DNA of 57,223 nt from a candidate division WOR-1 bacterium RIFCSPLOWO2_02_FULL_46_20. GTDB taxonomy: Bacteria > Margulisbacteria > WOR-1 > O2-12-FULL-45-9. Below the pieces are notes generated by a model that saw only the letters and a program-made list of their open reading frames with translations, was not told where the DNA came from and ran no database searches. Both the position numbers and the translations under genes were made by a program. The stretch spans positions 1-57,223 of the forward strand of contig METP01000048.1 of the NCBI GenBank assembly GCA_001771365.1. The letters run 5' to 3'. Shown here piece by piece: positions 1 through 57,223 of the stretch; position 1 is the first letter of the stretch, and the number at the start of each line of letters is the position of its first letter.

Positions 1-2
1 TT

Positions 3-332
3 TTGGGTTATCCCGGGTTTAAAAAACAAGGTTTTAGCATTGGAGTGGCTTTTGATAATAGTGCAAGAAAGATTGGGAAAAAAATTCAAGAAATTAAAGT
101 CTGCAATCTCAAAGGTTTGCCGCTCGAAGTTGCCAGGAAAGAGATAAAGATTGCTTTTATCACTGTGCCTGCCGCGGCGGCGCAAGAGGTGGCCAATCTT
201 TTGGTTGAGGCAGGAATTCGCGCTATTATCAATTTTACCCCGGCTCGAATTTGGGTGCCGCCCAAAGTTATTCTGCGCCACGTTGATCTGACCCGTGAAT
301 TAGAGGTGGCTTCGTATTACCTGGGCAAGTGA
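3..332 (+). CDS. rex: Redox-sensing transcriptional repressor Rex, C-terminal part (5' truncated by window edge)
   Basis: Y.GFKKQGFSI..AFD..., IAFITVP...AQEVANLLVEAGIRAIINFTP, V.LRHVDLT.EL are typical of the Rex NAD(H)-binding domain. Confidence 0.85.
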   Translation: MGYPGFKKQGFSIGVAFDNSARKIGKKIQEIKVCNLKGLPLEVARKEIKIAFITVPAAAAQEVANLLVEAGIRAIINFTPARIWVPPKVILRHVDLTRELEVASYYLGK

Positions 333-418
333 AATTTTTCCGCTAGATTGTTGTGAAGAACCTCTATTTTGGCCAAATGTGATGTTACTACTTTGGTGCT
401 ACATATCTAAAAAAGCAG

Positions 419-448
419 TTGACAGAACGAAAGGGGATATGTTAGTAT
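419..448 (+). promoter_or_regulatory. sigma70-type promoter for the 619-2738 operon
   Basis: TTGACA 419-424, 18-nt spacer, extended -10 TGtTAGTAT 440-448. Confidence 0.6.
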
Positions 449-452
449 TTAA

Positions 453-481
453 TTATTGATAATGAGTATCAATATCAATAA
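453..481. promoter_or_regulatory. Fur box (iron-responsive operator)
   Basis: GATAATGAGTATCAATATC (458-476) matches 16/19 of GATAATGATAATCATTATC. It lies within the inverted repeat TTATTGAT...ATCAATAA just downstream of the -10, and the operon ends in feoB. Confidence 0.8.
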
Positions 482-618
482 GTAGATTGGGGTGGGTTGT
501 TTGAATAAATAAATAAAAGCAACCTCGATTTAGTGAAATTAAACATAAAAAGGGGGTGCGGCTAAATTTGCGGCCGTTGTTTTAGGCTGAAACTAAAAAT
601 ATTAAGGAGGGCAAAGTA

Positions 619-1344
619 ATGTTTAGAGAGATTTTGTTCAAAGTCTTCTGTTTTTCGGCGATCTTATCAGTTTTGACCTCGGCTTCTTTTGCCGATCGGC
701 GCTCTTATGTCTGGACATATGAATATGTCACGATGCCCCGCGGGATGGTGGAGGTCGAATATTACAATACGCTTGAATATCCCGACACGACCAACCCCAA
801 GGTCAATACCTGGAAGCACTGGGTGGAGCTCGAGTACGGCCTGACTGACAATTGGGATGTTAGCATGTACCAGACCTTCAAGCAGACCAATACCGCGGCG
901 GCCAACACGCTGTCGTATGACGGATTCAAACTGCGGACTCGTTACCGGCTGGGTGAAAGAGGGTCTAATCCGGTCGACATGCTATTGTATGCTGAATTGA
1001 TCGAGCCAAATGATCTAAGCAAAGCCGGCGTCTTCGAAGGTAAAGTCATCCTGGCCAAAGATATCCGGATGCTGAATTTCTCCTACAATTATATTATTAA
1101 GCGGGAGTTGACCGAGGCGGCCAAGACTGAGAACGAGTTCGCGGCCGGCGCCAGCGTCGAATTACGGCCGACTTTCAAAATCGGCCTGGAGGCCAAGGGC
1201 AATTATAGTACCGGCAAGCATTACGTCGGGCCGACGATTTCCTGGGCGCAGGAAAAATTCTGGCTGAATTTTGGCGCCGTAAGAGGCTTGGGCAATGGGG
1301 CAAATGATCTGCAAACGCGCCTGCTTATTGGTATTAATATTTAG
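619..1344 (+). CDS. Secreted outer-membrane beta-barrel protein, function unknown
   Basis: SD AAGGAGG, signal peptide ending SFA, alternating aromatic/hydrophobic beta-strand pattern, C-terminal strand RLLIGINI. Confidence 0.6.
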   Translation: MFREILFKVFCFSAILSVLTSASFADRRSYVWTYEYVTMPRGMVEVEYYNTLEYPDTTNPKVNTWKHWVELEYGLTDNWDVSMYQTFKQTNTAAANTLSYDGFKLRTRYRLGERGSNPVDMLLYAELIEPNDLSKAGVFEGKVILAKDIRMLNFSYNYIIKRELTEAAKTENEFAAGASVELRPTFKIGLEAKGNYSTGKHYVGPTISWAQEKFWLNFGAVRGLGNGANDLQTRLLIGINI

Positions 1345-1576
1345 TTCAGCTTTGCTGATCTCGGGCTGTGTTCCGGATGAGGAGCAGTCGGCGGCTTATA
1401 AGCTGTACAGCGCGAAGTGCAGTTCCTGCCACCGGCTGCTCCCGCCGGAGGATTATCCGCTGGAGAAGTTCGGTGAATATATCGAAAAATACGGCAAAGA
1501 GTTGACCCCGGAGGAGAAGACCCGGCTGCTTGATGGGTTGAGAGCCTATAAAAAGTTAAAGGAAGAACAAAAATGA
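1304..1576 (+). CDS. Small monoheme c-type cytochrome lipoprotein
   Basis: Lipobox ISGC and a single CSSCH heme-binding motif; start chosen at ATG 1304 (ORF track gives 1295). Confidence 0.7.
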   Translation: MICKRACLLVLIFSSALLISGCVPDEEQSAAYKLYSAKCSSCHRLLPPEDYPLEKFGEYIEKYGKELTPEEKTRLLDGLRAYKKLKEEQK

Positions 1577-2319
1577 AGCAATATGTGTCAACGATCATAA
1601 TGCTCTCTATGATCATCGCCCCGGCTCTGGCCTACCGGCCCTTCGGCACCGAAGACGCAGGTGTCGCCGGCAAAGGGGTGATCCAGTTTGAGGGAAGCTG
1701 GGATTATTTGCGCTGGAATGATGGCATGATCGAGAAGAATTATCTGTTCGTGCCGATCTACGGCGTGACCGATCAGCTGGAGCTGTCGGCGGAAATCCCG
1801 TACATGTATCATTATAACATTGGCGGTACATCCCCCAGTGGGGTCGGGGACATCAACCTGGTGGCCAAATATCTGCTGGTGGAGGAGGGGGTCAAAACTC
1901 CCGCTTTTGCACTGAAAGGGGTGGGCAAACTCGATAACGGTGATTTCAGCGCGGGACTTGGCAGCGGCGATAAGGATTGGAGCATTTTCGCGGTCGCGTC
2001 AAAAACTTTTGGGCGGGCGGTCCTGCATTCGCACGTCGGGTACACCTGGGTCGGCAAAAGCAAAGATGCGAATTTGCGCGACATTCCGCTCTTCGCGCTG
2101 GGCCTTGATTACGGCCTGACAGAACCGCTCCATCTGATCGCCGAAATTAACGGCAACCGCCATCCGGACAGCACGCAAACCGAATATCCCAGAAGCGCTC
2201 TTTTGGGGTTCACTTATAAAATATCAGAAAAGCTCATTTTTGACCTGGCCGGCAAGTGGGGGCTTTCAAACGCCAGCCCGGCCTGGGACGCGGCTTTCGG
2301 TTTTTCCGCGACGCTGTGA
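1573..2319 (+). CDS. Outer-membrane channel ('transporter', MetA-pathway/phenol-degradation-like beta-barrel)
   Basis: Signal peptide ALA, RPFGTEDAG N-terminal motif, SGVGDINL..KY, C-terminal FGFSATL strand. Confidence 0.7.
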   Translation: MKQYVSTIIMLSMIIAPALAYRPFGTEDAGVAGKGVIQFEGSWDYLRWNDGMIEKNYLFVPIYGVTDQLELSAEIPYMYHYNIGGTSPSGVGDINLVAKYLLVEEGVKTPAFALKGVGKLDNGDFSAGLGSGDKDWSIFAVASKTFGRAVLHSHVGYTWVGKSKDANLRDIPLFALGLDYGLTEPLHLIAEINGNRHPDSTQTEYPRSALLGFTYKISEKLIFDLAGKWGLSNASPAWDAAFGFSATL

Positions 2320-2342
2320 TATCATAATAAGGAGAATATTTA

Positions 2343-2738
2343 ATGCAAGAGTGCCACGGCAAAGTTAAGATAGATTTTTCGGGACTGAAGAAGATCTCCC
2401 TGGTCGGCAATCCCAACGTTGGCAAGAGCGTGATCTTCTCTCATCTAACAGACATTTACGTCACCGTTTCCAATTACCCAGGAACGACTGTTGAGGTTTC
2501 GCGGGGCGCCGGCACGATCGACCGCCAGAAGTTCGAAATCATCGACACGCCGGGCATGAACAATCTAATCCCGTCGTCCGAGGACGAAAAGGTGACAGTC
2601 GCGTACATTTTAACCCATAACCATCCGCGGCTGCGCAAGCTGATGTCGTTCGGCATCGCGCCGGGAGTAAAAATCCGCCAAACTGGCCGCATATCCCGGC
2701 GTGTCCCGGCCGCAAATTCCTGCTTGACAAAAGTTTAA
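2343..2738 (+). pseudogene. feoB: Truncated FeoB G-domain fused to a FeoA-like fragment (deletion remnant)
   Basis: GNPNVGKS (G1), VSNYPGTTVE (G2) and DTPG (G3), then an abrupt switch at SEDEKVT to VAYILTHNHPRLRKLMSFGIAPGVKIR (FeoA/SH3-like). No G4 motif and no membrane domain. Confidence 0.75.
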
Positions 2739-2769
2739 CATACTTTATAATATGACTAAATTAGTCGTA
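2724..2769 (+). promoter_or_regulatory. Consensus promoter plus palindromic Rrf2/IscR-type operator for the oxidase operon
   Basis: TTGACA 2724-2729, N16, TATAAT 2746-2751; palindrome TATGACTAAATTAGTCGTA 2751-2769. Confidence 0.7.
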
Positions 2770-2790
2770 AATAGCAGTGAAGGGGGAATT

Positions 2791-3348
2791 ATGAATGTTT
2801 TGTCGCTGGCCCTGTATCTTAGGATTTTTTACGCCGCGCTAGTTTTGATCGTTGTCTCCCTGATGGTTTTTTATGTCAGGGGCCTGACCACAAAAGGCGA
2901 AACATCGGGACGGCTCAAAGCCGTATTTTACGGTTGGCTCGGTTTTCTTGTCGCCGTCGCCATTCTTTTTCATCTTCTAACCGCCTGGCAGATACCCTGG
3001 GTGCGCTGGGAGATCAAACGGGCTGAAATCGTCCCCAACCGGGAATTCGCGCTCAACGCCAAACAACACCGGTTTACTTTGCCGGCCGGCGGCTTGAAAG
3101 TTCGTCAGGGTGAGGTGGTCAAATTTAAGGTCACTTCCTCTGACCTGACCTATGGCTTTGGCGTTTTTCATGAGAGCGGGGCGATGGAATTCCAGATGCA
3201 GGTCCTGCCCGGGCATTCTAACGAGATCATCTGGATTTTTAAGGATCCCGGTAAATATTCAATTCGCTCGACCGAATATGCCGGACCGGAAACCGAGCAA
3301 ATGTACCTGAAAGATTCCATAACCGTTCTGTCGGGGGAGGAAAAATAA
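2791..3348 (+). CDS. Heme-copper oxidase superfamily subunit II-like protein lacking CuA ligands
   Basis: Two TM helices plus a cupredoxin domain. SDLTYGF and STEYAGPETEQM occupy the DVxHGF and CxExCGxxHxxM positions. SD AGGGGG precedes ATG 2791. Confidence 0.8.
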   Translation: MNVLSLALYLRIFYAALVLIVVSLMVFYVRGLTTKGETSGRLKAVFYGWLGFLVAVAILFHLLTAWQIPWVRWEIKRAEIVPNREFALNAKQHRFTLPAGGLKVRQGEVVKFKVTSSDLTYGFGVFHESGAMEFQMQVLPGHSNEIIWIFKDPGKYSIRSTEYAGPETEQMYLKDSITVLSGEEK

Positions 3349-4932
3349 ATGATTTCACTTAAAGAATTAAATCCTTTGCAGAAAGTCACCCTCCGTTTTG
3401 TGGTTATCGCGCTGTTATTCTACGGCCTGACTGTGATCGAAGGGATGATGATGCGCGCCGTTCAGGTCAATATTCCCTTGCTGGAAGCTGAACATTTTTT
3501 TGCGGTCCTAAACGCCCATCCCATTGTGGGGATCTTTGGCTACAGCTTCATGCTGGTCATGGGGGCGTTTTACTTTCTGGTGCCGACGTTCACGAAAAAA
3601 GAGCTCTACAGCGTCTTCCTGGCCGAGCTCAACTGGCTGGTCATGGCAGCCGGGACGGGCATCGTTTGGCTAAGCAGTTTTATTTTCCACTACAGCGCCC
3701 TTTACACTAATTACTGGCCCCTGCCGGTCATTGGCTCGACCGGCGTAAGCCTCGGGCTTTACGCTCTCGGCATCCTTTTGATCATGATTGGTATCCTCAT
3801 CTTTTGTTTCAATCTTTTCGCGACCGTCTTTCATCGCGAGCCGGGTGACAAGCCGCTTTCGACCCTTATCATTTCCGCTTTCGGTCTGGACGGCTTCGTT
3901 AATATATTCAACCGTTTCCGTGGCCGGCCGGATAAAGTTGTTGAGCCGGATGTGCCGCTGCCGATCGTGGCCATCTTTCGCGGGACGATCGATACCGTGC
4001 TCGACGCTCTGGTCCTGGGCTCGGTCGCGATCGTTTTCCTGGTCTACGCCTTTTTTAAGCTGAAGGGCGCTACTCTCCCCACAACCTGGCTTGATCCGCT
4101 CATTTATAAGAATCTTTACTGGTGGGGGCTCGATCTGATCGCCGATGGCCTTGTTTTGATTTATGTGGCTGGCACCTGGTATCTCCTGGCCATGATCATC
4201 ACCGGCCGGCAGATCTTTATGCAGAATTTCGCGCGGGCGGCGCTTTTTGTCGAGCTGGTCGTTTCCTGGTTCGTCTGGAGCCATCATCTCCTCTCCGACC
4301 AGACCCAGCCGGTCATGATGAGGATCTTTTCCGGCGAAATGATCACCGCTTTTGAACTGGTTACCTCCGGCATCGCCGTTTTCCTGACGCTGGCTACCCT
4401 CTGGCAGGCGCGGCCGCTCAAAATGACCATGCCGTTAAAATTTTTATTGGGCGGCATCGTTGGCTTTGGCCTGGGCGTGCCGGCCGGCATTCTGCAGGCT
4501 GATCTTGGCATGAATCGTATTCTTCACAATACCCAGTGGGTGATAGGGGCGCACGCGCACATGCAGATTTTGGTCGGGCTCTCCTGCACTCTTTTTGCCG
4601 CGCTGTACGCGATCTTCCCGATGGTGACGAAGAGAGAAGTGAAGAGCGAATTCTTGTCGAATGTCCATTTCTGGTGCCAGATGGTCGGCGGCATCGGCAT
4701 GTCGGTCGCCATGGGGTTTGCCGGCTTGAATGGAATGCTCCGGCGGACGCTTTATATGGGTGACCCGACTTATCTCCAAGAGATGTACTTCGCGGCTTTC
4801 TTCGGGACTATTTTAGCCATAGGATACTTGGTGATGATGTACAATTTGATTTCCACTATCGGGATCCCATCATTGATATCTTTGTTCATCAGGCTGCCGT
4901 GGTCAAAAACGCAAAGTAATATCGCCTCGTAA
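3349..4932 (+). CDS. Heme-copper oxidase superfamily subunit I, atypical active site (probable NO reductase, gNOR-like)
   Basis: About 12 TM helices; NAHP, WSHH, AHAH and GMLRR conserved; helix VI reads YWWGLDLIAD instead of xWxxGHPxVY. Confidence 0.8.
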   Translation: MISLKELNPLQKVTLRFVVIALLFYGLTVIEGMMMRAVQVNIPLLEAEHFFAVLNAHPIVGIFGYSFMLVMGAFYFLVPTFTKKELYSVFLAELNWLVMAAGTGIVWLSSFIFHYSALYTNYWPLPVIGSTGVSLGLYALGILLIMIGILIFCFNLFATVFHREPGDKPLSTLIISAFGLDGFVNIFNRFRGRPDKVVEPDVPLPIVAIFRGTIDTVLDALVLGSVAIVFLVYAFFKLKGATLPTTWLDPLIYKNLYWWGLDLIADGLVLIYVAGTWYLLAMIITGRQIFMQNFARAALFVELVVSWFVWSHHLLSDQTQPVMMRIFSGEMITAFELVTSGIAVFLTLATLWQARPLKMTMPLKFLLGGIVGFGLGVPAGILQADLGMNRILHNTQWVIGAHAHMQILVGLSCTLFAALYAIFPMVTKREVKSEFLSNVHFWCQMVGGIGMSVAMGFAGLNGMLRRTLYMGDPTYLQEMYFAAFFGTILAIGYLVMMYNLISTIGIPSLISLFIRLPWSKTQSNIAS

Positions 4933-4939
4933 AACCCTC

Positions 4940-4982
4940 TTGACAAAATTACTTAATCTGGTATAATAAATACCAGATTAAG
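4940..4982 (+). promoter_or_regulatory. Consensus promoter overlapped by a perfect 13-5-13 inverted repeat (probable Rrf2 auto-operator)
   Basis: TTGACA 4940-4945, TATAAT 4962-4967; CTTAATCTGGTAT-aataa-ATACCAGATTAAG 4952-4982. Confidence 0.7.
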
Positions 4983-4985
4983 CTT

Positions 4986-5384
4986 ATGAAACTAACCCTA
5001 GCGGCGGAAAACTCAATTATGATCCTCTACTTCCTGACCAGGGAAGGAAAGAGATTGACGGTGGCCGAGCTGTCGCAAAAACTCGGCACCCCGGCCAACC
5101 ACATATACAAGCTGGTTCAGTCCCTGGTGCGCGGGGGATACGTGCGATCCTTTCAGGGAAAAGTAGGCGGGGTGGAGCTTGCCGCTAATCCCCATAAAGT
5201 TACGCTCAGCGAGATAATCGAACATTTGGAAGGCCCGATCAATCTCTCAAACTGCATTTTCCGCGAGAAAAATTGCATCTTTATCAAGAATTGCGTTTTG
5301 AAAGGCAAGCTGGCTGCAGCGGCGCAAAAATTGGTTGCGGTGCTGCGGCGGACCACAGTGCAGGATCTGGTTAACGAAAAATGA
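4986..5384 (+). CDS. Rrf2-family transcriptional regulator with three Cys (Fe-S sensing, NsrR/IscR-like)
   Basis: wHTH with S.QGKVGG, plus C-terminal CIFREKNCIFIKNC. Confidence 0.85.
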   Translation: MKLTLAAENSIMILYFLTREGKRLTVAELSQKLGTPANHIYKLVQSLVRGGYVRSFQGKVGGVELAANPHKVTLSEIIEHLEGPINLSNCIFREKNCIFIKNCVLKGKLAAAAQKLVAVLRRTTVQDLVNEK

Positions 5385-5402
5385 GATTTAAAAAACAAAG
5401 GG

Positions 5403-5654
5403 GTGAAGCAAATGGTAGAAGAAGATATTAAAAGCAGAATTATTCAATCTCTTGAGGGGATAAGGCCGGCTTTACAGTTTGATGGCGGTGACGTAGAATT
5501 GGTGGTGGTGGATGAGGTGGAAAAATCCGTCACAGTTCGGTTGCGGGGGGCCTGTGCGTGTTGTCCGGGCGCCCAGGCCACTTTGGAATACGGAGTAGCC
5601 AGGGCGATCAGGCAAGCGGTCCCGGAGATCAAAGAAGTAAAAGCGGTTATTTAA
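5403..5654 (+). CDS. Nfu/NifU C-terminal-domain Fe-S carrier
   Basis: IRPALQFDGGDVELV...LRGACACCPGAQATLEYGV. Confidence 0.9.
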   Translation: MKQMVEEDIKSRIIQSLEGIRPALQFDGGDVELVVVDEVEKSVTVRLRGACACCPGAQATLEYGVARAIRQAVPEIKEVKAVI

Positions 5655-5684
5655 AATAGAATAATATATAAGAGGAGATTTATT

Positions 5685-6230
5685 ATGTTGCCGACAGAAA
5701 AATTGGAACAGGAACACGATGTTATTTTGAAGATGCTCAAAGTCATCCAGGCCGTATCCGGGAAAATTGAAGAAATCGATCAAAAAACCTTGAAGGATAT
5801 TATTGATTTCATCCGTACCTTTGCGGATCACTGTCACCATGCCAAAGAGGAAAAAATTCTATATGTTGAAGCGGAGAAACATGGTATCCCTAATGAGGGA
5901 GGGCCGATCGGAATGATGCTGGTCGAACATGATCAGGGGAGGGGTTATGTAAAAATGATGGATGAGGCTTTGCAGAAGGTTGGGAAAGGAGACAAAAAAG
6001 CGGCAAAACAATATAAAGAAAACGCCCTTCAATTCGTCGATCTGCTTGAACAGCACATCGGTAAGGAAAATCAGATTCTTTATCCAATGATTAATATGCA
6101 TCTCCCGGAAAAGCTGCAAAAGGTTATTTCTGATAGGTTTGAAAAGATGGAGAAAGAAGAAGTGGGGGAGGGAGTGCATCATAAGTATCACGCTTTGGTC
6201 GAGGAGATGGAGGTTAAGTTTTTGAAATAG
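5685..6230 (+). CDS. Hemerythrin-like (HHE) di-iron protein
   Basis: EH...HHAKEE...EH...HIGKENQILYP ligand pattern. Confidence 0.85.
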   Translation: MLPTEKLEQEHDVILKMLKVIQAVSGKIEEIDQKTLKDIIDFIRTFADHCHHAKEEKILYVEAEKHGIPNEGGPIGMMLVEHDQGRGYVKMMDEALQKVGKGDKKAAKQYKENALQFVDLLEQHIGKENQILYPMINMHLPEKLQKVISDRFEKMEKEEVGEGVHHKYHALVEEMEVKFLK

Positions 6231-6274
6231 GAGGAGAGAGAAGTCAACCCAAAAACTCTGAACGACATCACGCC

Positions 6275-6302
6275 TTGACATAAACCTTACAAAGTTTATA
6301 AT
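6275..6302 (+). promoter_or_regulatory. Consensus sigma70 promoter
   Basis: TTGACA 6275-6280, N16, TATAAT 6297-6302. Confidence 0.65.
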
Positions 6303-6365
6303 ATTTATTGGAGTCGGGAATAAAAAAAAGAAATAAGGGGGAAACAAAGGAATAATTTGTTTTTT

Positions 6366-6782
6366 ATGCAGCCAAAAGGGGAGAGTAAAATAACTAAGCC
6401 AAAAATACTAATAATAGATGATGATGATGATTTAGTTGCGGCTATGAAGATGGTTTTGGAACATAATTCATACCAGGTTGTGTCGGCCTCTTCCGGGACC
6501 GAAGGGCTAATAAAAGCCAAGAACGGAAACCCTGATTTGGTTATTTTGGATGTAATGATGGAAACAAGTGACAGTGGTTTTGAAGTGGCGCGCAAGATAA
6601 GGGGAGAAGCGGGCATAGCAAAGGTGCCGATCTTAATGGTGACGGCGATCAAGGAAAAAACCGGTTTTGATTTTAGTAAAGAGGCGGGAGACAAGGCTTG
6701 GCTGCCGGTTGATAATTATTTGGAAAAGCCTATTCGTCCAGATGAGCTCGTGTCTAAGGTTGCCAAATTATTGAATAAATGA
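6366..6782 (+). CDS. Single-domain response regulator (receiver); start uncertain
   Basis: ILIIDDD, PDLVILDVMM, MVTA and YLEKP motifs. Confidence 0.85.
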   Translation: MQPKGESKITKPKILIIDDDDDLVAAMKMVLEHNSYQVVSASSGTEGLIKAKNGNPDLVILDVMMETSDSGFEVARKIRGEAGIAKVPILMVTAIKEKTGFDFSKEAGDKAWLPVDNYLEKPIRPDELVSKVAKLLNK

Positions 6783-6807
6783 GTAGGGATATGCTATGAT
6801 AAGTTTA

Positions 6808-7128
6808 GTGAAAAAGTTATTAGCAATATTAATAATATCCTTAACAGTATTTAGCTGCAATGCAGCGTTGGCTAATTGTTGCGGTACAGCTTCTTCCTGT
6901 TGTGAGGGCAATCAGGCTTCCTGTCAGATTTCTCTGCCCGAAACGGCGGCAAGTTCCTTTAATCTAGAAGTTAAGCCTACGGTCTCAATTGCCTTTTTGC
7001 CTGCGATTAATGAACAACTTGAATTGGTCGATAATCTTAGAAAAACTGTCAGATTTTGTGATCTTCCGCCTCCGTTCCATCTTTTTGTTAACTTAACTAG
7101 TCAAATCCACGCTCCACCCGTTGCGTAA
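6808..7128 (+). CDS. Secreted Cys-rich uORF with C-terminal HAPP motif (DUF2946/CruR/CutF-like putative arrest leader)
   Basis: Signal peptide KKLLAILII...ALA; CC..CC..C and another C; PPP; ends QIHAPPVA. Lies directly upstream of cusCBA. GTG 6808 is 7 nt after the -10 TGcTATGAT (ORF track start 6796). Confidence 0.6.
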   Translation: MKKLLAILIISLTVFSCNAALANCCGTASSCCEGNQASCQISLPETAASSFNLEVKPTVSIAFLPAINEQLELVDNLRKTVRFCDLPPPFHLFVNLTSQIHAPPVA

Positions 7129-7241
7129 TCTTCCTGTTTCTACTTCATAAAGATTGGTTGAAAACTTGCGTGCGTAGTGTTATTCTTTCAGAAGGCAATA
7201 AAAAGGAAATCAAAGAATTAATTAATTTTTGGAGAATATAA

Positions 7242-8459
7242 ATGAAAAGATTTGGTGTTATTTTGTTGCTGGGCTTTTGGCTGTTGGGATTTGTTAAGCC
7301 GGTGTTCGCGCTGACGCTTGACGAAGCGGTCAGCCAGGCCAGGGAACACAATTCCGACCTCCTCTTTGCTCAAAAACAATGGGAATCAATAAGGGCAAAG
7401 GTTCCTCAAACTATTAGCCTGGCCGATCCCCGCGTCGGCGTGGAGTATGAACAAATTCCGTCTGGTTCGCGCAATCTCGAAGAGGGGATGAAAATGTATT
7501 CTTTTGAGCAAATGGTCATGTTTCCCGGAAAAATTTATGCCGAATGGCAGATGAGCGGAAAAGAAGCCGAAATGTTTTTCGCTCGCTACCAAGCGAAATT
7601 GAGAGAAATCATCAGCCAGGCCAAGGCCGCTTATTATGACTTATATTTGACTGATCGCTCAATTGCCGTTATGAATGAAGTTGCCGGTTTGTTGGATAAA
7701 ATTAAAAAGAGCGCCCAGGCAAAATATATGGTTGGGAGTGTTATGCAGATGGATGTCCTGCAGGCGAACATCGAATATCAATTAGTCAGCAATGACTTGC
7801 TGACCATGCGGCAGGAAAGAGGGGTTAAAGAAGCAAAATTAAAGGTGTTGCTTAGCCGAACAGATCATTCAACGATTGAAGTTGATCAGGATTTTTCTTT
7901 GCCCGCGACGATTGAGTCAGTGGAAAGATTAGAGAAAACGGCCAGCGCCAATCGGCCCGAATTGCTGGCCATGAAAGCCGAGCTGGAGATGAAGGATGCC
8001 GCCCACTTAAAATCAAAAATGGATTATTTTCCTGACACAATGCTGGGTGTCAAAAAACGGGTTGGAGATGGCTGGGATGCCATGTTCTCTTTTTCCCTTC
8101 CTCTATATTTCTGGAAACAAAGTTATGGGGTCAGTTCAATTGGGCTTGAACGCGAAGCCGCCAAGGCCGCTTTCTCTAACATGGAAAACATGACGCTCTG
8201 GGAAGTTAAAGAAGCTTATATTGCGGCGGACGCCGCGCGGCGAACTTATTTGCTTTACCAGGATAAAATTATTACTCAAAGCGAGCAAACCCTGAAGGCG
8301 GCTTTAAAAGCTTACCAGACCGGGACGGTCGATTTTCAGGCGCTTTTACTGGCAGAGAGAATGTATAAAGAAGCCAAGCTTAAGCTGTATGAGAACCAGG
8401 CGAACTATGGAAAGGCTCTGGCGGGGCTGGAGAGAATTATTGGCAAGGGGGTAAATTGA
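7242..8459 (+). CDS. TolC-family outer-membrane factor (CusC/CzcC-like)
   Basis: Signal peptide, LTLDEAV..A...N, coiled-coil repeats, first gene of an RND operon. Confidence 0.85.
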   Translation: MKRFGVILLLGFWLLGFVKPVFALTLDEAVSQAREHNSDLLFAQKQWESIRAKVPQTISLADPRVGVEYEQIPSGSRNLEEGMKMYSFEQMVMFPGKIYAEWQMSGKEAEMFFARYQAKLREIISQAKAAYYDLYLTDRSIAVMNEVAGLLDKIKKSAQAKYMVGSVMQMDVLQANIEYQLVSNDLLTMRQERGVKEAKLKVLLSRTDHSTIEVDQDFSLPATIESVERLEKTASANRPELLAMKAELEMKDAAHLKSKMDYFPDTMLGVKKRVGDGWDAMFSFSLPLYFWKQSYGVSSIGLEREAAKAAFSNMENMTLWEVKEAYIAADAARRTYLLYQDKIITQSEQTLKAALKAYQTGTVDFQALLLAERMYKEAKLKLYENQANYGKALAGLERIIGKGVN

Positions 8460-8460
8460 A

Positions 8461-9561
8461 ATGAAAAATCAGAAATCCGAATCCTCACCCCGTCCCTCGA
8501 CTCGCTTCGCTCGCTCGGGACACCCCTCTCCATCGAAGATGGAGAGGGGAATGAATTCTCCGCCGCAGGCGGAGAAGAAAGGGGTGAGGTGGGTTATTTT
8601 GCTTTGGGTTTTGGTCATTTTTGTTGCCGGCTGCGCCCCAACCCGGAAGACAGGTCATGAAGGCCATGAGCCGGGTAAGAAGATATTGTTTTACCGTAAT
8701 CCGATGAATCCGCAAATTACTTCACCCGTGTTCATGAAAGATTCAATGGGGATGGATTACGTGCCGGTTTATGAACAGGCCAAAGGAGCGGCAGAAGGTG
8801 AAATATCTATCAGTTCTGATGAGCAGAAGCTCATCGGAGTTAAAACCGAACGAGTGGGGCGGCGCCAACTTTATAAAGAGATTCGCACAGTTGGGACGGT
8901 GGCTTATGACCCGGAGCTTTACGTGGCGCAGGAGGAATATCTTGGCGCGCTTGGTTTGAGCGATGAAGCGCTTATTGAATCCGGCCAAAAAAGATTAATG
9001 ATATTGGGTTTGAATGATGAGCAGATCGGTAGGTTGCAGAAAGAGGGTAAAGCGCAGGAGAATCTTATTCTGCCTGAAGAAGAGACCTGGGTTTATATCA
9101 CGATCTATGAGAATGAACTGGGCTTGGTTAAGGCGGGCACACCGGTGGAAATTGACACGATTGCTTTCCCGGGTGAGGCCTTTTATGGGAAAATCGCGGC
9201 GGTTTCTCCGGTGCTGGATCCCATGACCAGATCAGCAAAAGCCAGAGCGGAAGTTCAAAATCCCGGCCAAAAATTAAAGCCGAATATGTACGCCAACGTG
9301 AAGATCAAGATTGATCTGGGCAGCCGGTTAGCGGTTGATGAAGAAGCGGTTATTAATACCGGTAAGCGAACCCTGGTGGTGGTGGCCAAAGGTTCCGGCA
9401 ATTATCTTAGCCGCGAGGTGAAGTTGGGACAGAAAGCTGATGGTTATTATGAAGTTTTGGGCGGGTTGAAAGAAGGAGAGATGGCCGTAACCACTGGTAA
9501 TTTTCTAATCGATTCGGAATCACGCTTAAAGTCTACTAGTGGTGGCGAACATCAGCATTAA
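8461..9561 (+). CDS. cusB: CusB-type periplasmic adaptor (efflux RND MFP); alternative start GTG 8584
   Basis: Heavy-metal-binding motif YRNPMNP...KDSMGMDYVPVY, LKPNMYA, GNFLIDSES; lipobox VAGC. Confidence 0.85.
   Translation: MKNQKSESSPRPSTRFARSGHPSPSKMERGMNSPPQAEKKGVRWVILLWVLVIFVAGCAPTRKTGHEGHEPGKKILFYRNPMNPQITSPVFMKDSMGMDYVPVYEQAKGAAEGEISISSDEQKLIGVKTERVGRRQLYKEIRTVGTVAYDPELYVAQEEYLGALGLSDEALIESGQKRLMILGLNDEQIGRLQKEGKAQENLILPEEETWVYITIYENELGLVKAGTPVEIDTIAFPGEAFYGKIAAVSPVLDPMTRSAKARAEVQNPGQKLKPNMYANVKIKIDLGSRLAVDEEAVINTGKRTLVVVAKGSGNYLSREVKLGQKADGYYEVLGGLKEGEMAVTTGNFLIDSESRLKSTSGGEHQH
8483..8589. repeat. Composite palindromic (REP/RPE-like) element inside the cusB 5' end
   Basis: Terminal IR CCTCACCCC/GGGGTGAGG enclosing hairpins 8492-8521, 8523-8549 (12-bp stem) and 8556-8576 (9-bp stem). 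Confidence 0.75.
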
Positions 9562-9564
9562 ATA

Positions 9565-12500
9565 ATGACGAAGCTAGTCGAATACATAATTGAGTTTTGC
9601 GCGAAGAACCGGCTGATAGTCCTTATCCTGGTCGGCGCTCTGACGCTGGGAGGGTTCTTTGCCCTGCGCCGCGTTCCCTTGGACGCTCTGCCGGACCTTT
9701 CTGACACGCAAGTTATTGTCTATTCCCAGTGGGACCGGTCCCCGGACATTATCGAGGACCAGGTAACTTACCCGATCATCACTTCACTCCTGGGCGCTCC
9801 CAAAGTCAAAGCGATCCGCGGGTTTTCTGACTTTGGCTTTTCCTATGTTTATGTAATCTTTGAAGATGGGACCGACATCTACTGGGCGCGCTCCCGCACC
9901 CTGGAATATTTAAACAAGATCGTTCCACTCCTTCCGGCGGGGGTCAAGACCGAATTAGGTCCGGATGCCACGGGCGTTGGTTGGATCTTCCAGTACGCAT
10001 TAGTTGATGAAACCGGCCAACATTCATTGGCTGATCTGCGCAGTTTCGAGGACTGGTACTTGCGCTATTATTTGCAATCCGTTCCCGGGGTGGCGGAGGT
10101 GGCTTCAGTCGGTGGTTTTGTCCGCCAGTATCAGGTCAATGTTGATCCTAGCGCTTTGCAAGCGTATAACATTCCCCTGATGCAGGTGGTTGAAAATATC
10201 CGTAAAAGCAACAATGATGTTGGCGGAAGATTGGTTGAATGGAGCGGGATAGAATATATGGTGCGGGGCCGCGGCTACATCAAAACCACGCAGGATATTG
10301 AAAAAATCGTCGTGGGCTCCGGCATGAATGGGGCGCCGGTCACGATTGGACAGCTTGGCCAGGTTACTTTGGGGCCGGAGATGAGGCGAGGCATTGCTGA
10401 ACTCAACGGCCAAGGGGAAGTGGCTGGCGGCATTGTGGTTATGCGCCACAAAGAGAACGCGCTGGATGTCATTAAGCGGATCAAGGCCAAGCTCAAAGAG
10501 ATCGAACCCGGGTTGCCTAAAGGGGTAAAGATCGTAACCACTTATGACCGCTCCGACTTGATCGAAGCCTCCATTGGTACCGTCCGCGACGCGCTTGTCC
10601 AGGAATTAATTATTGTCAGCTTAATGCTGATTTTCTTTTTATGGCATCTCCCTTCGGCCCTGATCCCTATCATCGGGTTGCCCATCGCGGTGCTGATCGC
10701 CTTCATTCCCATGAACTGGATGGGACTAACATCAAATATTATGTCGCTGGGCGGAATTGTGGTCGCCATCGGCGACATGGTGGACGCTTCGATCGTGCTG
10801 GTCGAGAATGTCCATAAAAGATTGGATGAATGGGCGAAGGGTTTGCGGAAAGGAACTCGTGAAAGCATTATGATCGGCGCGATGAAAGAGGTCGGCCCGC
10901 CGATCTTTACTTCACTCTTGGTTATGGCGATCGCTTTTATGCCGGTTTTTATGCTCGAGGCGCAGGAAGGGCGCCTTTTTAAGCCTCTGGCTTTCACCAA
11001 AAATTATTCTATTTTCTTTGCGGCGCTGCTGGCGATAACCTTGATTCCGGCGCTGATCATGATCTTTGTCCGCGGGAAGATAATCTCCGAAGATAAACAT
11101 CCGGTCAGTCAATTTTTGATCCGGCTTTATCGTCCAGTTGCCCTCTGGTCGATCAAGCACCGGAATCTGGTGGTAATAGGAGCGCTGGCCGGCATTCTGA
11201 TAACCGTGCCGATATTTTTAAAAATGGGTTCGGAATTTATGCCTCCTCTTTATGAGGGGAGCATTCTTTATATGCCGACGACACTGCCGGGGTTGTCGGT
11301 GACCGAAGCCTCCAGGCTGCTGCAGATTCAAGATAAGGTCTTAAAGTCTTTCCCTGAAGTGAATAGCGTTTTTGGCAAGGCGGGGAGGGCCGCGACATCG
11401 ACAGACCCAGCTCCTTTCTCCATGATGGAGACAACGGTGATCTTAAAAGATAAAAAACTTTGGCGCCGCGGGATGACCTACGAAAAACTTGTCGACGAAA
11501 TGGATAAAAAAATGAAAATTCCGGGAGTATCTAACGCCTGGACCATGCCCATCAAAGCCAGGAACGACATGTTGACGACTGGAGTGCGCACGCCAGTGGG
11601 TATCAAGGTCTATGGTTCCAATCTTGAAGAAATTGAACGCCTTGGTATGCAGCTGGAACAGGTTTTGAAAGAGGTCCCCGGAACGCGCAATGTCTTTGCG
11701 GAACGCGTGGCGGGCGGCTATTTCGTGGATTTTGATCTTAAGCGCGATCAGTTAGCGCGCTACGGCTTGACGGTTGACGACGCCAACATGATCGTTATGT
11801 CGGCTATCGGCGGTGAAAATGTTTCAACCGTCATCGCCGGCCGGGAGCGTTATCCGATCAACGTCCGCTACGCCCGGGAACTGCGGGGTGAGATCGACGA
11901 TTTGAGGCGGGTGTTGGTCCCCGTCATGAACGGGGCGCAAATCCCGATTTCCGAGATCGCGGACATTAATATCCGTTATGGCCCCGCTATGATCCGGGAC
12001 GAGAACGGACTGCTGGCCGGTTATGTTTATGTGGATATTGTCGGCCGCGACGTCGGGGGATATGTTAATGATGCCAAGAGAGCGGTGAGAGATAAAGTGA
12101 AATTACCTACAGGATATTCACTGGCCTGGTCCGGCCAGTATGAGTCGATGCAAAGGGTCGCTGACCGATTGAAACTCTTTGTCCCTTTAACTCTTTTCGT
12201 CATTTTCATCTTGTATTTCTTTACATTCGGCTCCATCATTGAAACCCTGATTATTATGCTTTCGGTCCCTTTTGCCCTGGTTGGCGGCATCTGGTATATA
12301 TATCTCTTGGGATACAATATGAGCATTGCGGTTTGGGTGGGGTTGATTGCCCTGGCGGGGGTGGCGGCGGAGACCGGCTCGATTATGATTGTTTACCTTG
12401 ATGAATCGTACGCCAGGCGTAAAGCAGAAGGAAAAATGAACAATCTGGCCGACCTTTACGAGGCGGTAATGGAGGGCGCTGTCCAGCGCCTGCGGCCGAA

Positions 12501-12699
12501 GCTGATGACGGTGGGGGCTAATATCTTCGGACTTATGCCGGTGATGCTGGCTGTGGGGATCGGTTCGGACGTGATGAAACGGATCGCCGCGCCGCTGATC
12601 GGCGGGCTGGTCTCCTCGACGATCTTGACGTTGGTCGTCCTGCCGGCGATCTATACCATCTGGAAAAACAAAACTGAAGTGCGAGGAGGTGAAGAATGA
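9565..12699 (+). CDS. cusA: CusA/SilA heavy-metal (Cu/Ag) RND efflux pump
   Basis: [57 protein letters not shown]; 1044 aa. Confidence 0.95.
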
Positions 12700-12977
12700 G
12701 AAATTTGCTTATTATTTTAATAGCGGGAATATTGTTGAGCGGATTAGCCTGGTACTTTATTGGTGGACACACAAACCAGCCGGCAACCATGCAAACGCAA
12801 AGTGAAATGTCTGGAGCGGCCGGGTCAGCAGGGACTGTAACCTGTCCGGTTACCGGGGGAAAAATTGAAGCGGCTAAGGCCTATGCCAAAACTGTTTATA
12901 AGGGGAAAACCTATTATTTCTGCTGTGCCGGCTGTCCGGAAGAGTTTAAGAAAAACCCGGAGAAATACGCTAAATGA
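12696..12977 (+). CDS. Membrane-anchored YHS/TRASH metal-binding protein
   Basis: CPVTG...[24 protein letters not shown]. Confidence 0.85.
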
Positions 12978-12991
12978 AGGGGAATTAAGAA

Positions 12992-13402
12992 ATGAAAAAA
13001 ACTATTTGCGGGATATTTATTGCGTTGCTCATGACCGCGGCCGGCTGGGCGGTGGATGTGACCAGAGAAGTTTCAATTATTGCCAGGCAATTTAACTTTC
13101 TGCCGGGTAAAATTGAAGTTGTCAAAGGGGTCCCCGTGAGGCTTTACCTGACAAGCTTGGATGTTACCCATGGCCTCTATATCGATAAGTTTAAGATCAA
13201 CCAGAAAATGGAAAAGGGTAAACTAACAGTTGTGGATTTTATCCCCGACGAAGCCGGGGAATATGAATTTAAATGTTCAAATTTCTGCGGGCTCGGGCAT
13301 GGCGGTATGAAGGGAGAACTGGTGGTGATTGAGCCGATGTCAGCAATGCCTAAAATGCCGGGGATGGAGGAAATGCAGCACAATATGCCAATGCATCATT
13401 GA
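12992..13402 (+). CDS. Secreted cupredoxin with CuA-type ligand set and Met/His-rich tail
   Basis: DVTHGL and CSNFCGLGHGGM; tail MSAMPKMPGMEEMQHNMPMHH. Confidence 0.8.
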   Translation: MKKTICGIFIALLMTAAGWAVDVTREVSIIARQFNFLPGKIEVVKGVPVRLYLTSLDVTHGLYIDKFKINQKMEKGKLTVVDFIPDEAGEYEFKCSNFCGLGHGGMKGELVVIEPMSAMPKMPGMEEMQHNMPMHH

Positions 13403-13432
13403 AGCTGGTGAATAGAAAAGAGGGGATAATAC

Positions 13433-13765
13433 GTGATTGAAATGTTTCATGATATTATTGGGTGGACGACTTTTGTTTTGAATATAATTGGCGCGCTCAT
13501 TACGATTTGGGGGATTCTTTTAGCATTGCTTGAGTTTTTAGGAAAGGAGATTTTTAACCGCAAAGAAGCGATTGAGCTGAATGAAACCATTCGCTTGAAG
13601 CTGGGCAGTTATTTGGTACTGGCTCTTGAATTTTTTATTGCCAGCGATATCATAAAGACGGTAATTACTCCTACCTGGGAAAGCTTGGGAATTTTAGGGG
13701 TGATCGTTGCGGTAAGGACGGTGTTAAGTTATTTCTTGACTAAAGAACTGGAAAAGAAGCATTAA
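13433..13765 (+). CDS. DUF1622-like membrane protein
   Basis: IRLKLGSYLVLALEFFIASDIIKTV..PTW..LG.L..IV.VRT.LSYFL..E signature. Confidence 0.8.
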   Translation: MIEMFHDIIGWTTFVLNIIGALITIWGILLALLEFLGKEIFNRKEAIELNETIRLKLGSYLVLALEFFIASDIIKTVITPTWESLGILGVIVAVRTVLSYFLTKELEKKH

Positions 13766-13897
13766 GAAAGGAATAAAAAAGTGAAACATTTGTTAATATC
13801 AACCAGAAAATTGAGAAAGGGAAAATGGGGCGAGAGGTGACTACCCACCCCACCGCTTGTGGTGGGGAGTTAGGTAATTGAGAAGCAGTAAACAAAA

Positions 13898-15175
13898 ATG
13901 ATTAGCGCTAAGCTCGTTTCTTTGCTGATTTTCGTTTCGGCCTACGCCTTGTTCGTTTTCTTTCCCAGGAAAAGGATGCAGGTCGCTGTCATTGGGGCGG
14001 CGGCGTTGATTTTGACCGGGGTCCTTTCTGTCCCGGAAGCATTTTTAGCGATAAATTGGAATGTCATGGGGATCTTTGTGGGGACACTGGTGGTGGCGGA
14101 TATTTTTATGGTCAGCCGTGTTCCGGCGTATCTGGCGGAAATCATTGTGGACCGGGCCAGGAATACCGCTTGGGCGGTTTTACTGATCTGCGTTCTGACC
14201 GGGTTTATTTCCGCTTTTGTTGAGAACGTGGCCACGGTTCTAATTGTCGCCCCCATTGCTTTCGCGCTGGCAAAAAAACTTAAAATTAATCCCACCGCCA
14301 TGATGATCGGGATCGCCGTTTCCAGCAATCTGCAGGGAGTTGCCACCTTAATCGGCGATCCTCCGAGCATGCTTTTGGGCGGATTTGCTAAAATGAATTT
14401 TATGGATTTCTTCTTTTATCAGGGCAGGCCCAGCATTTTCTTTGCCGTGGAACTGGGCGCGATCTGCTCGTTTCTGGTTTTATATTTTATCTATCGGAAA
14501 CACCGGGAAAAGACGCAACTCCTGCGGGTGGAGAAAGTGAAATCCTGGATCCCCACCATCATTCTGGTCAGCTTAATCTTTTTGCTGGCGCTGAGTTCAT
14601 TCATAGACACGGGGTTTTCTTATACTGCCGGGCTGCTCTGTATGATATTCGGCGGAATTTCTCTGGTCTGGGCGAAGGCGCACAGCAATAAGTCTCTCTT
14701 CGAGAGTCTGAAACCGCTGGATTGGGAAACGACGCTTTTCCTGATGGGAGTCTTTATTCTGGTCGGAAGCATTACTTCAACGGGCTGGATTGCGGTGATT
14801 TCTGACTTACTGGCCGGGATGGTCGGAGGGAACATCTTTTTCGGCTATATAACAATCGTTTTTATTTCAATTATTCTTTCGGCTTTTATTGACAATGTTC
14901 CCTTTCTGGTCGCCATGCTGCCGGTGGCAATGTCGATGTCGGAAAAATTGAGCGTTAGTCCATCTCTTTTCCTGTTTGGTTTGCTCATCGGGGCCAGCCT
15001 GGGCGGGAACATTACTCCGATTGGCGCATCGGCCAACATCGTTGCCTGCGGTTTACTGAAAAAAGAAGGTTACGAAGTTAAATTCGGGGAATTTGCTAAA
15101 ATCGGCCTCCCTTTCACGCTGGTCGCGGTCGTCGCGGCCTCTTCATTTATCTGGTTTGTCTGGGGAGTCAGATGA
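13898..15175 (+). CDS. ArsB/NhaD/SLC13-family anion permease
   Basis: SAFVENV, ATLIGDPP, SAFIDNVP, GGNITPIGASAN; multi-TM. Confidence 0.85.
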   Translation: MISAKLVSLLIFVSAYALFVFFPRKRMQVAVIGAAALILTGVLSVPEAFLAINWNVMGIFVGTLVVADIFMVSRVPAYLAEIIVDRARNTAWAVLLICVLTGFISAFVENVATVLIVAPIAFALAKKLKINPTAMMIGIAVSSNLQGVATLIGDPPSMLLGGFAKMNFMDFFFYQGRPSIFFAVELGAICSFLVLYFIYRKHREKTQLLRVEKVKSWIPTIILVSLIFLLALSSFIDTGFSYTAGLLCMIFGGISLVWAKAHSNKSLFESLKPLDWETTLFLMGVFILVGSITSTGWIAVISDLLAGMVGGNIFFGYITIVFISIILSAFIDNVPFLVAMLPVAMSMSEKLSVSPSLFLFGLLIGASLGGNITPIGASANIVACGLLKKEGYEVKFGEFAKIGLPFTLVAVVAASSFIWFVWGVR

Positions 15176-15588
15176 AATTTTCGATTAAAGTTCAATATGG
15201 TTTGCAGGCCATGTTGGATTTGGCGATAAAGTTTGGAGCCGGGCCGGTGCAAATAGCTGAAATTGCTAAAAACCAAAAGATTCCGGTTCGTTACCTCGAG
15301 CAGCTTATGCTTATTTTGAAGCGGAGGGGGCTGGTGGTCAGCTCACGAGGTAAGCATGGGGGCTATACAATAGTAAAGCATCCCAGTGATATTACGGTTC
15401 TGGAAATTATTGAAACTTTTGACGGGCCAATTGAGTTAACCAGCAAAAAGATGAAGATTATCCCCTTTTTGTATGAGATCTTTGAGAATATTCAAAAAGA
15501 TATTAATAAAGATTTGGCCGGCCTAACTTTAGAGGACCTGGTTTTTAAGAAAAGACAGAAAGAACGCTCTTATATTTACAATATTTAA
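15172..15588 (+). CDS. Rrf2-family regulator without Cys ligands (CymR-like)
   Basis: MKFSIKVQYGL, IPVRYLEQL, SSRGKHGGY, C-terminal YIYNI; no Cys. Confidence 0.85.
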   Translation: MKFSIKVQYGLQAMLDLAIKFGAGPVQIAEIAKNQKIPVRYLEQLMLILKRRGLVVSSRGKHGGYTIVKHPSDITVLEIIETFDGPIELTSKKMKIIPFLYEIFENIQKDINKDLAGLTLEDLVFKKRQKERSYIYNI

Positions 15589-15601
15589 AGATCGAAAAAC
15601 C

Positions 15602-15691
15602 ATGGAAGTGGCTTTTGATCCTGAAAAATGCACCGCTTGTGAGCTATGTGTTAGAGCCTGTCCGCCGCGTGCGATCGAGGTACATTTTTAG
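15602..15691 (+). pseudogene. 4Fe-4S ferredoxin fragment (29 aa; not in ORF track)
   Basis: MEVAFDPEKCTACELCVRACPPRAIEVHF* with perfect CxxCxxCxxxCP; no SD. Confidence 0.7.
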
Positions 15692-15745
15692 TAAATAGCG
15701 CAACTTTTCGCCTGCTTATTACGATAATATACCTGGAGGATTGCC

Positions 15746-16138
15746 ATGAGCAACAAGGTACGGATTATTATTCTAATAGCCATTTTTATGCTTCTGCTTT
15801 CCCTGTCGTCTTCGACCAGGGAAACCGGTTTATCTAAGTATATTATAGTGAGCAAAGGTACGGTTATGGCTACTGCTTACAACTCTATGGTTGGCCAGAC
15901 AGACAGCACCCCCTGGATTACAGCTTCAGGGACCAGATGCCGCGAAGGGGTGGTAGCTGCAAATCACTTACCTATTGGCACGAAAATATTAATTGCAGGC
16001 TTTGGCAATAAGGTTTTTGTTGTTGAGGATAGAATGAACCAGAGATATAAGAAGCGCATTGATATTTGGATGAAAAGTTATAATAAAGCCCGCCAGTTTG
16101 GCAAACGCGAAATTACCTATTACGTGTTAAAGACCTAG
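15746..16138 (+). CDS. 3D-domain (MltA-like) cell-wall protein
   Basis: ATAYNS, ITASG, VAAN, VEDR, RIDIW; N-terminal hydrophobic segment; SD GGAGG. Confidence 0.8.
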   Translation: MSNKVRIIILIAIFMLLLSLSSSTRETGLSKYIIVSKGTVMATAYNSMVGQTDSTPWITASGTRCREGVVAANHLPIGTKILIAGFGNKVFVVEDRMNQRYKKRIDIWMKSYNKARQFGKREITYYVLKT

Positions 16139-16178
16139 TCCTCTTGCTTCTTTTTTTCTCTTCTAGTATTATAGGGAT

Positions 16179-16997
16179 ATGTTACACAAGCTAAGTAAAC
16201 TGCGCAGCCTCCTCGGAGAGTATAAAAAAACCTTGATCGCCTTTTCCGGTGGGGTGGACAGCACCTTCCTACTTAAAGTTGCCAGGGATACGCTTGGTGA
16301 AAATGTTCTGGCTGTTATTGCTGAATCCCCAACCTATCCCTCCGCTGAGGTGGCCTGGGCAAAGAAAATAAGTTTGGAGTTGGGAGTTCGGAGTTTGGTT
16401 ATTCAGACAGACGAATTTTCTGACGCTAATTTTGTAAATAACCCTAAAGAACGCTGCTATTATTGTAAAGAGGAACTGTTTTCAAAACTCCTTGAAATCG
16501 CCAAAGCAAACAACCTCAATTATGTTTTAGACGGGTCAAACGCCGACGATAAGTCTGATTATCGGCCTGGGACGCAAGCGAAGAATGAATTAGGAATAAA
16601 AAGCCCTCTCCAGGAAATAGGTTTTACCAAAGATGAGATAAGAGCTTGTTCTAAGGATCTTGGTTTGCCTACCTGGGACAAACCATCTTATGCGTGTTTA
16701 GCTTCGAGAATTCCTTATGGAACTAAAATAACGGAGGCTATCTTGAAACAGGTGGGAGAAGGGGAGAAGTTTTTAAGAGCCCTGGGTTTTAGCCAATTAA
16801 GAGTGAGACATCACGGGCCGGTGGCGCGCATTGAAGTAGAGCCAGAGGCTATTGCCGATGTTTTGGCTGGTGACACGCGTGATAAAATCACGCGAAAGTT
16901 TGAATCTTTGGGTTATACGTATGTATCTTTAGACCTAAAGGGTTATCGCACCGGCAGTATGAACGAAGTAATAATCTCTAACGACTCGAATTTATAA
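16179..16997 (+). CDS. larE: LarE-family ATP-dependent sulfur transferase (PP-loop)
   Basis: AFSGGVDS, RCYYCK, DYRPG, KPSYACLASRIPYG, GYRTGSMN. Confidence 0.85.
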   Translation: MLHKLSKLRSLLGEYKKTLIAFSGGVDSTFLLKVARDTLGENVLAVIAESPTYPSAEVAWAKKISLELGVRSLVIQTDEFSDANFVNNPKERCYYCKEELFSKLLEIAKANNLNYVLDGSNADDKSDYRPGTQAKNELGIKSPLQEIGFTKDEIRACSKDLGLPTWDKPSYACLASRIPYGTKITEAILKQVGEGEKFLRALGFSQLRVRHHGPVARIEVEPEAIADVLAGDTRDKITRKFESLGYTYVSLDLKGYRTGSMNEVIISNDSNL

Positions 16998-17070
16998 TTC
17001 TATATCTCTAACCCCTCTCTAACTTTCTTCAACTAATCTAAAACAGTTAGTGTTGTTTGAAGTAATAATA

Positions 17071-17103
17071 GTAGTTGACAAAATCTGTCAAGTATATTAT
17101 GAT
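17071..17103 (+). promoter_or_regulatory. IscR type-1 operator overlapping the -35 of the iscR promoter
   Basis: GTAGTTGACAAAATCTGTCAAGTAT (17071-17095) fits 22/25 of ATASYYGACTRWWWYAGTCRRSTAT; TTGACA-N17-TATGAT. Confidence 0.8.
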
Positions 17104-17109
17104 GGTAGC

Positions 17110-17520
17110 ATGAAGTTATCAACCAGGGGAAGATACGCGGCGTCAGCCATGTTTGATATGGCTTGTTATGCCGGAGGAGAGCCTATAACCGCCGCGGTAA
17201 TTGCCGAAAGACAAAAAATATCTTTAACTTATCTTGAGCAGTTGCTGAATAGATTGAGGAAGAGCGGATTGGTTGAAACGGTGAGGGGGCCGTCCGGCGG
17301 ATATCTGCTGGCCAGGAAGCCGTCACAGATCAGTATTGGAGATGTTGTGAGAGCGGCTGATGGTCCCATTGCTTTGGCTGATTGTGTTGGTAAAGCAACC
17401 CATTGTCACAAAAGCGGTTGTTGCTCAACACGTTCTCTGTGGAAAACGTTAAGTAATAAAGTTTCCAAAGTTTTGGACTCAACAACTCTGGCAGATCTTT
17501 GTAAGGAGGCGAAAAGATGA
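17110..17520 (+). CDS. iscR: IscR-like Rrf2 Fe-S cluster regulator
   Basis: MKLSTRGRYA, ISLTYLEQL, VRGPSGGY, Cys cluster; heads the iscS-iscU operon. Start corrected from 17050. Confidence 0.85.
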   Translation: MKLSTRGRYAASAMFDMACYAGGEPITAAVIAERQKISLTYLEQLLNRLRKSGLVETVRGPSGGYLLARKPSQISIGDVVRAADGPIALADCVGKATHCHKSGCCSTRSLWKTLSNKVSKVLDSTTLADLCKEAKR

Positions 17521-18704
17521 AAAGAATATACCTTGATTACGCAGCCACGACCCCGACTCATTCGGATGTCTTTGCCGCTATGGAGCCATATTTTGGGGAA
17601 AAATTTGGTAATCCTTCCAGCATTCACTCCTTTGGCAGAGAAACCCGCTCGGCGGTAGAAAAAGCCAGGGAACAAGTGGCCGCCTTGATTTCTGCCAAAC
17701 CAGAAGAAATAGTTTTTACCTCCGGCGGCACAGAATCAAATAACTTTGCTTTAAACGGCATAGCCGAAATTAATAAAACAAAAGGGAATCATCTTATTAC
17801 TTCACGGATTGAGCATCCGGCAGTTTTGGAGCCTTGCCAGCACCTGGAAAAACAGGGTTTTGTCGTTACCTATCTACCCGTGGATAAAGATGGCTTGATT
17901 AATTCGGATGATGTAAAAAAAGCGATTACTGATAAGACGATTCTTGTGTCGATTATGATGGCTAATAATGAGATTGGCGTGATAGAGCCCATTGAGGAGA
18001 TCAATCGGGTAATTAAGGATAAACTTGAGAAGCAGGGGCAGAAGATTTATTTTCACGTTGACGCGGTGCAGGCCTTTGGCGCGATTCCGATTGATGTCAA
18101 CAAGCTTGGAATGGATTTACTGTCCTGTTCCGGGCATAAGCTTTACGGGCCAAAGGGTGTCGGGGCTTTATATATAAGAAAAGGGACCCGTATTGCCGCT
18201 TTTATGCGCGGCGGACATCAAGAAAAGAATCGGCGCGCTTCTACTGAGAATGTTCCTGGCCTTGTCGGGTTTGGCAAAGCTTGCGAGCTGGCTTTGCGGG
18301 AGTTAGATTCAAGAGTAGAACATTTAACTGGTTTACGCGATAAGTTAATCAAAGGTTTGCTGGACAAAATTCCTGAGACACAATTGAATGGACACCCGAC
18401 CAGGCGTTTACCTAATAATGTGAATGTTTCTGTTAGATATATTGAAGGCGAATCTATGCTTTTGAACCTGGACATGGAGGGCATAGCTGCCTCAACCGGT
18501 TCTGCTTGCACTTCAGGCACACTTGATCCTTCACATGTGCTTTTGGCCATAGGGTTACCGCACGAAATCGCGCATGGTTCGGTTCGGTTCACACTCGGCC
18601 GATTAACAACACAAGAGGATATTGATCATGTTTTGGACGTTTTCCCAAAAATCGTAGAAAAACTTCGTGCAATGTCGCCGCTCTACAAAAAAGGGGGTAA
18701 GTGA
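17517..18704 (+). CDS. iscS: Cysteine desulfurase NifS/IscS
   Basis: YLDYAATTP, FGNPSS, SGHKLYGPKG, STGSACTS, LRAMSPL. Confidence 0.95.
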   Translation: MKRIYLDYAATTPTHSDVFAAMEPYFGEKFGNPSSIHSFGRETRSAVEKAREQVAALISAKPEEIVFTSGGTESNNFALNGIAEINKTKGNHLITSRIEHPAVLEPCQHLEKQGFVVTYLPVDKDGLINSDDVKKAITDKTILVSIMMANNEIGVIEPIEEINRVIKDKLEKQGQKIYFHVDAVQAFGAIPIDVNKLGMDLLSCSGHKLYGPKGVGALYIRKGTRIAAFMRGGHQEKNRRASTENVPGLVGFGKACELALRELDSRVEHLTGLRDKLIKGLLDKIPETQLNGHPTRRLPNNVNVSVRYIEGESMLLNLDMEGIAASTGSACTSGTLDPSHVLLAIGLPHEIAHGSVRFTLGRLTTQEDIDHVLDVFPKIVEKLRAMSPLYKKGGK

Positions 18705-18705
18705 A

Positions 18706-19140
18706 ATGGCTTCACCATATAGTGAAAAAGTAATGGATCATTTTCGTAATCCGCGGAATGTTGGGGAGATTGCCAATCCCGATGGGATAGGCAAGGTGGG
18801 CAACCCTGTTTGCGGCGATATTATGGAGATGTATATTAAAGTCAAAGATAACGTTATAACTGATGTAAAATTCAAAACCTTTGGCTGTGGCGCGGCTATT
18901 GCGACTTCTTCCATGGCAACAGAATTGATTAAAGGCAAAACTATTGAGGAGGCTTTGAACTTAACCAACAAAGCCGTGGCTGAAGCGTTGGATGGCCTGC
19001 CGCCGATTAAAATGCACTGTTCGGTCTTGGCCGAAGACGCGGTTAAAGGCGCAATAGATGATTATTTAAAGAAAACTACGGGCAAGGGGTTGCCAGGTTG
19101 GAAACCAAGAAACGAGGAAATACACGAGCATGGACATTAA
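18706..19140 (+). CDS. iscU: Fe-S scaffold IscU/NifU-N
   Basis: YSEKVMDHF.NPRN, GNPVCGD, FKTFGCG, LPPIKMHCS; start ATG 18706. Confidence 0.95.
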   Translation: MASPYSEKVMDHFRNPRNVGEIANPDGIGKVGNPVCGDIMEMYIKVKDNVITDVKFKTFGCGAAIATSSMATELIKGKTIEEALNLTNKAVAEALDGLPPIKMHCSVLAEDAVKGAIDDYLKKTTGKGLPGWKPRNEEIHEHGH

Positions 19141-20032
19141 TGTTTTCTTTCAGACTATTGTTCACTATACTATAGATGTAGCGCCGGCTTTGGCGCTGGG
19201 TTTTTTTATTTCCGGTTTAATCCATGAGTTTTTGCCGGATGATTTTGTGGCTAAATATCTGGCCAAGAAGAATATTTTTTCAATCCTTTGGGCCACGTTG
19301 ATCGGCGTATTCCTGCCAGTTTGTTGCCTGGGCTCGCTGCCGGTCGCGGTTAGTTTTTATAAGAAGGGCGCGCGCTTGGGCCCAATCCTGGCCTTTATTG
19401 TGGCAACGCCAGCTACCTCGATAACAGCACTATTGTTGACTTATAAACTGCTCGGAGCAAAATTTACCGTGTTTATATTTTTTGCCGCAATTATTTTGGG
19501 CGTAATCATGGGGTTAATCGGTAATCTCTTTTCTTATGAGCCCAAAGCGGTTGGGAAAACAAAGAGCTGTTGCGTCGATGAATGTTCTGGAGATGTTTGT
19601 ACATGCGAGCGGCACCATTCGTTATTTAGTAAAATTAAATCTGTTTTTGTGTATGCTTTTTGGACAATGCCGCGAGATATTGGTAAGGAGATTCTTATCG
19701 GTTTATTCTTAGCTGCGCTGATTACTTCGATCGCGCCAATCGGCACACTTATTAAGCTTTATTTGGGCGGAGCTTTTGGTTATGTTTTTACCCTGGTGTT
19801 TGGTCTATTTATGTATTTGTGTTCAACCGGGTCTGTTCCCCTGGTTCATGCTTTTGTTAAGGCGGGAATGAATACAGGGGCTAGCATGCTGTTGCTCTTA
19901 GCCGGGCCGGTAACAAGTTTTGGCACAATGTTAGTGGTTAGAAAACAATTCGGTAATAAGATTTTGGCAGTTTATGTAATAACGATCTCTATTGTCGCCC
20001 TTATTTTGAGCTACGAGTTTTCGTTGATTTAA
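19130..20032 (+). CDS. ArsP/DUF318-family permease
   Basis: LPVCCLGSLP and MYLCSTGSVP repeated motifs; Cys/His-rich loop. Confidence 0.8.
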   Translation: MDINVFFQTIVHYTIDVAPALALGFFISGLIHEFLPDDFVAKYLAKKNIFSILWATLIGVFLPVCCLGSLPVAVSFYKKGARLGPILAFIVATPATSITALLLTYKLLGAKFTVFIFFAAIILGVIMGLIGNLFSYEPKAVGKTKSCCVDECSGDVCTCERHHSLFSKIKSVFVYAFWTMPRDIGKEILIGLFLAALITSIAPIGTLIKLYLGGAFGYVFTLVFGLFMYLCSTGSVPLVHAFVKAGMNTGASMLLLLAGPVTSFGTMLVVRKQFGNKILAVYVITISIVALILSYEFSLI

Positions 20033-20033
20033 G

Positions 20034-21080
20034 GTGAAGACAAAAGTCCTCGTGGCCATGTCCGGCGGAGTAGATTCCTCAGTGGCAGCTGCGTTGTTAA
20101 AAGAGCAGGGGTACGATTTAGTTGGCGTGACGATGCAGGTGTGGCCCAACCAAGAGGCCTTTGGTGGTTGTTGTTCGCTGGAAGCGGTTGATGATGCAAA
20201 AGAAGTGGCGAATCGGTTGGAAATTCCTCACTACACCTTAAATTTTCGTGATATTTTTCAAAAACAAGTAATAGATAACTTTGTCGAAGAATATAAAAAC
20301 GGTAGAACACCCAACCCGTGCATTCGCTGCAACCAATTTATCAAGTTTGATTATCTAATGCAAAAAGCCAGAGAATTGGGGGCGAAAAAGGTGGCGACGG
20401 GGCATTACGCAAGAATAGAACGCAGGACGGATAAATATATTTTAAAAAAAGGAAGGGATCACAAAAAAGATCAAGCCTATGTTCTATATATGATGAATCA
20501 GAAAAGCCTGGCGCGGACGTTGTTTCCGCTAGGCGGGATGACCAAGGCTGACGTGAGAAAACTGGCCAAGAAAGATGGTTTGCCGGTGCACGATAAGGCG
20601 GAAAGTCAGGAAATCTGCTTTATTGAAGATGATAATTATGGCCGATTTTTAAAAGATGTTTGTCCTGAAGCAGTTAAGCCAGGGCCCATTGTTGATTTAA
20701 AAGGCAAGGTTGTTGGCCAGCACGAAGGAATTGCTTTCTACACTCTGGGGCAGAGGAAAGGAATTGGCGCGCATAAGGGTCAACCCAAGTATGTTGTGCG
20801 CCTTGATGTTCAAAATGATACCGTGGTCATTGGTGATCAAAATGATATTTTAGGCCGGGAGTTGCTGGCCACACAAGTTTCGTATGTGTCAGGGGAAGCG
20901 CCAGGCGAGCCTTTGCCGATTAAGGCGAAAATAAGATATAATTCACCCGAGGCCGAAGCGGTTTTATATCCAGACAATATGATTATATTCAAAGCCCCGC
21001 AGTTGGCGATAACACCCGGCCAGTCGGTGGTATTTTATAAAGGAGACGAAGTAATCGGTGGCGGAATCATTAGTTGCTAA
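20034..21080 (+). CDS. mnmA: tRNA 2-thiouridylase MnmA
   Basis: AMSGGVDSS, TPNPCIRCN, ATGHYA, KDQ, ESQEICF, TPGQ. Confidence 0.95.
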   Translation: MKTKVLVAMSGGVDSSVAAALLKEQGYDLVGVTMQVWPNQEAFGGCCSLEAVDDAKEVANRLEIPHYTLNFRDIFQKQVIDNFVEEYKNGRTPNPCIRCNQFIKFDYLMQKARELGAKKVATGHYARIERRTDKYILKKGRDHKKDQAYVLYMMNQKSLARTLFPLGGMTKADVRKLAKKDGLPVHDKAESQEICFIEDDNYGRFLKDVCPEAVKPGPIVDLKGKVVGQHEGIAFYTLGQRKGIGAHKGQPKYVVRLDVQNDTVVIGDQNDILGRELLATQVSYVSGEAPGEPLPIKAKIRYNSPEAEAVLYPDNMIIFKAPQLAITPGQSVVFYKGDEVIGGGIISC

Positions 21081-21975
21081 AATTCAAAAGCTTAAAAAGG
21101 AGCGCAACGCGGTAATTTTAGCGCACAATTATCAATTGCCGGAAGTTCAAGACATTGCTGATTATACAGGAGATTCTTTGGGTTTATCGATCGAAGCTTC
21201 AAAAACCAGGGCTGAGGTTATCGTATTTTGCGGGGTTAATTTTATGGCTGAAACCGCGGCTATTATCAGTCCCGGCAAGAAAGTTATTGTTCCGGAGATC
21301 AATGCCGGTTGTCCCATGGCGGATATGATTAATGTTGAAAAGTTAAAAGAGTTAAAAAATAAACATCCCAAGGCTAAAGTTGTCTGTTATGTTAATTCCG
21401 GTGCGGATATTAAGGCAGAATCAGATATTTGCTGCACTTCGGCCAATGCCGCAGAAATGGTTGACTCACTAAAAGATGCCAAAGAAATCATCTTTGTGCC
21501 GGATAAATTTTTGGGGCACTATATCTCAACCAGAGTAAAAGATAAGAAGTTTATCCTGTGGCAAGGGTTTTGTCCTACTCATGCCAAGATTTTGCCGGAA
21601 CATATTAAGGCAGCCAAAGAAGAACACCCTGATGCCGAAGTTCTAGTCCATCCGGAATGCCGGCCCGAAACAATTGCTTTGGCTGATCAAGCTTTATCAA
21701 CAGGTGGGATGCTTAAATATGTTAAAAAGAGCGGGGGAAAGGAATTTATCGTTGGGACTGAAGTCGGCATGCTTTATCCTTTACAAAAAGAAAGCCCGGT
21801 TAAAAGGTTTTATCCGGCATTAGAGCAAGCTATTTGCCCCAATATGAAGATGACTAACATGGAAAAGGTCTTATGGTCATTGGAGGACATGAAAACAGAG
21901 GTACAAGTACCAAAAGAAATCGCTGACAGGGCGCGTTTAGCAATCGATAGAATGCTTAGTGTATCGGGCCGATAG
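21058..21975 (+). CDS. nadA: Quinolinate synthase
   Basis: LAHNYQ, VFCGVNFMAE, AGCPMA, YVNS, HPEC, CPNMK. Confidence 0.95.
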   Translation: MAESLVAKIQKLKKERNAVILAHNYQLPEVQDIADYTGDSLGLSIEASKTRAEVIVFCGVNFMAETAAIISPGKKVIVPEINAGCPMADMINVEKLKELKNKHPKAKVVCYVNSGADIKAESDICCTSANAAEMVDSLKDAKEIIFVPDKFLGHYISTRVKDKKFILWQGFCPTHAKILPEHIKAAKEEHPDAEVLVHPECRPETIALADQALSTGGMLKYVKKSGGKEFIVGTEVGMLYPLQKESPVKRFYPALEQAICPNMKMTNMEKVLWSLEDMKTEVQVPKEIADRARLAIDRMLSVSGR

Positions 21976-22378
21976 GTCCGCCGCTTTTCTTTTCTGTGCT
22001 GCGGGAACGTCTCTTTCTTAAGCCGCGTTCAACCAGCTCGTAAATCTCTTCCATTAAAAACGGTTTGCGCAGATATTCAAGAGCGCCCAGGGTAATGGCA
22101 TTAGCATGAGAAGATTCTGTGGCATAAGCAGTGACGATACAAACTTCAATAGTTGAATCAATTTCTTTGATTTTCTTTAAAACTTCAAGCCCATCCATGC
22201 CGGGCAGTTTATAGTCAACAAAAGCAAGATCAAACTGCTCTTTCTTTAGATTGGCAATGGCGGTGGGGCCATCCGGGAAAAGTTCTACTTCGTAATCCTT
22301 TATCATGAGAATCTGTTTGAATGATTCAAGTACTGAGGGCTCGTCATCCACGACCATAATTTTTACATTTTCTGCCAA
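21956..22378 (-). CDS. Single-domain response regulator
   Basis: IMVVDDE, FVDYKLPGMDG, YLRKPF; SD GGAGG before TTG. Confidence 0.85.
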   Translation of the reverse strand: MAENVKIMVVDDEPSVLESFKQILMIKDYEVELFPDGPTAIANLKKEQFDLAFVDYKLPGMDGLEVLKKIKEIDSTIEVCIVTAYATESSHANAITLGALEYLRKPFLMEEIYELVERGLRKRRSRSTEKKSGGPIGPIH

Positions 22379-22472
22379 AGTAACCAGCCTCCAAGATGTA
22401 TTTGTGATATTCTAGCACCGAGCCTATATTATTGCAAATAGATTTTAGTTATGTTATCCTAAAAATCGTTAC

Positions 22473-22546
22473 GGCGGCATAGCTCAGCTGGTTAGAGCAA
22501 ACGGCTCATACCCGTTGTGTCCCTGGTTCGAATCCAGGTGCCGCCA
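22473..22546 (+). tRNA. tRNA-Met (CAT), elongator type; CCA not encoded
   Basis: Acceptor GGCGGCA/TGCCGCC, D arm AGCTCAGCTGGTTAGAGC, anticodon arm AACGG-CTCATAC-CCGTT, T loop GTTCGAATC; upstream TTGCAA-N17-TATCCT. Confidence 0.92.
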
Positions 22547-22558
22547 TTAGGAATTGTG

Positions 22559-22873
22559 ATGAAAGTAAGTATTGGCGATAGGTTGTTGTCAGCAGCGGCC
22601 TACCTTTTTGGTATTCCAGCTATGTATATTGTCTTAACTAAAAATAGGCAGCGCGGCTATGTGGGGTATCATGGGGCTCAGGCGTATCTGCTTTGGATTA
22701 TCTTTGTTCTCATTTTTTTTGTTACCAGAATAGGTATAGATTTGTTGTGGAGCCTGAAGTATCTACCGCAACTCGATTATATTGAAAGGGTTGCTGTTAT
22801 AATCATGGCTATTTATGCCCTGTCTCGCGGGTGGCAAAGTTTGTTGGGGAAGAACCTTAATATCCCGCATTAA
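22559..22873 (+). CDS. Small three-TM membrane protein (DUF4870/Tic20-like)
   Basis: AAAYL, YHGAQA, three hydrophobic segments; start moved to 22559 to avoid tRNA overlap. Confidence 0.6.
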   Translation: MKVSIGDRLLSAAAYLFGIPAMYIVLTKNRQRGYVGYHGAQAYLLWIIFVLIFFVTRIGIDLLWSLKYLPQLDYIERVAVIIMAIYALSRGWQSLLGKNLNIPH

Positions 22874-22878
22874 TCTCC

Positions 22879-24252
22879 ATGATAAATAAACAGTTTTTAG
22901 ACACAATTAATGAATATAAAATGCTGCAACCCAAGGATAGGGTTTTGGTGGCTGTTTCTGGAGGAGCGGACTCAACAGCCCTGCTAAATCTCTTATATGC
23001 ACACAGGGACGAATTAAAAATCACTTTACATGTGGCACACTTGAACCACCTGATCCGCAAGAGTGATGCGGAGTTGGATGTCAGATATGTTCAGCAATTA
23101 GCCCAGAAATTAGATATTCCTGTCGCTGTTGAGTCTTTTGACGTGCAGGCGTATGCCAAGGAAGGACGGTTGGGGTTGGAGGTGGCCGCCAGGCAGATTC
23201 GTTACGCCTTTTTTGACAAAGTTGCCAAACAAATCGGCGCGAACAGGATAGCCATAGCCCATTCTGCCGACGATAATGTCGAGACATTTTTAATGCGACT
23301 GCTGCGTGGGGCAGGGCTTGACGGGCTTTGCGGCATTCCGCCCAGGCGGGGGATTATTATCCGTCCTCTGATCAAAATCTGGCGCAGGCAGATCGAAGAT
23401 TATATGGCAACCTTAAAGCTTGTGCCGCGACGGGATTATACTAATTTTGAATCAAGATACCAGCGCAACCAGGTTAGGTTGAAACTTATCCCCCAGCTTA
23501 AGCTGTACAATTTAAATATTAAAGAAATTATACTGCAAACGATATTACTCTTGACAGAAGACCGCGGGTACCTTGAGACAAAGGCAGAAGAGGCGCTATT
23601 TGAGACAATTAAATCTTTTAGTGATGATGAAATTGTCTTGCGGGTTGATAAACTGCAATCCTGGGAATATCCTATCCAGGGTCACTTATTAAGAAAAGCG
23701 ATAGAGAAAGTTAAAGGGAACTTGTCCGAGCTTACTTTTAAACATGTACGCAGTATCCTGGATAATCTTGAAAAAGATGAAAGATGGGAGATGCATCTGC
23801 CCGGAGAAATTTATGTTGTTGCCAGACAAAAAGAGTTGCTGATCAGTCGCGAAAAACCAACCCCTCTTAAAAGGATAGCCTATCGTTATACTCTGGCTGT
23901 CCCCGGGGTTGTTGAGATCAGGGAAATCGGCAAGAGAATAAGAACAGACATTTTGGACAGTGTCCAAATATCTGATTCACCCAATGTTGCTTGTATTGAT
24001 TTTAATGTGCTGGGTAAGAATGTTGTGGCGCGCAGCCGGCAAGACGGGGATAAATTTTCGCCTTTGGGGATGAGGGGGTCAAAAAAGCTACAGGATTTTT
24101 TTGTTGATGAAAAAATCCCAGTCCAGTTTCGTGACTCTATGCCTGTTATAGAAAGTGATGGGGTTATTGTCTGGGTCGGGGGCTTGCGTATTGATGAACG
24201 CGCCAGGGTTACCAAGAGGACAAAAAAAATTGTGAGGCTGGAACTATTATGA
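22879..24252 (+). CDS. tilS: tRNA(Ile)-lysidine synthase
   Basis: AVSGGADS, HLNH, AHSADDNVET, RPL, C-terminal KKLQDFFVDEKIP. Confidence 0.95.
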   Translation: MINKQFLDTINEYKMLQPKDRVLVAVSGGADSTALLNLLYAHRDELKITLHVAHLNHLIRKSDAELDVRYVQQLAQKLDIPVAVESFDVQAYAKEGRLGLEVAARQIRYAFFDKVAKQIGANRIAIAHSADDNVETFLMRLLRGAGLDGLCGIPPRRGIIIRPLIKIWRRQIEDYMATLKLVPRRDYTNFESRYQRNQVRLKLIPQLKLYNLNIKEIILQTILLLTEDRGYLETKAEEALFETIKSFSDDEIVLRVDKLQSWEYPIQGHLLRKAIEKVKGNLSELTFKHVRSILDNLEKDERWEMHLPGEIYVVARQKELLISREKPTPLKRIAYRYTLAVPGVVEIREIGKRIRTDILDSVQISDSPNVACIDFNVLGKNVVARSRQDGDKFSPLGMRGSKKLQDFFVDEKIPVQFRDSMPVIESDGVIVWVGGLRIDERARVTKRTKKIVRLELL

Positions 24253-25448
24253 TTGCCAGAGTTATTGAGCTGGATAATCTATCAGAGGCCGGCAAAGAAA
24301 TGTTGGCTATTGGTTGTGATAAGGTTGGCGTGGAAATTATGTCTCATAAGGCGATTAGCCGAGTTATCAAGATAAAGAATGTCAGACCACCGGCCGCCAA
24401 TATTATTAAACAGGAAATGCTCTCTTTTGGCGGCGAAGCAGCTACTGCTCACGGAGCCATCGATCAATCCGTGGATACCACAGATCTGTTGATTTTTGGT
24501 ACGCTGAGACAAATTTCATTATTACTCAACAAATTAAAAATACATCAGTTTGGTTTGTCCCAGATCGGGGCTGAGATAAATATAGCCTTGGGAAATTATC
24601 AGGTGCGACCCGGACCAATTGCCAGGATGGACTTTGGTGAACGAACTTATATTATGGGAATTCTCAATGTTACCCCCGATTCGTTTTCGGATGGTGACAA
24701 ATTTATGGATGTGGCGACCGCTCTGGCTCATGCCAAAAAGATGGTTATGGATGGCGCTGACATTATTGATGTGGGAGGAGAGTCTACTCGTCCAGGCTCA
24801 AAAACTGTTTCAGCGGCAGAAGAAAAAAAAAGAGTTCTGCCGGTAATAGAAAAATTGGCCAAAGAGACTAAAACGCTTATTTCAATTGATACGACCAAGG
24901 CCGAGGTGGCCCAGGCCGCGCTGGCCGCGGGGGCGAGGATGGTTAACGACATTTCTGGTTTGCGATTTGATAAGAATATGGCCAAAGTTGTGGCCGAGGC
25001 CAGGGTGCCGGTTTGTCTTATGCATATGCAGGGAAATCCCCGAAATATGCAGAATAATCCGGTATATTCCGACCTGATGGATGAAATGCTAAATTATTTG
25101 CAGGAAGGACTTGAAATTGCCAAAGAGGCTGGTATACTACATGGGCAAATAATTGTTGATCCGGGGATTGGCTTTGGTAAAACGGTTGTCCATAATCTTG
25201 AAATCTTAAGACGGTTGAGAGAGTTGAAAATTTTGGGTTGTCCCATATTAGTTGGCGCATCCCGCAAGTCTGTGATTGGCCAGGTTTTGAATTTACCGGT
25301 TTCTGATAGGGGGGAAGGGACCTCGGCGACCATTGCCATATCCATTGCCAACGGGGCAAATATTATTCGTGTCCACGATGTGGCTGAGATGGCCAGAGTG
25401 GCCAAAATGGCCGATTCTATAGTTCGAAGGAGGAATGAAAATGATTAA
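24249..25448 (+). CDS. folP: Dihydropteroate synthase with N-terminal extension
   Basis: MGILNVTPDSFSDG, DVGGESTRPG, DPGIGFGK, SRKS, RVHDV. Confidence 0.95.
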   Translation: MIARVIELDNLSEAGKEMLAIGCDKVGVEIMSHKAISRVIKIKNVRPPAANIIKQEMLSFGGEAATAHGAIDQSVDTTDLLIFGTLRQISLLLNKLKIHQFGLSQIGAEINIALGNYQVRPGPIARMDFGERTYIMGILNVTPDSFSDGDKFMDVATALAHAKKMVMDGADIIDVGGESTRPGSKTVSAAEEKKRVLPVIEKLAKETKTLISIDTTKAEVAQAALAAGARMVNDISGLRFDKNMAKVVAEARVPVCLMHMQGNPRNMQNNPVYSDLMDEMLNYLQEGLEIAKEAGILHGQIIVDPGIGFGKTVVHNLEILRRLRELKILGCPILVGASRKSVIGQVLNLPVSDRGEGTSATIAISIANGANIIRVHDVAEMARVAKMADSIVRRRNEND

Positions 25449-26097
25449 GAATAAAAAGAAAAAAATATTGTCCAGGAAAAAAAAGGTTGTGCTTAAAAAG
25501 AAAAAGGTTGCCGGCCCAAAAGTAAATAAGTTAAATAAACGTAAACCCAGTATTAACATCGCTTATTTGGGCCTGGGTTCAAATGTTGGTGATCGTGAAG
25601 AATACATTGAACAAGCGGTTTTTCTTATAGGTAAGCACCCCAAGCTTGAAGTCGCTCGTCATTCCACCAATTATGAGACAGAAGCAGAAGGTGGCGGTGG
25701 GAGTCAGCCTCCTTTTATCAATGCCGTGGTTGAGGTCAGAACCAAACTTTCGCCTCACGAGCTGCTGGATGCCTGTCACGAGATAGAGGCTACGTTGGGC
25801 CGCGAACGTGAAATAGAATGGGGTCCCAGGACTATTGATATTGATATTCTTCTTTATAATGACGAGGTTATTTCAGATGATAAGCTGCAAATCCCTCATC
25901 CCTTGATGCATGAGCGGGTTTTTGTATTAAAACCTTTGCGTGAGCTTGCGTCTCAGGTCATGCATCCGATTTTAGAGAAGAGTATTCAAAGTCTTTATGA
26001 AGAGAGAAAAACCGAGCTTGGAGAAAAATATGACGATGAATTGCCTGGGTTTAAGGAGATAAAGGGCGGGACTTACGACGACTACGAACGGTGGTAA
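25435..26097 (+). CDS. folK: HPPK with Lys-rich N-terminal tail
   Basis: AYLGLGSNVGDR, FINAV, WGPRTIDIDIL, IPHP.MHER.FVL.PL. Confidence 0.92.
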   Translation: MKMIKNKKKKILSRKKKVVLKKKKVAGPKVNKLNKRKPSINIAYLGLGSNVGDREEYIEQAVFLIGKHPKLEVARHSTNYETEAEGGGGSQPPFINAVVEVRTKLSPHELLDACHEIEATLGREREIEWGPRTIDIDILLYNDEVISDDKLQIPHPLMHERVFVLKPLRELASQVMHPILEKSIQSLYEERKTELGEKYDDELPGFKEIKGGTYDDYERW

Positions 26098-26525
26098 TTA
26101 CAACCAAAAGTGCCGAGGCAACTGTTGAGTTAGGGAAGAAGATCGGTGCTTTTTTAGTGGCTAATGATGTTGTTTGTTTAACAGGCCGGTTGGGGGCAGG
26201 GAAAACCACTTTAATTCAGGGAATAGCCGAAGGTTCTGGAGTCAAAGATTACGTAACCTCGCCGACTTTTATTATCATTAACGAATATCAAGGCAAATTG
26301 CCATTCTTTCACGTTGATCTTTACCGTTTAGAAAATGTTGATGAAATTGAAGATCTGGGTATTGAAGAGTATTTTAACCGTGGTGGGGTTTGTGTGATTG
26401 AGTGGGCGGAGAAGTTAGAAGAATTAGAACCAAAATATTGTCACGAGATAAAAATTAAAGTTATATCGGAGACGGAAAGGGGAATATGCGTATCCTCGGC
26501 CTTAGCAGCGCGACTAAAGTCATAA
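26091..26525 (+). CDS. tsaE: tRNA t6A biosynthesis ATPase TsaE
   Basis: GRLGAGKTT, VTSPTF, HVDLYRL, IEWA. Confidence 0.95.
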   Translation: MVITTKSAEATVELGKKIGAFLVANDVVCLTGRLGAGKTTLIQGIAEGSGVKDYVTSPTFIIINEYQGKLPFFHVDLYRLENVDEIEDLGIEEYFNRGGVCVIEWAEKLEELEPKYCHEIKIKVISETERGICVSSALAARLKS

Positions 26526-27106
26526 GTGTTGGTTTAATCGACGGAGATAAGGTCTTGGTCGATGCTACGGTTCCTGACATTCATTCTGAAATGATCTTGT
26601 CTTATATGGAAGAAGCTGGGATTAAATCAGAACAGATTGAAGGAATTGCCGTGGCTGATGGGCCAGGATCATATTCCGGATTAAGGGGAGGATTGGCAGT
26701 TGCTAAATCTTTAGCACATACTTTAAAAGTCCCGATTGTTGGAGTCTCGACCCTTGAAGCCATTGCCTATAACTTGGTTGATAAAGAGGGTACTATTGCG
26801 GTTTTACTGGATGCTAAGAGGGATGAATACAATTTTGCTTTGTTTAAAGCGTCGCAGGGTGAGCTTATTCGATTAACGGATGATTCTGTTATAAAACTTG
26901 AGGATTTAGATAAAAAGCTTGCTAATATTTATGGCAAGGTTCATTTGGTAGGGACTGATAAAGGGATTCAAGCAGATCCTTGTGGTATAAATGTGGCCAG
27001 GCTGGGTTTATTGAAAATTAAAGCAGGCGAGACTGTCGATCCCCTATCAATGGTACCCAAATATTCTCATAAACCAAACATTAGGGAATTCCACCAATCT
27101 CATTGA
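26486..27106 (+). CDS. tsaB: tRNA t6A biosynthesis protein TsaB
   Basis: HSE, GPGSYSGLR, LDAKR; between tsaE and rimI. Confidence 0.9.
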   Translation: MRILGLSSATKVISVGLIDGDKVLVDATVPDIHSEMILSYMEEAGIKSEQIEGIAVADGPGSYSGLRGGLAVAKSLAHTLKVPIVGVSTLEAIAYNLVDKEGTIAVLLDAKRDEYNFALFKASQGELIRLTDDSVIKLEDLDKKLANIYGKVHLVGTDKGIQADPCGINVARLGLLKIKAGETVDPLSMVPKYSHKPNIREFHQSH

Positions 27107-27124
27107 TTATGCTATAATCTATTT

Positions 27125-27538
27125 ATGTTGAATATAGCGCCTCTAAAAGAAGAAGACATTGCGGCGGTGGTGGCAATTGAAAGCCTCTCTTTTAGCGCGC
27201 CCAAAGAAGAAGCTATCTTTAAAAGTGACCAAAACAAGTATTTGGTAGCCAGAGAAGATGGCGAAATTATTGGTTATATTGGCGTTGAAAAAATTTCCGG
27301 GGAGATTCATGTAATTAATATGGCCGTCGCCCCGGAACACCGAAACCAGGGAATAGGCAATAAGCTTATGGAAAAGATTCTTAATAATATTGATGTTTTC
27401 TTTTTGGAAGTGAGGGCTTCTAATCTTGCGGCGCAGGGGCTTTATGAGAAATTTGGTTTCAAGAAAGTGGGGGTCAGGAGAAGATATTATTCAAACAATG
27501 GCGAGGATGCTTGTCTTATGAGGAGAGAACCGAAGTGA
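27125..27538 (+). CDS. rimI: Ribosomal protein S18 alanine N-acetyltransferase
   Basis: NMAV.P..R.QGIG, LEVRASN, LYEKFGF, RRRYY..NGEDA. Confidence 0.9.
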   Translation: MLNIAPLKEEDIAAVVAIESLSFSAPKEEAIFKSDQNKYLVAREDGEIIGYIGVEKISGEIHVINMAVAPEHRNQGIGNKLMEKILNNIDVFFLEVRASNLAAQGLYEKFGFKKVGVRRRYYSNNGEDACLMRREPK

Positions 27539-29988
27539 GCAAGTTTTTAGAAGAGCTGAATAAGAGAATATTGGTGATGGATGGTGCCATGGGTACACAA
27601 CTCATGGACAGAGGTGTGAGGCCGGAGGATTGTTTTGACGCGCAGAATTTAAAGAATCCGCGATTGGTTGAATCTGTCCATAAAGCCTATATTGACGCCG
27701 GCGCCGATATTGTTGAAACCAATACTTTTGGGGCGAATCGGATTAAGTTAGTTGATTATAAATTTGATAATAAGGCTGCTGAAATAAATATTGCCGCGGC
27801 CAAGATTGCCAGAAAAGCTGCCGGATCCAATAATTTTGTCCTTGGTTCAATTGGACCATTGGGGAAAATGCTCGATCCGCTGGGTAAAATCACTTTTGAT
27901 CAAGCTTATGAAGTTTTTGCTGAACAGGCCAGGGCGTTAGCCGAGGGTGGGGTTGACGCGATCATTATTGAAACCATTTCCGACCTTCAAGAAATGCGCG
28001 CCGCGGTTATTGCCGCGAAAAATAACACCAGATTGCCTGTTATTGCCAGCTTAACCTACGATGATGGCGAGAAAACAATTTACGGCACACCGCCTGAAGC
28101 GGCAGTTGTTGTCTTTGAAGCTTTAGGCGTTGATGTGATCTCAGCCAATTGTTCGACCGGGCCAGAGGGGATGCTAAAAGTATGTAGAAAGTTGTTAGCC
28201 GTAAGCAGTAAACCGATAATGGTCATGCCGAATGCCGGGATGCCTGAACTTATTGGCAATAAAGCTGTTTATAAGATGACGCCGGAAAAGTTCGGCAAGT
28301 TTGCGATCCAGTTCGCGAAATTGGGAGTGAGGATTGTTGGCGGGTGTTGTGGCACGGGGCCGGAACATATAAAGGCAGTAAGATTAACCCTCACCCCCAA
28401 CCTCTCTTCCCGAGGGAGAGGGGTGGCACGAAGTGGCGGGGTGAGGGGGGATTTTGCCAGCAGGACGAGGGTTGTTGAGGTTGAAGAAGGAAAAGTTTTA
28501 TTGGTCGGTGAAAGGATTAATCCTACGGGGAGAAACTTGCTTAAGGCAGAGATCCTGGCTGGCAAAACCCAGATTATACGCAGAGAGGCCGATGAGCAAA
28601 CTAAGGCCGGAGCAAGTCTTTTGGATGTGAATATTTCTATCGCGGATATTTCTGAGGCGGCGGCTATGCGGGCCGCGGTTAATGTCGTCCAGTCAACTTC
28701 GAATCTGCCCTTATCGATTGATAGCCCAAGTTTAGCCGGGGTTGAGTCTGGTTTGAAAAACTTTTGCGGTAGAGCCTTGCTAAATTCAGTCAATGGTAAG
28801 AATGAAAGTTTGGAGAAGGTTATTCCATTAGCCAAAAAATATGGGGCAGCTGTTATTGGCTTGGCCCTTGATGAACGTGGTATCCCCGCCACAGTTGAGG
28901 AGAGAGTGCGGATTGCCGAACGTATTGTCCGGACAGCAGAAGCAGCCGGGATTGCCAGAGAAGATGTATATATTGATAATTTGGTAATGACCGTTGGGGT
29001 TGGGATCCACGGAGCTCTTGATATTCTAAAAGCTATTTCCATGATCAAAGAGCGGCTGGGGGCCAAGACTATTTTGGGGATCAGCAATGTTTCGCACGGT
29101 ATGCCCAATCGCTCAAAATTAAATGCCTTGTATCTTCAATTGGCCATCACTTATGGGCTGGATGCGGCGATAGTTGATCCTACCGACAAAGAAATCCAAA
29201 AGGTTATTAAGGGTTCGTTAAGGCTCGTTAAGGCTAAGAAGGCTGAAGTCAGGGAGGGATTGATAAAGAAGTTTAGGGCTGAGGTGGATAAGGCGAGGAG
29301 ATCAGGGAAGCCGGCGGAGAAGAAGGGGGAAGCTGCGCTTCAGGAGATCCGGTTAACCGGGTATCCGGATATCCGGATTGCCGTTACTGATGGCGATGTT
29401 GATTTGGTTGAGGTTCTGGTAAAGCAGGCGTTGGAGAAAAAATATCCTCCCCAAAAAATAATTGATCAGGGTTTAGTGCCTGGTATGGCAGTGGTTGGCA
29501 AGAAGTTTAATCGCAAAGAATATTTTCTGCCCCAGGTAATCGAATCAGCCGAGGCCATGAGCAAAGGTTTTGAACTATGCAAGGCCAGGATACCAAAGGA
29601 GAAGACCAGGTCAGCGGGCAAGGTTCTTTTGGCTACTGTTAAAGGGGATATCCATGATATTGGCAAGAATATTGTGAAGATGCTCTTGGAAAACCATGGT
29701 TTTGAGATTATTGACCTGGGGAAAGATGTTGATCCCGAGGAAATTGTTAGCGTTGCCAAAAAAGCCAAACCGGACGTTATTGCTTTATCCGCACTGTTGA
29801 CTACGACCATGGTTGAAATGGGTATAGTTAACGATGAGCTGAAAAAAGCCAAACTTGATATTCCCCTCTTAGTTGGTGGGGCGGTGGTAACAAAGGGCTA
29901 TGCCGACAGAATTGGCGCTTCTTACAGCCTCGATGCGGTGGGGGCGGCGATGTTAGCCAAGAAAATTATGAAATCGGTCAAAAAATAG
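27535..29988 (+). CDS. metH: Cobalamin-dependent methionine synthase (Hcy-, pterin- and B12-binding domains; no AdoMet reactivation domain)
   Basis: DGAMGT, ANCS, GGCCGT, GERINPTG, GISNVS, GDIHDIGKN, LSAL, GGA; start GTG 27535. Confidence 0.88.
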   Translation: MSKFLEELNKRILVMDGAMGTQLMDRGVRPEDCFDAQNLKNPRLVESVHKAYIDAGADIVETNTFGANRIKLVDYKFDNKAAEINIAAAKIARKAAGSNNFVLGSIGPLGKMLDPLGKITFDQAYEVFAEQARALAEGGVDAIIIETISDLQEMRAAVIAAKNNTRLPVIASLTYDDGEKTIYGTPPEAAVVVFEALGVDVISANCSTGPEGMLKVCRKLLAVSSKPIMVMPNAGMPELIGNKAVYKMTPEKFGKFAIQFAKLGVRIVGGCCGTGPEHIKAVRLTLTPNLSSRGRGVARSGGVRGDFASRTRVVEVEEGKVLLVGERINPTGRNLLKAEILAGKTQIIRREADEQTKAGASLLDVNISIADISEAAAMRAAVNVVQSTSNLPLSIDSPSLAGVESGLKNFCGRALLNSVNGKNESLEKVIPLAKKYGAAVIGLALDERGIPATVEERVRIAERIVRTAEAAGIAREDVYIDNLVMTVGVGIHGALDILKAISMIKERLGAKTILGISNVSHGMPNRSKLNALYLQLAITYGLDAAIVDPTDKEIQKVIKGSLRLVKAKKAEVREGLIKKFRAEVDKARRSGKPAEKKGEAALQEIRLTGYPDIRIAVTDGDVDLVEVLVKQALEKKYPPQKIIDQGLVPGMAVVGKKFNRKEYFLPQVIESAEAMSKGFELCKARIPKEKTRSAGKVLLATVKGDIHDIGKNIVKMLLENHGFEIIDLGKDVDPEEIVSVAKKAKPDVIALSALLTTTMVEMGIVNDELKKAKLDIPLLVGGAVVTKGYADRIGASYSLDAVGAAMLAKKIMKSVKK
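28388..28447. repeat. Palindromic REP/RPE-like element in-frame in metH
   Basis: 10-bp terminal IR CCCTCACCCC/GGGGTGAGGG with inner CCTCTC...GAGAGG hairpin; 60 bp; same ends as 8483-8589. Confidence 0.75.
29347..29378. repeat. Octamer tandem (ATCCGGNT-like x4) in-frame in metH
   Basis: ATCCGGTT AACCGGGT ATCCGGAT ATCCGGAT; first 30 nt are 28/30 identical to 55199-55228. Confidence 0.7.
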
Positions 29989-30002
29989 GGTATAATAAAT
30001 TT

Positions 30003-30944
30003 ATGTTCAGACCAGAAATAAAGGTTTTAGACTGCACCCTGCGTGATGGCGGGTTGATCAATGACCACTGCTTTGACGAAGGTTTTGTTAAGGCGGTGTT
30101 CAGGGCAACGGCGCTGGCCGGCATTGACTATGTTGAATTAGGTTATCGCGCTTCAAAAAAGTCTTTTTCTCCGGATAAATACGGCGAGTGTAAATTCTGC
30201 GATGAAGATTTTGTGCGTAAAGTTACCGACGGCGTGGACAATAAGCCAAAGATCTCTGTTATGGTTGATATCGGCCGCATTGACGAAGCGCAAATCCCGG
30301 ACAAAAAAGACAGTGTTGTTGATCTTGTCCGTGTGGCCTGCTATATCAAGGATGTTGATAAGGCGATTAAACTGGTCAACTTTTTCCATGATAAAGGTTA
30401 TGAAACCACCTGTAATATCATGGCTATTTCAACGGCGCTAATTCCGGATGTTGAAGAGGGTTTGGCTCAATTGGCCGAGAGCCCGGTAGGTACTGTATAT
30501 GTGGTTGATAGTTATGGCTCAATGTTTTCTGAGCAGATCCATTTTCTGACAAAATTATATGGTAAATATATGTGGCCCAAGAAAAAAGAAGTGGGCATGC
30601 ATGCCCATAATAACCAGCAATTGGGCTTTGCCAATACGATTGAGGCGGTTCGCATGGGAGCGAATTATCTCGACAGCACGATTTACGGCATTGGTCGTGG
30701 CGCCGGCAATTGCCCGACAGAATTGCTTTTGTCTTTTCTAAAAAATCCCAAGTTCAGGCTGGAGCCAATTCTTGAAGTGATTGAAAAAGAATTGGTTCCT
30801 TTGAGTAAACAAATAGAATGGGGCTATATTATTCCCTACATGATTACCGGAATCTTGAATCAGCATCCTCGCGCTGCTATTGCTTTGCGTGCGGGTAAAG
30901 ATAAAGATAAGTTTGCCCAATTTTACCGGGATATATTGATTTAG
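30003..30944 (+). CDS. DRE-TIM (HMGL-like) aldolase catalytic domain protein
   Basis: LDCTLRDGG, DSYGS, HAHNN, GRGAGNC. Confidence 0.85.
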   Translation: MFRPEIKVLDCTLRDGGLINDHCFDEGFVKAVFRATALAGIDYVELGYRASKKSFSPDKYGECKFCDEDFVRKVTDGVDNKPKISVMVDIGRIDEAQIPDKKDSVVDLVRVACYIKDVDKAIKLVNFFHDKGYETTCNIMAISTALIPDVEEGLAQLAESPVGTVYVVDSYGSMFSEQIHFLTKLYGKYMWPKKKEVGMHAHNNQQLGFANTIEAVRMGANYLDSTIYGIGRGAGNCPTELLLSFLKNPKFRLEPILEVIEKELVPLSKQIEWGYIIPYMITGILNQHPRAAIALRAGKDKDKFAQFYRDILI

Positions 30945-30973
30945 GATTGATCTAATACCCGGGGAGGTGTTGG

Positions 30974-32299
30974 ATGAAGCGTCTGTGTGCCGGTTTGTTG
31001 ATTGTCTTATCGGTTGTCAGCAGCTCTCACGCAGAAACTCTCACGCTGGAACAAAATGTCAATGTCGCCCTGCAGAAAAATCCTTCGGTCCTTGCTTCCC
31101 AAAAGAGAGTAAATGCTGCCAATGCCAGGTTAGGACAGGCGTTAGGGGCTTTCTTGCCGAACATCCAACTAAGCGGCAATTACGGCCAGTCTTATGCCCA
31201 GCCTTCAACTGTTCAATTTACAACGCAAACCACATTGGGTGCTGTTACCCAAACGCTTACTTTTGGCACCGATGCTACGCAAACAACTAAAGGCTGGCAA
31301 GCTTCGCTAAATCAACCTTTGTTCGTGGCGGCGCTTTTTCCCGGTTATAAAATTGCCATCAATAGCCTTAACCTGGCCAAAGAAGATTTACGGAAAACAC
31401 AACTAGAGACTGCGTTTAATACTACCCAGGCTTATTTCCAGGTTCTGGCAGCGGAGCATCTGGTGGCGCTGGCCAAAGAATCAAAACAAATGGCGGAATC
31501 ACATCTGGCGCAAGTCAGGACAATGTATGCGGCGGGCGCTGCCGCGCAAACCGATTTGCTCCGCTCTGATGTCCAGGTCGCGAATGCCGAGGTAACGCTG
31601 ACCCGGGCTACTAATCAACTGGGGCTGGTCCGAGACTCTTTTAATAATGTGCTGGGCAGGGATCTTGAAGAAGAAGTTAATCTTACTGAAGAGGGTTTTG
31701 GTAAAACAATAGATGATATCCCGGGATACAAACAGCTCTTACAATTGGCAGAGGCCAACAGGCCGGACTGGCGCCAATTTATTTTGACCAAAGAGATCAG
31801 CGAAGAAAATCTGCGTGTGGCTCAAGCCGCCCGCTTGCCCACGCTGATGTTATCTGGAAAGTCCGGTAACCAGATAGTTGAATATCCGTCTTACAGTTCT
31901 GATGTTAATTCCTGGTCAGTAACCGGAGCTGCTTCCTGGACCTTGTTTGACGGCCTGGGGATACAGAACCGTATCCGTGAAGCAGCCGCCAATCTGGAAG
32001 AGCAAAGGGCCAGTGAGGCAGAGGTAAAGAACGGCATCGCTTTGGAAGTGCGCAATGCCTGCCTTAATCTCCAGAGTTTAACCGAAGCGTTGGGCTCAAC
32101 AAAAAAAGCGGTTGAGGCCAGCCAAGAAAATTATGCAGTCGCGACCCGGCGCTACAACTCCGGGGTGGGGACCAATAGCGAGGTTCTTGACGCACAGGTA
32201 ACCTTGACACAAGCCAGGATAAATGATTTGCAAGCCCGGTTTGATCTGGAAATCGCCAGGGCTAAAATAAATAAAGTGGTTGGGAAGGGAGTGCTTTGA
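30974..32299 (+). CDS. TolC-family outer-membrane factor
   Basis: Signal peptide, LTLEQ.V..AL..NP, two-repeat OEP pattern; heads an ABC efflux operon. Confidence 0.85.
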   Translation: MKRLCAGLLIVLSVVSSSHAETLTLEQNVNVALQKNPSVLASQKRVNAANARLGQALGAFLPNIQLSGNYGQSYAQPSTVQFTTQTTLGAVTQTLTFGTDATQTTKGWQASLNQPLFVAALFPGYKIAINSLNLAKEDLRKTQLETAFNTTQAYFQVLAAEHLVALAKESKQMAESHLAQVRTMYAAGAAAQTDLLRSDVQVANAEVTLTRATNQLGLVRDSFNNVLGRDLEEEVNLTEEGFGKTIDDIPGYKQLLQLAEANRPDWRQFILTKEISEENLRVAQAARLPTLMLSGKSGNQIVEYPSYSSDVNSWSVTGAASWTLFDGLGIQNRIREAAANLEEQRASEAEVKNGIALEVRNACLNLQSLTEALGSTKKAVEASQENYAVATRRYNSGVGTNSEVLDAQVTLTQARINDLQARFDLEIARAKINKVVGKGVL

Positions 32300-33177
32300 T
32301 GATAAAAAACAGAAAATGGTTATGGGTTATTCTGGGGGTTCTGGTGGTGTTACTGGCCGGCTGGATCGGCTGGCGCTGGTATAATCGTGGCGTGGTGACA
32401 GTTAAGAGCGCGGTGGTGACGCGTGGCACAATTGAAGCCGTGGTCTCTGCCAGTGGAATAGTGGACGCGCCGGTTTATGAGTTGAGCCCAAAGATGGGCG
32501 GCAGGATCATTACCATCAATGTAAGAGAGGGGGAGCGGGTAAAAGAAGGCTCAACTTTGGCAGAATTTGACGACACTACCCGCCTGGTAGCGCCTGCTAA
32601 CGGTATAGTTGCGAAAATTAACTACGATATTGGTGAAACAGTTACGCTGGGGCAGCCGGCGATTGTTGTCGTCAACTATGGTAATGTGTGGATTGACGCG
32701 CAGATTGACGAGATTGATATTGCCAGTGTCAAGATTGGCGATAAAGTAAAAATCTCATCTGATGTTTATCCGGACAAGGTGTTTGAGGGCCGCATTTACT
32801 GGCTTGCCCCGCTGGCAGAGCTGCGCAAAGTAGGCGGCCGGGTCAAGATGGACGAAGAATCGTATGTTTTCCCCTGTAAAATCAGAATACTGGGCAAGCA
32901 TGATGAATTAAAAGTCAATATGTCGGTCAATGTTGATATCATGACCAAGCGCAATCCCAGCGCGCTGATTGTGCCGCGGGAAGCCCTGTTTAGCAAAGAG
33001 GATGCTTCCTATGTTTATACGCTGGCAAAAAGCCGCGCACGTGAAGTAAAAATAGACATTGGGATTCGTTCTTACAGCAGCATTGAAGCGGTGGTCGGGT
33101 TGACAGAAGGGGAGATTGTGGCGACAACCAATGTCGCAAAACTAAAAGACAAGAGCAGGATAAAAATTGAAAGATAA
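32296..33177 (+). CDS. MacA-like periplasmic adaptor
   Basis: N-terminal TM, GRI..INVREGE.V, APANG.V, IDEIDI..VK.G. Confidence 0.85.
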   Translation: MMIKNRKWLWVILGVLVVLLAGWIGWRWYNRGVVTVKSAVVTRGTIEAVVSASGIVDAPVYELSPKMGGRIITINVREGERVKEGSTLAEFDDTTRLVAPANGIVAKINYDIGETVTLGQPAIVVVNYGNVWIDAQIDEIDIASVKIGDKVKISSDVYPDKVFEGRIYWLAPLAELRKVGGRVKMDEESYVFPCKIRILGKHDELKVNMSVNVDIMTKRNPSALIVPREALFSKEDASYVYTLAKSRAREVKIDIGIRSYSSIEAVVGLTEGEIVATTNVAKLKDKSRIKIER

Positions 33178-33871
33178 TGTTGTTGTCCGGATAACCGAGG
33201 TTAAAAGGTTTTACCAAATGGGGATGGTGGCTGTCCATGCGTTGGGTGGAATTAACCTCAAAGTTGAAAAAAGCGAATTTGTTTCGATCATGGGGCCTTC
33301 AGGTTGCGGCAAGTCAACCCTCATGCATATTATTGGCTGTCTTGATCGTCCGACGTCCGGCCATGTTCATCTTGATGAGGTAGACATAGACAAGCTGGAT
33401 GATAATGAGCTGGCGGCAATCCGCAACAAAAAGGTTGGATTTGTGTTTCAAACTTTTAATTTGTTACCCAAGCTAAAGGCGATCGAAAACGTGGAGCTAC
33501 CGCTTATTTATGCCGGTGTTGGGCTTCCGGCCAGGCGTAAAAAAGCGACTGAGCTGCTGGAAATTGTCGGGCTTAAGGATAGAATGTATCACCGGCCTTC
33601 CGAGCTCTCCGGCGGGCAGAGCCAGCGTGTGGCGGTTGCGCGAGCGCTGGCTAATAATCCATCCATTATTTTAGCTGATGAACCTACCGGCAACCTTGAT
33701 TCAAAAAGTGGCGAAGAAATTATTCGTCTTTTCCAGGAGCTTAACAGCCGCGGGATCACCTTGATTATAGTAACGCACGACCAGGAAATTGCCAACCACG
33801 GCAAAAGGATCATCCGGCTTAAAGATGGTCTGGTAGTAGCGGACGATAGAGTAACTGCCCGCTCGCGCTAA
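33167..33871 (+). CDS. MacB/LolD-type ABC ATP-binding protein
   Basis: GPSGCGKST, LSGGQ, ILADEPTGNLD, VTHD. Confidence 0.92.
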   Translation: MKDNVVVRITEVKRFYQMGMVAVHALGGINLKVEKSEFVSIMGPSGCGKSTLMHIIGCLDRPTSGHVHLDEVDIDKLDDNELAAIRNKKVGFVFQTFNLLPKLKAIENVELPLIYAGVGLPARRKKATELLEIVGLKDRMYHRPSELSGGQSQRVAVARALANNPSIILADEPTGNLDSKSGEEIIRLFQELNSRGITLIIVTHDQEIANHGKRIIRLKDGLVVADDRVTARSR

Positions 33872-35067
33872 TGATGATAAACCTGATTGACCCGCTTAAA
33901 ATTGCTTACAATTCGATCCTGTCCAACAAGCTTCGTTCATTATTAACTACGCTTGGCGTGATTATTGGCGTGGCGGCGGTCATTACCCTCGTTTCCATGG
34001 GTGAAGGGGCTAAGAGCTATATTCTGGGTCAGATCGGCAGCTGGGGACTGGGAGCGAACAGTCTGGCCATCCATCCTGGCAAGGAGGAAGTAGCCTTGCC
34101 GGAACTGACGCTGACCTACGGCGACAATGAGGCTTTGCGGCAGAAGGTGGGCAATCTCCAATACCTGATGCCGGAGTTTGTCGGCCGCGGCCGACTGGTC
34201 TACGGCCATCGGGAATACCAGCCGGCTTACACCCTGGCTGTTTCCGCCGATTATCCGTTTGCCTACAAACAGCAGGCGGTTGTTGGACGATTTTTTAGCA
34301 GAGCCGAAGAAGAAGGGCGCCGGCACGTGGTGGTGATTGGCCGGACGGTTGTGGATAAATTATTCGGTGCCTATTCGCCTGTCGGAGAAAAGATCAAAAT
34401 CAACGGGGTTGGCTTTACCATTATCGGGATTCTCGAAGAAAAAGGGACGCTATTGTTCTATAACATGGATGACATAGTCCTGATCCCAACAACGCTGGCC
34501 GAGCAAGTGCTGGGAGTTACTAAAATTTGGGAAATATTCCTTACGGTTGAAAACGAAAAGGACGTGCCCCAGGCGATCATCGATATTAAGAAGACTTTAA
34601 TCGCCCGGCACCGGAAAGAAGATTTTCACATCCATACCCAGCAGGGCCTGATCGACATTATCAATAATATACTCAACGCGCTGACCGCCATTGTTTCGGC
34701 CATTGCCGCCATCTCACTTTTAGTCGGCGGGATCGGGATTATGAATATTATGCTGGTGGCGGTGACCGAGCGAACCAGAGAGATCGGTATACGCAAGGCG
34801 ATTGGCGCCAAGAACCGCGACATCTTTTTGCAATTTGTTTTTGAATCAATCTTGATTACTATGACAGGGGCGTTGTTTGGGATCATGATCGGCACCCTGG
34901 CGGCCTGGGGCATCATGTATTTTCTAAAAATGAGCGCGGCGATTGCCTGGGGAGCGGCCTACCTTGCCTGTTTTGTCGCCTTGTTGGTGGGCCTTTTTTT
35001 CGGAGTGTATCCGGCGATGCGGGCGGCGCGGCTTGACCCGGTCGAGGCCTTGAGGTTTGAAGTATGA
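33871..35067 (+). CDS. MacB/FtsX-type ABC permease
   Basis: LRSLLTTLGVIIG, VGGIGIMNIMLVAVTERTREIG, YPA.RAA.LDP.EAL. Confidence 0.92.
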   Translation: MMINLIDPLKIAYNSILSNKLRSLLTTLGVIIGVAAVITLVSMGEGAKSYILGQIGSWGLGANSLAIHPGKEEVALPELTLTYGDNEALRQKVGNLQYLMPEFVGRGRLVYGHREYQPAYTLAVSADYPFAYKQQAVVGRFFSRAEEEGRRHVVVIGRTVVDKLFGAYSPVGEKIKINGVGFTIIGILEEKGTLLFYNMDDIVLIPTTLAEQVLGVTKIWEIFLTVENEKDVPQAIIDIKKTLIARHRKEDFHIHTQQGLIDIINNILNALTAIVSAIAAISLLVGGIGIMNIMLVAVTERTREIGIRKAIGAKNRDIFLQFVFESILITMTGALFGIMIGTLAAWGIMYFLKMSAAIAWGAAYLACFVALLVGLFFGVYPAMRAARLDPVEALRFEV

Positions 35068-35090
35068 TCTGAATCAAAGGAGAATAAGCT

Positions 35091-35921
35091 ATGGATGAAA
35101 CACATATCGCAATATTTAGAGGTAAGGAAATTAGAAAAACAATCCACAAAAATGAATGGTGGTTTGTTGTCGCGGATGTTGTCGAGATGCTGACGGATAC
35201 GCCAAACGCCAAAGACTACATAACAAAAATGAGAAAGAGGGATGTCGAGCTCTCCCAAGGGTGGGGACAATTTGTCACCCCCCTTGAGATTAAGACAAAA
35301 GGCGGAACACAAAAGCTAAATTGTGCCAACACCGAAGGAATTTTCAGAATAATCCAATCAATCCCATCCCCTAAGGCCGAACCATTTAAACGCTGGCTGG
35401 CGAAAGTAGGTTATGAAAGGATCCAGGAGATTGAGGATCCGGAACTGGCGACCAAAAGAACCCGAGCATTGTATAAAGCGCAGGGTTACCCCGACGATTG
35501 GGTAGAAAAGCGAATACGTGGAATTGCTATTCGAGAAGAACTTACGGACGAATGGAACAAGCGAGGCCTCAGAGAAGAAAGAGAATATGCAATTTTAACC
35601 GCTGAAATCTCAAAAGCCGCCTTTGGCATGACCCCAGCCGAGTATAAAAAATTTAAGGATCTCAAACGCGAAAATTTAAAAGATCATATGAACGACCTGG
35701 AGCTGATTTTCTCTATGCTTGGCGAAGCGGCAACTACTGAGATAACAAGAGATAAAGACGCTCAAGGATTTCACGAAAACAAAGATGCGGCGCAACGAGG
35801 GGGGCGGATCGCTGGCGATGCCAGGGAAAAACTGGAGAAAGAAACCGGCCGGAGGGTCTCAACAAGAAAGAATTATCTGCCGGAGAGTAAAAGAAGGAAG
35901 GCCTTGGGCTCAAAACCATGA
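35091..35921 (+). CDS. Bro-N domain (phage antirepressor-like) DNA-binding protein
   Basis: FRGKEIRK..H..EWWF...DV, IIQSIPSPKAEPFKRWLA.VG.ERI.E. Confidence 0.8.
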   Translation: MDETHIAIFRGKEIRKTIHKNEWWFVVADVVEMLTDTPNAKDYITKMRKRDVELSQGWGQFVTPLEIKTKGGTQKLNCANTEGIFRIIQSIPSPKAEPFKRWLAKVGYERIQEIEDPELATKRTRALYKAQGYPDDWVEKRIRGIAIREELTDEWNKRGLREEREYAILTAEISKAAFGMTPAEYKKFKDLKRENLKDHMNDLELIFSMLGEAATTEITRDKDAQGFHENKDAAQRGGRIAGDAREKLEKETGRRVSTRKNYLPESKRRKALGSKP

Positions 35922-37111
35922 TTTACTCCCTCTGGGAAGAAATGAAGCAGGCCTGGCGGGCCTTAATGTCGAATAAGGTAAGAAGCGCGCTGACCATGCT
36001 TGGTGTTATTATCGGTATTTTTTCCGTTATCACACTGGTGACGATCGGCGAGGGAGCCAAGGCTTACGTAACCGAACAGATCCAGAGCCTGGGCGCTGGC
36101 TATGACTCTTTTGTCATGGTGGCGGGCAAAGACCACAGTGTCCCGCCGACGCCCAAGTTTGTTTATGCTGATATTGCTTACATGGAGTTAAAGGTTCCCG
36201 AAATCCGTGATATTGTTGGACTCAATCCGGGTGGTGGCGAAGTCACTTATGGCAAAAAAACGATTAAGCCATCGCTGGTTGGCGGGGTAACGGCAAACTA
36301 CCTTGACCTTATGGGAGGGAAGGTGATAGAGGGGCGCTTTTTTACCGCAGCGGAGGTCGATAGCCGAAAAAAAGTTATGGTGATTGGTCCGACCATTGCC
36401 AAAGAATTTTTCGGGACGGGTCTGGCCGTGGGTGAGAAAATAAAATTGAGGGGTGACAGCTACCAGATTATCGGAGTAATGGAAGCGCGGGGGAGCGTTG
36501 GTCCGATGGATCTTGATAAGCGTGTGGTTGTCCCGATCACTATTTCCCAGAACATGCTGGGAACCGACAAGATTATGCGCTTTAACATTTTTCCGAAAGA
36601 CATCAGTAAGATCACGGAGGTACAAGAAAAAGTCAGGCAGGTGATGATGCGCCGAATTAGAAGCGATGATTTTAGCTTTATGACCCAACAGGGAATTTTG
36701 AGCATCGTCAACAATATTCTGGCGGCGTTAACTGGTTTTGTTTCTGGTATTGCCGCGATTTCCCTCCTGGTTGGCGGGATCGGGATCATGAATATCATGC
36801 TGGTGGCGGTTAACGAAAGAATCAGAGAAATTGGCGTACGTAAAGCGATCGGTGCCAAAAAGCGTGATATCGTACTGCAGTTTATGGTTGAAGCGATGAT
36901 GATCAGCCTGTTAGGCGGAATTATCGGGATTATTGTCGGCATCTTTGGGGCTTTTTTGATCATCTGGTTTATAAAAGGCAGTTTTGTTGTTGCCTGGTGG
37001 GCCGTGATTATGGCGACGGTAGTTTCGGCCTCCGTAGGTATTTTTTTCGGTGTGTACCCGGCCTTTCGTGCGGCTGAGCTTGATCCGGTAGTGGCCTTAC
37101 GGTACGAGTAG
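35918..37111 (+). CDS. MacB/FtsX-type ABC permease (paralog)
   Basis: RSALTMLGVIIG, VGGIGIMNIMLVAVNER.REIG, LDPVVALRYE. Confidence 0.92.
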   Translation: MIYSLWEEMKQAWRALMSNKVRSALTMLGVIIGIFSVITLVTIGEGAKAYVTEQIQSLGAGYDSFVMVAGKDHSVPPTPKFVYADIAYMELKVPEIRDIVGLNPGGGEVTYGKKTIKPSLVGGVTANYLDLMGGKVIEGRFFTAAEVDSRKKVMVIGPTIAKEFFGTGLAVGEKIKLRGDSYQIIGVMEARGSVGPMDLDKRVVVPITISQNMLGTDKIMRFNIFPKDISKITEVQEKVRQVMMRRIRSDDFSFMTQQGILSIVNNILAALTGFVSGIAAISLLVGGIGIMNIMLVAVNERIREIGVRKAIGAKKRDIVLQFMVEAMMISLLGGIIGIIVGIFGAFLIIWFIKGSFVVAWWAVIMATVVSASVGIFFGVYPAFRAAELDPVVALRYE

Positions 37112-37597
37112 TTTTTTGATGTCTTTGGTGATGGCTTCTGCTACGTTTTGGTCAAAATCCACATAGAGGTTATTTATATTGCCTGCCTGGTCAAGCACAA
37201 AAAGGGTAGGGATTATGAGAATCCTGAAATCCTTTATTGTTTTGAGCTTTTTGTCGTGCAAAAGAGCAAAGGTGATCCCGTTTTCATTGATAAATGAGGC
37301 TAGATTTTCGAGCTTTCTGTCAAAAGAAATTCCGACAATTTCCAGGCCATCATTGTTGTATTCTTTATAAAGGTCTTTTAAGAATAAAACCTCATTTTGG
37401 CAGGACCTACTCCAACTGGTGAAAAAATATAGAACAGTGGCATTTTTACCCAGAACTTTATCAGAACTGACAATCTTCCCGTTAAGCGCGGGTAGTTCAA
37501 ACACGGGAACCGGCTCGCCAATTTCAAAACTCAATTTAGCCAGCACCGGAAAAGCCAACAACACAACAATAAGAATAACGATCGCTTTTCTAAGCAT
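37097..37597 (-). CDS. TlpA/redoxin-family protein, SxxC variant
   Basis: GEPVPVFEL, FFTSWSRSC, VGISFD, IPTLFVLD; start set to ATG 37597. Confidence 0.75.
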   Translation of the reverse strand: MLRKAIVILIVVLLAFPVLAKLSFEIGEPVPVFELPALNGKIVSSDKVLGKNATVLYFFTSWSRSCQNEVLFLKDLYKEYNNDGLEIVGISFDRKLENLASFINENGITFALLHDKKLKTIKDFRILIIPTLFVLDQAGNINNLYVDFDQNVAEAITKDIKKLLVP

Positions 37598-37620
37598 TTT
37601 TTTAAGTATACTCTCCCAAC

Positions 37621-38502
37621 CTAAATTGTCAACCATTTTAATATTAGTATTATCGTTGCGACTGAGATTAATGTACTTAAGGCAATGGTTGAGGCGATTA
37701 AATCACTGTCACGATCGTATTCTTCCGAGATGGCTATAGGCATTAGACCGGAGGCTAGCGAAGATAAAAGAATAACCATGTTAGCGGTTACTCCTTGCAG
37801 TCGCAAGAGAAAAACCGCCAGCAACCCTAGGCAGAAACCGAGACCAATGCGCAGGACTGAAGCTAGCAGCGGCAGCTTTAAGGAGTTGATCTTGGTTTTT
37901 GCCAGGCTGCTCCCCAGCATAAATATGGCTAAAGGGATAGTGGTGGCTCCCAGCAGGTAGAGAGGAGCATAGATAAAAGGGGGCAGTTTTAGCCCGGTTA
38001 GAGAGAGTAATATTCCCAGGACAGCCGCATAAATAAATGGTACTTTTAAGAATTGCCAGCGGTCTTTGCCCTGGCTGATAATATAAATTCCAACAGAGAA
38101 GACTAAAATGGCATTGGTCATATTAAATATGATTGCTTTACTTAGTCCTTCTCCGCCAAAGGCAAAGAGGACGAGGGGGTAGCCGATATATCCGGAGTTC
38201 ATAAACATAATTGGCAGATAAATGCCGTTGGGGACCGCTGTTTTTGTAATCTTGAACAAAAGCCAGGCAATCGCGCCCAAGCCTAAGATAATAAGTGCCG
38301 CTGACATGGAGATGGAAAATATTTCCGGAATAGTCATGTGCTGCATAGACAGTTGGGTGATGGCCAGGGCAGGGGATGCGATGTAGATAATGAAATCAGC
38401 CATTGACTTCAGTTCGGTTTTTTTTAGTTTGCCAAAGATAAAGCCAATTAGAGCAATAATGATAATAGGCAGAATAATTTTGGCAATTTGAGAGTAGAGC
38501 AT
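37621..38502 (-). CDS. AEC (auxin efflux carrier)-family transporter
   Basis: IASPAL, NSGYIGYPL, TIPLAIFMLG, ST.IS..T. Confidence 0.85.
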   Translation of the reverse strand: MLYSQIAKIILPIIIIALIGFIFGKLKKTELKSMADFIIYIASPALAITQLSMQHMTIPEIFSISMSAALIILGLGAIAWLLFKITKTAVPNGIYLPIMFMNSGYIGYPLVLFAFGGEGLSKAIIFNMTNAILVFSVGIYIISQGKDRWQFLKVPFIYAAVLGILLSLTGLKLPPFIYAPLYLLGATTIPLAIFMLGSSLAKTKINSLKLPLLASVLRIGLGFCLGLLAVFLLRLQGVTANMVILLSSLASGLMPIAISEEYDRDSDLIASTIALSTLISVATIILILKWLTI

Positions 38503-39464
38503 TATTGTTTTTCCTCAATATATTTTCGGGCCGATTCAGCCGCGATCGCTCCATCGGCCGCGGCTGTGACTATTTGGCGCAAAGATTTAGCGCGTATGTC
38601 TCCCGCGGCGAAAACGCCCTGGGTGGAGGTCTTCATGTCCTCGTCGGTGATAATGAAACCCTGTTTGTCGAGTTTTACCAAACCTTTGACAAGCGTGGAA
38701 TTGGGCTGGCTGCCGATATAGACAAATATGCCGTCAACCGGCACTTTAAACTTTTTATCCGTTAGCAGGTCTTTTACGGTGAGCTCATCAACTTTTTCCT
38801 GGCCGCCTATCTTTTCGGCTATTGAATTCCAGTAGAAATAAATTTTTTCATTCGCCAGGGCTCTTTCTCCCAAAATCTTATCCGCGCGCAGCTTGTCTCT
38901 ACGATGGACAACAGAGACTTTGCTGGCGTAGCGTGTTAAGAAGAGAGCTTCTTCTATCGCCGCATTGCCGCCGCCAATGACCATGACATTTTTGTCTTTA
39001 TAAAAAGGACCGTCACAGGTGGCGCAGTAGGAAACCCCCCGGCCTCTAAATTTGTCTTCCCCGGGAATGCCCAACTTGGTGGATTCGGTTCCTGTGGCTA
39101 TAATAATTGCTTTGGCGCTTAATGTTTTTCCATCCACCTGAACCTGGCGATCTTTTACCCTGGTGCTGTCGCCCCAAAGGATTTCCAGGTTCAGTTTATT
39201 GACTTGCTCTTGCAAGCGCTTACCGAGCTCCAGGCCGGATAAACCTTCTGGAAAGCCGGGATAGTTTTCTATTTGAAAGGTTGTGGAAGCGGCGCCGCCT
39301 AAAATCATTTTTTCAACAAGTAATACCTTTAGTCTTGCCCTCAGCGCGTAAAGGGCTGCTGTTAAGCCTGCTGGACCGCCGCCAATAATAATTAAATCCA
39401 AGGTCGAGTTTTTATCTGTTTTAACTGCTTTGGGTTTTGGTCTGGTTTTTAACTGAGTTGTCAT
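38502..39464 (-). CDS. trxB: Thioredoxin reductase
   Basis: GGGPAGLTAA, IENYPGF, VSYCATCDG, GGGNAA.EEA, HRRD, FAAGD. Confidence 0.95.
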   Translation of the reverse strand: MTTQLKTRPKPKAVKTDKNSTLDLIIIGGGPAGLTAALYALRARLKVLLVEKMILGGAASTTFQIENYPGFPEGLSGLELGKRLQEQVNKLNLEILWGDSTRVKDRQVQVDGKTLSAKAIIIATGTESTKLGIPGEDKFRGRGVSYCATCDGPFYKDKNVMVIGGGNAAIEEALFLTRYASKVSVVHRRDKLRADKILGERALANEKIYFYWNSIAEKIGGQEKVDELTVKDLLTDKKFKVPVDGIFVYIGSQPNSTLVKGLVKLDKQGFIITDEDMKTSTQGVFAAGDIRAKSLRQIVTAAADGAIAAESARKYIEEKQ

Positions 39465-40393
39465 GGGGTAATTAAATCCTCCTCGGTGATAATAACCTTG
39501 CCTCTGCCGCGTACGGATATTTTTTGCTCTTTCAAAGAAACTATGACCTCATCTCCCTTGAGTTTATTCTCTCCTTGTTCGGCCCGGGCTTTTCCGGCCA
39601 AAATGATTGAGCCATCCTCTGGTTTGTATAAAGCGGTATTGCCCCAAGCCTGGATGTCTTTGTAATCAATGCCGACATCGCCGGCCAATTCAATGACATT
39701 ATTTTTTTGTTTGTATCGAATTTTGCCGCTATGAATTTTTGCTTCTCTCCAGGTTATCCTGGGGTTGCCTTTGGCTACAATTGAATTATCGGCGCTAATT
39801 ACTTCAAAGACATCTGCTTCTAATGTCAGGGTTGAAAAACCTTTGGGCGCAATAGTAATTTTGGGGTGACCCTGTAAAGTAATCGTTTCCAGGCCTACAT
39901 CGCTTTTTAACTCATCGGCATAACCAATTGCCTCGCCTCTATTTATGATTATCCCTCCTGAGCAGAATAATTTTTGGTCAGCCAATTTCCAGCTCAAGTT
40001 GTCGGCTTTAAATGAATAACCGGATCCCTGACCCAAGGGATTATCGAGCAGGATCTCTTTGGTCTTCATGTCCCATAAGGCAATAGGGGAGATGAAGGCT
40101 AAGACCGCCTTGCCATTCTTGAAAAATGTCCCGTTGACCTCTTTTAAGGTGGCCACTTCACTCGATTTGTTGACCATGGCGCTTTTGGCCTTAAGCTGCC
40201 AGTATTTAACCGCGGCCACAACTTCTTCAAACGTGACATCCTTGAATGATAAATCAGCCCTTTGTTCTTGTTCCTTTAGAGTTTGCTGGATACGGTTGGA
40301 AATCGTTTCTTTGGGGGCAAAAAGCGCCCACAGGAAAATACCGACTACAAATATAAGGGCAATAACCAGAATAACTTTATAAGTAGTTTTCAT
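39461..40393 (-). CDS. LptC/LptA(OstA)-like LPS transport protein, long multi-jellyroll form
   Basis: N-terminal TM anchor, W.LKAKSA, C-terminal ILAGKARAEQGENKLKGDEV (OstA-like); in an operon with heptose genes. Confidence 0.65.
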   Translation of the reverse strand: MKTTYKVILVIALIFVVGIFLWALFAPKETISNRIQQTLKEQEQRADLSFKDVTFEEVVAAVKYWQLKAKSAMVNKSSEVATLKEVNGTFFKNGKAVLAFISPIALWDMKTKEILLDNPLGQGSGYSFKADNLSWKLADQKLFCSGGIIINRGEAIGYADELKSDVGLETITLQGHPKITIAPKGFSTLTLEADVFEVISADNSIVAKGNPRITWREAKIHSGKIRYKQKNNVIELAGDVGIDYKDIQAWGNTALYKPEDGSIILAGKARAEQGENKLKGDEVIVSLKEQKISVRGRGKVIITEEDLITP

Positions 40394-41011
40394 TTAGAAC
40401 CCCAAACTTTTGAGTCTTACGGCTTCCAGTCTTTCTTTCCAGCCGCCCCAACTATCTCCTTTTTTAATATAGCCTTCACCCAAAAGGAGATGCAGCGCCG
40501 CTACGTTGCTGTCGATTGTTAAACCGGCCCGGGTTTTAGCTATGGCTTTGTCAACTTCACCCATTTCGCCATAGATAAGAGCAATATATCCATAAGCCCA
40601 AACATTATAAGGATCAAGTTTCAAGACATTTTCAAATTCTTTAATGGCCAGTGTTTTCATATCATTGAAATAATAGGCAAAAGCCAATCTGAAGCGCAAT
40701 CTCCAGTCGGCCGGTTTGGCTGTAACTTCCTCGACATACGTAGCGATGGCTTGATTTTTAAACTTTGGGTTGAGTTCCGGTATTCTTGAAATAGTTTTCA
40801 TGCCGTCAATAAGGTGATTGGTGTAAGCGTAAGTAACCGCCAAATCAAATTGGGTTACCGCGTCATTGGGGTTTGCCTTTACAGCGGCTTCTTTGACGGC
40901 CAGTTCTTGTTTGAGTTCCTTGGTGATACGCCAGGCATAAGCCGGGAAAAACCAATTAACAATTAACGATGACGCAATTAACAGTATTGTAAAATATATA
41001 TATATTTTCAT
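40394..41011 (-). CDS. Tetratricopeptide-repeat protein
   Basis: Signal/TM segment and repeated A...F..VL.LDP.N..A TPR patterns. Confidence 0.75.
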   Translation of the reverse strand: MKIYIYFTILLIASSLIVNWFFPAYAWRITKELKQELAVKEAAVKANPNDAVTQFDLAVTYAYTNHLIDGMKTISRIPELNPKFKNQAIATYVEEVTAKPADWRLRFRLAFAYYFNDMKTLAIKEFENVLKLDPYNVWAYGYIALIYGEMGEVDKAIAKTRAGLTIDSNVAALHLLLGEGYIKKGDSWGGWKERLEAVRLKSLGF

Positions 41012-42459
41012 TTTTTGTTTAGTATTCTTTCCACAATGTTTGTCGTAGATTTACCTTTAATGGGGGTGATGACCACAACTTTGCCCCCCAACGATTCGAC
41101 CAGTTTTTTTTCCGGTAGTCGATCAATTTTATAATCCCCGCCTTTAACGTGAATATCCGGCTTGACCAATTTAATTAAATTATCCGGCCTTTGTTCTGAA
41201 AAGATAGTGACATAGTCTACGCATTCAAGCGAAGCCAATATCTCTGCCCGTTCCATTTCCGATATATAGGGACGATCTTTACCTTTTAATTTGCGCACAG
41301 AATCGTCGCTGTTTAAACCAATAATCAGGATATCTCCCATTTTTTTTGCTTCGCGCAGATATCTCACATGTCCCAAGTGAAGCAAATCGAAACAGCCGTT
41401 GGTAAAAATAATCTTGGCTCCTTCGATTTTTAGCCTTTTGACAATGGCCGAGATTTCAAGGTGCAATTTTATTTTTCGGGTAATCGGTTCATGCCCTTCC
41501 AGCGCTTGTTCCAGTTCCTCGCGGAAGCAGGGGGCGGTACCGATTTTTTCCACCACAACCGAGGCGGCGGTGTTGGCTAACATGGCAGCATTAATAATGC
41601 CGGCTCCGGCACACATAGCCAGAGCCAGGGTCGCTATTACTGTATCTCCGGCTCCGGTAATGTCATAAACTTCTCGAGGAATTGCCGGAAGATATGTTAC
41701 ATTGTTCCTGGAAAATAGAGACATGCCGTCTCTCCCTCTGGTAATCAAGACATAATCTGCCCTGGCTAATTGGCGCAGAATTTTGCCGGTTTCAATTAAA
41801 CTCTTTTCGTTAATAACTATCCGGCGTGTGGCAATCGCGGCTTCACGCAGATTTGGCGTGATGATTGTGGCCCCGCTGTATTTTGAATAATTAACCCCTT
41901 TGGGATCAACCGCAACCGGTTTTTTATATTTACGAGCCAGACCAATAGCCAATTGGGCTGTTTTTTCGGTGATTGCTCCTTTACCATAGTCTGAAATAAT
42001 AATAGCATCAACCTTGGGGATTAGGTTCTGGAGGCGCCTGGCAATAGTGTTTATTGAGTCGGGGGAGAGTACGGTTCGATCTTCACGATCAATCCTCAGT
42101 AAATGTTGAGAGCCGGCGATGATTCTTGATTTTAATATAGTGGGGCGTTTTGTATCCACAATGATATGTTTTGTAGAAATCCTGGAAACAGCCAGTGCTT
42201 TGCGCAATTTATTGCCGGAGCTATCCCGTCCAATTATGCCTATCAGAAAGGGGCTGCCGCCAAGAGCGGCTACATTAGCGGCGACATTGCCGCAACCGCC
42301 GGGAACATGGTTTATATTGGAGACATCTGCGATAGGGACCGGGGCTTCAGGGGAGATGCGGCTGACCTTGCTCCAAACGTGTTCATCCAGCATCAGATCA
42401 CCAAAAACCAGAATCTTTTTACCCTTCAGACGAGGGATGAGCCGTTTCAGGTTATCCAT
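41008..42459 (-). CDS. hldE: Bifunctional heptose-7-phosphate kinase / heptose-1-phosphate adenylyltransferase
   Basis: GDLMLD, RISPEAPVP, DITGAGDT, FTNGCFDLLHLGH, KGGDY; start ATG 42459. Confidence 0.93.
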   Translation of the reverse strand: MDNLKRLIPRLKGKKILVFGDLMLDEHVWSKVSRISPEAPVPIADVSNINHVPGGCGNVAANVAALGGSPFLIGIIGRDSSGNKLRKALAVSRISTKHIIVDTKRPTILKSRIIAGSQHLLRIDREDRTVLSPDSINTIARRLQNLIPKVDAIIISDYGKGAITEKTAQLAIGLARKYKKPVAVDPKGVNYSKYSGATIITPNLREAAIATRRIVINEKSLIETGKILRQLARADYVLITRGRDGMSLFSRNNVTYLPAIPREVYDITGAGDTVIATLALAMCAGAGIINAAMLANTAASVVVEKIGTAPCFREELEQALEGHEPITRKIKLHLEISAIVKRLKIEGAKIIFTNGCFDLLHLGHVRYLREAKKMGDILIIGLNSDDSVRKLKGKDRPYISEMERAEILASLECVDYVTIFSEQRPDNLIKLVKPDIHVKGGDYKIDRLPEKKLVESLGGKVVVITPIKGKSTTNIVERILNKK

Positions 42460-42466
42460 ACGTGAA

Positions 42467-43027
42467 TTATAGCTTATTATTGAAGAGCCAAGCAACTGCT
42501 TGCTTGAGATTTTCTGCGATATAGTCCGGTTTTTTTCTGAGCCGGTCTTTTTCCTTTTTTCCTTTGCCGGTCATGACAAAAACAGTCTTTGTTCCGGCTC
42601 TTTGACCGGCTTCTACATCGGTTGCTTTGTCGCCAATCATCCAGGACCGGGCTAGATCAATGTTTAGATCTTTCTCGGCCTTTTTAAATAAGCCAGGCTT
42701 TGGTTTTCTGCACTGACAATCTTGTTTATAAGGGTATAGCCCATGTTCTGGGTGATGAGGGCAATAATAAAGACCATCCAGGTAAGCGCCGCCGCTTAAA
42801 ATAAATTTTTGCAGAGTTTTATCAATGGTTTGCAGCATATCTTCGGAGATAAGACCTTTGGCAACGCCGGCTTGATTAGTAATAACCACAACTTTATAGC
42901 CAGCTTCATTCAGTTTCTTAATTGCTTCAATTGAGCCGGGGATAAATTGGAGTTGCTGTGGAGAATTCAGGTAACCAACATCTTCCACAATAGTGCCATC
43001 ACGATCAAGAAAGACTGCTTTATGCAT
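42467..43027 (-). CDS. gmhB: D,D-heptose 1,7-bisphosphate phosphatase
   Basis: FLDRDGT, TNQAG, YCPHHP, CQCRKPKPG, MIGD. Confidence 0.93.
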   Translation of the reverse strand: MHKAVFLDRDGTIVEDVGYLNSPQQLQFIPGSIEAIKKLNEAGYKVVVITNQAGVAKGLISEDMLQTIDKTLQKFILSGGAYLDGLYYCPHHPEHGLYPYKQDCQCRKPKPGLFKKAEKDLNIDLARSWMIGDKATDVEAGQRAGTKTVFVMTGKGKKEKDRLRKKPDYIAENLKQAVAWLFNNKL

Positions 43028-43595
43028 TAAGAAAGAGTGCCTCTTCTATTAACCCGCAGATAATATGGCCAATGGTAATGTGGCTTTCCTGTATCCGTGG
43101 AGTTGCTTTGCCGGGAACGATAATGGCCAGGTCCGCAGCTTTAGCATTTGGCCCGCCGTCATAGCCAAGCAATCCGATTGTTTTACAGCCAATTTCTTTA
43201 GCTTTGTTAAAACCTAGAGTAATATTTTTTGAATTACCAGAGGTTGAGATGCCAATGACAATATCTCCAGCCATGGCTAGCCCTTCAATTTGTCTGGCAA
43301 AAATGGTCTCATAACCAAAATCATTGGCTAAACAAGTTAAAATTGATGAGTTGGTTGTTAGGGCGATGGCCGGGAGAGCTTTCCTGTTCTTAAGAAAGCG
43401 ACCAATTAATTCTGCCGCCAGGTGTTGTGCGTCTGCCGCTGATCCACCATTGCCGCAAAAAATGATTTTATGGCCGGATTTTAGCGCTTCAATGCATAAT
43501 TGGGCCGCAGTTTCGATTTCCGGCAGGCACTTTTCAATAATCGCACTTTTTACCGCAATGCTCTCTTTGAGTTCTGCTTTAATTTTATTTCTCAT
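43020..43595 (-). CDS. gmhA: Phosphoheptose isomerase
   Basis: CGNGGSAADAQH, NDFG, ISTSGNS, RIQESH; start 43595 or 43610. Confidence 0.93.
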   Translation of the reverse strand: MRNKIKAELKESIAVKSAIIEKCLPEIETAAQLCIEALKSGHKIIFCGNGGSAADAQHLAAELIGRFLKNRKALPAIALTTNSSILTCLANDFGYETIFARQIEGLAMAGDIVIGISTSGNSKNITLGFNKAKEIGCKTIGLLGYDGGPNAKAADLAIIVPGKATPRIQESHITIGHIICGLIEEALFLNA

Positions 43596-43608
43596 GATTA
43601 CATTTATC

Positions 43609-43631
43609 ATTATATCATATTGTGATATAAT
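43609..43631. promoter_or_regulatory. Symmetric bidirectional extended -10 promoter (gmhA / asd)
   Basis: ATTATATCA-tattg-TGATATAAT gives TGaTATAAT on both strands. Confidence 0.6.
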
Positions 43632-43668
43632 TTTGCATGGAAACCAGATTTAGGAGGCCAGGGAAGCC

Positions 43669-44682
43669 ATGTCAAAAAAATATAATGTTTGTGTATTAGG
43701 TGCGACCGGGATGGTCGGCAAAGAAATGATAAAGGTGCTGGAGGAAAGGAATTTTCCGGTCAACAAATTCCTCCCTTTAGCTTCGGAGCGCACCGCCGGC
43801 TCCAAGGTTAAATTTCAAGGCAAAGAATATACTGTGGGGGAAGCAACTCCTGAATCTTTTGAGGGGATGGAGATAGGTCTGTTCTCCGCCGGAGCCAAAA
43901 TATCAAAAATTTTCGCGCCCGAGGCTGCCAAAAGAAATTGCGTGGTTATTGACAACACCAGCCATTTTCGCATGGATCCGGAAGTACCGTTGGTGGTGCC
44001 GGAAGTTAATCCTCAAGCGATCAAAAGACATAAAGGGATTATTGCTAATCCCAATTGCTCGACCGCACAAATGGTGCTGCCGTTGAAACCAATTTATGAC
44101 GCGGTTGGGATTGAAAGAATTGTGGTTTCTACCTACCAGTCAACGTCAGGGTGGGGTAAAGAAGCGGTGGCCGAGATGTTTGAGCAGGCCAAAGCCTTGA
44201 TTGCGGATCCATACGCCAAAATTACCGCTAAATATATCTTCAAACAAATAGCCTTTAACCTGGTGCCGCAGATTGATGCTTTTACCGACAATGGTTATAC
44301 CAAAGAAGAAATAAAAATGGTGAATGAAACCAGGAAAATTTTTGAGGATGAGAACATCCAAATTTCCGCGACTTGCGTCAGGGTTCCTGTGGCTATCGGC
44401 CATTCGGAATCAGTTAATATCAAGACCAAAAAGAAAATCTCTGTGGCAGAAGTTAGAAAATTAATTGCCGGATTCCCGACCTGTGTAGTTCTTGACGATC
44501 CCGCCAAAGGAGAATATCCCACTCCCGTAGAGTGTGCCGGAAAAAATGAGACTTTTGTCGGCAGGATCCGCGAAGATATTTCACAGGCAAACGGCCTTGA
44601 CATGTGGATTGTATCTGATAACCTGCGCCGCGGCGCCGCGCTTAACGCGGTTTTAATCGCGGAAAAAGTAATCGGCATCTAG
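43669..44682 (+). CDS. asd: Aspartate-semialdehyde dehydrogenase
   Basis: GATGMVG, ANPNCST, TCVRVPV..GHSE, DNLRRGAA.NAV. Confidence 0.95.
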   Translation: MSKKYNVCVLGATGMVGKEMIKVLEERNFPVNKFLPLASERTAGSKVKFQGKEYTVGEATPESFEGMEIGLFSAGAKISKIFAPEAAKRNCVVIDNTSHFRMDPEVPLVVPEVNPQAIKRHKGIIANPNCSTAQMVLPLKPIYDAVGIERIVVSTYQSTSGWGKEAVAEMFEQAKALIADPYAKITAKYIFKQIAFNLVPQIDAFTDNGYTKEEIKMVNETRKIFEDENIQISATCVRVPVAIGHSESVNIKTKKKISVAEVRKLIAGFPTCVVLDDPAKGEYPTPVECAGKNETFVGRIREDISQANGLDMWIVSDNLRRGAALNAVLIAEKVIGI

Positions 44683-45305
44683 TTGTAATCTACAGGCAGT
44701 TCCAGTTTTTTCTTGAGTGAAAGATTATAAAAATCTATCTTTTCCTGAGCGTAGTCCGGTTGTATGTAGTGATCAGGGGAGCGGTTAAAGGCGTTAACAA
44801 AAAAGCCCAGGATCATCCCGAGCGCTCCGGCGGTGGTAACAGTTTGCCCCGCGGAGGTAGCCGCGCCGCCCAGCATAACCAGGAATCCGGTGCCGATGAT
44901 GAGATTGCCGGCATTTCTTGTGCCGGCTTTTTGAAATTCCAAATCACGAATCCGCACTAATTCATCCTTATCACCGATTAATTCGAGGAATTCCAGGTCA
45001 GAGAGCTTGCGCACGCCGCCCTTAAAAATATACCATTCTGTAATTTCTTTAACTTCTGATTGCGATAGAGAAGAGGTCGAAATATCCGTATTGCTGGTAC
45101 TGTAGGCTTCATAAGAGTAGGTGGTAGTGTCGATATCTGTGTGACCATAGTTCTTTCTCTCATCGATCAATCGTTTATTGATCACTAATTGCAGTTTGCT
45201 GTTTTTATAGGTGAGTTGATTTACGTATTCTTGCTCGGTTGGTGTTTCAGCCAATAACGGGGTTGCGGCTAAGATACAGATCAGGCCAACTGTTGTAAGT
45301 CTCAT
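44679..45305 (-). CDS. Hypothetical secreted/membrane protein
   Basis: Start ATG 45305 (MRLTTVGLICILAATPLLA signal peptide); Gly-rich hydrophobic hairpin near the C-terminus. Confidence 0.55.
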   Translation of the reverse strand: MRLTTVGLICILAATPLLAETPTEQEYVNQLTYKNSKLQLVINKRLIDERKNYGHTDIDTTTYSYEAYSTSNTDISTSSLSQSEVKEITEWYIFKGGVRKLSDLEFLELIGDKDELVRIRDLEFQKAGTRNAGNLIIGTGFLVMLGGAATSAGQTVTTAGALGMILGFFVNAFNRSPDHYIQPDYAQEKIDFYNLSLKKKLELPVDYN

Positions 45306-45345
45306 TAAAGCAATTATAGCACAAGCCCGAGCCTTGCCCCAGTTG

Positions 45346-45828
45346 CTAAAGTTGTTTTCCTTGCGGAGACGTTGGCGGGCTGATGATAGGCGTAAAGGCG
45401 GGAGGCTGGGTCTGCTTCGATATTTCAAGGTGATCACCACAGCCTTTAACCAGGAGCTGTTGTGCGGACGAAAAGCCAACGGCGGCAATTACTTCTTGTG
45501 GGATGACTACCCTGCCATTCGTATCAAATTCAAGTTCAAAAGTGGACGAGTAAAATGTTTTAATTTCATTAAAATTGCCGATGGTTTGTCGCAAAGCTTC
45601 CCACGCGGTTTGCGGGTAAAGATAGATCATCTTCGGATCTTTTGATTGTTCCCGTTGGATGATTACCAGCCGGAAGTTTGCCCCAAGCTGTTGGCGCCAT
45701 TTGCTTGGGATAACTACTCTCCATTTTGAATCAAGAGTGCGTGGGTGATAGCCAAAGAAGACCTCCGGCCCGTAAAATCGGGTTGCTTCAGTCGGTCTCG
45801 CTATTCTTGCTGATGTTAGGATTCTCAT
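45346..45828 (-). CDS. mraZ: MraZ-like AbrB-fold regulator (orphan)
   Basis: FFG....TLDSKWRVVIP..WR and DTNGRVVIP repeats, G.GDHLEI. Confidence 0.65.
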   Translation of the reverse strand: MRILTSARIARPTEATRFYGPEVFFGYHPRTLDSKWRVVIPSKWRQQLGANFRLVIIQREQSKDPKMIYLYPQTAWEALRQTIGNFNEIKTFYSSTFELEFDTNGRVVIPQEVIAAVGFSSAQQLLVKGCGDHLEISKQTQPPAFTPIISPPTSPQGKQL

Positions 45829-45890
45829 GCTTTATTATCTTCATATCCAATAGAAAATTTCATTTTTTAGTGATATAATTTTACAAAATT

Positions 45891-46538
45891 GTGGCTGGAA
45901 AACAAAAACAAATAGAGTATTTTGAAAATCTGCTGGCAAAACACGGGGAGAATTATCTGGCCCTTGACTGGAACAACACTGAGGGGCAGAAATTAAGATT
46001 TCAAATTCTGGCCGAAATTCTTGTTTTTGGCAAAAAATCGGTAAAGGTCTCTCTTTTGGATGTGGGGTGCGGCTTTGGCGATCTTTACGCTCTTTTTAAA
46101 GAAAAGGGGATGTTGGCCAGCCATCGTATCAATTATACCGGTTTTGATATTTCTCCCGGGATATTGGAGGTTGCCAAAAAGAAGCATCCGGAAGCCAAAT
46201 TTGAGCTGAAGGATATCCTGGAAGAACCAAAATGCCCAAAGTTTGATTATATTTTCTGTTCCGGGGTCTTTAATATCAGGACGGCTGACAAGGAAACACA
46301 TCTGGCGTTTGTAAAGTCGATGCTGGTCAGAATGTTCGAGCTGGCTCATTGCGGTGTGGCAGTGAATTTTTTGAGTGAAGGGATTTTACCCATTTGTAAC
46401 CGGGAAGATTTAAACTCAGGGAGATATTTTATCTTTAACCCGACCGAGATCCTTGATTTTTGCCGTTCTATTTGCGGTCGATATATGTTAAGGCATGATT
46501 ATCATCTCGGCGATTTTAGTGTATACTTATTAAAATGA
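45891..46538 (+). CDS. Class I SAM-dependent methyltransferase
   Basis: LLDVGCGFG, YTGFDIS, FDYIFCSGVFN. Confidence 0.85.
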   Translation: MAGKQKQIEYFENLLAKHGENYLALDWNNTEGQKLRFQILAEILVFGKKSVKVSLLDVGCGFGDLYALFKEKGMLASHRINYTGFDISPGILEVAKKKHPEAKFELKDILEEPKCPKFDYIFCSGVFNIRTADKETHLAFVKSMLVRMFELAHCGVAVNFLSEGILPICNREDLNSGRYFIFNPTEILDFCRSICGRYMLRHDYHLGDFSVYLLK

Positions 46539-47533
46539 TAAACCCATTGGCACGTCTGGTGCCGGCGTTGATAGCTTTGTTAATAATTGTCGCGGCCGGA
46601 GTGACCGGGTACCATTTTATAGAAGGCTGGCCGTTTTTTGATTCCATTTACATGCTGGTTATCACTCTCTTTACGGTTGGCTTCGAAGAAGTTCAGCCTC
46701 TCTCAGACTCGGGCAGGCTGCTTACTATGGTAATTATCATATCTGGCGTAGGTACCGCCATATATGCGGCAGGCCAGTTGGGCGAAATGATTATCGAGGG
46801 ACAAATTTTTGGCTACAGGAGGAGAAGAAGAATGGAAAAAAAGATAAGGGAGCTAAAGGATCACTACATTATCTGTAGTTTTGGGCGGGTAGGGCACAAG
46901 GTGGCGCAGGAATTTGAAACAGCCAAGATCCCTTATGTTGTTATTGATTCCAAGCCGGAAACTGCTGTTGAACTGGAACCCAAGGGGACTCCTTATTTGG
47001 TGGGGAGCGCAGCCTCTAACGGGGTCCTGAAAGAGGCGCAAATAGAAAAGGCTAAGGGGCTGATTGCCTGCGCGGATTCGGACATGGAAAATGTGTTTGT
47101 GACCCTTTCGGCGCGTTCAGCTAATAAAGACATCTATATAGTGGCGCGGGCCAGCGGCCAGGACGCTGAGGATAAGCTAAAAATGGCCGGAGCCAACAGG
47201 ATCATTTCCCCTTATTTCATTTCCGGCAGGCGGATGGCGGCTTTGGCCATCAGGCCGGTGACCAGCGATTTTCTCGATACGGTTATGCATGGGGAACACC
47301 TGGAATTTAATTTGCGGGAAATTGAAGTGCCGGAAAAATCTTTTGTGATCAATAAAACTTTGGAAGAGGCCCAGATCAGGCAAAAATCAGGCGCTAGTGT
47401 TTTGGCTATTCATAAGCCGGACGGTGGTTTTAATTTGCAACCTTTGGCAATTTCTAAAATTGAATGCGGCGATATCTTAATTGTGATCGGAACGCAAGAG
47501 CAATTAGACCTGCTGGAGAGAATGGTAAAATGA
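46535..47533 (+). CDS. Two-TM potassium channel with RCK (TrkA-N/C) domains
   Basis: Pore TLFTVGFEE, HYIICSFGRVG, AGAN..ISP, TrkA-C tail. Confidence 0.88.
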   Translation: MINPLARLVPALIALLIIVAAGVTGYHFIEGWPFFDSIYMLVITLFTVGFEEVQPLSDSGRLLTMVIIISGVGTAIYAAGQLGEMIIEGQIFGYRRRRRMEKKIRELKDHYIICSFGRVGHKVAQEFETAKIPYVVIDSKPETAVELEPKGTPYLVGSAASNGVLKEAQIEKAKGLIACADSDMENVFVTLSARSANKDIYIVARASGQDAEDKLKMAGANRIISPYFISGRRMAALAIRPVTSDFLDTVMHGEHLEFNLREIEVPEKSFVINKTLEEAQIRQKSGASVLAIHKPDGGFNLQPLAISKIECGDILIVIGTQEQLDLLERMVK

Positions 47534-48033
47534 ACGTAGTGGAGCAAGTCGCGGAACTAATGCGTGTGGCGGCGCGCACCGCTCCTAAAGCCCGAGGGAT
47601 TGATCTGCTTGAGATTAAAGTTATTAAGGGCGAAACTATCAAAAAGCTTTCGAAAAAGATGCTGCAGATTGGCAAAGCGGCAAACAATAATACGTTTTTG
47701 CGGGACGGCGAAAACATTTTAAAAGCAGAGGCGATTGTTCTGCTGGGCACGGTAAGCAGATATTTGGGATTAAGATTGTGCGGTTATTGCGGTTATGCCA
47801 ATTGCGCGGAAGCGGAAAAAGCCAAATTGATGTGCGCTTTAAATACAGGAGATTTGGGTATCGCTATTGGTTCCGCGGTTTCTGTGGCCATGGATCATCG
47901 GATTGATAATCGGGTTATGTATTCGGTGGGTAAAACCGCCCTGGAGATGGGCTTGCTGGGCAAAGAGGTTGTGGCAGCGTACGGAGTTCCTTTGTCGGCA
48001 ACAGGCAAGAATCCATTTTTTGATCGCGATTAG
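47530..48033 (+). CDS. DUF2148-like ferredoxin-domain protein
   Basis: AARTAPKARG.D, CGYCGYANC, DLGIAIGSA, DNRVMYS.G, KNPFFDR; start ATG 47530. Confidence 0.75.
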   Translation: MNVVEQVAELMRVAARTAPKARGIDLLEIKVIKGETIKKLSKKMLQIGKAANNNTFLRDGENILKAEAIVLLGTVSRYLGLRLCGYCGYANCAEAEKAKLMCALNTGDLGIAIGSAVSVAMDHRIDNRVMYSVGKTALEMGLLGKEVVAAYGVPLSATGKNPFFDRD

Positions 48034-48053
48034 TACTTCGACAAGCTCAGTAC
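48033..48053. repeat. Short REP-like element CTTCGAC..GCTCAG
   Basis: GTACTTCGACAAGCTCAGTAC; same flanks as the expanded copy at 52867-52945. Confidence 0.55.
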
Positions 48054-48065
48054 GAGGAGGAGATA

Positions 48066-48671
48066 ATGTTTAACGGAATAAGAACAATATTTGAAAAAGA
48101 TCCGGCGGCGGCCAATATCTTTGAAGTGTTGCTGTACCAGGGATTGTGGGCCATGTTTTTTCATCGTGTAGCGCATTGGCTTTATTCGATAAAGATTCCT
48201 GTTCTGCCGCGTTTGATTTCACAAATTTCGCGTTTGCTGACCTTAATTGAGATCCATCCCGGGGCCAAAATCGGCAGAAAGTTTTTTATTGACCATGGTA
48301 ATGGGGTAGTTATTGGCGAGACCGCGGTTATTGGTGATGATGTCGTTATTTATCAGGGTGTTACTTTGGGGGGTACGGGCAGAGAACAGGGGAAACGTCA
48401 TCCTTCCATTGGTGATAATGTGGTGATAGGTGCCGGAGCGATTGTTTTGGGTAATATTAGTATTGGTGATAATTCCCGCATCGGGGCCGGCTCTGTGGTG
48501 ACCAAGTCTATTCCGCCCGACACAACTGTCGTGGGCAACCCTTCGTGGATAATTAGGCGTGAAGGTAAAAAATTAGCTCCGCTTGAACACGGCTCATTGC
48601 CCGATCCTGTGCACAAAGCCTTTGATGAACTAAATAATCGCATAAAAGCGTTGGAAGAAAAATTAAAGTAA
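48066..48671 (+). CDS. cysE: Serine O-acetyltransferase
   Basis: DPAA, EIHPGA.IG..FFIDHG.GVVIGET, GKRHP, hexapeptide repeats. Confidence 0.95.
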   Translation: MFNGIRTIFEKDPAAANIFEVLLYQGLWAMFFHRVAHWLYSIKIPVLPRLISQISRLLTLIEIHPGAKIGRKFFIDHGNGVVIGETAVIGDDVVIYQGVTLGGTGREQGKRHPSIGDNVVIGAGAIVLGNISIGDNSRIGAGSVVTKSIPPDTTVVGNPSWIIRREGKKLAPLEHGSLPDPVHKAFDELNNRIKALEEKLK

Positions 48672-50105
48672 ATGCCCCTCAAAATCTATAACACCTTAAC
48701 CAAACAAAAAGATGAATTTCAACCCCTGGACCCGCCCAACGTTAAAATGTATGTTTGCGGTATTACTCCGTATGATGAAACTCACTTAGGTCACGCGCGG
48801 GCTTATGTGACTTTTGATGTTATTCGGAGATATTTGGAAGAATTGGGCTATAGGGTTGAGTATGTGCAAAATATAACTGATGTTGATGACAAGCTCATTA
48901 AGAAATCTCAAGAGAGCGGAGAGACGGTTGAATCAATTGCTGCCCATTTTACTGATTCTTATAAGTCGGTGATGAAAAAACTCAATATTCTCGATCCGAC
49001 ACAATATGTGAAAGCTACAGATCATATTCAAGAGATGGTCAAGTGGGTCAAAAGGTTGATTGATAAAGGCTTTGCTTATGAGATAGAGGGTGATGTCTAT
49101 TATTCAGTGGAGAAATTTAGAGAATATGGCAAGCTTTCAAAGAGAAAAATTGAAGACATGGTGTCCGGCGCAAGAGTGGCTGTTGATGAAAGGAAAAAGA
49201 ATCCTTTGGACTTTGCTTTGTGGAAAACGGCCAAAGAAGGAGAGCCTGCCTGGGGTTCGCCGTGGGGAAAGGGTAGGCCGGGCTGGCACATTGAATGTTC
49301 AGTGATGTCAACAAAGTATCTTGGCGAGCAATTTGACATCCATGGCGGCGGGCTTGATCTTGTTTTTCCTCACCATGAAAACGAGATTGCCCAGACAGAA
49401 GCGGTGACCGGCAGATCGCCCTGGGTTAAATATTGGGTCCACAACGGGTTTGTTAATGTTAATAAGCAGAAAATGTCAAAGTCATTGGGGAATTTTTTTA
49501 CTTTAAAAGATATTTTTAAGCAATTTGAGCCCATGGCCGTGCGTTTATTTATTTTGCAGACCCATTACCGCGGGCCGATTGATTTTAGTGATCAGGAATT
49601 GGAAAAATCTAATACTGCTTATGGAAATTTGTGTAATTTTGTTGATAATGTAAACTCCATTTTGGAAATAGGATCAAAAGATATTCCCAGAGTAAGAGCT
49701 CACTTTGATGATGAAGTTAAGGGCAAACTAGAAAACTTTGAAAAGAGATTTAGAAAAGAAATGGATGATGATTTTAATACTGCTGCCGCTTTAGCCGTTG
49801 TTTTTAAGGTGATTAGCTTCTTTTATTCTAGCTTAAAGGAAAAACAAATTGATTTGGTTGACGTCAAAAAGATAAAAGAAATGGTATCAGGTTTTTCTGC
49901 GATTTTAGGGATTAATGTTAGGGAAACGAAATTGGACGACGAGTCAAAACGTTTGGTCCTGGATTTAGATAGGGCACGATCGAATAAAGATTTTGCCACG
50001 GCAGACCAAACAAGGTTGGCATTAGAAAAGATGGGGTATAAAGTGAAAAATACCAAGGCAGGGACTGTGTTGACAAGGGCTGCGGCATGGCTGCCAAAGT
50101 TATAA
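48672..50105 (+). CDS. cysS: Cysteinyl-tRNA synthetase
   Basis: MYVCG.T.Y...HLGHAR, GRPGWHIECS, FPHHENE, KMSKS. Confidence 0.96.
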   Translation: MPLKIYNTLTKQKDEFQPLDPPNVKMYVCGITPYDETHLGHARAYVTFDVIRRYLEELGYRVEYVQNITDVDDKLIKKSQESGETVESIAAHFTDSYKSVMKKLNILDPTQYVKATDHIQEMVKWVKRLIDKGFAYEIEGDVYYSVEKFREYGKLSKRKIEDMVSGARVAVDERKKNPLDFALWKTAKEGEPAWGSPWGKGRPGWHIECSVMSTKYLGEQFDIHGGGLDLVFPHHENEIAQTEAVTGRSPWVKYWVHNGFVNVNKQKMSKSLGNFFTLKDIFKQFEPMAVRLFILQTHYRGPIDFSDQELEKSNTAYGNLCNFVDNVNSILEIGSKDIPRVRAHFDDEVKGKLENFEKRFRKEMDDDFNTAAALAVVFKVISFFYSSLKEKQIDLVDVKKIKEMVSGFSAILGINVRETKLDDESKRLVLDLDRARSNKDFATADQTRLALEKMGYKVKNTKAGTVLTRAAAWLPKL

Positions 50106-50174
50106 GTGTTTCATGTTTGACCCCCTAATTTTTATTGTGTATACTTGAAATATTACAAGAGGAGTTGAGGAGAT

Positions 50175-50474
50175 ATGAGCAAATTAACAACAGAAAAGAT
50201 TATGGCTTCTTTGAAGAAAAACAAAGAAGTTTTAAAAAAACATCTTGTCAAGAGGATTGGCTTGTTTGGTTCTTATGTCAGAGGAGATGAAAACGAGAAA
50301 AGCGACATGGATTTTTTAGTTGAGATGTCAAGGCCTTCATATGAACATTTTTTTGATCTCGCTACTTATTTAGAAAATCTTTTTGGGAAAAAAATTGAAT
50401 TGATTACGCTGAAAGGAATGAGTCCTCACATCTGGCCATATATAAAAAAGGAGATCAAATGGTATGAAACATGA
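50175..50474 (+). CDS. mntA: MNT nucleotidyltransferase antitoxin
   Basis: GSX10DXD (GSYVRGDENEKSDMD); own promoter TTGACC-N17-TATACT 50117-50145. Confidence 0.88.
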   Translation: MSKLTTEKIMASLKKNKEVLKKHLVKRIGLFGSYVRGDENEKSDMDFLVEMSRPSYEHFFDLATYLENLFGKKIELITLKGMSPHIWPYIKKEIKWYET

Positions 50475-50805
50475 TGGCGTTTATCTGCGGCATATTCTTG
50501 ATGAGATCGTTTATCTGGTCAATGAATCTTCAACAATAAGTCCAGAGGAATTTTTAAAGAATGAAACATTAAAAAGAGCGTTTTCCCGCAGTCTGGAAAT
50601 AATTGGAGAGGCAGCAAAGCACCTGTCTTCTAGTTTAAGAGAAAAGCATGCAAAAGTAGAATGGGGCCAAATTACTGGTTTGAGAGATAAGCTTATTCAT
50701 CATTATTTTGGTGTTGATTGGGATTTGCTCTGGGATATTGTCAGAAATAAACTGCCCGAATTTCGACAACAAATCGAATCTATCTTAAATGAGTTGACGG
50801 AGTAA
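50464..50805 (+). CDS. hepT: HEPN (DUF86) RNase toxin
   Basis: LEIIGEA and RX4HXY (RDKLIHHY); overlaps the MNT gene. Confidence 0.88.
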   Translation: MKHDGVYLRHILDEIVYLVNESSTISPEEFLKNETLKRAFSRSLEIIGEAAKHLSSSLREKHAKVEWGQITGLRDKLIHHYFGVDWDLLWDIVRNKLPEFRQQIESILNELTE

Positions 50806-52080
50806 ATGCTTGACCCAAAACTAATCAGAAACAATCCGGACGCCGTTAAAAAAGGCTTAAAAAATCGCAAAGCCGATACTTTTCTGGTTGAGCGCTTTTT
50901 GGCCATTGACGAAGAATGGCGAAAATTAATTATTGAAGTTGATGAGCTGAAAGCCAAACGCAACACGGTTTCTGATCAGGTTGGTAAGATGAAGAAGAAT
51001 GGCGAGGCGGCGGACGATATTATTGCTGAAATGAAAGGGTTGTCCACCAAAGTCAAAGAACTTGATGAAGAACAAAAGAAGGTAGAGCAGCGGCTAAATG
51101 CAATTAGCCTGGAGATGCCCAACACCCCGCATATCTCCGTTCCTGTTGGCATTGATTCCCGTGATAATCTTGAAGTGAGGACTTGGGGTGATAAACCAAA
51201 ATTTAAATTTAAGGCCAAAGCACACGACGAAATCGGGAGAAATCTGGGCGTGCTAGATTTTGAACGAGCAGCTAAAATTTCCGGCGCCAGATTTGTTGTT
51301 TACAGGGGAATGGGGGCGGCGCTTGAACGAGCCTTAATCAATTTTATGCTCGATATTCATATAAAAGAACATGGCTACACGGAAGTATTGACCCCTGTCC
51401 TGGTTAATGCAAAAAGCATGTTAGGCACCGGCCAGCTGCCAAAGTTTGCCGAAGACTTGTTCCGCTGCAAAGATGACGATCTTTATTTAATCCCTACGGC
51501 AGAAGTTTCCGTAACAAACCTTCATGCTAACGAAATTGTCCAGGCAAAAGATTTGCCAATTCAATATGTTTGCTATTCCCCTTGTTTTAGAAGAGAAGCC
51601 GGTTCTTATGGCAAAGATGTTAAGGGGATTATCCGCCAGCACCAATTTAATAAGGTTGAACTGGTAAAATTTGCCGAGCCGGACAAGTCGTATGAAGAAT
51701 TGGAAAAGCTGACTCAAGAGGCAGAAAAAATATTGCAGAGATTGGGACTGCCATATCGGGTAGTTGAACTTTCTACCGGCGACCTTGGTTTCGCTTCCGC
51801 TAAAACCTATGATCTTGAAGTCTGGTTCCCGTCAGAAAATAAATATCGCGAAATTTCTTCCTGCTCAAATTTTGAGTCTTTCCAGGCTCGTCGGGCAGGG
51901 ATCCGTTTCCGCTCAGGCCTTAATTCAAAACCCGAGTACCTGCATACTTTGAATGGTTCTGGCCTGGCGATTGGGAGGACCTTTGCCGCTATCCTTGAAA
52001 ATTTTCAACAAGAAGATGATTCGGTGATTGTTCCTGAAGCGCTGCGGCCTTATTTGCACGGGACAAAGGTAATAAATTAG
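50806..52080 (+). CDS. serS: Seryl-tRNA synthetase
   Basis: [37 protein letters not shown]. Confidence 0.96.
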
Positions 52081-52083
52081 ACA

Positions 52084-52392
52084 ATGCCGCTTTATGATTA
52101 TAAATGCGCGAAGTGCAGTCATGTTTTCGAAGTCGTGCAGAAAATTTCAGAAGAGCCGCTGAGATATTGCCCGCAATGCAAGGGGCCGATCAAGCGTTTA
52201 ATTTCCGCGGCGGGGATTATTTTTAAAGGTTCTGGCTTTCACGTAACTGATTATGGGAAACGAGGGACGAAGGACGAAGGACGAAAGACGGAGAAAAAAA
52301 CAGACGTTAAAGAGACAAAAAGTTCGCCAGAAGCTGCTTCCCCGCCGAAGTCAAAATTGACTCAGGGTGGAACTGAACCCCCTCCAAAATAA
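52084..52392 (+). CDS. FmdB-family zinc-ribbon protein
   Basis: MPLYDYKC..C...CPQC, FKGSGF..TDY. Confidence 0.88.
52265..52292 (+). repeat. Heptamer tandem repeat (GGACGAA)3 plus a variant in the FmdB tail
   Basis: GGACGAA GGACGAA GGACGAA AGACGGA. Confidence 0.7.
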
Positions 52393-52870
52393 ACTTCTTG
52401 TGTCTGATCCCCATAATCTCGTCTTGATCGGTTGTCGCGCTGATTTCAAAACAATCCGGCAGGCTTTCCTTTTCCACGATCAATGAGTGGTAGCGCGTGG
52501 CGGTAAAAGGATTGGGGAGATTTCTAAAAATAGTCTTGCCATCGTGTTTGATCTCCGAAGTTTTACCATGCATTAGTCTTGCCGCTCGAATTACTTTGCC
52601 GCCAAAAACCTCGGCAATTGATTGTTCACCCAAACAGACGCCTAAAATCGGGATTTTACCGGCAAAATGTTTAATGACTTCTTTGGAAATGCCGGCATCT
52701 TTTGGCTCGCCTGGGCCGGGAGAGATGACGATGCTTTTGGGTTTAAGTTTTTCAATCTCTTTGATGCTTATCTTGTCATTGCGGAAAACTTGCAGATCTT
52801 CACCCAGCTCGCCCAGATACTGGACAAGATTATAGGTAAACGAGTCATAGTTATCGATCATTAAAATCAT
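52307..52870 (-). CDS. Glutamine amidotransferase of anthranilate/aminodeoxychorismate synthase (TrpG/PabA)
   Basis: [33 protein letters not shown]. Confidence 0.93.
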
Positions 52871-52945
52871 TCTTCGACTCCTCCTCGACTCACTTCGTTC
52901 GCTCGGAGTCGCTCAGAATGATCCTGAGCGAAGCCGAATGGATCA
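52867..52945. repeat. Nested REP-like palindromic element in the divergent intergenic region
   Basis: CATTCTTCGAC-[...CTCGACTCACTTCGTTCGCTCGG...]-GCTCAGAATG followed by the inverted-type copy TGATCCTGAGCGAAGCCGAATGGATCA. Confidence 0.6.
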
Positions 52946-52964
52946 TGTTATAATTATAACATAG

Positions 52965-54017
52965 ATGAAGAGCAGACTAATAACATATACCGAAAGAGAA
53001 ACTTGGAATGATTTTGTGTCGCGGTCAGCGGAATGCCCAGTGCTGCAATCTTTTGAGTGGGGAGAATTAAAAGCCAATTTTGGCTGGCAACCGCTCAGAC
53101 TAGCCATTGAAGCTGAAGGGAAATTCATAGCCGGCATATCAATTCTAAAAAAGAAAATGCCTCATCTGCCTTATTCATTATTTTATGCTCCCCGCGGACC
53201 TATTGTTGATTATAACAATAGGGAGGTGTTAGAGTGTCTCCTGCATGCCGTGGAAAAAGAGGCGGATAAACATCATGCTGTTTCCCTCAAAATAGATCCG
53301 GCTGTTCTTGAGCCGGGGCTCTTGCCTGCTTTAGGTTTTATCAAAGCGGGCAAACAGATCCAGCCACGCGCCACAATCATTTTGGATTTAACCAGAGAAA
53401 AAAACGAAATCCTGATGAGTTTTGAAGAGAAGACCAGATATAACATTAGACTGGCAGCCAAAAAAGGGGTCGCGATCAAAGAAAATCTATCGGATAAAGG
53501 CCTCAGTGAATTTTATGAATTATATAAAGGGACGGCCGCCCGGGATAAATTTCTTATTCATCCGGTGACTTATTATCAAAAAATTAGAGAGATTATTTTT
53601 GAAAATGGTTTAGGCAGTAATTTTATCGCTTACTATAACGAAAAGCCGATTGCCGCGGTAATCGTTTTTTGTTTTGGCTCAAAAATCTGGTATATGTACG
53701 GAGCTTCTTCTTCGGAACACCGCAATCTGATGCCCAATCATCTGCTGCACTGGCAGATTATCCAATGGGCCATGGAAAAAAAGTATAAAACCTATGATTT
53801 GTGGGGAATCCCGGCTAATCCGCATGAAGGTCATTCGCTGTGGGGAGTTTATCGGTTTAAAAAAGGTTTTAATGGTGAGACGGTAAAATATATTGGAGCT
53901 TATGATTTTCCATATATCCAATTATTTTATAATGTTTTTGAGCATGGGGTGAGGTGGTTTCAAAACTTTCGCAGTTTTATGATTAAAGGCAAAGTAGAGG
54001 ACTCACTATCAGAATGA
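52965..54017 (+). CDS. FemABX-family lipid II aminoacyl (peptidoglycan bridge) transferase
   Basis: LQSFEWG..K..FGW, YAPRGP, KTRYNIRLA.KKGV, YMYGAS, YDLWG, FKKGF. Confidence 0.88.
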   Translation: MKSRLITYTERETWNDFVSRSAECPVLQSFEWGELKANFGWQPLRLAIEAEGKFIAGISILKKKMPHLPYSLFYAPRGPIVDYNNREVLECLLHAVEKEADKHHAVSLKIDPAVLEPGLLPALGFIKAGKQIQPRATIILDLTREKNEILMSFEEKTRYNIRLAAKKGVAIKENLSDKGLSEFYELYKGTAARDKFLIHPVTYYQKIREIIFENGLGSNFIAYYNEKPIAAVIVFCFGSKIWYMYGASSSEHRNLMPNHLLHWQIIQWAMEKKYKTYDLWGIPANPHEGHSLWGVYRFKKGFNGETVKYIGAYDFPYIQLFYNVFEHGVRWFQNFRSFMIKGKVEDSLSE

Positions 54018-55411
54018 CTATTACCTACGATTCGAGAAAAGTTAGGCCCGGAGACGTGTTTGTGGCAATCCCGGGGTTCAAAGTTGACGGAACAGATTTT
54101 ATCCGTCAGGCTATAGCCAACGGAGCTAAAGTTATTGTAGCCGAAAATGAGGTTAAAGTTCCGGCTGGGGTAAAGTTTGAAAAAGTCCCTTGTGCCCGCA
54201 AAGCTTTGGCCCGTCTGGCCAATAAATTCTATGATTATCCTTCTAAAAAGATAAAATTGATCGGTATAACCGGCACTAATGGGAAAACCACGACCTCGTA
54301 TCTTATAGCTTCAATTCTCAAAAAAGCCGGTTACAAGGTTGGAGTGATTGGGACGATCAACGGTGGTTTAACTACGCCGGAGTCGCTCGATTTGCAGGAA
54401 ATGCTGGCGGATATGGTTGAGCAGGGGATAACCCACGTGGTGCTGGAGGTCTCTTCGCACGCTTTGGCTTTGGATCGGGTGTCCGGTTGTGATTTTGATA
54501 TTGCCATTTTTACCAATTTGACTCACGATCATTTAGATTTTCATAAAACAAAAAAAGAATATCTGGCGACCAAGCTAAAACTTTTCGAGAATCTCAAACA
54601 AGATGGGGTTGCCATCGTGAATGTTGATGACCCGGCCAGTAAAGATATTTTTGAGGTAGTTCAAGGTGAGATTGTGACCTATGGAGTGGGTCAGGCCAGG
54701 CATGAACTGCGCAGCACCAAACATAATGAGTTTGATACTAAGGTTTCCGGAATTGCCATAAGACAAGATTCCATGAGCTTAACAATTAATTCGCGGGAGC
54801 TGCGCACCCCATTAATAGGTATACCCAATGTCTATAATATAGCAGCGGCCTATCAATGCGCCTTAGTTCTGAATATTCCGCAAATGATAATTAAAAAAGG
54901 GATTGAGGCTTTGCAGGGTGTGCCAGGCCGAGTTGAGCGTATTGATTTTGGTCAGCCATTTTCGGTTGTCGTCGATTTTGCTCATTCCCCGGATGCTTTG
55001 CAAAAATTAATCGAAACTTATCGACCGTTAACCGAAGGAAAAATTATTCTTGTCTTTGGTTGTCCTGGGGATCGAGACAAAGACAAGCGACCGGTGATGG
55101 GGGGGATTGCGGCGAAGCTGGCTGACGTTTCTATTATTACTACTGATGATCCGCGTAGTGAGCATCCTGCAAGTATAGTGGATAATATTGTCGCGGGTAT
55201 CCGGTTACCCGGTTATCCGGATATCCGGGACCGCTGCCGCATAATTATCGACAGACGGGAGGCTATCAGGAAGGCTTTGGAACTGGCCGAAAAAGGAGAT
55301 ACTGTGCTTATAGCGGGACGGGGTCATGAGAAGTATCAGGATTTTAATGGTAAAAAAGTGGAGATTGATGATAAGATTGAAGTTGGGCGAATATTAAATG
55401 CGCACAATTGA
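54014..55411 (+). CDS. murE: UDP-MurNAc-tripeptide ligase
   Basis: DSRKV, GITGTNGKTT, TTPES, EVSSH, DHLDFH, DFAHSPD, DDPR, GRGHE. Confidence 0.93.
   Translation: MTITYDSRKVRPGDVFVAIPGFKVDGTDFIRQAIANGAKVIVAENEVKVPAGVKFEKVPCARKALARLANKFYDYPSKKIKLIGITGTNGKTTTSYLIASILKKAGYKVGVIGTINGGLTTPESLDLQEMLADMVEQGITHVVLEVSSHALALDRVSGCDFDIAIFTNLTHDHLDFHKTKKEYLATKLKLFENLKQDGVAIVNVDDPASKDIFEVVQGEIVTYGVGQARHELRSTKHNEFDTKVSGIAIRQDSMSLTINSRELRTPLIGIPNVYNIAAAYQCALVLNIPQMIIKKGIEALQGVPGRVERIDFGQPFSVVVDFAHSPDALQKLIETYRPLTEGKIILVFGCPGDRDKDKRPVMGGIAAKLADVSIITTDDPRSEHPASIVDNIVAGIRLPGYPDIRDRCRIIIDRREAIRKALELAEKGDTVLIAGRGHEKYQDFNGKKVEIDDKIEVGRILNAHN
55199..55230. repeat. Octamer tandem (ATCCGGNT-like x4) in-frame in murE
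   Basis: ATCCGGTT ACCCGGTT ATCCGGAT ATCCGGGA encoding IRLPGYPDIR. Confidence 0.7.
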
Positions 55412-56348
55412 ATGGAAAAATAACAAAGTTAAAATAGTTGACCAGACACTTTTGCCTAATCGCTTAAAGTTTATTCACTTAAAGAACCTCTCCGAAGTTG
55501 TTCGTGCCATCAAAATCATGCAGATACGTGGCGCGCCGGCTTTGGGAGCGGCGGCAGCCTTTGGGCTGGTGTTGGGAGCCGCCAATCTTAAGAGAGCGGC
55601 TAGAGATCTGTTAAATTCCCGCCCTACGGCGGTAAACATCAGGTGGGCGGTGGAGCGGATGCTCAAAGTTCCTAACCCCAATAAAAAATCTTTGTTAGCG
55701 GAAGCTTTGAAAATTGCCGAAGAAGATGTGGAGATCAATAAAAAACTGGGGGCTTATGGAGCCAGGTTGATAAAGTCGGGTATGAAGATCCTGACTGTTT
55801 GCAATGCCGGGGCGCTAGCCACGGTTGATTATGGCACAGCAATTGGTGTGATTAGAGCGGCCCATGACCAGGGCAAAAAAATACATGTCTATCCAGCTGA
55901 GACCCGGCCCAGACTGCAAGGAGCCAAATTAACGGCCTGGGAGCTTAAACAAGCCAAAATCCCCTTCACATTAATTACCGATAACATGATTGGTTATCAT
56001 ATGCAAAAGGGATTGATCGACGTAGTGGTGGTGGGGGCTGATAGGATAGCCAAAAATGGTGATACAGCCAATAAAATCGGCACTTACGCGGCGGCCGTTC
56101 TGGCCAAAGCGCATGGTATCCCTTTTTATATTGCCGCTCCGTTTTCAACGGTTGACCTTCAAACAAAAACAGGCAGCGATATCGTGATTGAAGAACGAAC
56201 TCCTGCTGAGGTGACTGATATTGGCAAGACAAGAATAGCACCCAAAGGAATTAAAGTTGCCAATCCGGCTTTTGATGTTACCCCGGCCAGGTTAATCAAA
56301 GGGATAATAACAGAAAGGGGAATTTTTAAACCGGGCACTATCCGTTAA
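55398..56348 (+). CDS. mtnA: Methylthioribose-1-phosphate isomerase
   Basis: DQT.LP, IRGAPA, RPTAVN, CNAGALAT, ETRP.LQG, GADRI, ANKIGTY, NPAFDVTP. Confidence 0.95.
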   Translation: MRTIEWKNNKVKIVDQTLLPNRLKFIHLKNLSEVVRAIKIMQIRGAPALGAAAAFGLVLGAANLKRAARDLLNSRPTAVNIRWAVERMLKVPNPNKKSLLAEALKIAEEDVEINKKLGAYGARLIKSGMKILTVCNAGALATVDYGTAIGVIRAAHDQGKKIHVYPAETRPRLQGAKLTAWELKQAKIPFTLITDNMIGYHMQKGLIDVVVVGADRIAKNGDTANKIGTYAAAVLAKAHGIPFYIAAPFSTVDLQTKTGSDIVIEERTPAEVTDIGKTRIAPKGIKVANPAFDVTPARLIKGIITERGIFKPGTIR

Positions 56349-57222
56349 ATCTATAACTGAGGGTTTCTGTGTCAGATTCGTCGATCTCAATCATAGTGTA
56401 GGGAAAAAAAACATTGGTGTCGGTTTCTCGGACGTTTAAATCTTCTAATCTTACTTCCAGATGAACATCGGCCGGGAGCACCATTAAATCGTTGGACTTT
56501 CCGCCAGCCATGGGCTGTGCCCAATTTTTAATTATACGGCTGATAATTTCCCGCCTGCCGGAAAACTCTTCGCCAAACTCGGTTAAAATTGCCAGAAGTG
56601 GTTTGCCGAGCCTGGCTTCCTTGATAAGATTGATGGAGCCGGACATTCCAAGATGCTGGCTTAATAATTTCCCTTCCTCTTTTTCTACCGAGCCAATGTT
56701 GAGCAGCAATACCTGGCACTCTTTATATTCTCGTCCCAGGCCTGCCTCGTAGCGGCTGTCGCCGGTTATGCCAATATTTAAGCAGCCGCCGTTTTTGCAA
56801 TCAGGGATCCTGGTATGGATTACCAGACCGACAGATGATTCCTGGTTGGTCCAGCGCTCTATGTGATATGCGGGTTTAATTGACAGGGTAAAGCCCTGTT
56901 TTTCCATTAAAGAGAGCCCTTCGATCTCAGTGATCTCCGCGCCCGGGACCAGTAATTTGAAGTTTATCTCGCGGTTGCCAAATAGATCGGTAGCAGAAAG
57001 TAAACCATGGAATTTTAAGAGTGTGCCGGAAGAGCCAAAAATATCAACAACCTTGGATTTTCTCTGTTCATTATGGTCGTTGTATTTGGCTAAAAGCGAC
57101 AGGATCCCTTCGACTGATTCTGTATGGTCATCATGATCATGGGTGATGATAATGGCATCAATATCGGCGATCCCCAGACCCAAATCCCTAAAGATGTCAA
57201 AAAAATCATAACCCGGGTCAAT
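56338..57222 (-). CDS. Metallo-beta-lactamase-fold hydrolase (5' truncated by window edge)
   Basis: Frame open to the edge with IDPG, then THDHDDH (HxHxDH), AYH, TGDS. Confidence 0.7.
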   Translation of the reverse strand: MDPGYDFFDIFRDLGLGIADIDAIIITHDHDDHTESVEGILSLLAKYNDHNEQRKSKVVDIFGSSGTLLKFHGLLSATDLFGNREINFKLLVPGAEITEIEGLSLMEKQGFTLSIKPAYHIERWTNQESSVGLVIHTRIPDCKNGGCLNIGITGDSRYEAGLGREYKECQVLLLNIGSVEKEEGKLLSQHLGMSGSINLIKEARLGKPLLAILTEFGEEFSGRREIISRIIKNWAQPMAGGKSNDLMVLPADVHLEVRLEDLNVRETDTNVFFPYTMIEIDESDTETLSYRFNG

Positions 57223-57223
57223 G

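What the first reader, a model, noticed from the sequence alone, without database searches (positions are those of the whole stretch)
2791..4932. Heme-copper oxidase with an Asp/Asp active site and a CuA-less subunit II: probable non-canonical NO reductase
Seen in subunit I: the heme ligands (NAHP, AHAH), the HH pair (WSHH) and RR are kept, but helix VI reads YWWGLDLIAD. Asp replaces both the metal-ligand His (4132-4134) and the cross-linked Tyr (4144-4146). Seen in subunit II: H>Y, C>S, C>A and H>T at the CuA positions, with a His in TM2. Known: O2 reductases need the His-Tyr crosslink, and NO-reducing branches replace it with Glu/Asn/Gln/Asp; from recollection, the little-studied gNOR family has a His>Asp change. 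Inference: a copper-independent, possibly quinol-fed NO reductase. The adjacent Fe-S Rrf2, Nfu and hemerythrin genes fit a nitrosative-stress module.
Basis: partly seen in the sequence, partly recalled or inferred. Interest (0 to 1): 0.8.

Follow-up and report, generated by a model that had tools for sequence, protein, structure and literature searches.

The report
gNOR-type nitric oxide reductase operon
These two genes encode a respiratory-oxidase relative with two aspartates at its metal site; it belongs to the published but never purified gNOR group of presumed nitric-oxide reductases, in a Saganbacteria genome where this enzyme was earlier read as a possible sign of oxygen respiration.

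Summary
Subunit I (3349-4932) keeps the heme and His-His ligands. Asp262 and Asp266 sit where ba3 oxidase has the CuB histidine and the cross-linked tyrosine. This motif is identical in 120 of 120 homologues. Subunit II (true start 2791) has no CuA ligand except the Met, as in 80 of 80 family members.

This is the already described gNOR family (Sievert/Hemp-Gennis 2008; Murali 2024): Asp for His, Asp at the Tyr position, CuA-less cupredoxin subunit. Homologues in the named gNOR hosts form one clade with it. No gNOR has been purified, so NO reduction remains a prediction.

The scan has met gNOR before in at least 8 other genomes.

New here:
1. The host is a WOR-1/Saganbacteria genome. A 2019 paper called this enzyme a "novel type" oxygen reductase. 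It lacks the residues O2 reduction needs and is the only heme-copper enzyme found in the genome.
2. The gNOR promoter carries a 17-bp palindrome also found on the promoter of a ygbA-Rrf2-ferredoxin-nrdD operon elsewhere in the genome, and on two promoters of a related genome. This points to NsrR-like, NO-responsive control.
3. The adjacent Rrf2-NifU-hemerythrin genes have their own promoter and a different operator.

Verdict: a new member of a known kind.

The parts
2724..2751 (+). Promoter of the gNOR operon: TTGACA, 16 nt, TATAAT (12 of 12 consensus positions)
   Evidence: scan; sequence. It is a consensus match only; no transcript data are available.
2752..2768 (+). Candidate operator ATGACTAAATTAGTCGT, directly after the -10 box. 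It has the same frame as the published NsrR motif (ATG-3-N5-3-CAT).
   Evidence: The same palindrome follows a consensus promoter at own-genome C64:6548-6564 and at two promoters of relative G123. The NsrR consensus gATGyAT-N5-ATrCATc is from PMC1274295.
2791..3348 (+). gNOR subunit II, 185 aa: two TM helices plus a cupredoxin domain without CuA ligands (Y, S, A, T at the H, C, C, H positions). It has an invariant His in TM2 (nt 2971-2973).
   Evidence: Upstream of subunit I in 80 of 80 loci.
3349..4932 (+). gNOR subunit I, 527 aa: heme ligands H57, H402, H404; metal ligands D262, H312, H313; D266 at the Tyr position; R465/R466.
4132..4146 (+). Codons D262 to D266 (DLIAD), at the positions of the CuB His and the cross-linked Tyr
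   Evidence: (HMMER alignment to ba3), (120/120).
3439..3495 (+). E31 and H49, at the positions of the E. coli bo3 quinol-site residues D75 and H98. H49 is 8 residues before the heme ligand H57, as H98 is before H106.
   Evidence: CyoB from NC_000913 aligned to A1; invariant in A1. Inference only; 2 of the 4 bo3 residues are matched.
4940..4982 (+). Second consensus promoter (TTGACA, 16 nt, TATAAT), overlapped by a perfect 13-nt inverted repeat CTTAATCTGGTAT-N5-ATACCAGATTAAG
   Evidence: No second copy of this palindrome was found in the genome.
4986..5384 (+). Rrf2-family regulator with C90-x6-C97-x5-C103
   Evidence: PF02082, E 3e-28. Best named NCBIfam match is NsrR at 63.6 bits, far under the 182-bit cut-off.
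5403..5654 (+). NifU-like (Nfu) Fe-S carrier domain protein
   Evidence: PF01106, E 6.6e-22.
5685..6230 (+). Hemerythrin HHE-domain protein with weak likeness to the di-iron Fe-S repair protein YtfE/RIC
   Evidence: PF01814, E 1.4e-21; NF008221 E 1.3e-6, under its cut-off.

Best explanation
This is a two-subunit gNOR, a branch of the heme-copper oxidoreductase superfamily. Subunit I holds a low-spin heme (H57/H404) and a high-spin heme (H402). The high-spin heme faces a non-heme metal bound by two His (H312, H313) and Asp262, with Asp266 beside it. This is a two-His/carboxylate site that should favour iron over copper (inferred). Subunit II is a membrane-anchored cupredoxin that cannot bind CuA, so electrons most likely enter from a quinol near E31/H49 of subunit I (inferred). 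The enzyme most likely reduces 2 NO to N2O. In this small, anaerobic, apparently heme-auxotrophic Saganbacteria genome it would serve NO detoxification. It would be switched on when an NsrR-like Fe-S repressor leaves a palindrome that overlaps the start of transcription. Shown: the family, the residues, their conservation, the operon layout and the shared palindrome. Inferred: the metal, the electron donor, the substrate and the regulator.
For: Family: PF00115. The D/D motif is identical in 120/120 homologues. The window copy keeps 158 of 158 positions that are at least 95% conserved in the other 119. The best solved relative by profile is B-family ba3, with D262 and D266 on its His and Tyr. 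The CuA ligands are replaced family-wide. In a 57-row tree, all 26 D/D rows form one clade (SH-aLRT 100), including homologues from Methylomirabilis, Sulfurimonas indica and Persephonella genomes, apart from the cNOR/qNOR-type and cbb3-type rows. The published definition matches. Link to NO: the palindrome ATGACTAAATTAGTC sits right after the -10 box of the gNOR promoter. In the own genome it recurs in the same position only before an operon that starts with a YgbA-family gene (NF007714, 108.3 bits, cut-off 88) and an Rrf2 with Cx6Cx5C, followed by a ferredoxin and nrdD. ygbA is NsrR-repressed in Salmonella and E. coli (PMC2884951). In relative G123 the palindrome precedes both gNOR and a DUF2249-NifU-hemerythrin-nrdD-HD-Rrf2 string, and that Rrf2 is 62% identical to the C64 one. 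Elsewhere, nitrate- and nitrite-related genes lie near gNOR: Mo-oxidoreductase in 13 of 80 loci, NIR_SIR in 10, formate/nitrite transporter in 5, heme d1 genes in 3-5. Quinol: a MenA-type prenyltransferase (TIGR00751, 104.8 bits, cut-off 102.15), a polyprenyl synthase, EtfBA/FixC and nuoABCDHI lie together on C64. E31 and H49 match bo3 D75 and H98.
Against: No gNOR has been purified or assayed; my searches found only sequence-based papers. The own genome shows no NO source: no cytochrome d1 and no molybdopterin oxidoreductase (the genome is 86% complete). NO would therefore have to come from outside. No HemB, HemC or ferrochelatase was found, so the hemes would have to be imported. No MqnA was found, and Men enzymes other than MenA were not searched, so a quinone pool is not shown. 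Only 2 of the 4 bo3 quinol-site residues are matched. The regulator of the palindrome is assigned by position only, and both Rrf2 proteins score far under the NsrR cut-off. The palindrome was not found before gNOR in the 80 other loci. One alignment of CyoB slipped by one residue in helix VI. A preprint (10.1101/592808) reports a His-to-Glu heme ligand in gNOR, which I do not see: H57, H402 and H404 are kept.
Confidence: 0.62

Rival explanations
1. It is a novel type of quinol-oxidising oxygen reductase and gives these Saganbacteria aerobic respiration. This is the reading of Matheus Carnevali et al. 2019, who themselves said that use of O2 was uncertain.
For: PMC6349859 (passages read) places the Saganbacteria enzyme beside a Methylomirabilis oxyfera enzyme of 'unknown type' and calls it a novel heme-copper oxygen reductase. 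It is the only PF00115 gene in the genome, and no cytochrome bd was found. It would be the only candidate oxidase found among the families searched. Some true oxidases show side activities with both gases (Murali 2024).
Against: The cross-linked Tyr and one of the three CuB His residues are both Asp in 120/120 members. Murali 2024 states that O2 reduction in this superfamily requires the redox-active Tyr. The M. oxyfera relative is named gNOR, Damo_1118-1119, in PMC6094997. The operon shares its operator with a ygbA-Rrf2 operon. nrdD, which encodes an oxygen-sensitive enzyme (my own knowledge), is co-regulated with it.
Confidence: 0.08
2. It is a real, conserved redox enzyme, but its substrate is neither NO nor O2. 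Candidates are N2O, peroxide, nitroxyl, or a sulfur or other small-molecule species met in sulfidic habitats.
For: The 2-His/2-Asp site has no characterised counterpart in the superfamily. The Murali preprint and paper say gNORs are found mainly in sulfidic environments. The function rests on analogy and on a bioinorganic mimic cited by Murali 2024. A conserved 200-aa membrane protein of no known family follows gNOR in 60 of 80 loci.
Against: Nitrate, nitrite and heme d1 genes neighbour gNOR in a minority of loci. The operator is shared with an NO-regulon marker gene. M. oxyfera, which makes NO as an intermediate, keeps a copy.
Confidence: 0.22
3. It is a decaying or non-catalytic oxidase remnant acquired by transfer.
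For: The distribution in the phylum is patchy: 3 of 146 genomes. A broken feoB/feoA remnant lies directly upstream. The genome appears to lack heme synthesis. Subunit II departs from the family at 4 of 36 conserved positions, including Arg140 to His, which 79 of 79 others keep.
Against: Both frames are intact. Subunit I keeps 158 of 158 conserved positions. The two Saganbacteria orthologues are 89% and 82% identical. There is a consensus promoter, a ribosome-binding site and an operator.
Confidence: 0.03

Closest known systems
gNOR family of the heme-copper oxidoreductase superfamily (Sievert et al. 2008 and Hemp & Gennis 2008, as cited in PMC8756737; Murali et al. 2024, PMC11214002; M. oxyfera Damo_1118-1119, PMC6094997)
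   Same: Asp for the helix-VI metal His, Asp at the Tyr position, a cupredoxin subunit II without CuA ligands, and the subunit II to subunit I gene order. It is 52-75% identical to homologues in Methylomirabilis, Sulfurimonas, Sulfurovum and Persephonella records, and forms one clade with them.
   Different: The host is WOR-1/Saganbacteria, with only 3 of 146 genomes of the phylum carrying it. There is no nitrite or nitrate reductase in the genome. It lacks the 200-aa downstream membrane protein seen in 60 of 80 loci. It has Rrf2/NifU/hemerythrin neighbours and an NsrR-like palindrome on its promoter.
ba3 cytochrome c oxidase of Thermus thermophilus (B family; PDB 1EHK, 3S8F)
   Same: Closest solved relative by sequence profile for both subunits (E about 1e-12 and 1e-7). 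Same helix VI-X register, same His-His pair, heme ligands and Arg pair.
   Different: ba3 has His233 and Tyr237 where this enzyme has D262 and D266. ba3 has a full CuA site, takes electrons from cytochrome c and reduces O2.
E. coli cytochrome bo3 ubiquinol oxidase (CyoAB)
   Same: Subunit II without CuA, with quinol as donor. D75 and H98 of CyoB correspond to E31 and H49 here, and the 8-residue spacing to the heme-b ligand is the same.
   Different: bo3 keeps the full CuB His3-Tyr site (H284, Y288, H333, H334; checked) and reduces O2. R71 and Q101 have no clear counterpart here.
cNOR / qNOR (NorB, NorZ)
   Same: The proposed reaction, and a non-heme metal with carboxylate ligation beside a high-spin heme.
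   Different: These use three His plus Glu (HLWVE motif in the rows). They form a separate, distant clade. cNOR has a heme-c subunit, and qNOR is a single fused chain of about 770 aa.
NsrR regulon of Proteobacteria and Firmicutes (hmp, ytfE, ygbA, hcp; Rodionov 2005 PMC1274295; Gilberthorpe 2007 PMC2884951)
   Same: An Rrf2 repressor with three Cys. A 17-bp ATG..CAT palindrome with the same half-site spacing overlaps the promoter. A ygbA-family gene is a member, and an NO reductase is a target (as for norB in Neisseria, from my own knowledge).
   Different: The half-site is ATGACT rather than ATGyAT. The regulator scores far under the NsrR cut-off. The regulon includes nrdD. None of this has been tested experimentally.

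Membership tests
gNOR | Heme-copper superfamily subunit I with both heme ligand sets and the helix-VII His-His pair kept | tested here: met
   PF00115, E 2.7e-53. H57, H312, H313, H402 and H404 are kept in 119-120 of 120. The AF2 model has pLDDT 85.2; Foldseek TM 0.75-0.78 to oxidase subunit I.
gNOR | One active-site His replaced by Asp (Murali 2024) | tested here: met
   D262 aligns to ba3 His233 and to the His of 31 other HCO rows. 120/120 in the family.
gNOR | Asp at the position of the cross-linked Tyr (PMC8756737 appendix table) | tested here: met
   D266 aligns to ba3 Tyr237. 120/120.
gNOR | [quoted passage not shown] | tested here: met
   Profile A2 against the ba3 CuA domain. There is no Cys or His at the ligand positions in 80 of 80.
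gNOR | One clade with the enzymes of the named gNOR hosts (M. oxyfera, Sulfurimonas, Sulfurovum, Persephonella) | tested here: met
   75% identical to a Methylomirabilis sp. record and 52-58% to the others. All 26 D/D rows form one clade, SH-aLRT 100. Damo_1118-1119 itself was not fetched by name.
gNOR | Conserved quinol-binding residues (stated by Murali 2024, residues not named in the text I could read) | tested here: inconclusive
   E31 and H49 match bo3 D75 and H98, but R71 and Q101 do not. The supplements are closed.
gNOR | NO reductase activity | not testable with these tools
   Not shown for any member in the papers found.
O2-reducing heme-copper oxidases (A, B, C families) | Three-His CuB site with a His-Tyr cross-link | tested here: not met
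   Both helix-VI residues are Asp, and helix VI contains no His.
cNOR / qNOR | Three His plus Glu at FeB (HLWVE), and a clade near the C family | tested here: not met
   Motif and tree.
NsrR-type regulon | Rrf2 repressor with three Cys, plus a palindromic operator on NO-stress promoters | tested here: inconclusive
   Palindrome found at 2 own-genome and 2 G123 promoters. A YgbA-family gene and a Cx6Cx5C Rrf2 lie downstream. The NsrR model scores 60.5 bits against a cut-off of 182. Binding is untested.

The most novel reading that the evidence does not exclude
In these Saganbacteria, gNOR may be more than a detoxifier. It may be the main terminal quinol oxidase of a minimal chain (ferredoxin- or ETF-fed Nuo-like complex, MenA-made naphthoquinone, gNOR). 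It would conserve energy through an invariant polar stripe (D266, E302/S306 in helix VII, T333/E336/T339 in helix VIII) that acts as a cytoplasmic proton path. Exogenous NO, not O2, would then be the respiratory acceptor in a lineage next to Cyanobacteria, using scavenged heme and a 2-His/2-Asp iron site unlike any characterised NOR.
Probability: 0.15. Interest if true: 0.7.

Novelty: new member of a known kind. Interest (0 to 1): 0.38.

Why it matters
The enzyme family is already on record, so the family assignment itself is not new. Three things add value.

First, a widely cited account of lineages beside Cyanobacteria counted this enzyme as a possible oxygen reductase and spoke of aerobic Saganbacteria. 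It lacks the residues needed for O2 reduction and matches gNOR, which removes that support for O2 respiration there. I found no held paper that says so.

Second, the shared promoter palindrome gives a concrete, testable link between a gNOR and an NO-sensing type of regulon. This is independent evidence for a function nobody has measured.

Third, gNOR remains an attractive target for testing how a 2-His/2-Asp site reduces NO. It is in 591 of the 599 genome stretches examined, is said to be common in sulfidic habitats, and is relevant to N2O budgets.

Tried and rejected
1. Single-sequence phmmer against the PDB gave only one weak cbb3 hit (E 8.5e-6). The profile search was needed.

2. Foldseek on the AF2 model confirms the fold but does not separate families; the top hits are A-family. 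Model coordinates are not readable from scripts, so no metal-site distances were measured.

3. My quick tree (LG+G4, SH-aLRT only) puts gNOR in an unresolved three-way split with the A/B-type rows. It does not itself show descent from the B family. Four fragmentary rows were dropped before building: Mmir_548frag, Mmir_458, P0212 and P0189.

4. I tested adjacency of Rrf2/NifU/hemerythrin as a family-wide trait. Neighbours like the window's own appear in 1 of 80 loci (L007). Other Rrf2 genes lie near gNOR in 4 more loci.

5. The palindrome on the Rrf2 (4986) promoter has no second copy in the genome.

6. The gNOR palindrome was not found upstream of gNOR in the 80 other loci. Four further order-wide pattern hits lie inside genes without a promoter and were judged chance.

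7. No RNA holder was listed for the stretch, and no reads were laid.

8. The supplements of Murali 2024 (residue tables, taxon lists) are closed. They may already list Margulisbacteria/Saganbacteria among gNOR hosts and name the quinol and channel residues.

9. I did not run complex prediction. A subunit I-II pair would pass by likeness to solved oxidases and add nothing.
Full report
**What is there.** Window 2752-4932 holds two tightly joined plus-strand ORFs. The second (3349-4932, 527 aa) matches Pfam COX1 at E 2.7e-53. The first gives only a weak CoxB match (TIGR02866, E 1.5e-7, far under its cut-off).

A perfect consensus promoter (TTGACA, 16 nt, TATAAT) ends at 2751, so the ATG at 2752 abuts the -10 box. 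The next ATG, at 2791, follows aagggggaatt. The orthologue in relative G123 is 185 aa and starts at the equivalent Met. Subunit II residue numbers below still count from 2752.

The best 120 of 3048 homologues (E <= 1e-5 among 8000 scored candidates) were aligned.
- G260, L261, D262, L263, A265, D266, G267, L268 and V269 are identical in 120 of 120.
- H312, H313, H402 and H404 are kept in 120/120, and H57 in 119/120 with one gap.

I picked 41 of the 120 for profile A1. Against all PDB sequences it hit 26 distinct chains at E <= 0.01. The top 18 are Thermus thermophilus ba3 and its mutants (E 8.9e-13 to 8.3e-12), followed by E. coli bo3. HMMER lays ba3 FWWTGHPIVYFW on YWWGLDLIADGL without a gap, so the CuB His is D262 and the cross-linked Tyr is D266. 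A separate 61-sequence MAFFT alignment gives the same pairing against every His...Tyr, His...Asn and His...Glu relative.

One contrary result: adding E. coli CyoB with mafft --add shifted this segment by one residue, putting D262 opposite P285. Read directly, helix VI of the window protein has no His, so no alternative His/Tyr pair exists.

The window copy keeps 158 of 158 positions that are at least 95% conserved in the other 119 proteins. It is not a decaying copy.

**Subunit II.** Family profile A2 (33 of the 80 sequences) matches the ba3 CuA domain (E 1.7e-9 to 7.8e-7). It aligns as follows:
- His114 to Y134
- Cys149 to S173
- Cys153 to A177
- His157 to T181
- Met160 to M184

In 80 members, Tyr and Ser are 80/80, position 177 is Ser 78 and Ala 2, position 181 is never His, Met is 73/80, and the TM2 His (H74) is 79/80. 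The window departs from the family at 4 of 36 conserved subunit II positions. Ala177 is shared with G123. Arg140 to His is its own.

**What it is.** Three papers define the family.
- Murali et al. 2024 (PMC11214002; abstract and passages read) describe gNOR as the first heme-copper family that has replaced an active-site His with Asp. Its cupredoxin subunit lacks the CuA residues, it may oxidise quinol, and it has not been characterised.
- PMC8756737 (appendix table) lists Asp at the Tyr position for gNOR and names Sulfurimonas, Sulfurovum and Persephonella as hosts.
- PMC6094997 names Damo_1118-1119 of M. oxyfera as gNOR.

In one genome per species, 591 of 599 matched stretches encode a relative. 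The best is a Methylomirabilis sp. record at 75% identity. Sulfurimonas, Sulfurovum, Nitratiruptor and Persephonella records lie at 52-58%.

The family is compact. In the 50%-identity library, only two full-length representatives are close (53% and 48%), and the next full-length hit is 26% identical.

I built a 57-row tree from three sources:
- 21 family members
- 24 other full-length representatives
- 12 heme-copper ORFs from five gNOR-bearing genomes

Four fragments were dropped. All 26 D/D rows form one clade (SH-aLRT 100), apart from the HLWVE (cNOR/qNOR-type) and cbb3-type rows. The window is sister to one metagenome protein and next to the Methylomirabilis group. This quick tree leaves the link to the B family unresolved.

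All sequence-defined features of gNOR were tested and met. The activity cannot be tested here.

**Host and the literature.** The 90%-identity cluster of the window protein includes a record named candidate division WOR-1. Earlier scan notes on this genome also say Saganbacteria/Margulisbacteria.

Matheus Carnevali et al. 2019 (PMC6349859; passages read) reported in Saganbacteria HO1A and LO2A a "novel type" quinol-oxidising heme-copper oxygen reductase. They placed it close to an M. oxyfera enzyme "of unknown type" and spoke of aerobic Saganbacteria, while noting that O2 use was uncertain. That enzyme is gNOR.

The main text of Murali 2024 mentions neither Saganbacteria nor Margulisbacteria. 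None of the 4 held papers that contain both "Saganbacteria" and "nitric oxide reductase" appeared from their listed titles and abstracts to make the link; I did not open them for this. The supplements, which I could not open, may list the taxon.

In the phylum, 3 of 146 genomes carry the gene, and 0 of the 72 high-quality ones do. This fits acquisition by transfer, probably from or with the NC10 group.

**The genome around it.** G000 is 1.37 Mb and 86% complete. Absences are therefore provisional.

Found:
- NuoH, inside a nuoABCDHI run. Upstream of it lie EtfB, EtfA, FixC, a MenA-type prenyltransferase (TIGR00751, 104.8 bits against a cut-off of 102.15) and a polyprenyl synthase.
- An SdhA/FrdA-like gene.

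Not found:
- Any other PF00115 gene; gNOR is the only one
- Cytochrome d1, molybdopterin oxidoreductase, cytochrome bd and MqnA
- HemB, HemC and ferrochelatase

A small quinone-linked chain is plausible. The organism is not a denitrifier and probably imports heme.

**Regulation, the main addition.** Directly after the -10 box of the gNOR promoter lies ATGACTAAATTAGTCGT (2752-2768). In the whole genome, a 17-mer within one or two changes and in the same position, flush with a TTGACA-N17-TATAAT promoter, occurs once more, at C64:6548-6564. The spacers of the two promoters differ, so this is not a copied module.

The C64 site precedes four genes:
- a 97-aa YgbA-family protein (PF11756, E 8.5e-25; NF007714, 108.3 bits against a cut-off of 88)
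- an Rrf2 regulator with Cx6Cx5C
- a 4Fe-4S protein
- nrdD

In relative G123 the palindrome follows consensus promoters before gNOR and before a string of DUF2249, NifU, hemerythrin, nrdD, HD, Rrf2 and a rubrerythrin-like gene. That Rrf2 is 62% identical to the C64 one, but only 30% identical to the window's 4986 Rrf2.

Four other pattern hits in the order lie inside genes without promoters.

ygbA is repressed by NsrR in Salmonella and E. coli (PMC2884951). The published NsrR motif is gATGyAT-N5-ATrCATc (PMC1274295). It has the same ATG-3-N5-3-CAT frame as ATGACT-N5-AGTCAT.

I infer that an NsrR-like Fe-S repressor, most likely the C64 Rrf2, controls gNOR. Binding is untested, and both Rrf2 proteins score far under the NsrR model cut-off.

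Rrf2 (4986-5384), NifU (5403-5654) and hemerythrin (5685-6230) are real. They have their own 12/12 promoter (4940-4967), overlapped by a different, perfect 13-nt inverted repeat that is unique in the genome.

NifU plus hemerythrin beside gNOR recur in G123 and in one Omnitrophica record (L007). They do not recur in the third Saganbacteria genome, where multiheme cytochromes and an NrfCD-like complex follow instead.

Across 80 other loci, the neighbours are different:
- an unknown 200-aa membrane protein downstream, in 60 loci
- Mo-oxidoreductase genes, in 13 loci
- NIR_SIR genes, in 10 loci
- MFS genes, in 13 loci
- formate/nitrite transporter genes, in 5 loci
- heme d1 genes, in 3-5 loci

**How it most likely works.**
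- Shown: heme ligands, the His-His pair and two invariant Asp residues one helical turn apart on helix VI; no CuA site.
- Inferred, metal and substrate: the 2-His/carboxylate set binds iron, as FeB in cNOR does with three His plus Glu. Two NO are reduced to N2O.
- Inferred, electron donor: electrons come from a quinol near E31/H49. These residues align with bo3 D75 and H98, and H49 has the same 8-residue spacing to the heme ligand.
- Inferred, proton path: invariant E302/S306 (helix VII) and T333/E336/T339 (helix VIII) could form a cytoplasmic proton path below D266. Murali's preprint notes conserved residues in gNOR that do not map to the B-type channel.

**Verdict.** This is a correct reading of a known, uncharacterised family. 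It is a new member in an unexpected host, with a useful correction to the literature and a testable regulatory link. The scan has reported gNOR in at least 8 other genomes, two of them with an Rrf2 and an operator.

Noticed in passing
window 2343-2738 (+): A 131-aa ORF made of the first about 78 residues of a FeoB G-domain fused to a FeoA fragment. It matches two separate places of an intact feo locus on contig C7 (70% and 65% identity, 2.3 kb apart). It looks like a deleted copy, that is a remnant, right upstream of the gNOR promoter.
   Followed up: partly
window 12696-13399 (+): A stand-alone 136-aa secreted cupredoxin with a complete CuA-type ligand set (H...CxxxCxxxHxxM) and a Met/His-rich tail. 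It lies beside a YHS-domain protein and a CusCBA-like efflux system (7242-12696). It is probably copper handling, but it is the only CuA-type site found in the window, while the oxidase-like enzyme has none.
   Followed up: partly
window 619-2319 (+): Two outer-membrane barrel-like proteins (one matches PF13557) flank a 93-aa lipoprotein with a single CSSCH heme-c motif. No relatives were found in the 80 gNOR loci. This may be relevant because the genome lacks HemB, HemC and ferrochelatase and so must obtain heme somehow.
   Followed up: no
G000 contig C64, about 11.7-21 kb (locus L102): EtfB, EtfA, FixC, a MenA-type prenyltransferase with an extra N-terminal region of about 170 aa, a polyprenyl synthase, then nuoA-B-C-D-H-I with no nuoEFG between D and H. 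This is a compact quinone-linked module in an otherwise fermentative-looking small genome.
   Followed up: partly
loci L008-L079, just downstream of subunit I (e.g. L022:5348-5953): A protein of about 200 aa with two predicted membrane helices and no Pfam match follows gNOR on the same strand in 60 of 80 loci (Campylobacterota, Aquificota and others). It is absent from the window, the NC10, Nitrospiria and Omnitrophica loci. It may be a third subunit or an assembly factor.
   Followed up: partly
loci L008, L011, L027, L029, L046, L048, L062, L063; and L052, L056, L064, L074, L076, L079 (within 160 nt upstream of subunit II): Two other recurring perfect palindromes stand before gNOR in Campylobacterota and relatives: TGATTA-N5-TAATCA (8 loci) and TGTATA-N5-TATACA (6 loci). 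They are candidate operators of other regulators.
   Followed up: no
proteins P0158 and P0200: Two distant heme-copper relatives group loosely near gNOR and have odd sites. One reads WWGLHSYVNQ with Tyr at the high-spin heme ligand position. The other has Arg and Gln at the His and Tyr positions and HWQH in place of the His-His pair. Their families were not identified.
   Followed up: no
window 15172-15585 and 17050-19137 (+): Two further Rrf2 genes. The second heads an IscR-like, cysteine desulfurase, IscU operon. With the C64 copy, the genome has at least four Rrf2 regulators in 1.37 Mb.
   Followed up: no
window 50175-50802 (+): A nucleotidyltransferase plus HepT-like RNase pair (MNT/HEPN-type toxin-antitoxin) lies between the cysteinyl- and seryl-tRNA synthetase genes.
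   Followed up: no

Follow-up and report, generated by a model that had tools for sequence, protein, structure and literature searches.

The window, the whole stretch of 57,223 nucleotides analysed here, is contig METP01000048.1 of candidate division WOR-1 bacterium RIFCSPLOWO2_02_FULL_46_20, an uncultured groundwater bacterium whose phylum is named Candidatus Margulisiibacteriota in database records. Near its start a small open reading frame (ORF), referred to below as the leader ORF, lies between a response-regulator gene and the genes of a heavy-metal efflux pump, and the features of this locus are as follows (the + strand where one is given).

6357-6782: receiver-only response-regulator gene (PF00072), directly 5' of the leader ORF
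6771-6800, +: promoter-like site, TTGAAT (6771-6776), 18-nt spacer and TG-extended TATGAT (6795-6800), 9/12 matches
6796-7128, +: leader ORF, 110 aa from ATG 6796 or 106 aa from GTG 6808
6796-6873, +: signal-peptide-like N-terminus (by inspection of the sequence), residues 1-26, with K/R, a hydrophobic stretch and a final A-L-A
6877-6924, +: residues 28-43 with the Cys cluster CC-x5-CC-x6-C, proposed to sense Cu(I)/Ag(I) in the periplasm
7072-7080, +: PPP, residues 93-95, a semi-conserved Pro-containing position in the family
7108-7128, +: tail H-A-P-P-V-A-stop, with H-A-P-P at 7108-7119 and the stop codon at 7126-7128
7129-7241, +: AT-rich gap of 113 nt (C 12%, G 18%)
7158-7186, +: promoter-like site within the gap, TTGAAA-17-TATTCT with TG, 9/12 matches, equal to the leader's own site
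7231-7234, +: cusC Shine-Dalgarno sequence, GGAG
7242-8459, +: outer-membrane factor (OMF; OEP, CusC/TolC-like), 405 aa (PF02321, E 3.4e-37)
8461-9561, +: periplasmic adaptor (CusB-like), 366 aa (PF16576, E 1.3e-31)
9565-12699, +: CusA-type heavy-metal RND pump (CusA/CzcA family), 1044 aa (TIGR00914, 1133.7 bits against a cut-off of 701)
12696-12977, +: YHS-domain protein, 3' of cusA (PF04945, E 1.4e-13)
12992-13402, +: cupredoxin-like protein, 3' of cusA (PF13473, E 1.3e-10)

The ORF, signal peptide, CC-x5-CC-x6-C cluster, PPP, HAPP, 113-nt gap and cusC-cusB-cusA series thus all lie where the initial annotation had placed them. Among solved structures the closest relative of the pump is E. 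coli CusA (1092.7 bits, against 532 bits for ZneA), and the pump has methionines aligned with chain positions 580, 630 and 679 of 3t51_A, the columns of the three-methionine site, which we take to be M573, M623 and M672 of CusA. On this evidence it is predicted to be a CusA-type (monovalent Cu/Ag) HME-RND pump. The adaptor scores under the cut-offs of the CusB/CzcB NCBIfam models, and the YHS and cupredoxin-like genes (12696-13402) probably belong to the same copper locus as cusA. Genes for CusRS, CueR or CsoR do not adjoin the cusCBA operon, as had been remarked at the outset, and models of CsoR, CueR and CusS-type proteins returned nothing over curated cut-offs throughout the source genome (86% complete) and in four relatives. 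Genes for EF-P and Rho were found in all five genomes searched.

Transcription from the promoter-like site at 6771-6800 would begin at about 6807-6808 and yield an mRNA with a leaderless GTG start. A scan of 1.3 kb returned five promoter-like sites against 2.6 +/- 1.6 in shuffled sequences, and therefore this site is by itself not significant; of the claim that the leader has its own promoter, the TTGAAT-N18-TATGAT elements (9/12 with TG) stand and their significance does not. The other candidate start, ATG 6796, has AGGGA 6 nt upstream and the response-regulator stop located 13 nt 5' of it, and because of this motif and the nearby stop, sequence alone leaves both the choice of start codon and an independent promoter ambiguous. 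Relatives of the leader, described below, are informative here: in 11 of 18 family members the start lacks a Shine-Dalgarno-like motif and is preceded, at 12-16 nt, by a -10-like hexamer, a count that uses the GTG start for the source leader and for L033 and becomes 9 of 18 with the starts originally listed. The -10 hexamer of the source site, at -13 from GTG 6808, fits this pattern, which is found at none of the 18 downstream genes and at 7.7% of random genome positions. The comparison backs the earlier suggestion of a leaderless message, and the leader is probably the first gene of its transcript.

The leader protein matches nothing in Pfam or NCBIfam, and searches with its sequence alone (a 5.8-billion word index, and phmmer on a 1.8-billion representative set) found only the protein itself; another match, P0002, a 5404-aa Ser/Thr-rich repeat protein with no CC, was rejected as compositional. 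Its neighbours in the ESM Atlas are unnamed clusters and DUF6769, with 105-127 shared features, under the same-family level. AlphaFold2 run with an 18-row alignment gave a helix over residues 2-26 (block-mean pLDDT 87-94), no secondary structure past residue 26 and a mean pLDDT of 59.9, a weak result because so few rows make a shallow alignment. At the RNA level, Rfam had no match at E <= 1 between 6000 and 8000.

A profile search of 146 genomes of the phylum produced matches at E <= 0.01 in 20 genomes, among them 18 full-length family members of 100-112 aa. Two matches were left out of the counts, namely L034 (G100), an unrelated membrane ORF matched over positions 5-63 alone, and L035 (G061), which has a signal peptide and a CC and lies 5' of a TolC-like gene, but has its PP 21 residues from the stop. 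P0007, with 8 residues after the PP, falls outside the alignment.

All 18 members have a signal-peptide-like N-terminus by inspection and keep the Cys pattern C-x(5-12)-CC-x(4-8)-C, with C29, C35 and C36 invariant, C43 at least 90% conserved and no conserved CxxC column. P107 and P108 are likewise invariant, always preceded by Ala or Gly, and followed by two residues in 16 members and by five in the other two. Such an [AG]PPxx ending is rare: of the 2714 source-genome ORFs that reach 60 aa, only two have it, the leader ORF being one. The distance from CC to PP is 66-74 residues in every member despite a variable middle: mean pairwise identity falls to 0.13 in the nearly unconserved middle, which makes up 40% of the length, against 0.25 for the signal peptide, 0.35 for the Cys cluster, 0.34 for the tail and 0.45 over the last 12 residues. 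Some 12-15 residues before the terminal PP lies a further Pro-containing position, which is PPP in the source leader and L007, PP in several other members and a lone P in most of those that remain. Synonymous variation in the Ala/Gly codon and the first Pro codon of the tail argues for selection on the peptide; of the second Pro codons, 16 of the 18 are CCY. A tRNA-Pro(GGG) gene lies 5' of the leader ORF in four genomes of one genus, its end 10-11 nt away, and in one genome efp is the divergent neighbour of the ORF. Comparison thus supports the leader ORF as a conserved gene, and one whose conserved parts are only those that a sensor of the CutF/CruR type would need: an export signal, a Cys cluster, a narrow spacing and a stop-proximal PP.

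The leader lies directly 5' of a metal-related gene in all 18 cases, eight times before TolC-like/CusB(A) genes and ten times before genes for small secreted Cys-rich (Cys/Lys-rich) proteins, with gaps of 26-113 nt, and the genes farther upstream differ among loci. In two related loci, in records labelled Planctomycetia and Elusimicrobia, a CsoR repressor gene lies directly 5' of the OMF gene, and we offer as support that the leader appears to occupy a regulator slot that CsoR takes there. The leader is not obligatory: 41 of the 146 genomes have CusA/CzcA-family pumps above the cut-off, against only 8 genomes with leader-OMF loci, and L038, a close OMF relative, has no leader.

On balance we lean towards reading the leader ORF, at the head of cusCBA, as a CutF/CruR-type leader peptide that acts in cis and senses metal, as its layout and conservation suggest. 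The mechanism of CutF has been described in bioRxiv 10.1101/2025.02.05.636593 and PMC9973294, and that of CruR in PMC9426467. As in the published accounts of CutF of Rhodobacter capsulatus (cutFOG), the leader is small and Sec-exported, carries a Cys motif behind its signal peptide and a C-terminal polyproline motif, and is encoded by the first gene, ahead of one for copper detoxification; it would be expected to share the ON-with-copper logic and an EF-P-sensitive pause in place of an Arg-dependent arrest. Öztürk et al. 2023 (PMC9973294) selected CutF-like proteins with four filters: a length below 150 aa, a PP among the final 15 residues, a signal peptide at the N-terminus and a neighbouring gene on the same strand no more than 1000 nt away. 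The family passes all four, its members being 100-112 aa long with a PP that stops 2-5 residues short of the C-terminus, a downstream gap of 26-113 nt and, by inspection, a signal peptide. That study sorted the CutF-like class into 29 SSN clusters; the string 'margulis' does not occur in its main text.

The two differ in detail, at least against CutF as its papers present it: the leader has C-x(n)-CC-x(n)-C as its Cys motif where CutF has CxxxC, the tail is [AG]PP instead of PPP, and the Cys-to-PP distance is 66-74 residues in the leader family and roughly 40-45 in CutF. Profile matching gives no support for kinship with CutF and CruR, since none of the 18 members matches PF11162 (DUF2946; CruR, CutF) at E <= 10; across the phylum, 0 of 146 genomes exceed the cut-off of this model, with two sub-threshold hits away from the leader loci.

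CruR (Bp2923) of Bordetella pertussis, a DUF2946 protein, is according to PMC9426467 likewise an exported small uORF with a Cys motif and an x-A-P-P two to three residues before the stop, and is likewise the first gene of a copper-related operon with a long untranslated gap (162 nt, against 113 nt for the leader); Rho, too, is available in the source genome. In contrast with CruR as described, the leader has neither the RAPP Arg nor the CXXC motif, the spacing is 66-74 where DUF2946 proteins have 45 +/- 2 (PMC9426467), and the gap has no C-rich tract. CruR is moreover reported to be EF-P independent, and copper relieves its arrest and shuts off an importer (PMC9426467), whereas a pump needs the opposite sign.

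The principal alternative is that the leader is a stable, small, Cys-rich metal-binding accessory or chaperone of the Cus pump, periplasmic or membrane-associated and similar to CusF or CzcI, with an H-x-x-x-[AG]PP tail that serves the mature protein. A signal peptide, four conserved Cys, a His at -4 or -1 relative to [AG]PP in 17 of the 18 members and the constant adjacency to metal genes would all suit such a protein, and the mRNA switch step has no support at the source locus. CusF, which serves the cusCFBA system as periplasmic Cu(I)/Ag(I) chaperone, is also a small exported protein inside a cus operon. Its metal chemistry is Met/His/Trp-based and its gene lies between cusC and cusB, whereas the leader is Cys-based, has no Pfam match or predicted fold, and is placed before cusC. 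CzcI of Cupriavidus metallidurans is closer in position, being a small exported protein directly 5' of a heavy-metal RND operon (czcCBA) and a suggested metal sensor; as described in PMC9973294, the one basis for this comparison, CzcI lacks a C-terminal proline motif and is only a 'suggested' regulator, which helps the accessory-protein explanation. Against that explanation, no fold is predicted after the signal peptide, the Cys-to-PP length is held at 66-74 although the middle has an identity of only 0.13, the exact PP-to-stop distance is kept in 16 of 18 members while a mature protein would not need it, and the gene is retained 5' of two unrelated kinds of downstream gene. We regard an accessory role as rather unlikely.

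For the leader-peptide reading, a mechanism can be outlined. The mRNA would begin at or just before the start codon, and the signal peptide would bring the translating ribosome to the Sec translocon. When the ribosome reached the terminal Ala-Pro-Pro (7111-7119), which we propose as the pause site, the four-Cys cluster would be 63-79 residues behind the peptidyl-transferase centre, and since this is far enough it should lie on the periplasmic side. Without metal, EF-P and the pulling or folding of the exported segment would together allow the slow Pro-Pro bond to form, and termination would follow two codons on. Cu(I) or Ag(I), which we infer would bind the Cys cluster (6877-6924), would lengthen the pause at Pro-Pro, and a ribosome parked by the stop codon would raise cusC-cusB-cusA expression, an ON-with-metal logic that would resemble CutF and differ from CruR.

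The switch-on of cusC is the weakest step at the source locus. Folding of 7100-7250 had been proposed as a check, and the RNA from 7060 to 7260 folds no better than shuffled sequences (z = +1.80). At the source locus the APP codons pair with the cusC Shine-Dalgarno sequence with a probability of 0.03; a value of 0.4 or more is reached in only 7 of 18 loci. With the pause site of the source leader masked, pairing of the Shine-Dalgarno sequence drops only from 0.70 to 0.42. A switch by unmasking the cusC ribosome-binding site has support in 7 of the 18 relatives and none at the source locus, where a stem-loop or anti-Shine-Dalgarno model is unsupported by the folding and pairing values. The absence of a convincing stem-loop over the downstream ribosome-binding site at this locus, and a leader that is probably leaderless, are further differences from CutF. 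A Rho/rut model was also set aside, the gap, with its 12% C and 18% G, having no C-rich, rut-like tract; Rho is encoded, and Rho blocking is possible, with no sequence signature of its own.

The scan found no terminator-like site 3' of the leader ORF, and read-through into cusC is therefore expected. Were cusCBA instead driven and regulated from its own promoter within the 113-nt gap, for example through the neighbouring response regulator or some other factor, the leader would be independent and without effect on cus. The site at 7158-7186, which scores the same as the leader's (9/12 with TG), fits this, as would the 5.6-copy heptamer array in the gap of L026, a potential operator; the gaps of L002 and L027 show by eye, unscored, similar units and a TATAAT hexamer, and -10-like hexamers can be read in the same way in those of several relatives. 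Promoter-like sites are not enriched, however, and besides the lack of a terminator the gap is 26-68 nt in 10 relatives, some having only 26-34 nt and thus scant room, while the linkage of leader to downstream gene is held as upstream neighbours change. An independent gap promoter is in our estimation very unlikely. No RNA sequencing runs containing the stretch were found on record.

The initial annotation had taken HAPP for a His variant of RAPP, and a strong, EF-P-refractory arrest of the ApdA/ApdP/CruR type at this motif now seems extremely improbable: HAPP does lie two codons from the stop of a small exported protein, as RAPP does in CruR (PMC9426467), and recurs in 3 of 18 members, but the residue before [AG]PP is variable (H 3, T 5, N 5, I 4, A 1) and never Arg, while Arg is reported to be essential for RAPP-type arrest, AAPP mutants being arrest-defective (PMC12992588). 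Because His is unconserved and Arg never present, HAPP is not a RAPP variant, and of the conservation expected for the motif, the Cys cluster and its spacing, it is the [RH] position that fails, the Cys cluster, the 66-74 spacing and [AG]PP all holding in 18 of 18. The leader still resembles the RAPP/RGPP peptides ApdA, ApdP and the SecM type, as characterised in PMC12992588, in having APP/GPP near the C-terminus of a small secretory protein 5' of a regulated gene; the differences are the Arg missing from 18 of 18 leaders and downstream genes that, unlike those of the described peptides, are not protein-localisation genes. For the metal-sensing leader peptide that we favour, we expect an EF-P-sensitive polyproline pause rather than an Arg-dependent RAPP arrest. 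In LepB-SecM tests the CutF proline motif by itself was reported not to be a strong staller (PMC9973294).

A regulatory mode of this kind had initially been described as not known to be characterised for Cus systems. The link itself is already in print: OEP/CusC of RND systems is the commonest downstream neighbour reported for CutF-like proteins in PMC9973294. That association is bioinformatic only, and we found no experimentally tested Cus-type case in the available text of the literature. Most likely, to judge from the sequences compared, the leader is of a kind already described in other bacteria and belongs to a previously unrecognised sequence family. A bolder proposal, which we think distinctly unlikely, is that the family is an independently evolved, phylum-specific set of leaderless leaders convergent with DUF2946, with a Cys sensor about 70 residues from the pause and fully outside the membrane and a plain [AG]-Pro-Pro pause, perhaps tuned by proline decoding capacity, that would control Cus pumps and periplasmic metallothionein-like peptides.

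If the leader-peptide reading is true, the CutF/CruR principle of co-translational metal sensing across the membrane would extend to a candidate phylum and to Cus-type efflux pumps. Since the family escapes PF11162 and is defined by its layout alone, such leaders may be far commoner than domain searches show, and searches based on layout (signal peptide, Cys cluster, fixed spacing and stop-proximal Pro-Pro) may be needed. With their longer spacing and missing Arg, these leaders would be natural variants that bear on pause strength and sensing geometry, and the ten loci with Cys/Lys-rich proteins would suggest that periplasmic metal-buffering peptides of an unannotated class share this control.

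The initial annotation had described the stretch 6771-7241 as a small open reading frame (ORF) with a Cys cluster, PPP and a terminal HAPP, followed by a gap and cus genes, and this layout was found as described, with the following features in and around it:

6357-6782, + strand, response regulator consisting of a receiver domain alone (PF00072; no output domain detected)
6796 (ATG) to the stop at 7126-7128, + strand, leader ORF, 110 aa, or 106 aa if GTG 6808 is the start
residues 28-43 of the leader ORF, Cys cluster CC-x5-CC-x6-C
residues 93-95 of the leader ORF, PPP
7108-7119, + strand, H-A-P-P, followed by two codons and then the stop
7129-7241, gap of 113 nt between the leader and the outer-membrane factor (OMF) gene
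7242-8459, OEP/TolC-like gene
8461-9561, CusB-like adaptor
9565-12699, CusA/CzcA-family pump
12992-13402, + strand, cupredoxin-like protein with a Met/His-rich C-terminal tail
13433-13765, + strand, DUF1622 membrane protein, next after the cupredoxin-like gene

The pump scored 1092.7 bits against E. coli CusA versus 532 against ZneA, and it retains Met at three aligned columns that we take to be the CusA methionine site; judged by its sequence it is of the CusA type. The next genes 3' of the pump encode a YHS protein and the cupredoxin-like protein.

The N-terminus of the leader ORF is signal-peptide-like, and the ORF has no match in Pfam or NCBIfam. In single-sequence searches of two very large protein collections it matched only itself; one further protein match was rejected as a compositional artefact. 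The database copy of the leader, P0001, comes from a 1499-base contig and differs from window 6796-7125 at one residue, N39K, inside the Cys cluster. Searching 61 related genomes in all six frames returned weak yet full-length matches whose ORFs share the leader layout, and a ten-sequence profile, searched against 146 genomes of the phylum, matched at E <= 0.01 in 20 of them, with 18 full-length ORFs of 100-112 aa. The group appears in database records as Candidatus Margulisiibacteriota/Saganbacteria, and the source annotation calls the relatives hypothetical proteins. L034, an unrelated ORF, and L035, a divergent one with PP 21 residues ahead of the stop, were left out of the family.

Only three Cys and the two terminal Pro are invariant in the alignment of the 18 sequences, a fourth Cys being conserved in at least 90%. 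Pairwise identity averages 0.25 across the signal peptide, 0.35 across the Cys cluster, 0.13 across the middle and 0.34 across the tail, rising to 0.45 over the last twelve residues, and although the middle is variable the distance from CC to PP stays at 66-74 residues in all 18. The tail follows the consensus h-x-[KS]-x-x-H-[PQ]-x-x-[AG]-P-P-x-x-stop, with exactly two residues after PP in 16/18 and five in the other two; the window's own genome has 2714 ORFs that are 60 aa or longer, of which just two end in [AG]PPxx. Synonymous variation at the Ala/Gly and first Pro codons shows selection on the peptide. The second Pro codon (window A-P-P, 7111-7119) is CCY in 16/18 members, compared with a CCY share of 47% among the Pro codons that long ORFs in the window's genome use and 38% at other Pro codons of the family, a bias that is suggestive only since the members are related; the first Pro codon of A-P-P is CCC in 0/18. 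AlphaFold2, run on the same alignment, predicted the signal-peptide helix as the sole element (mean pLDDT 59.9; 44-61 in blocks beyond residue 30), which is weak evidence given so shallow an alignment.

The terminal HAPP had been proposed to be a His variant of the RAPP arrest motif. The residue preceding Ala/Gly is His in 3 members, Thr in 5, Asn in 5, Ile in 4 and Ala in 1, and is Arg in none of the 18; a His usually lies four residues ahead of Ala/Gly, while the window and L003 lack it and have the adjacent His instead. Because the preceding residue is unconserved and Arg is absent, the motif is [AG]PP and not [RH]APP. RAPP-type arrest peptides, moreover, require the Arg, AAPP variants yielding full-length product (PMC12992588).

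CruR (Bp2923), which defines DUF2946, combines a signal peptide and CXXC with a RAPP that lies three residues from its end, a spacing of 45 +/- 2 residues and first position in copper operons, and copper relieves its arrest, after which Rho terminates (PMC9426467). The leader family differs in every testable sequence-defined feature of DUF2946, with no PF11162 match (0/18 members at E <= 10; 0/146 phylum genomes over the cut-off), no CXXC, no Arg and no 45-residue spacing. [quoted passage not shown] A rule-based class of 5,334 'CutF-like' proteins comes from Öztürk et al. 2023 (PMC9973294), its members being shorter than 150 aa and having a signal peptide, PP among the final 15 residues and a same-strand neighbour. 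The leader family has all of these attributes. A CutF-like sensor is the most likely reading of the leader. That such regulation was new to Cus systems, as had been suggested, does not stand, since the OEP (CusC/CzcC/SilC) of RND systems is described as the commonest downstream neighbour of that class (PMC9973294). The string 'margulis' does not occur in the main text of that paper; its supplementary lists could include members of the phylum.

Directly 3' of the leader lie TolC-like and CusB-like genes in 8/18 loci, the window included, and genes for small secreted Cys/Lys-rich proteins of 45-80 aa in 10/18, among them:

L004 1251-1460, - strand
L006 1848-2069, + strand
L008 1872-2111, + strand
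L030 1226-1447, - strand
L033 1865-2071, + strand
L011 1495-1629, - strand
plus four more loci

None of the five Cys/Lys-rich proteins scanned had a Pfam match. In composition, very rich in Cys and Lys, these proteins resemble periplasmic metallothioneins, and six of their loci adjoin genes identified on visual inspection as encoding a TonB-dependent receptor, TonB and a small membrane protein, and as queA. The next gene begins 26-113 nt after the leader, the window's gap being the longest, and because genes further upstream vary by locus, the conserved linkage is to the downstream gene.

The leader is not obligatory: CusA/CzcA-family pumps scored over the cut-off in 41/146 genomes and leader-OMF loci occur in only 8, and L038, a close OMF relative, has a DUF2490 gene upstream and no leader. 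In related OMF loci a CsoR-family repressor gene (L043 1166-1498, + strand; L045 1176-1472, + strand; records labelled Planctomycetia and Elusimicrobia) or a Metal_resist/LTXXQ protein gene (L044 1029-1481, + strand; Clostridia) directly precedes the OMF gene, so that differing regulators or accessories take the leader's slot. CsoR, CueR and CusS-type models gave nothing over their cut-offs in five genomes, the window's own, which is 86% complete, and those of four relatives at 87-100% completeness. One Margulisiibacteriota genome has a CsoR gene whose end is overlapped by the leader.

The start codon is ambiguous from the window sequence alone, since AGGGA lies 6 nt 5' of ATG 6796 and the response-regulator gene ends 13 nt before it. 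The promoter scan did report the TTGAAT-N18-TATGAT of the initial annotation ahead of the leader; the region shows no enrichment of promoter-like sites (5 versus 2.6 +/- 1.6 in shuffles). The putative -35 box falls inside the 3' end of the response-regulator gene. In 11/18 members a -10-like TANNNT starts 12-16 nt before the start codon without a Shine-Dalgarno-like motif, a pattern seen in 0/18 downstream genes, 7.7% of random genome positions and 19% of first-Met starts of long ORFs; a Shine-Dalgarno-like motif is present in 3 members. The window matches with TATGAT at -13 from GTG 6808, but there and in L033 GTG was picked because it fits the pattern, and 9/18 remain without these two. The family is probably leaderless, as had been proposed for the window's ORF. 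In four members of one genus the start codon follows a same-strand tRNA-Pro(GGG) gene by 10-11 nt with no Shine-Dalgarno-like motif between:

L004 1808-1885, - strand
L005 1808-1875, - strand
L006 1409-1486, + strand
L013 1416-1493, + strand

This arrangement may be chance, or it may tie the pause to the decoding of proline or give a near-leaderless mRNA via tRNA processing.

We infer a mechanism in which the leader peptide would be exported co-translationally, metal binding at the Cys cluster would prolong a Pro-Pro pause that is sensitive to EF-P and lies two codons ahead of the stop, and this pause would raise cusCBA expression. With the ribosome on A-P-P, 63-79 residues separate the peptidyl-transferase centre from the Cys cluster, which lies just past the signal peptide. 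The ribosome tunnel holds about 30-40 residues and the translocon about 15-25, and this greater distance would place the cluster in the periplasm at the pause. EF-P and Rho are encoded in 5/5 genomes searched. In G036 the EF-P gene (L003 854-1393, - strand) is a divergent neighbour, ~105 nt upstream of the leader (1498-1824, + strand); the remaining four genomes examined have efp away from the leader.

At the output step, the region 7060-7260 showed no folding advantage over shuffles (z = +1.80), the probability that the APP codons pair with the cusC Shine-Dalgarno is 0.03 in the window, and masking the footprint of the paused ribosome lowered pairing of that Shine-Dalgarno only from 0.70 to 0.42. 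Such APP-Shine-Dalgarno pairing is at least 0.4 in 7/18 loci (L004, L005, L006, L013, L002, L003, L032), mostly those with short gaps. No rut-like tract was found in the window's gap 7129-7241, which is AT-rich (C 12%, G 18%). A separate promoter inside the gap may instead drive cusCBA, given that the promoter-like site at 7158-7186 scores equal to the leader's own. In the leader-OMF gap of L026, a tandem heptamer GTTAGTT (1445-1483, coding strand; 5.6 copies, 84% matches) fills the space just upstream of a TATAAT hexamer and could be an operator or RNA element; heptamer-like units are readable in the L002 and L027 gaps.

On comparison with its relatives and with known systems, this ORF very probably works as a leader of the CutF-like kind, and the interpretation in the initial annotation is supported in part. 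That kind is already known; what appears new is the sequence family, which dispenses with the Arg and has a longer spacing, and the phylum in which it occurs.
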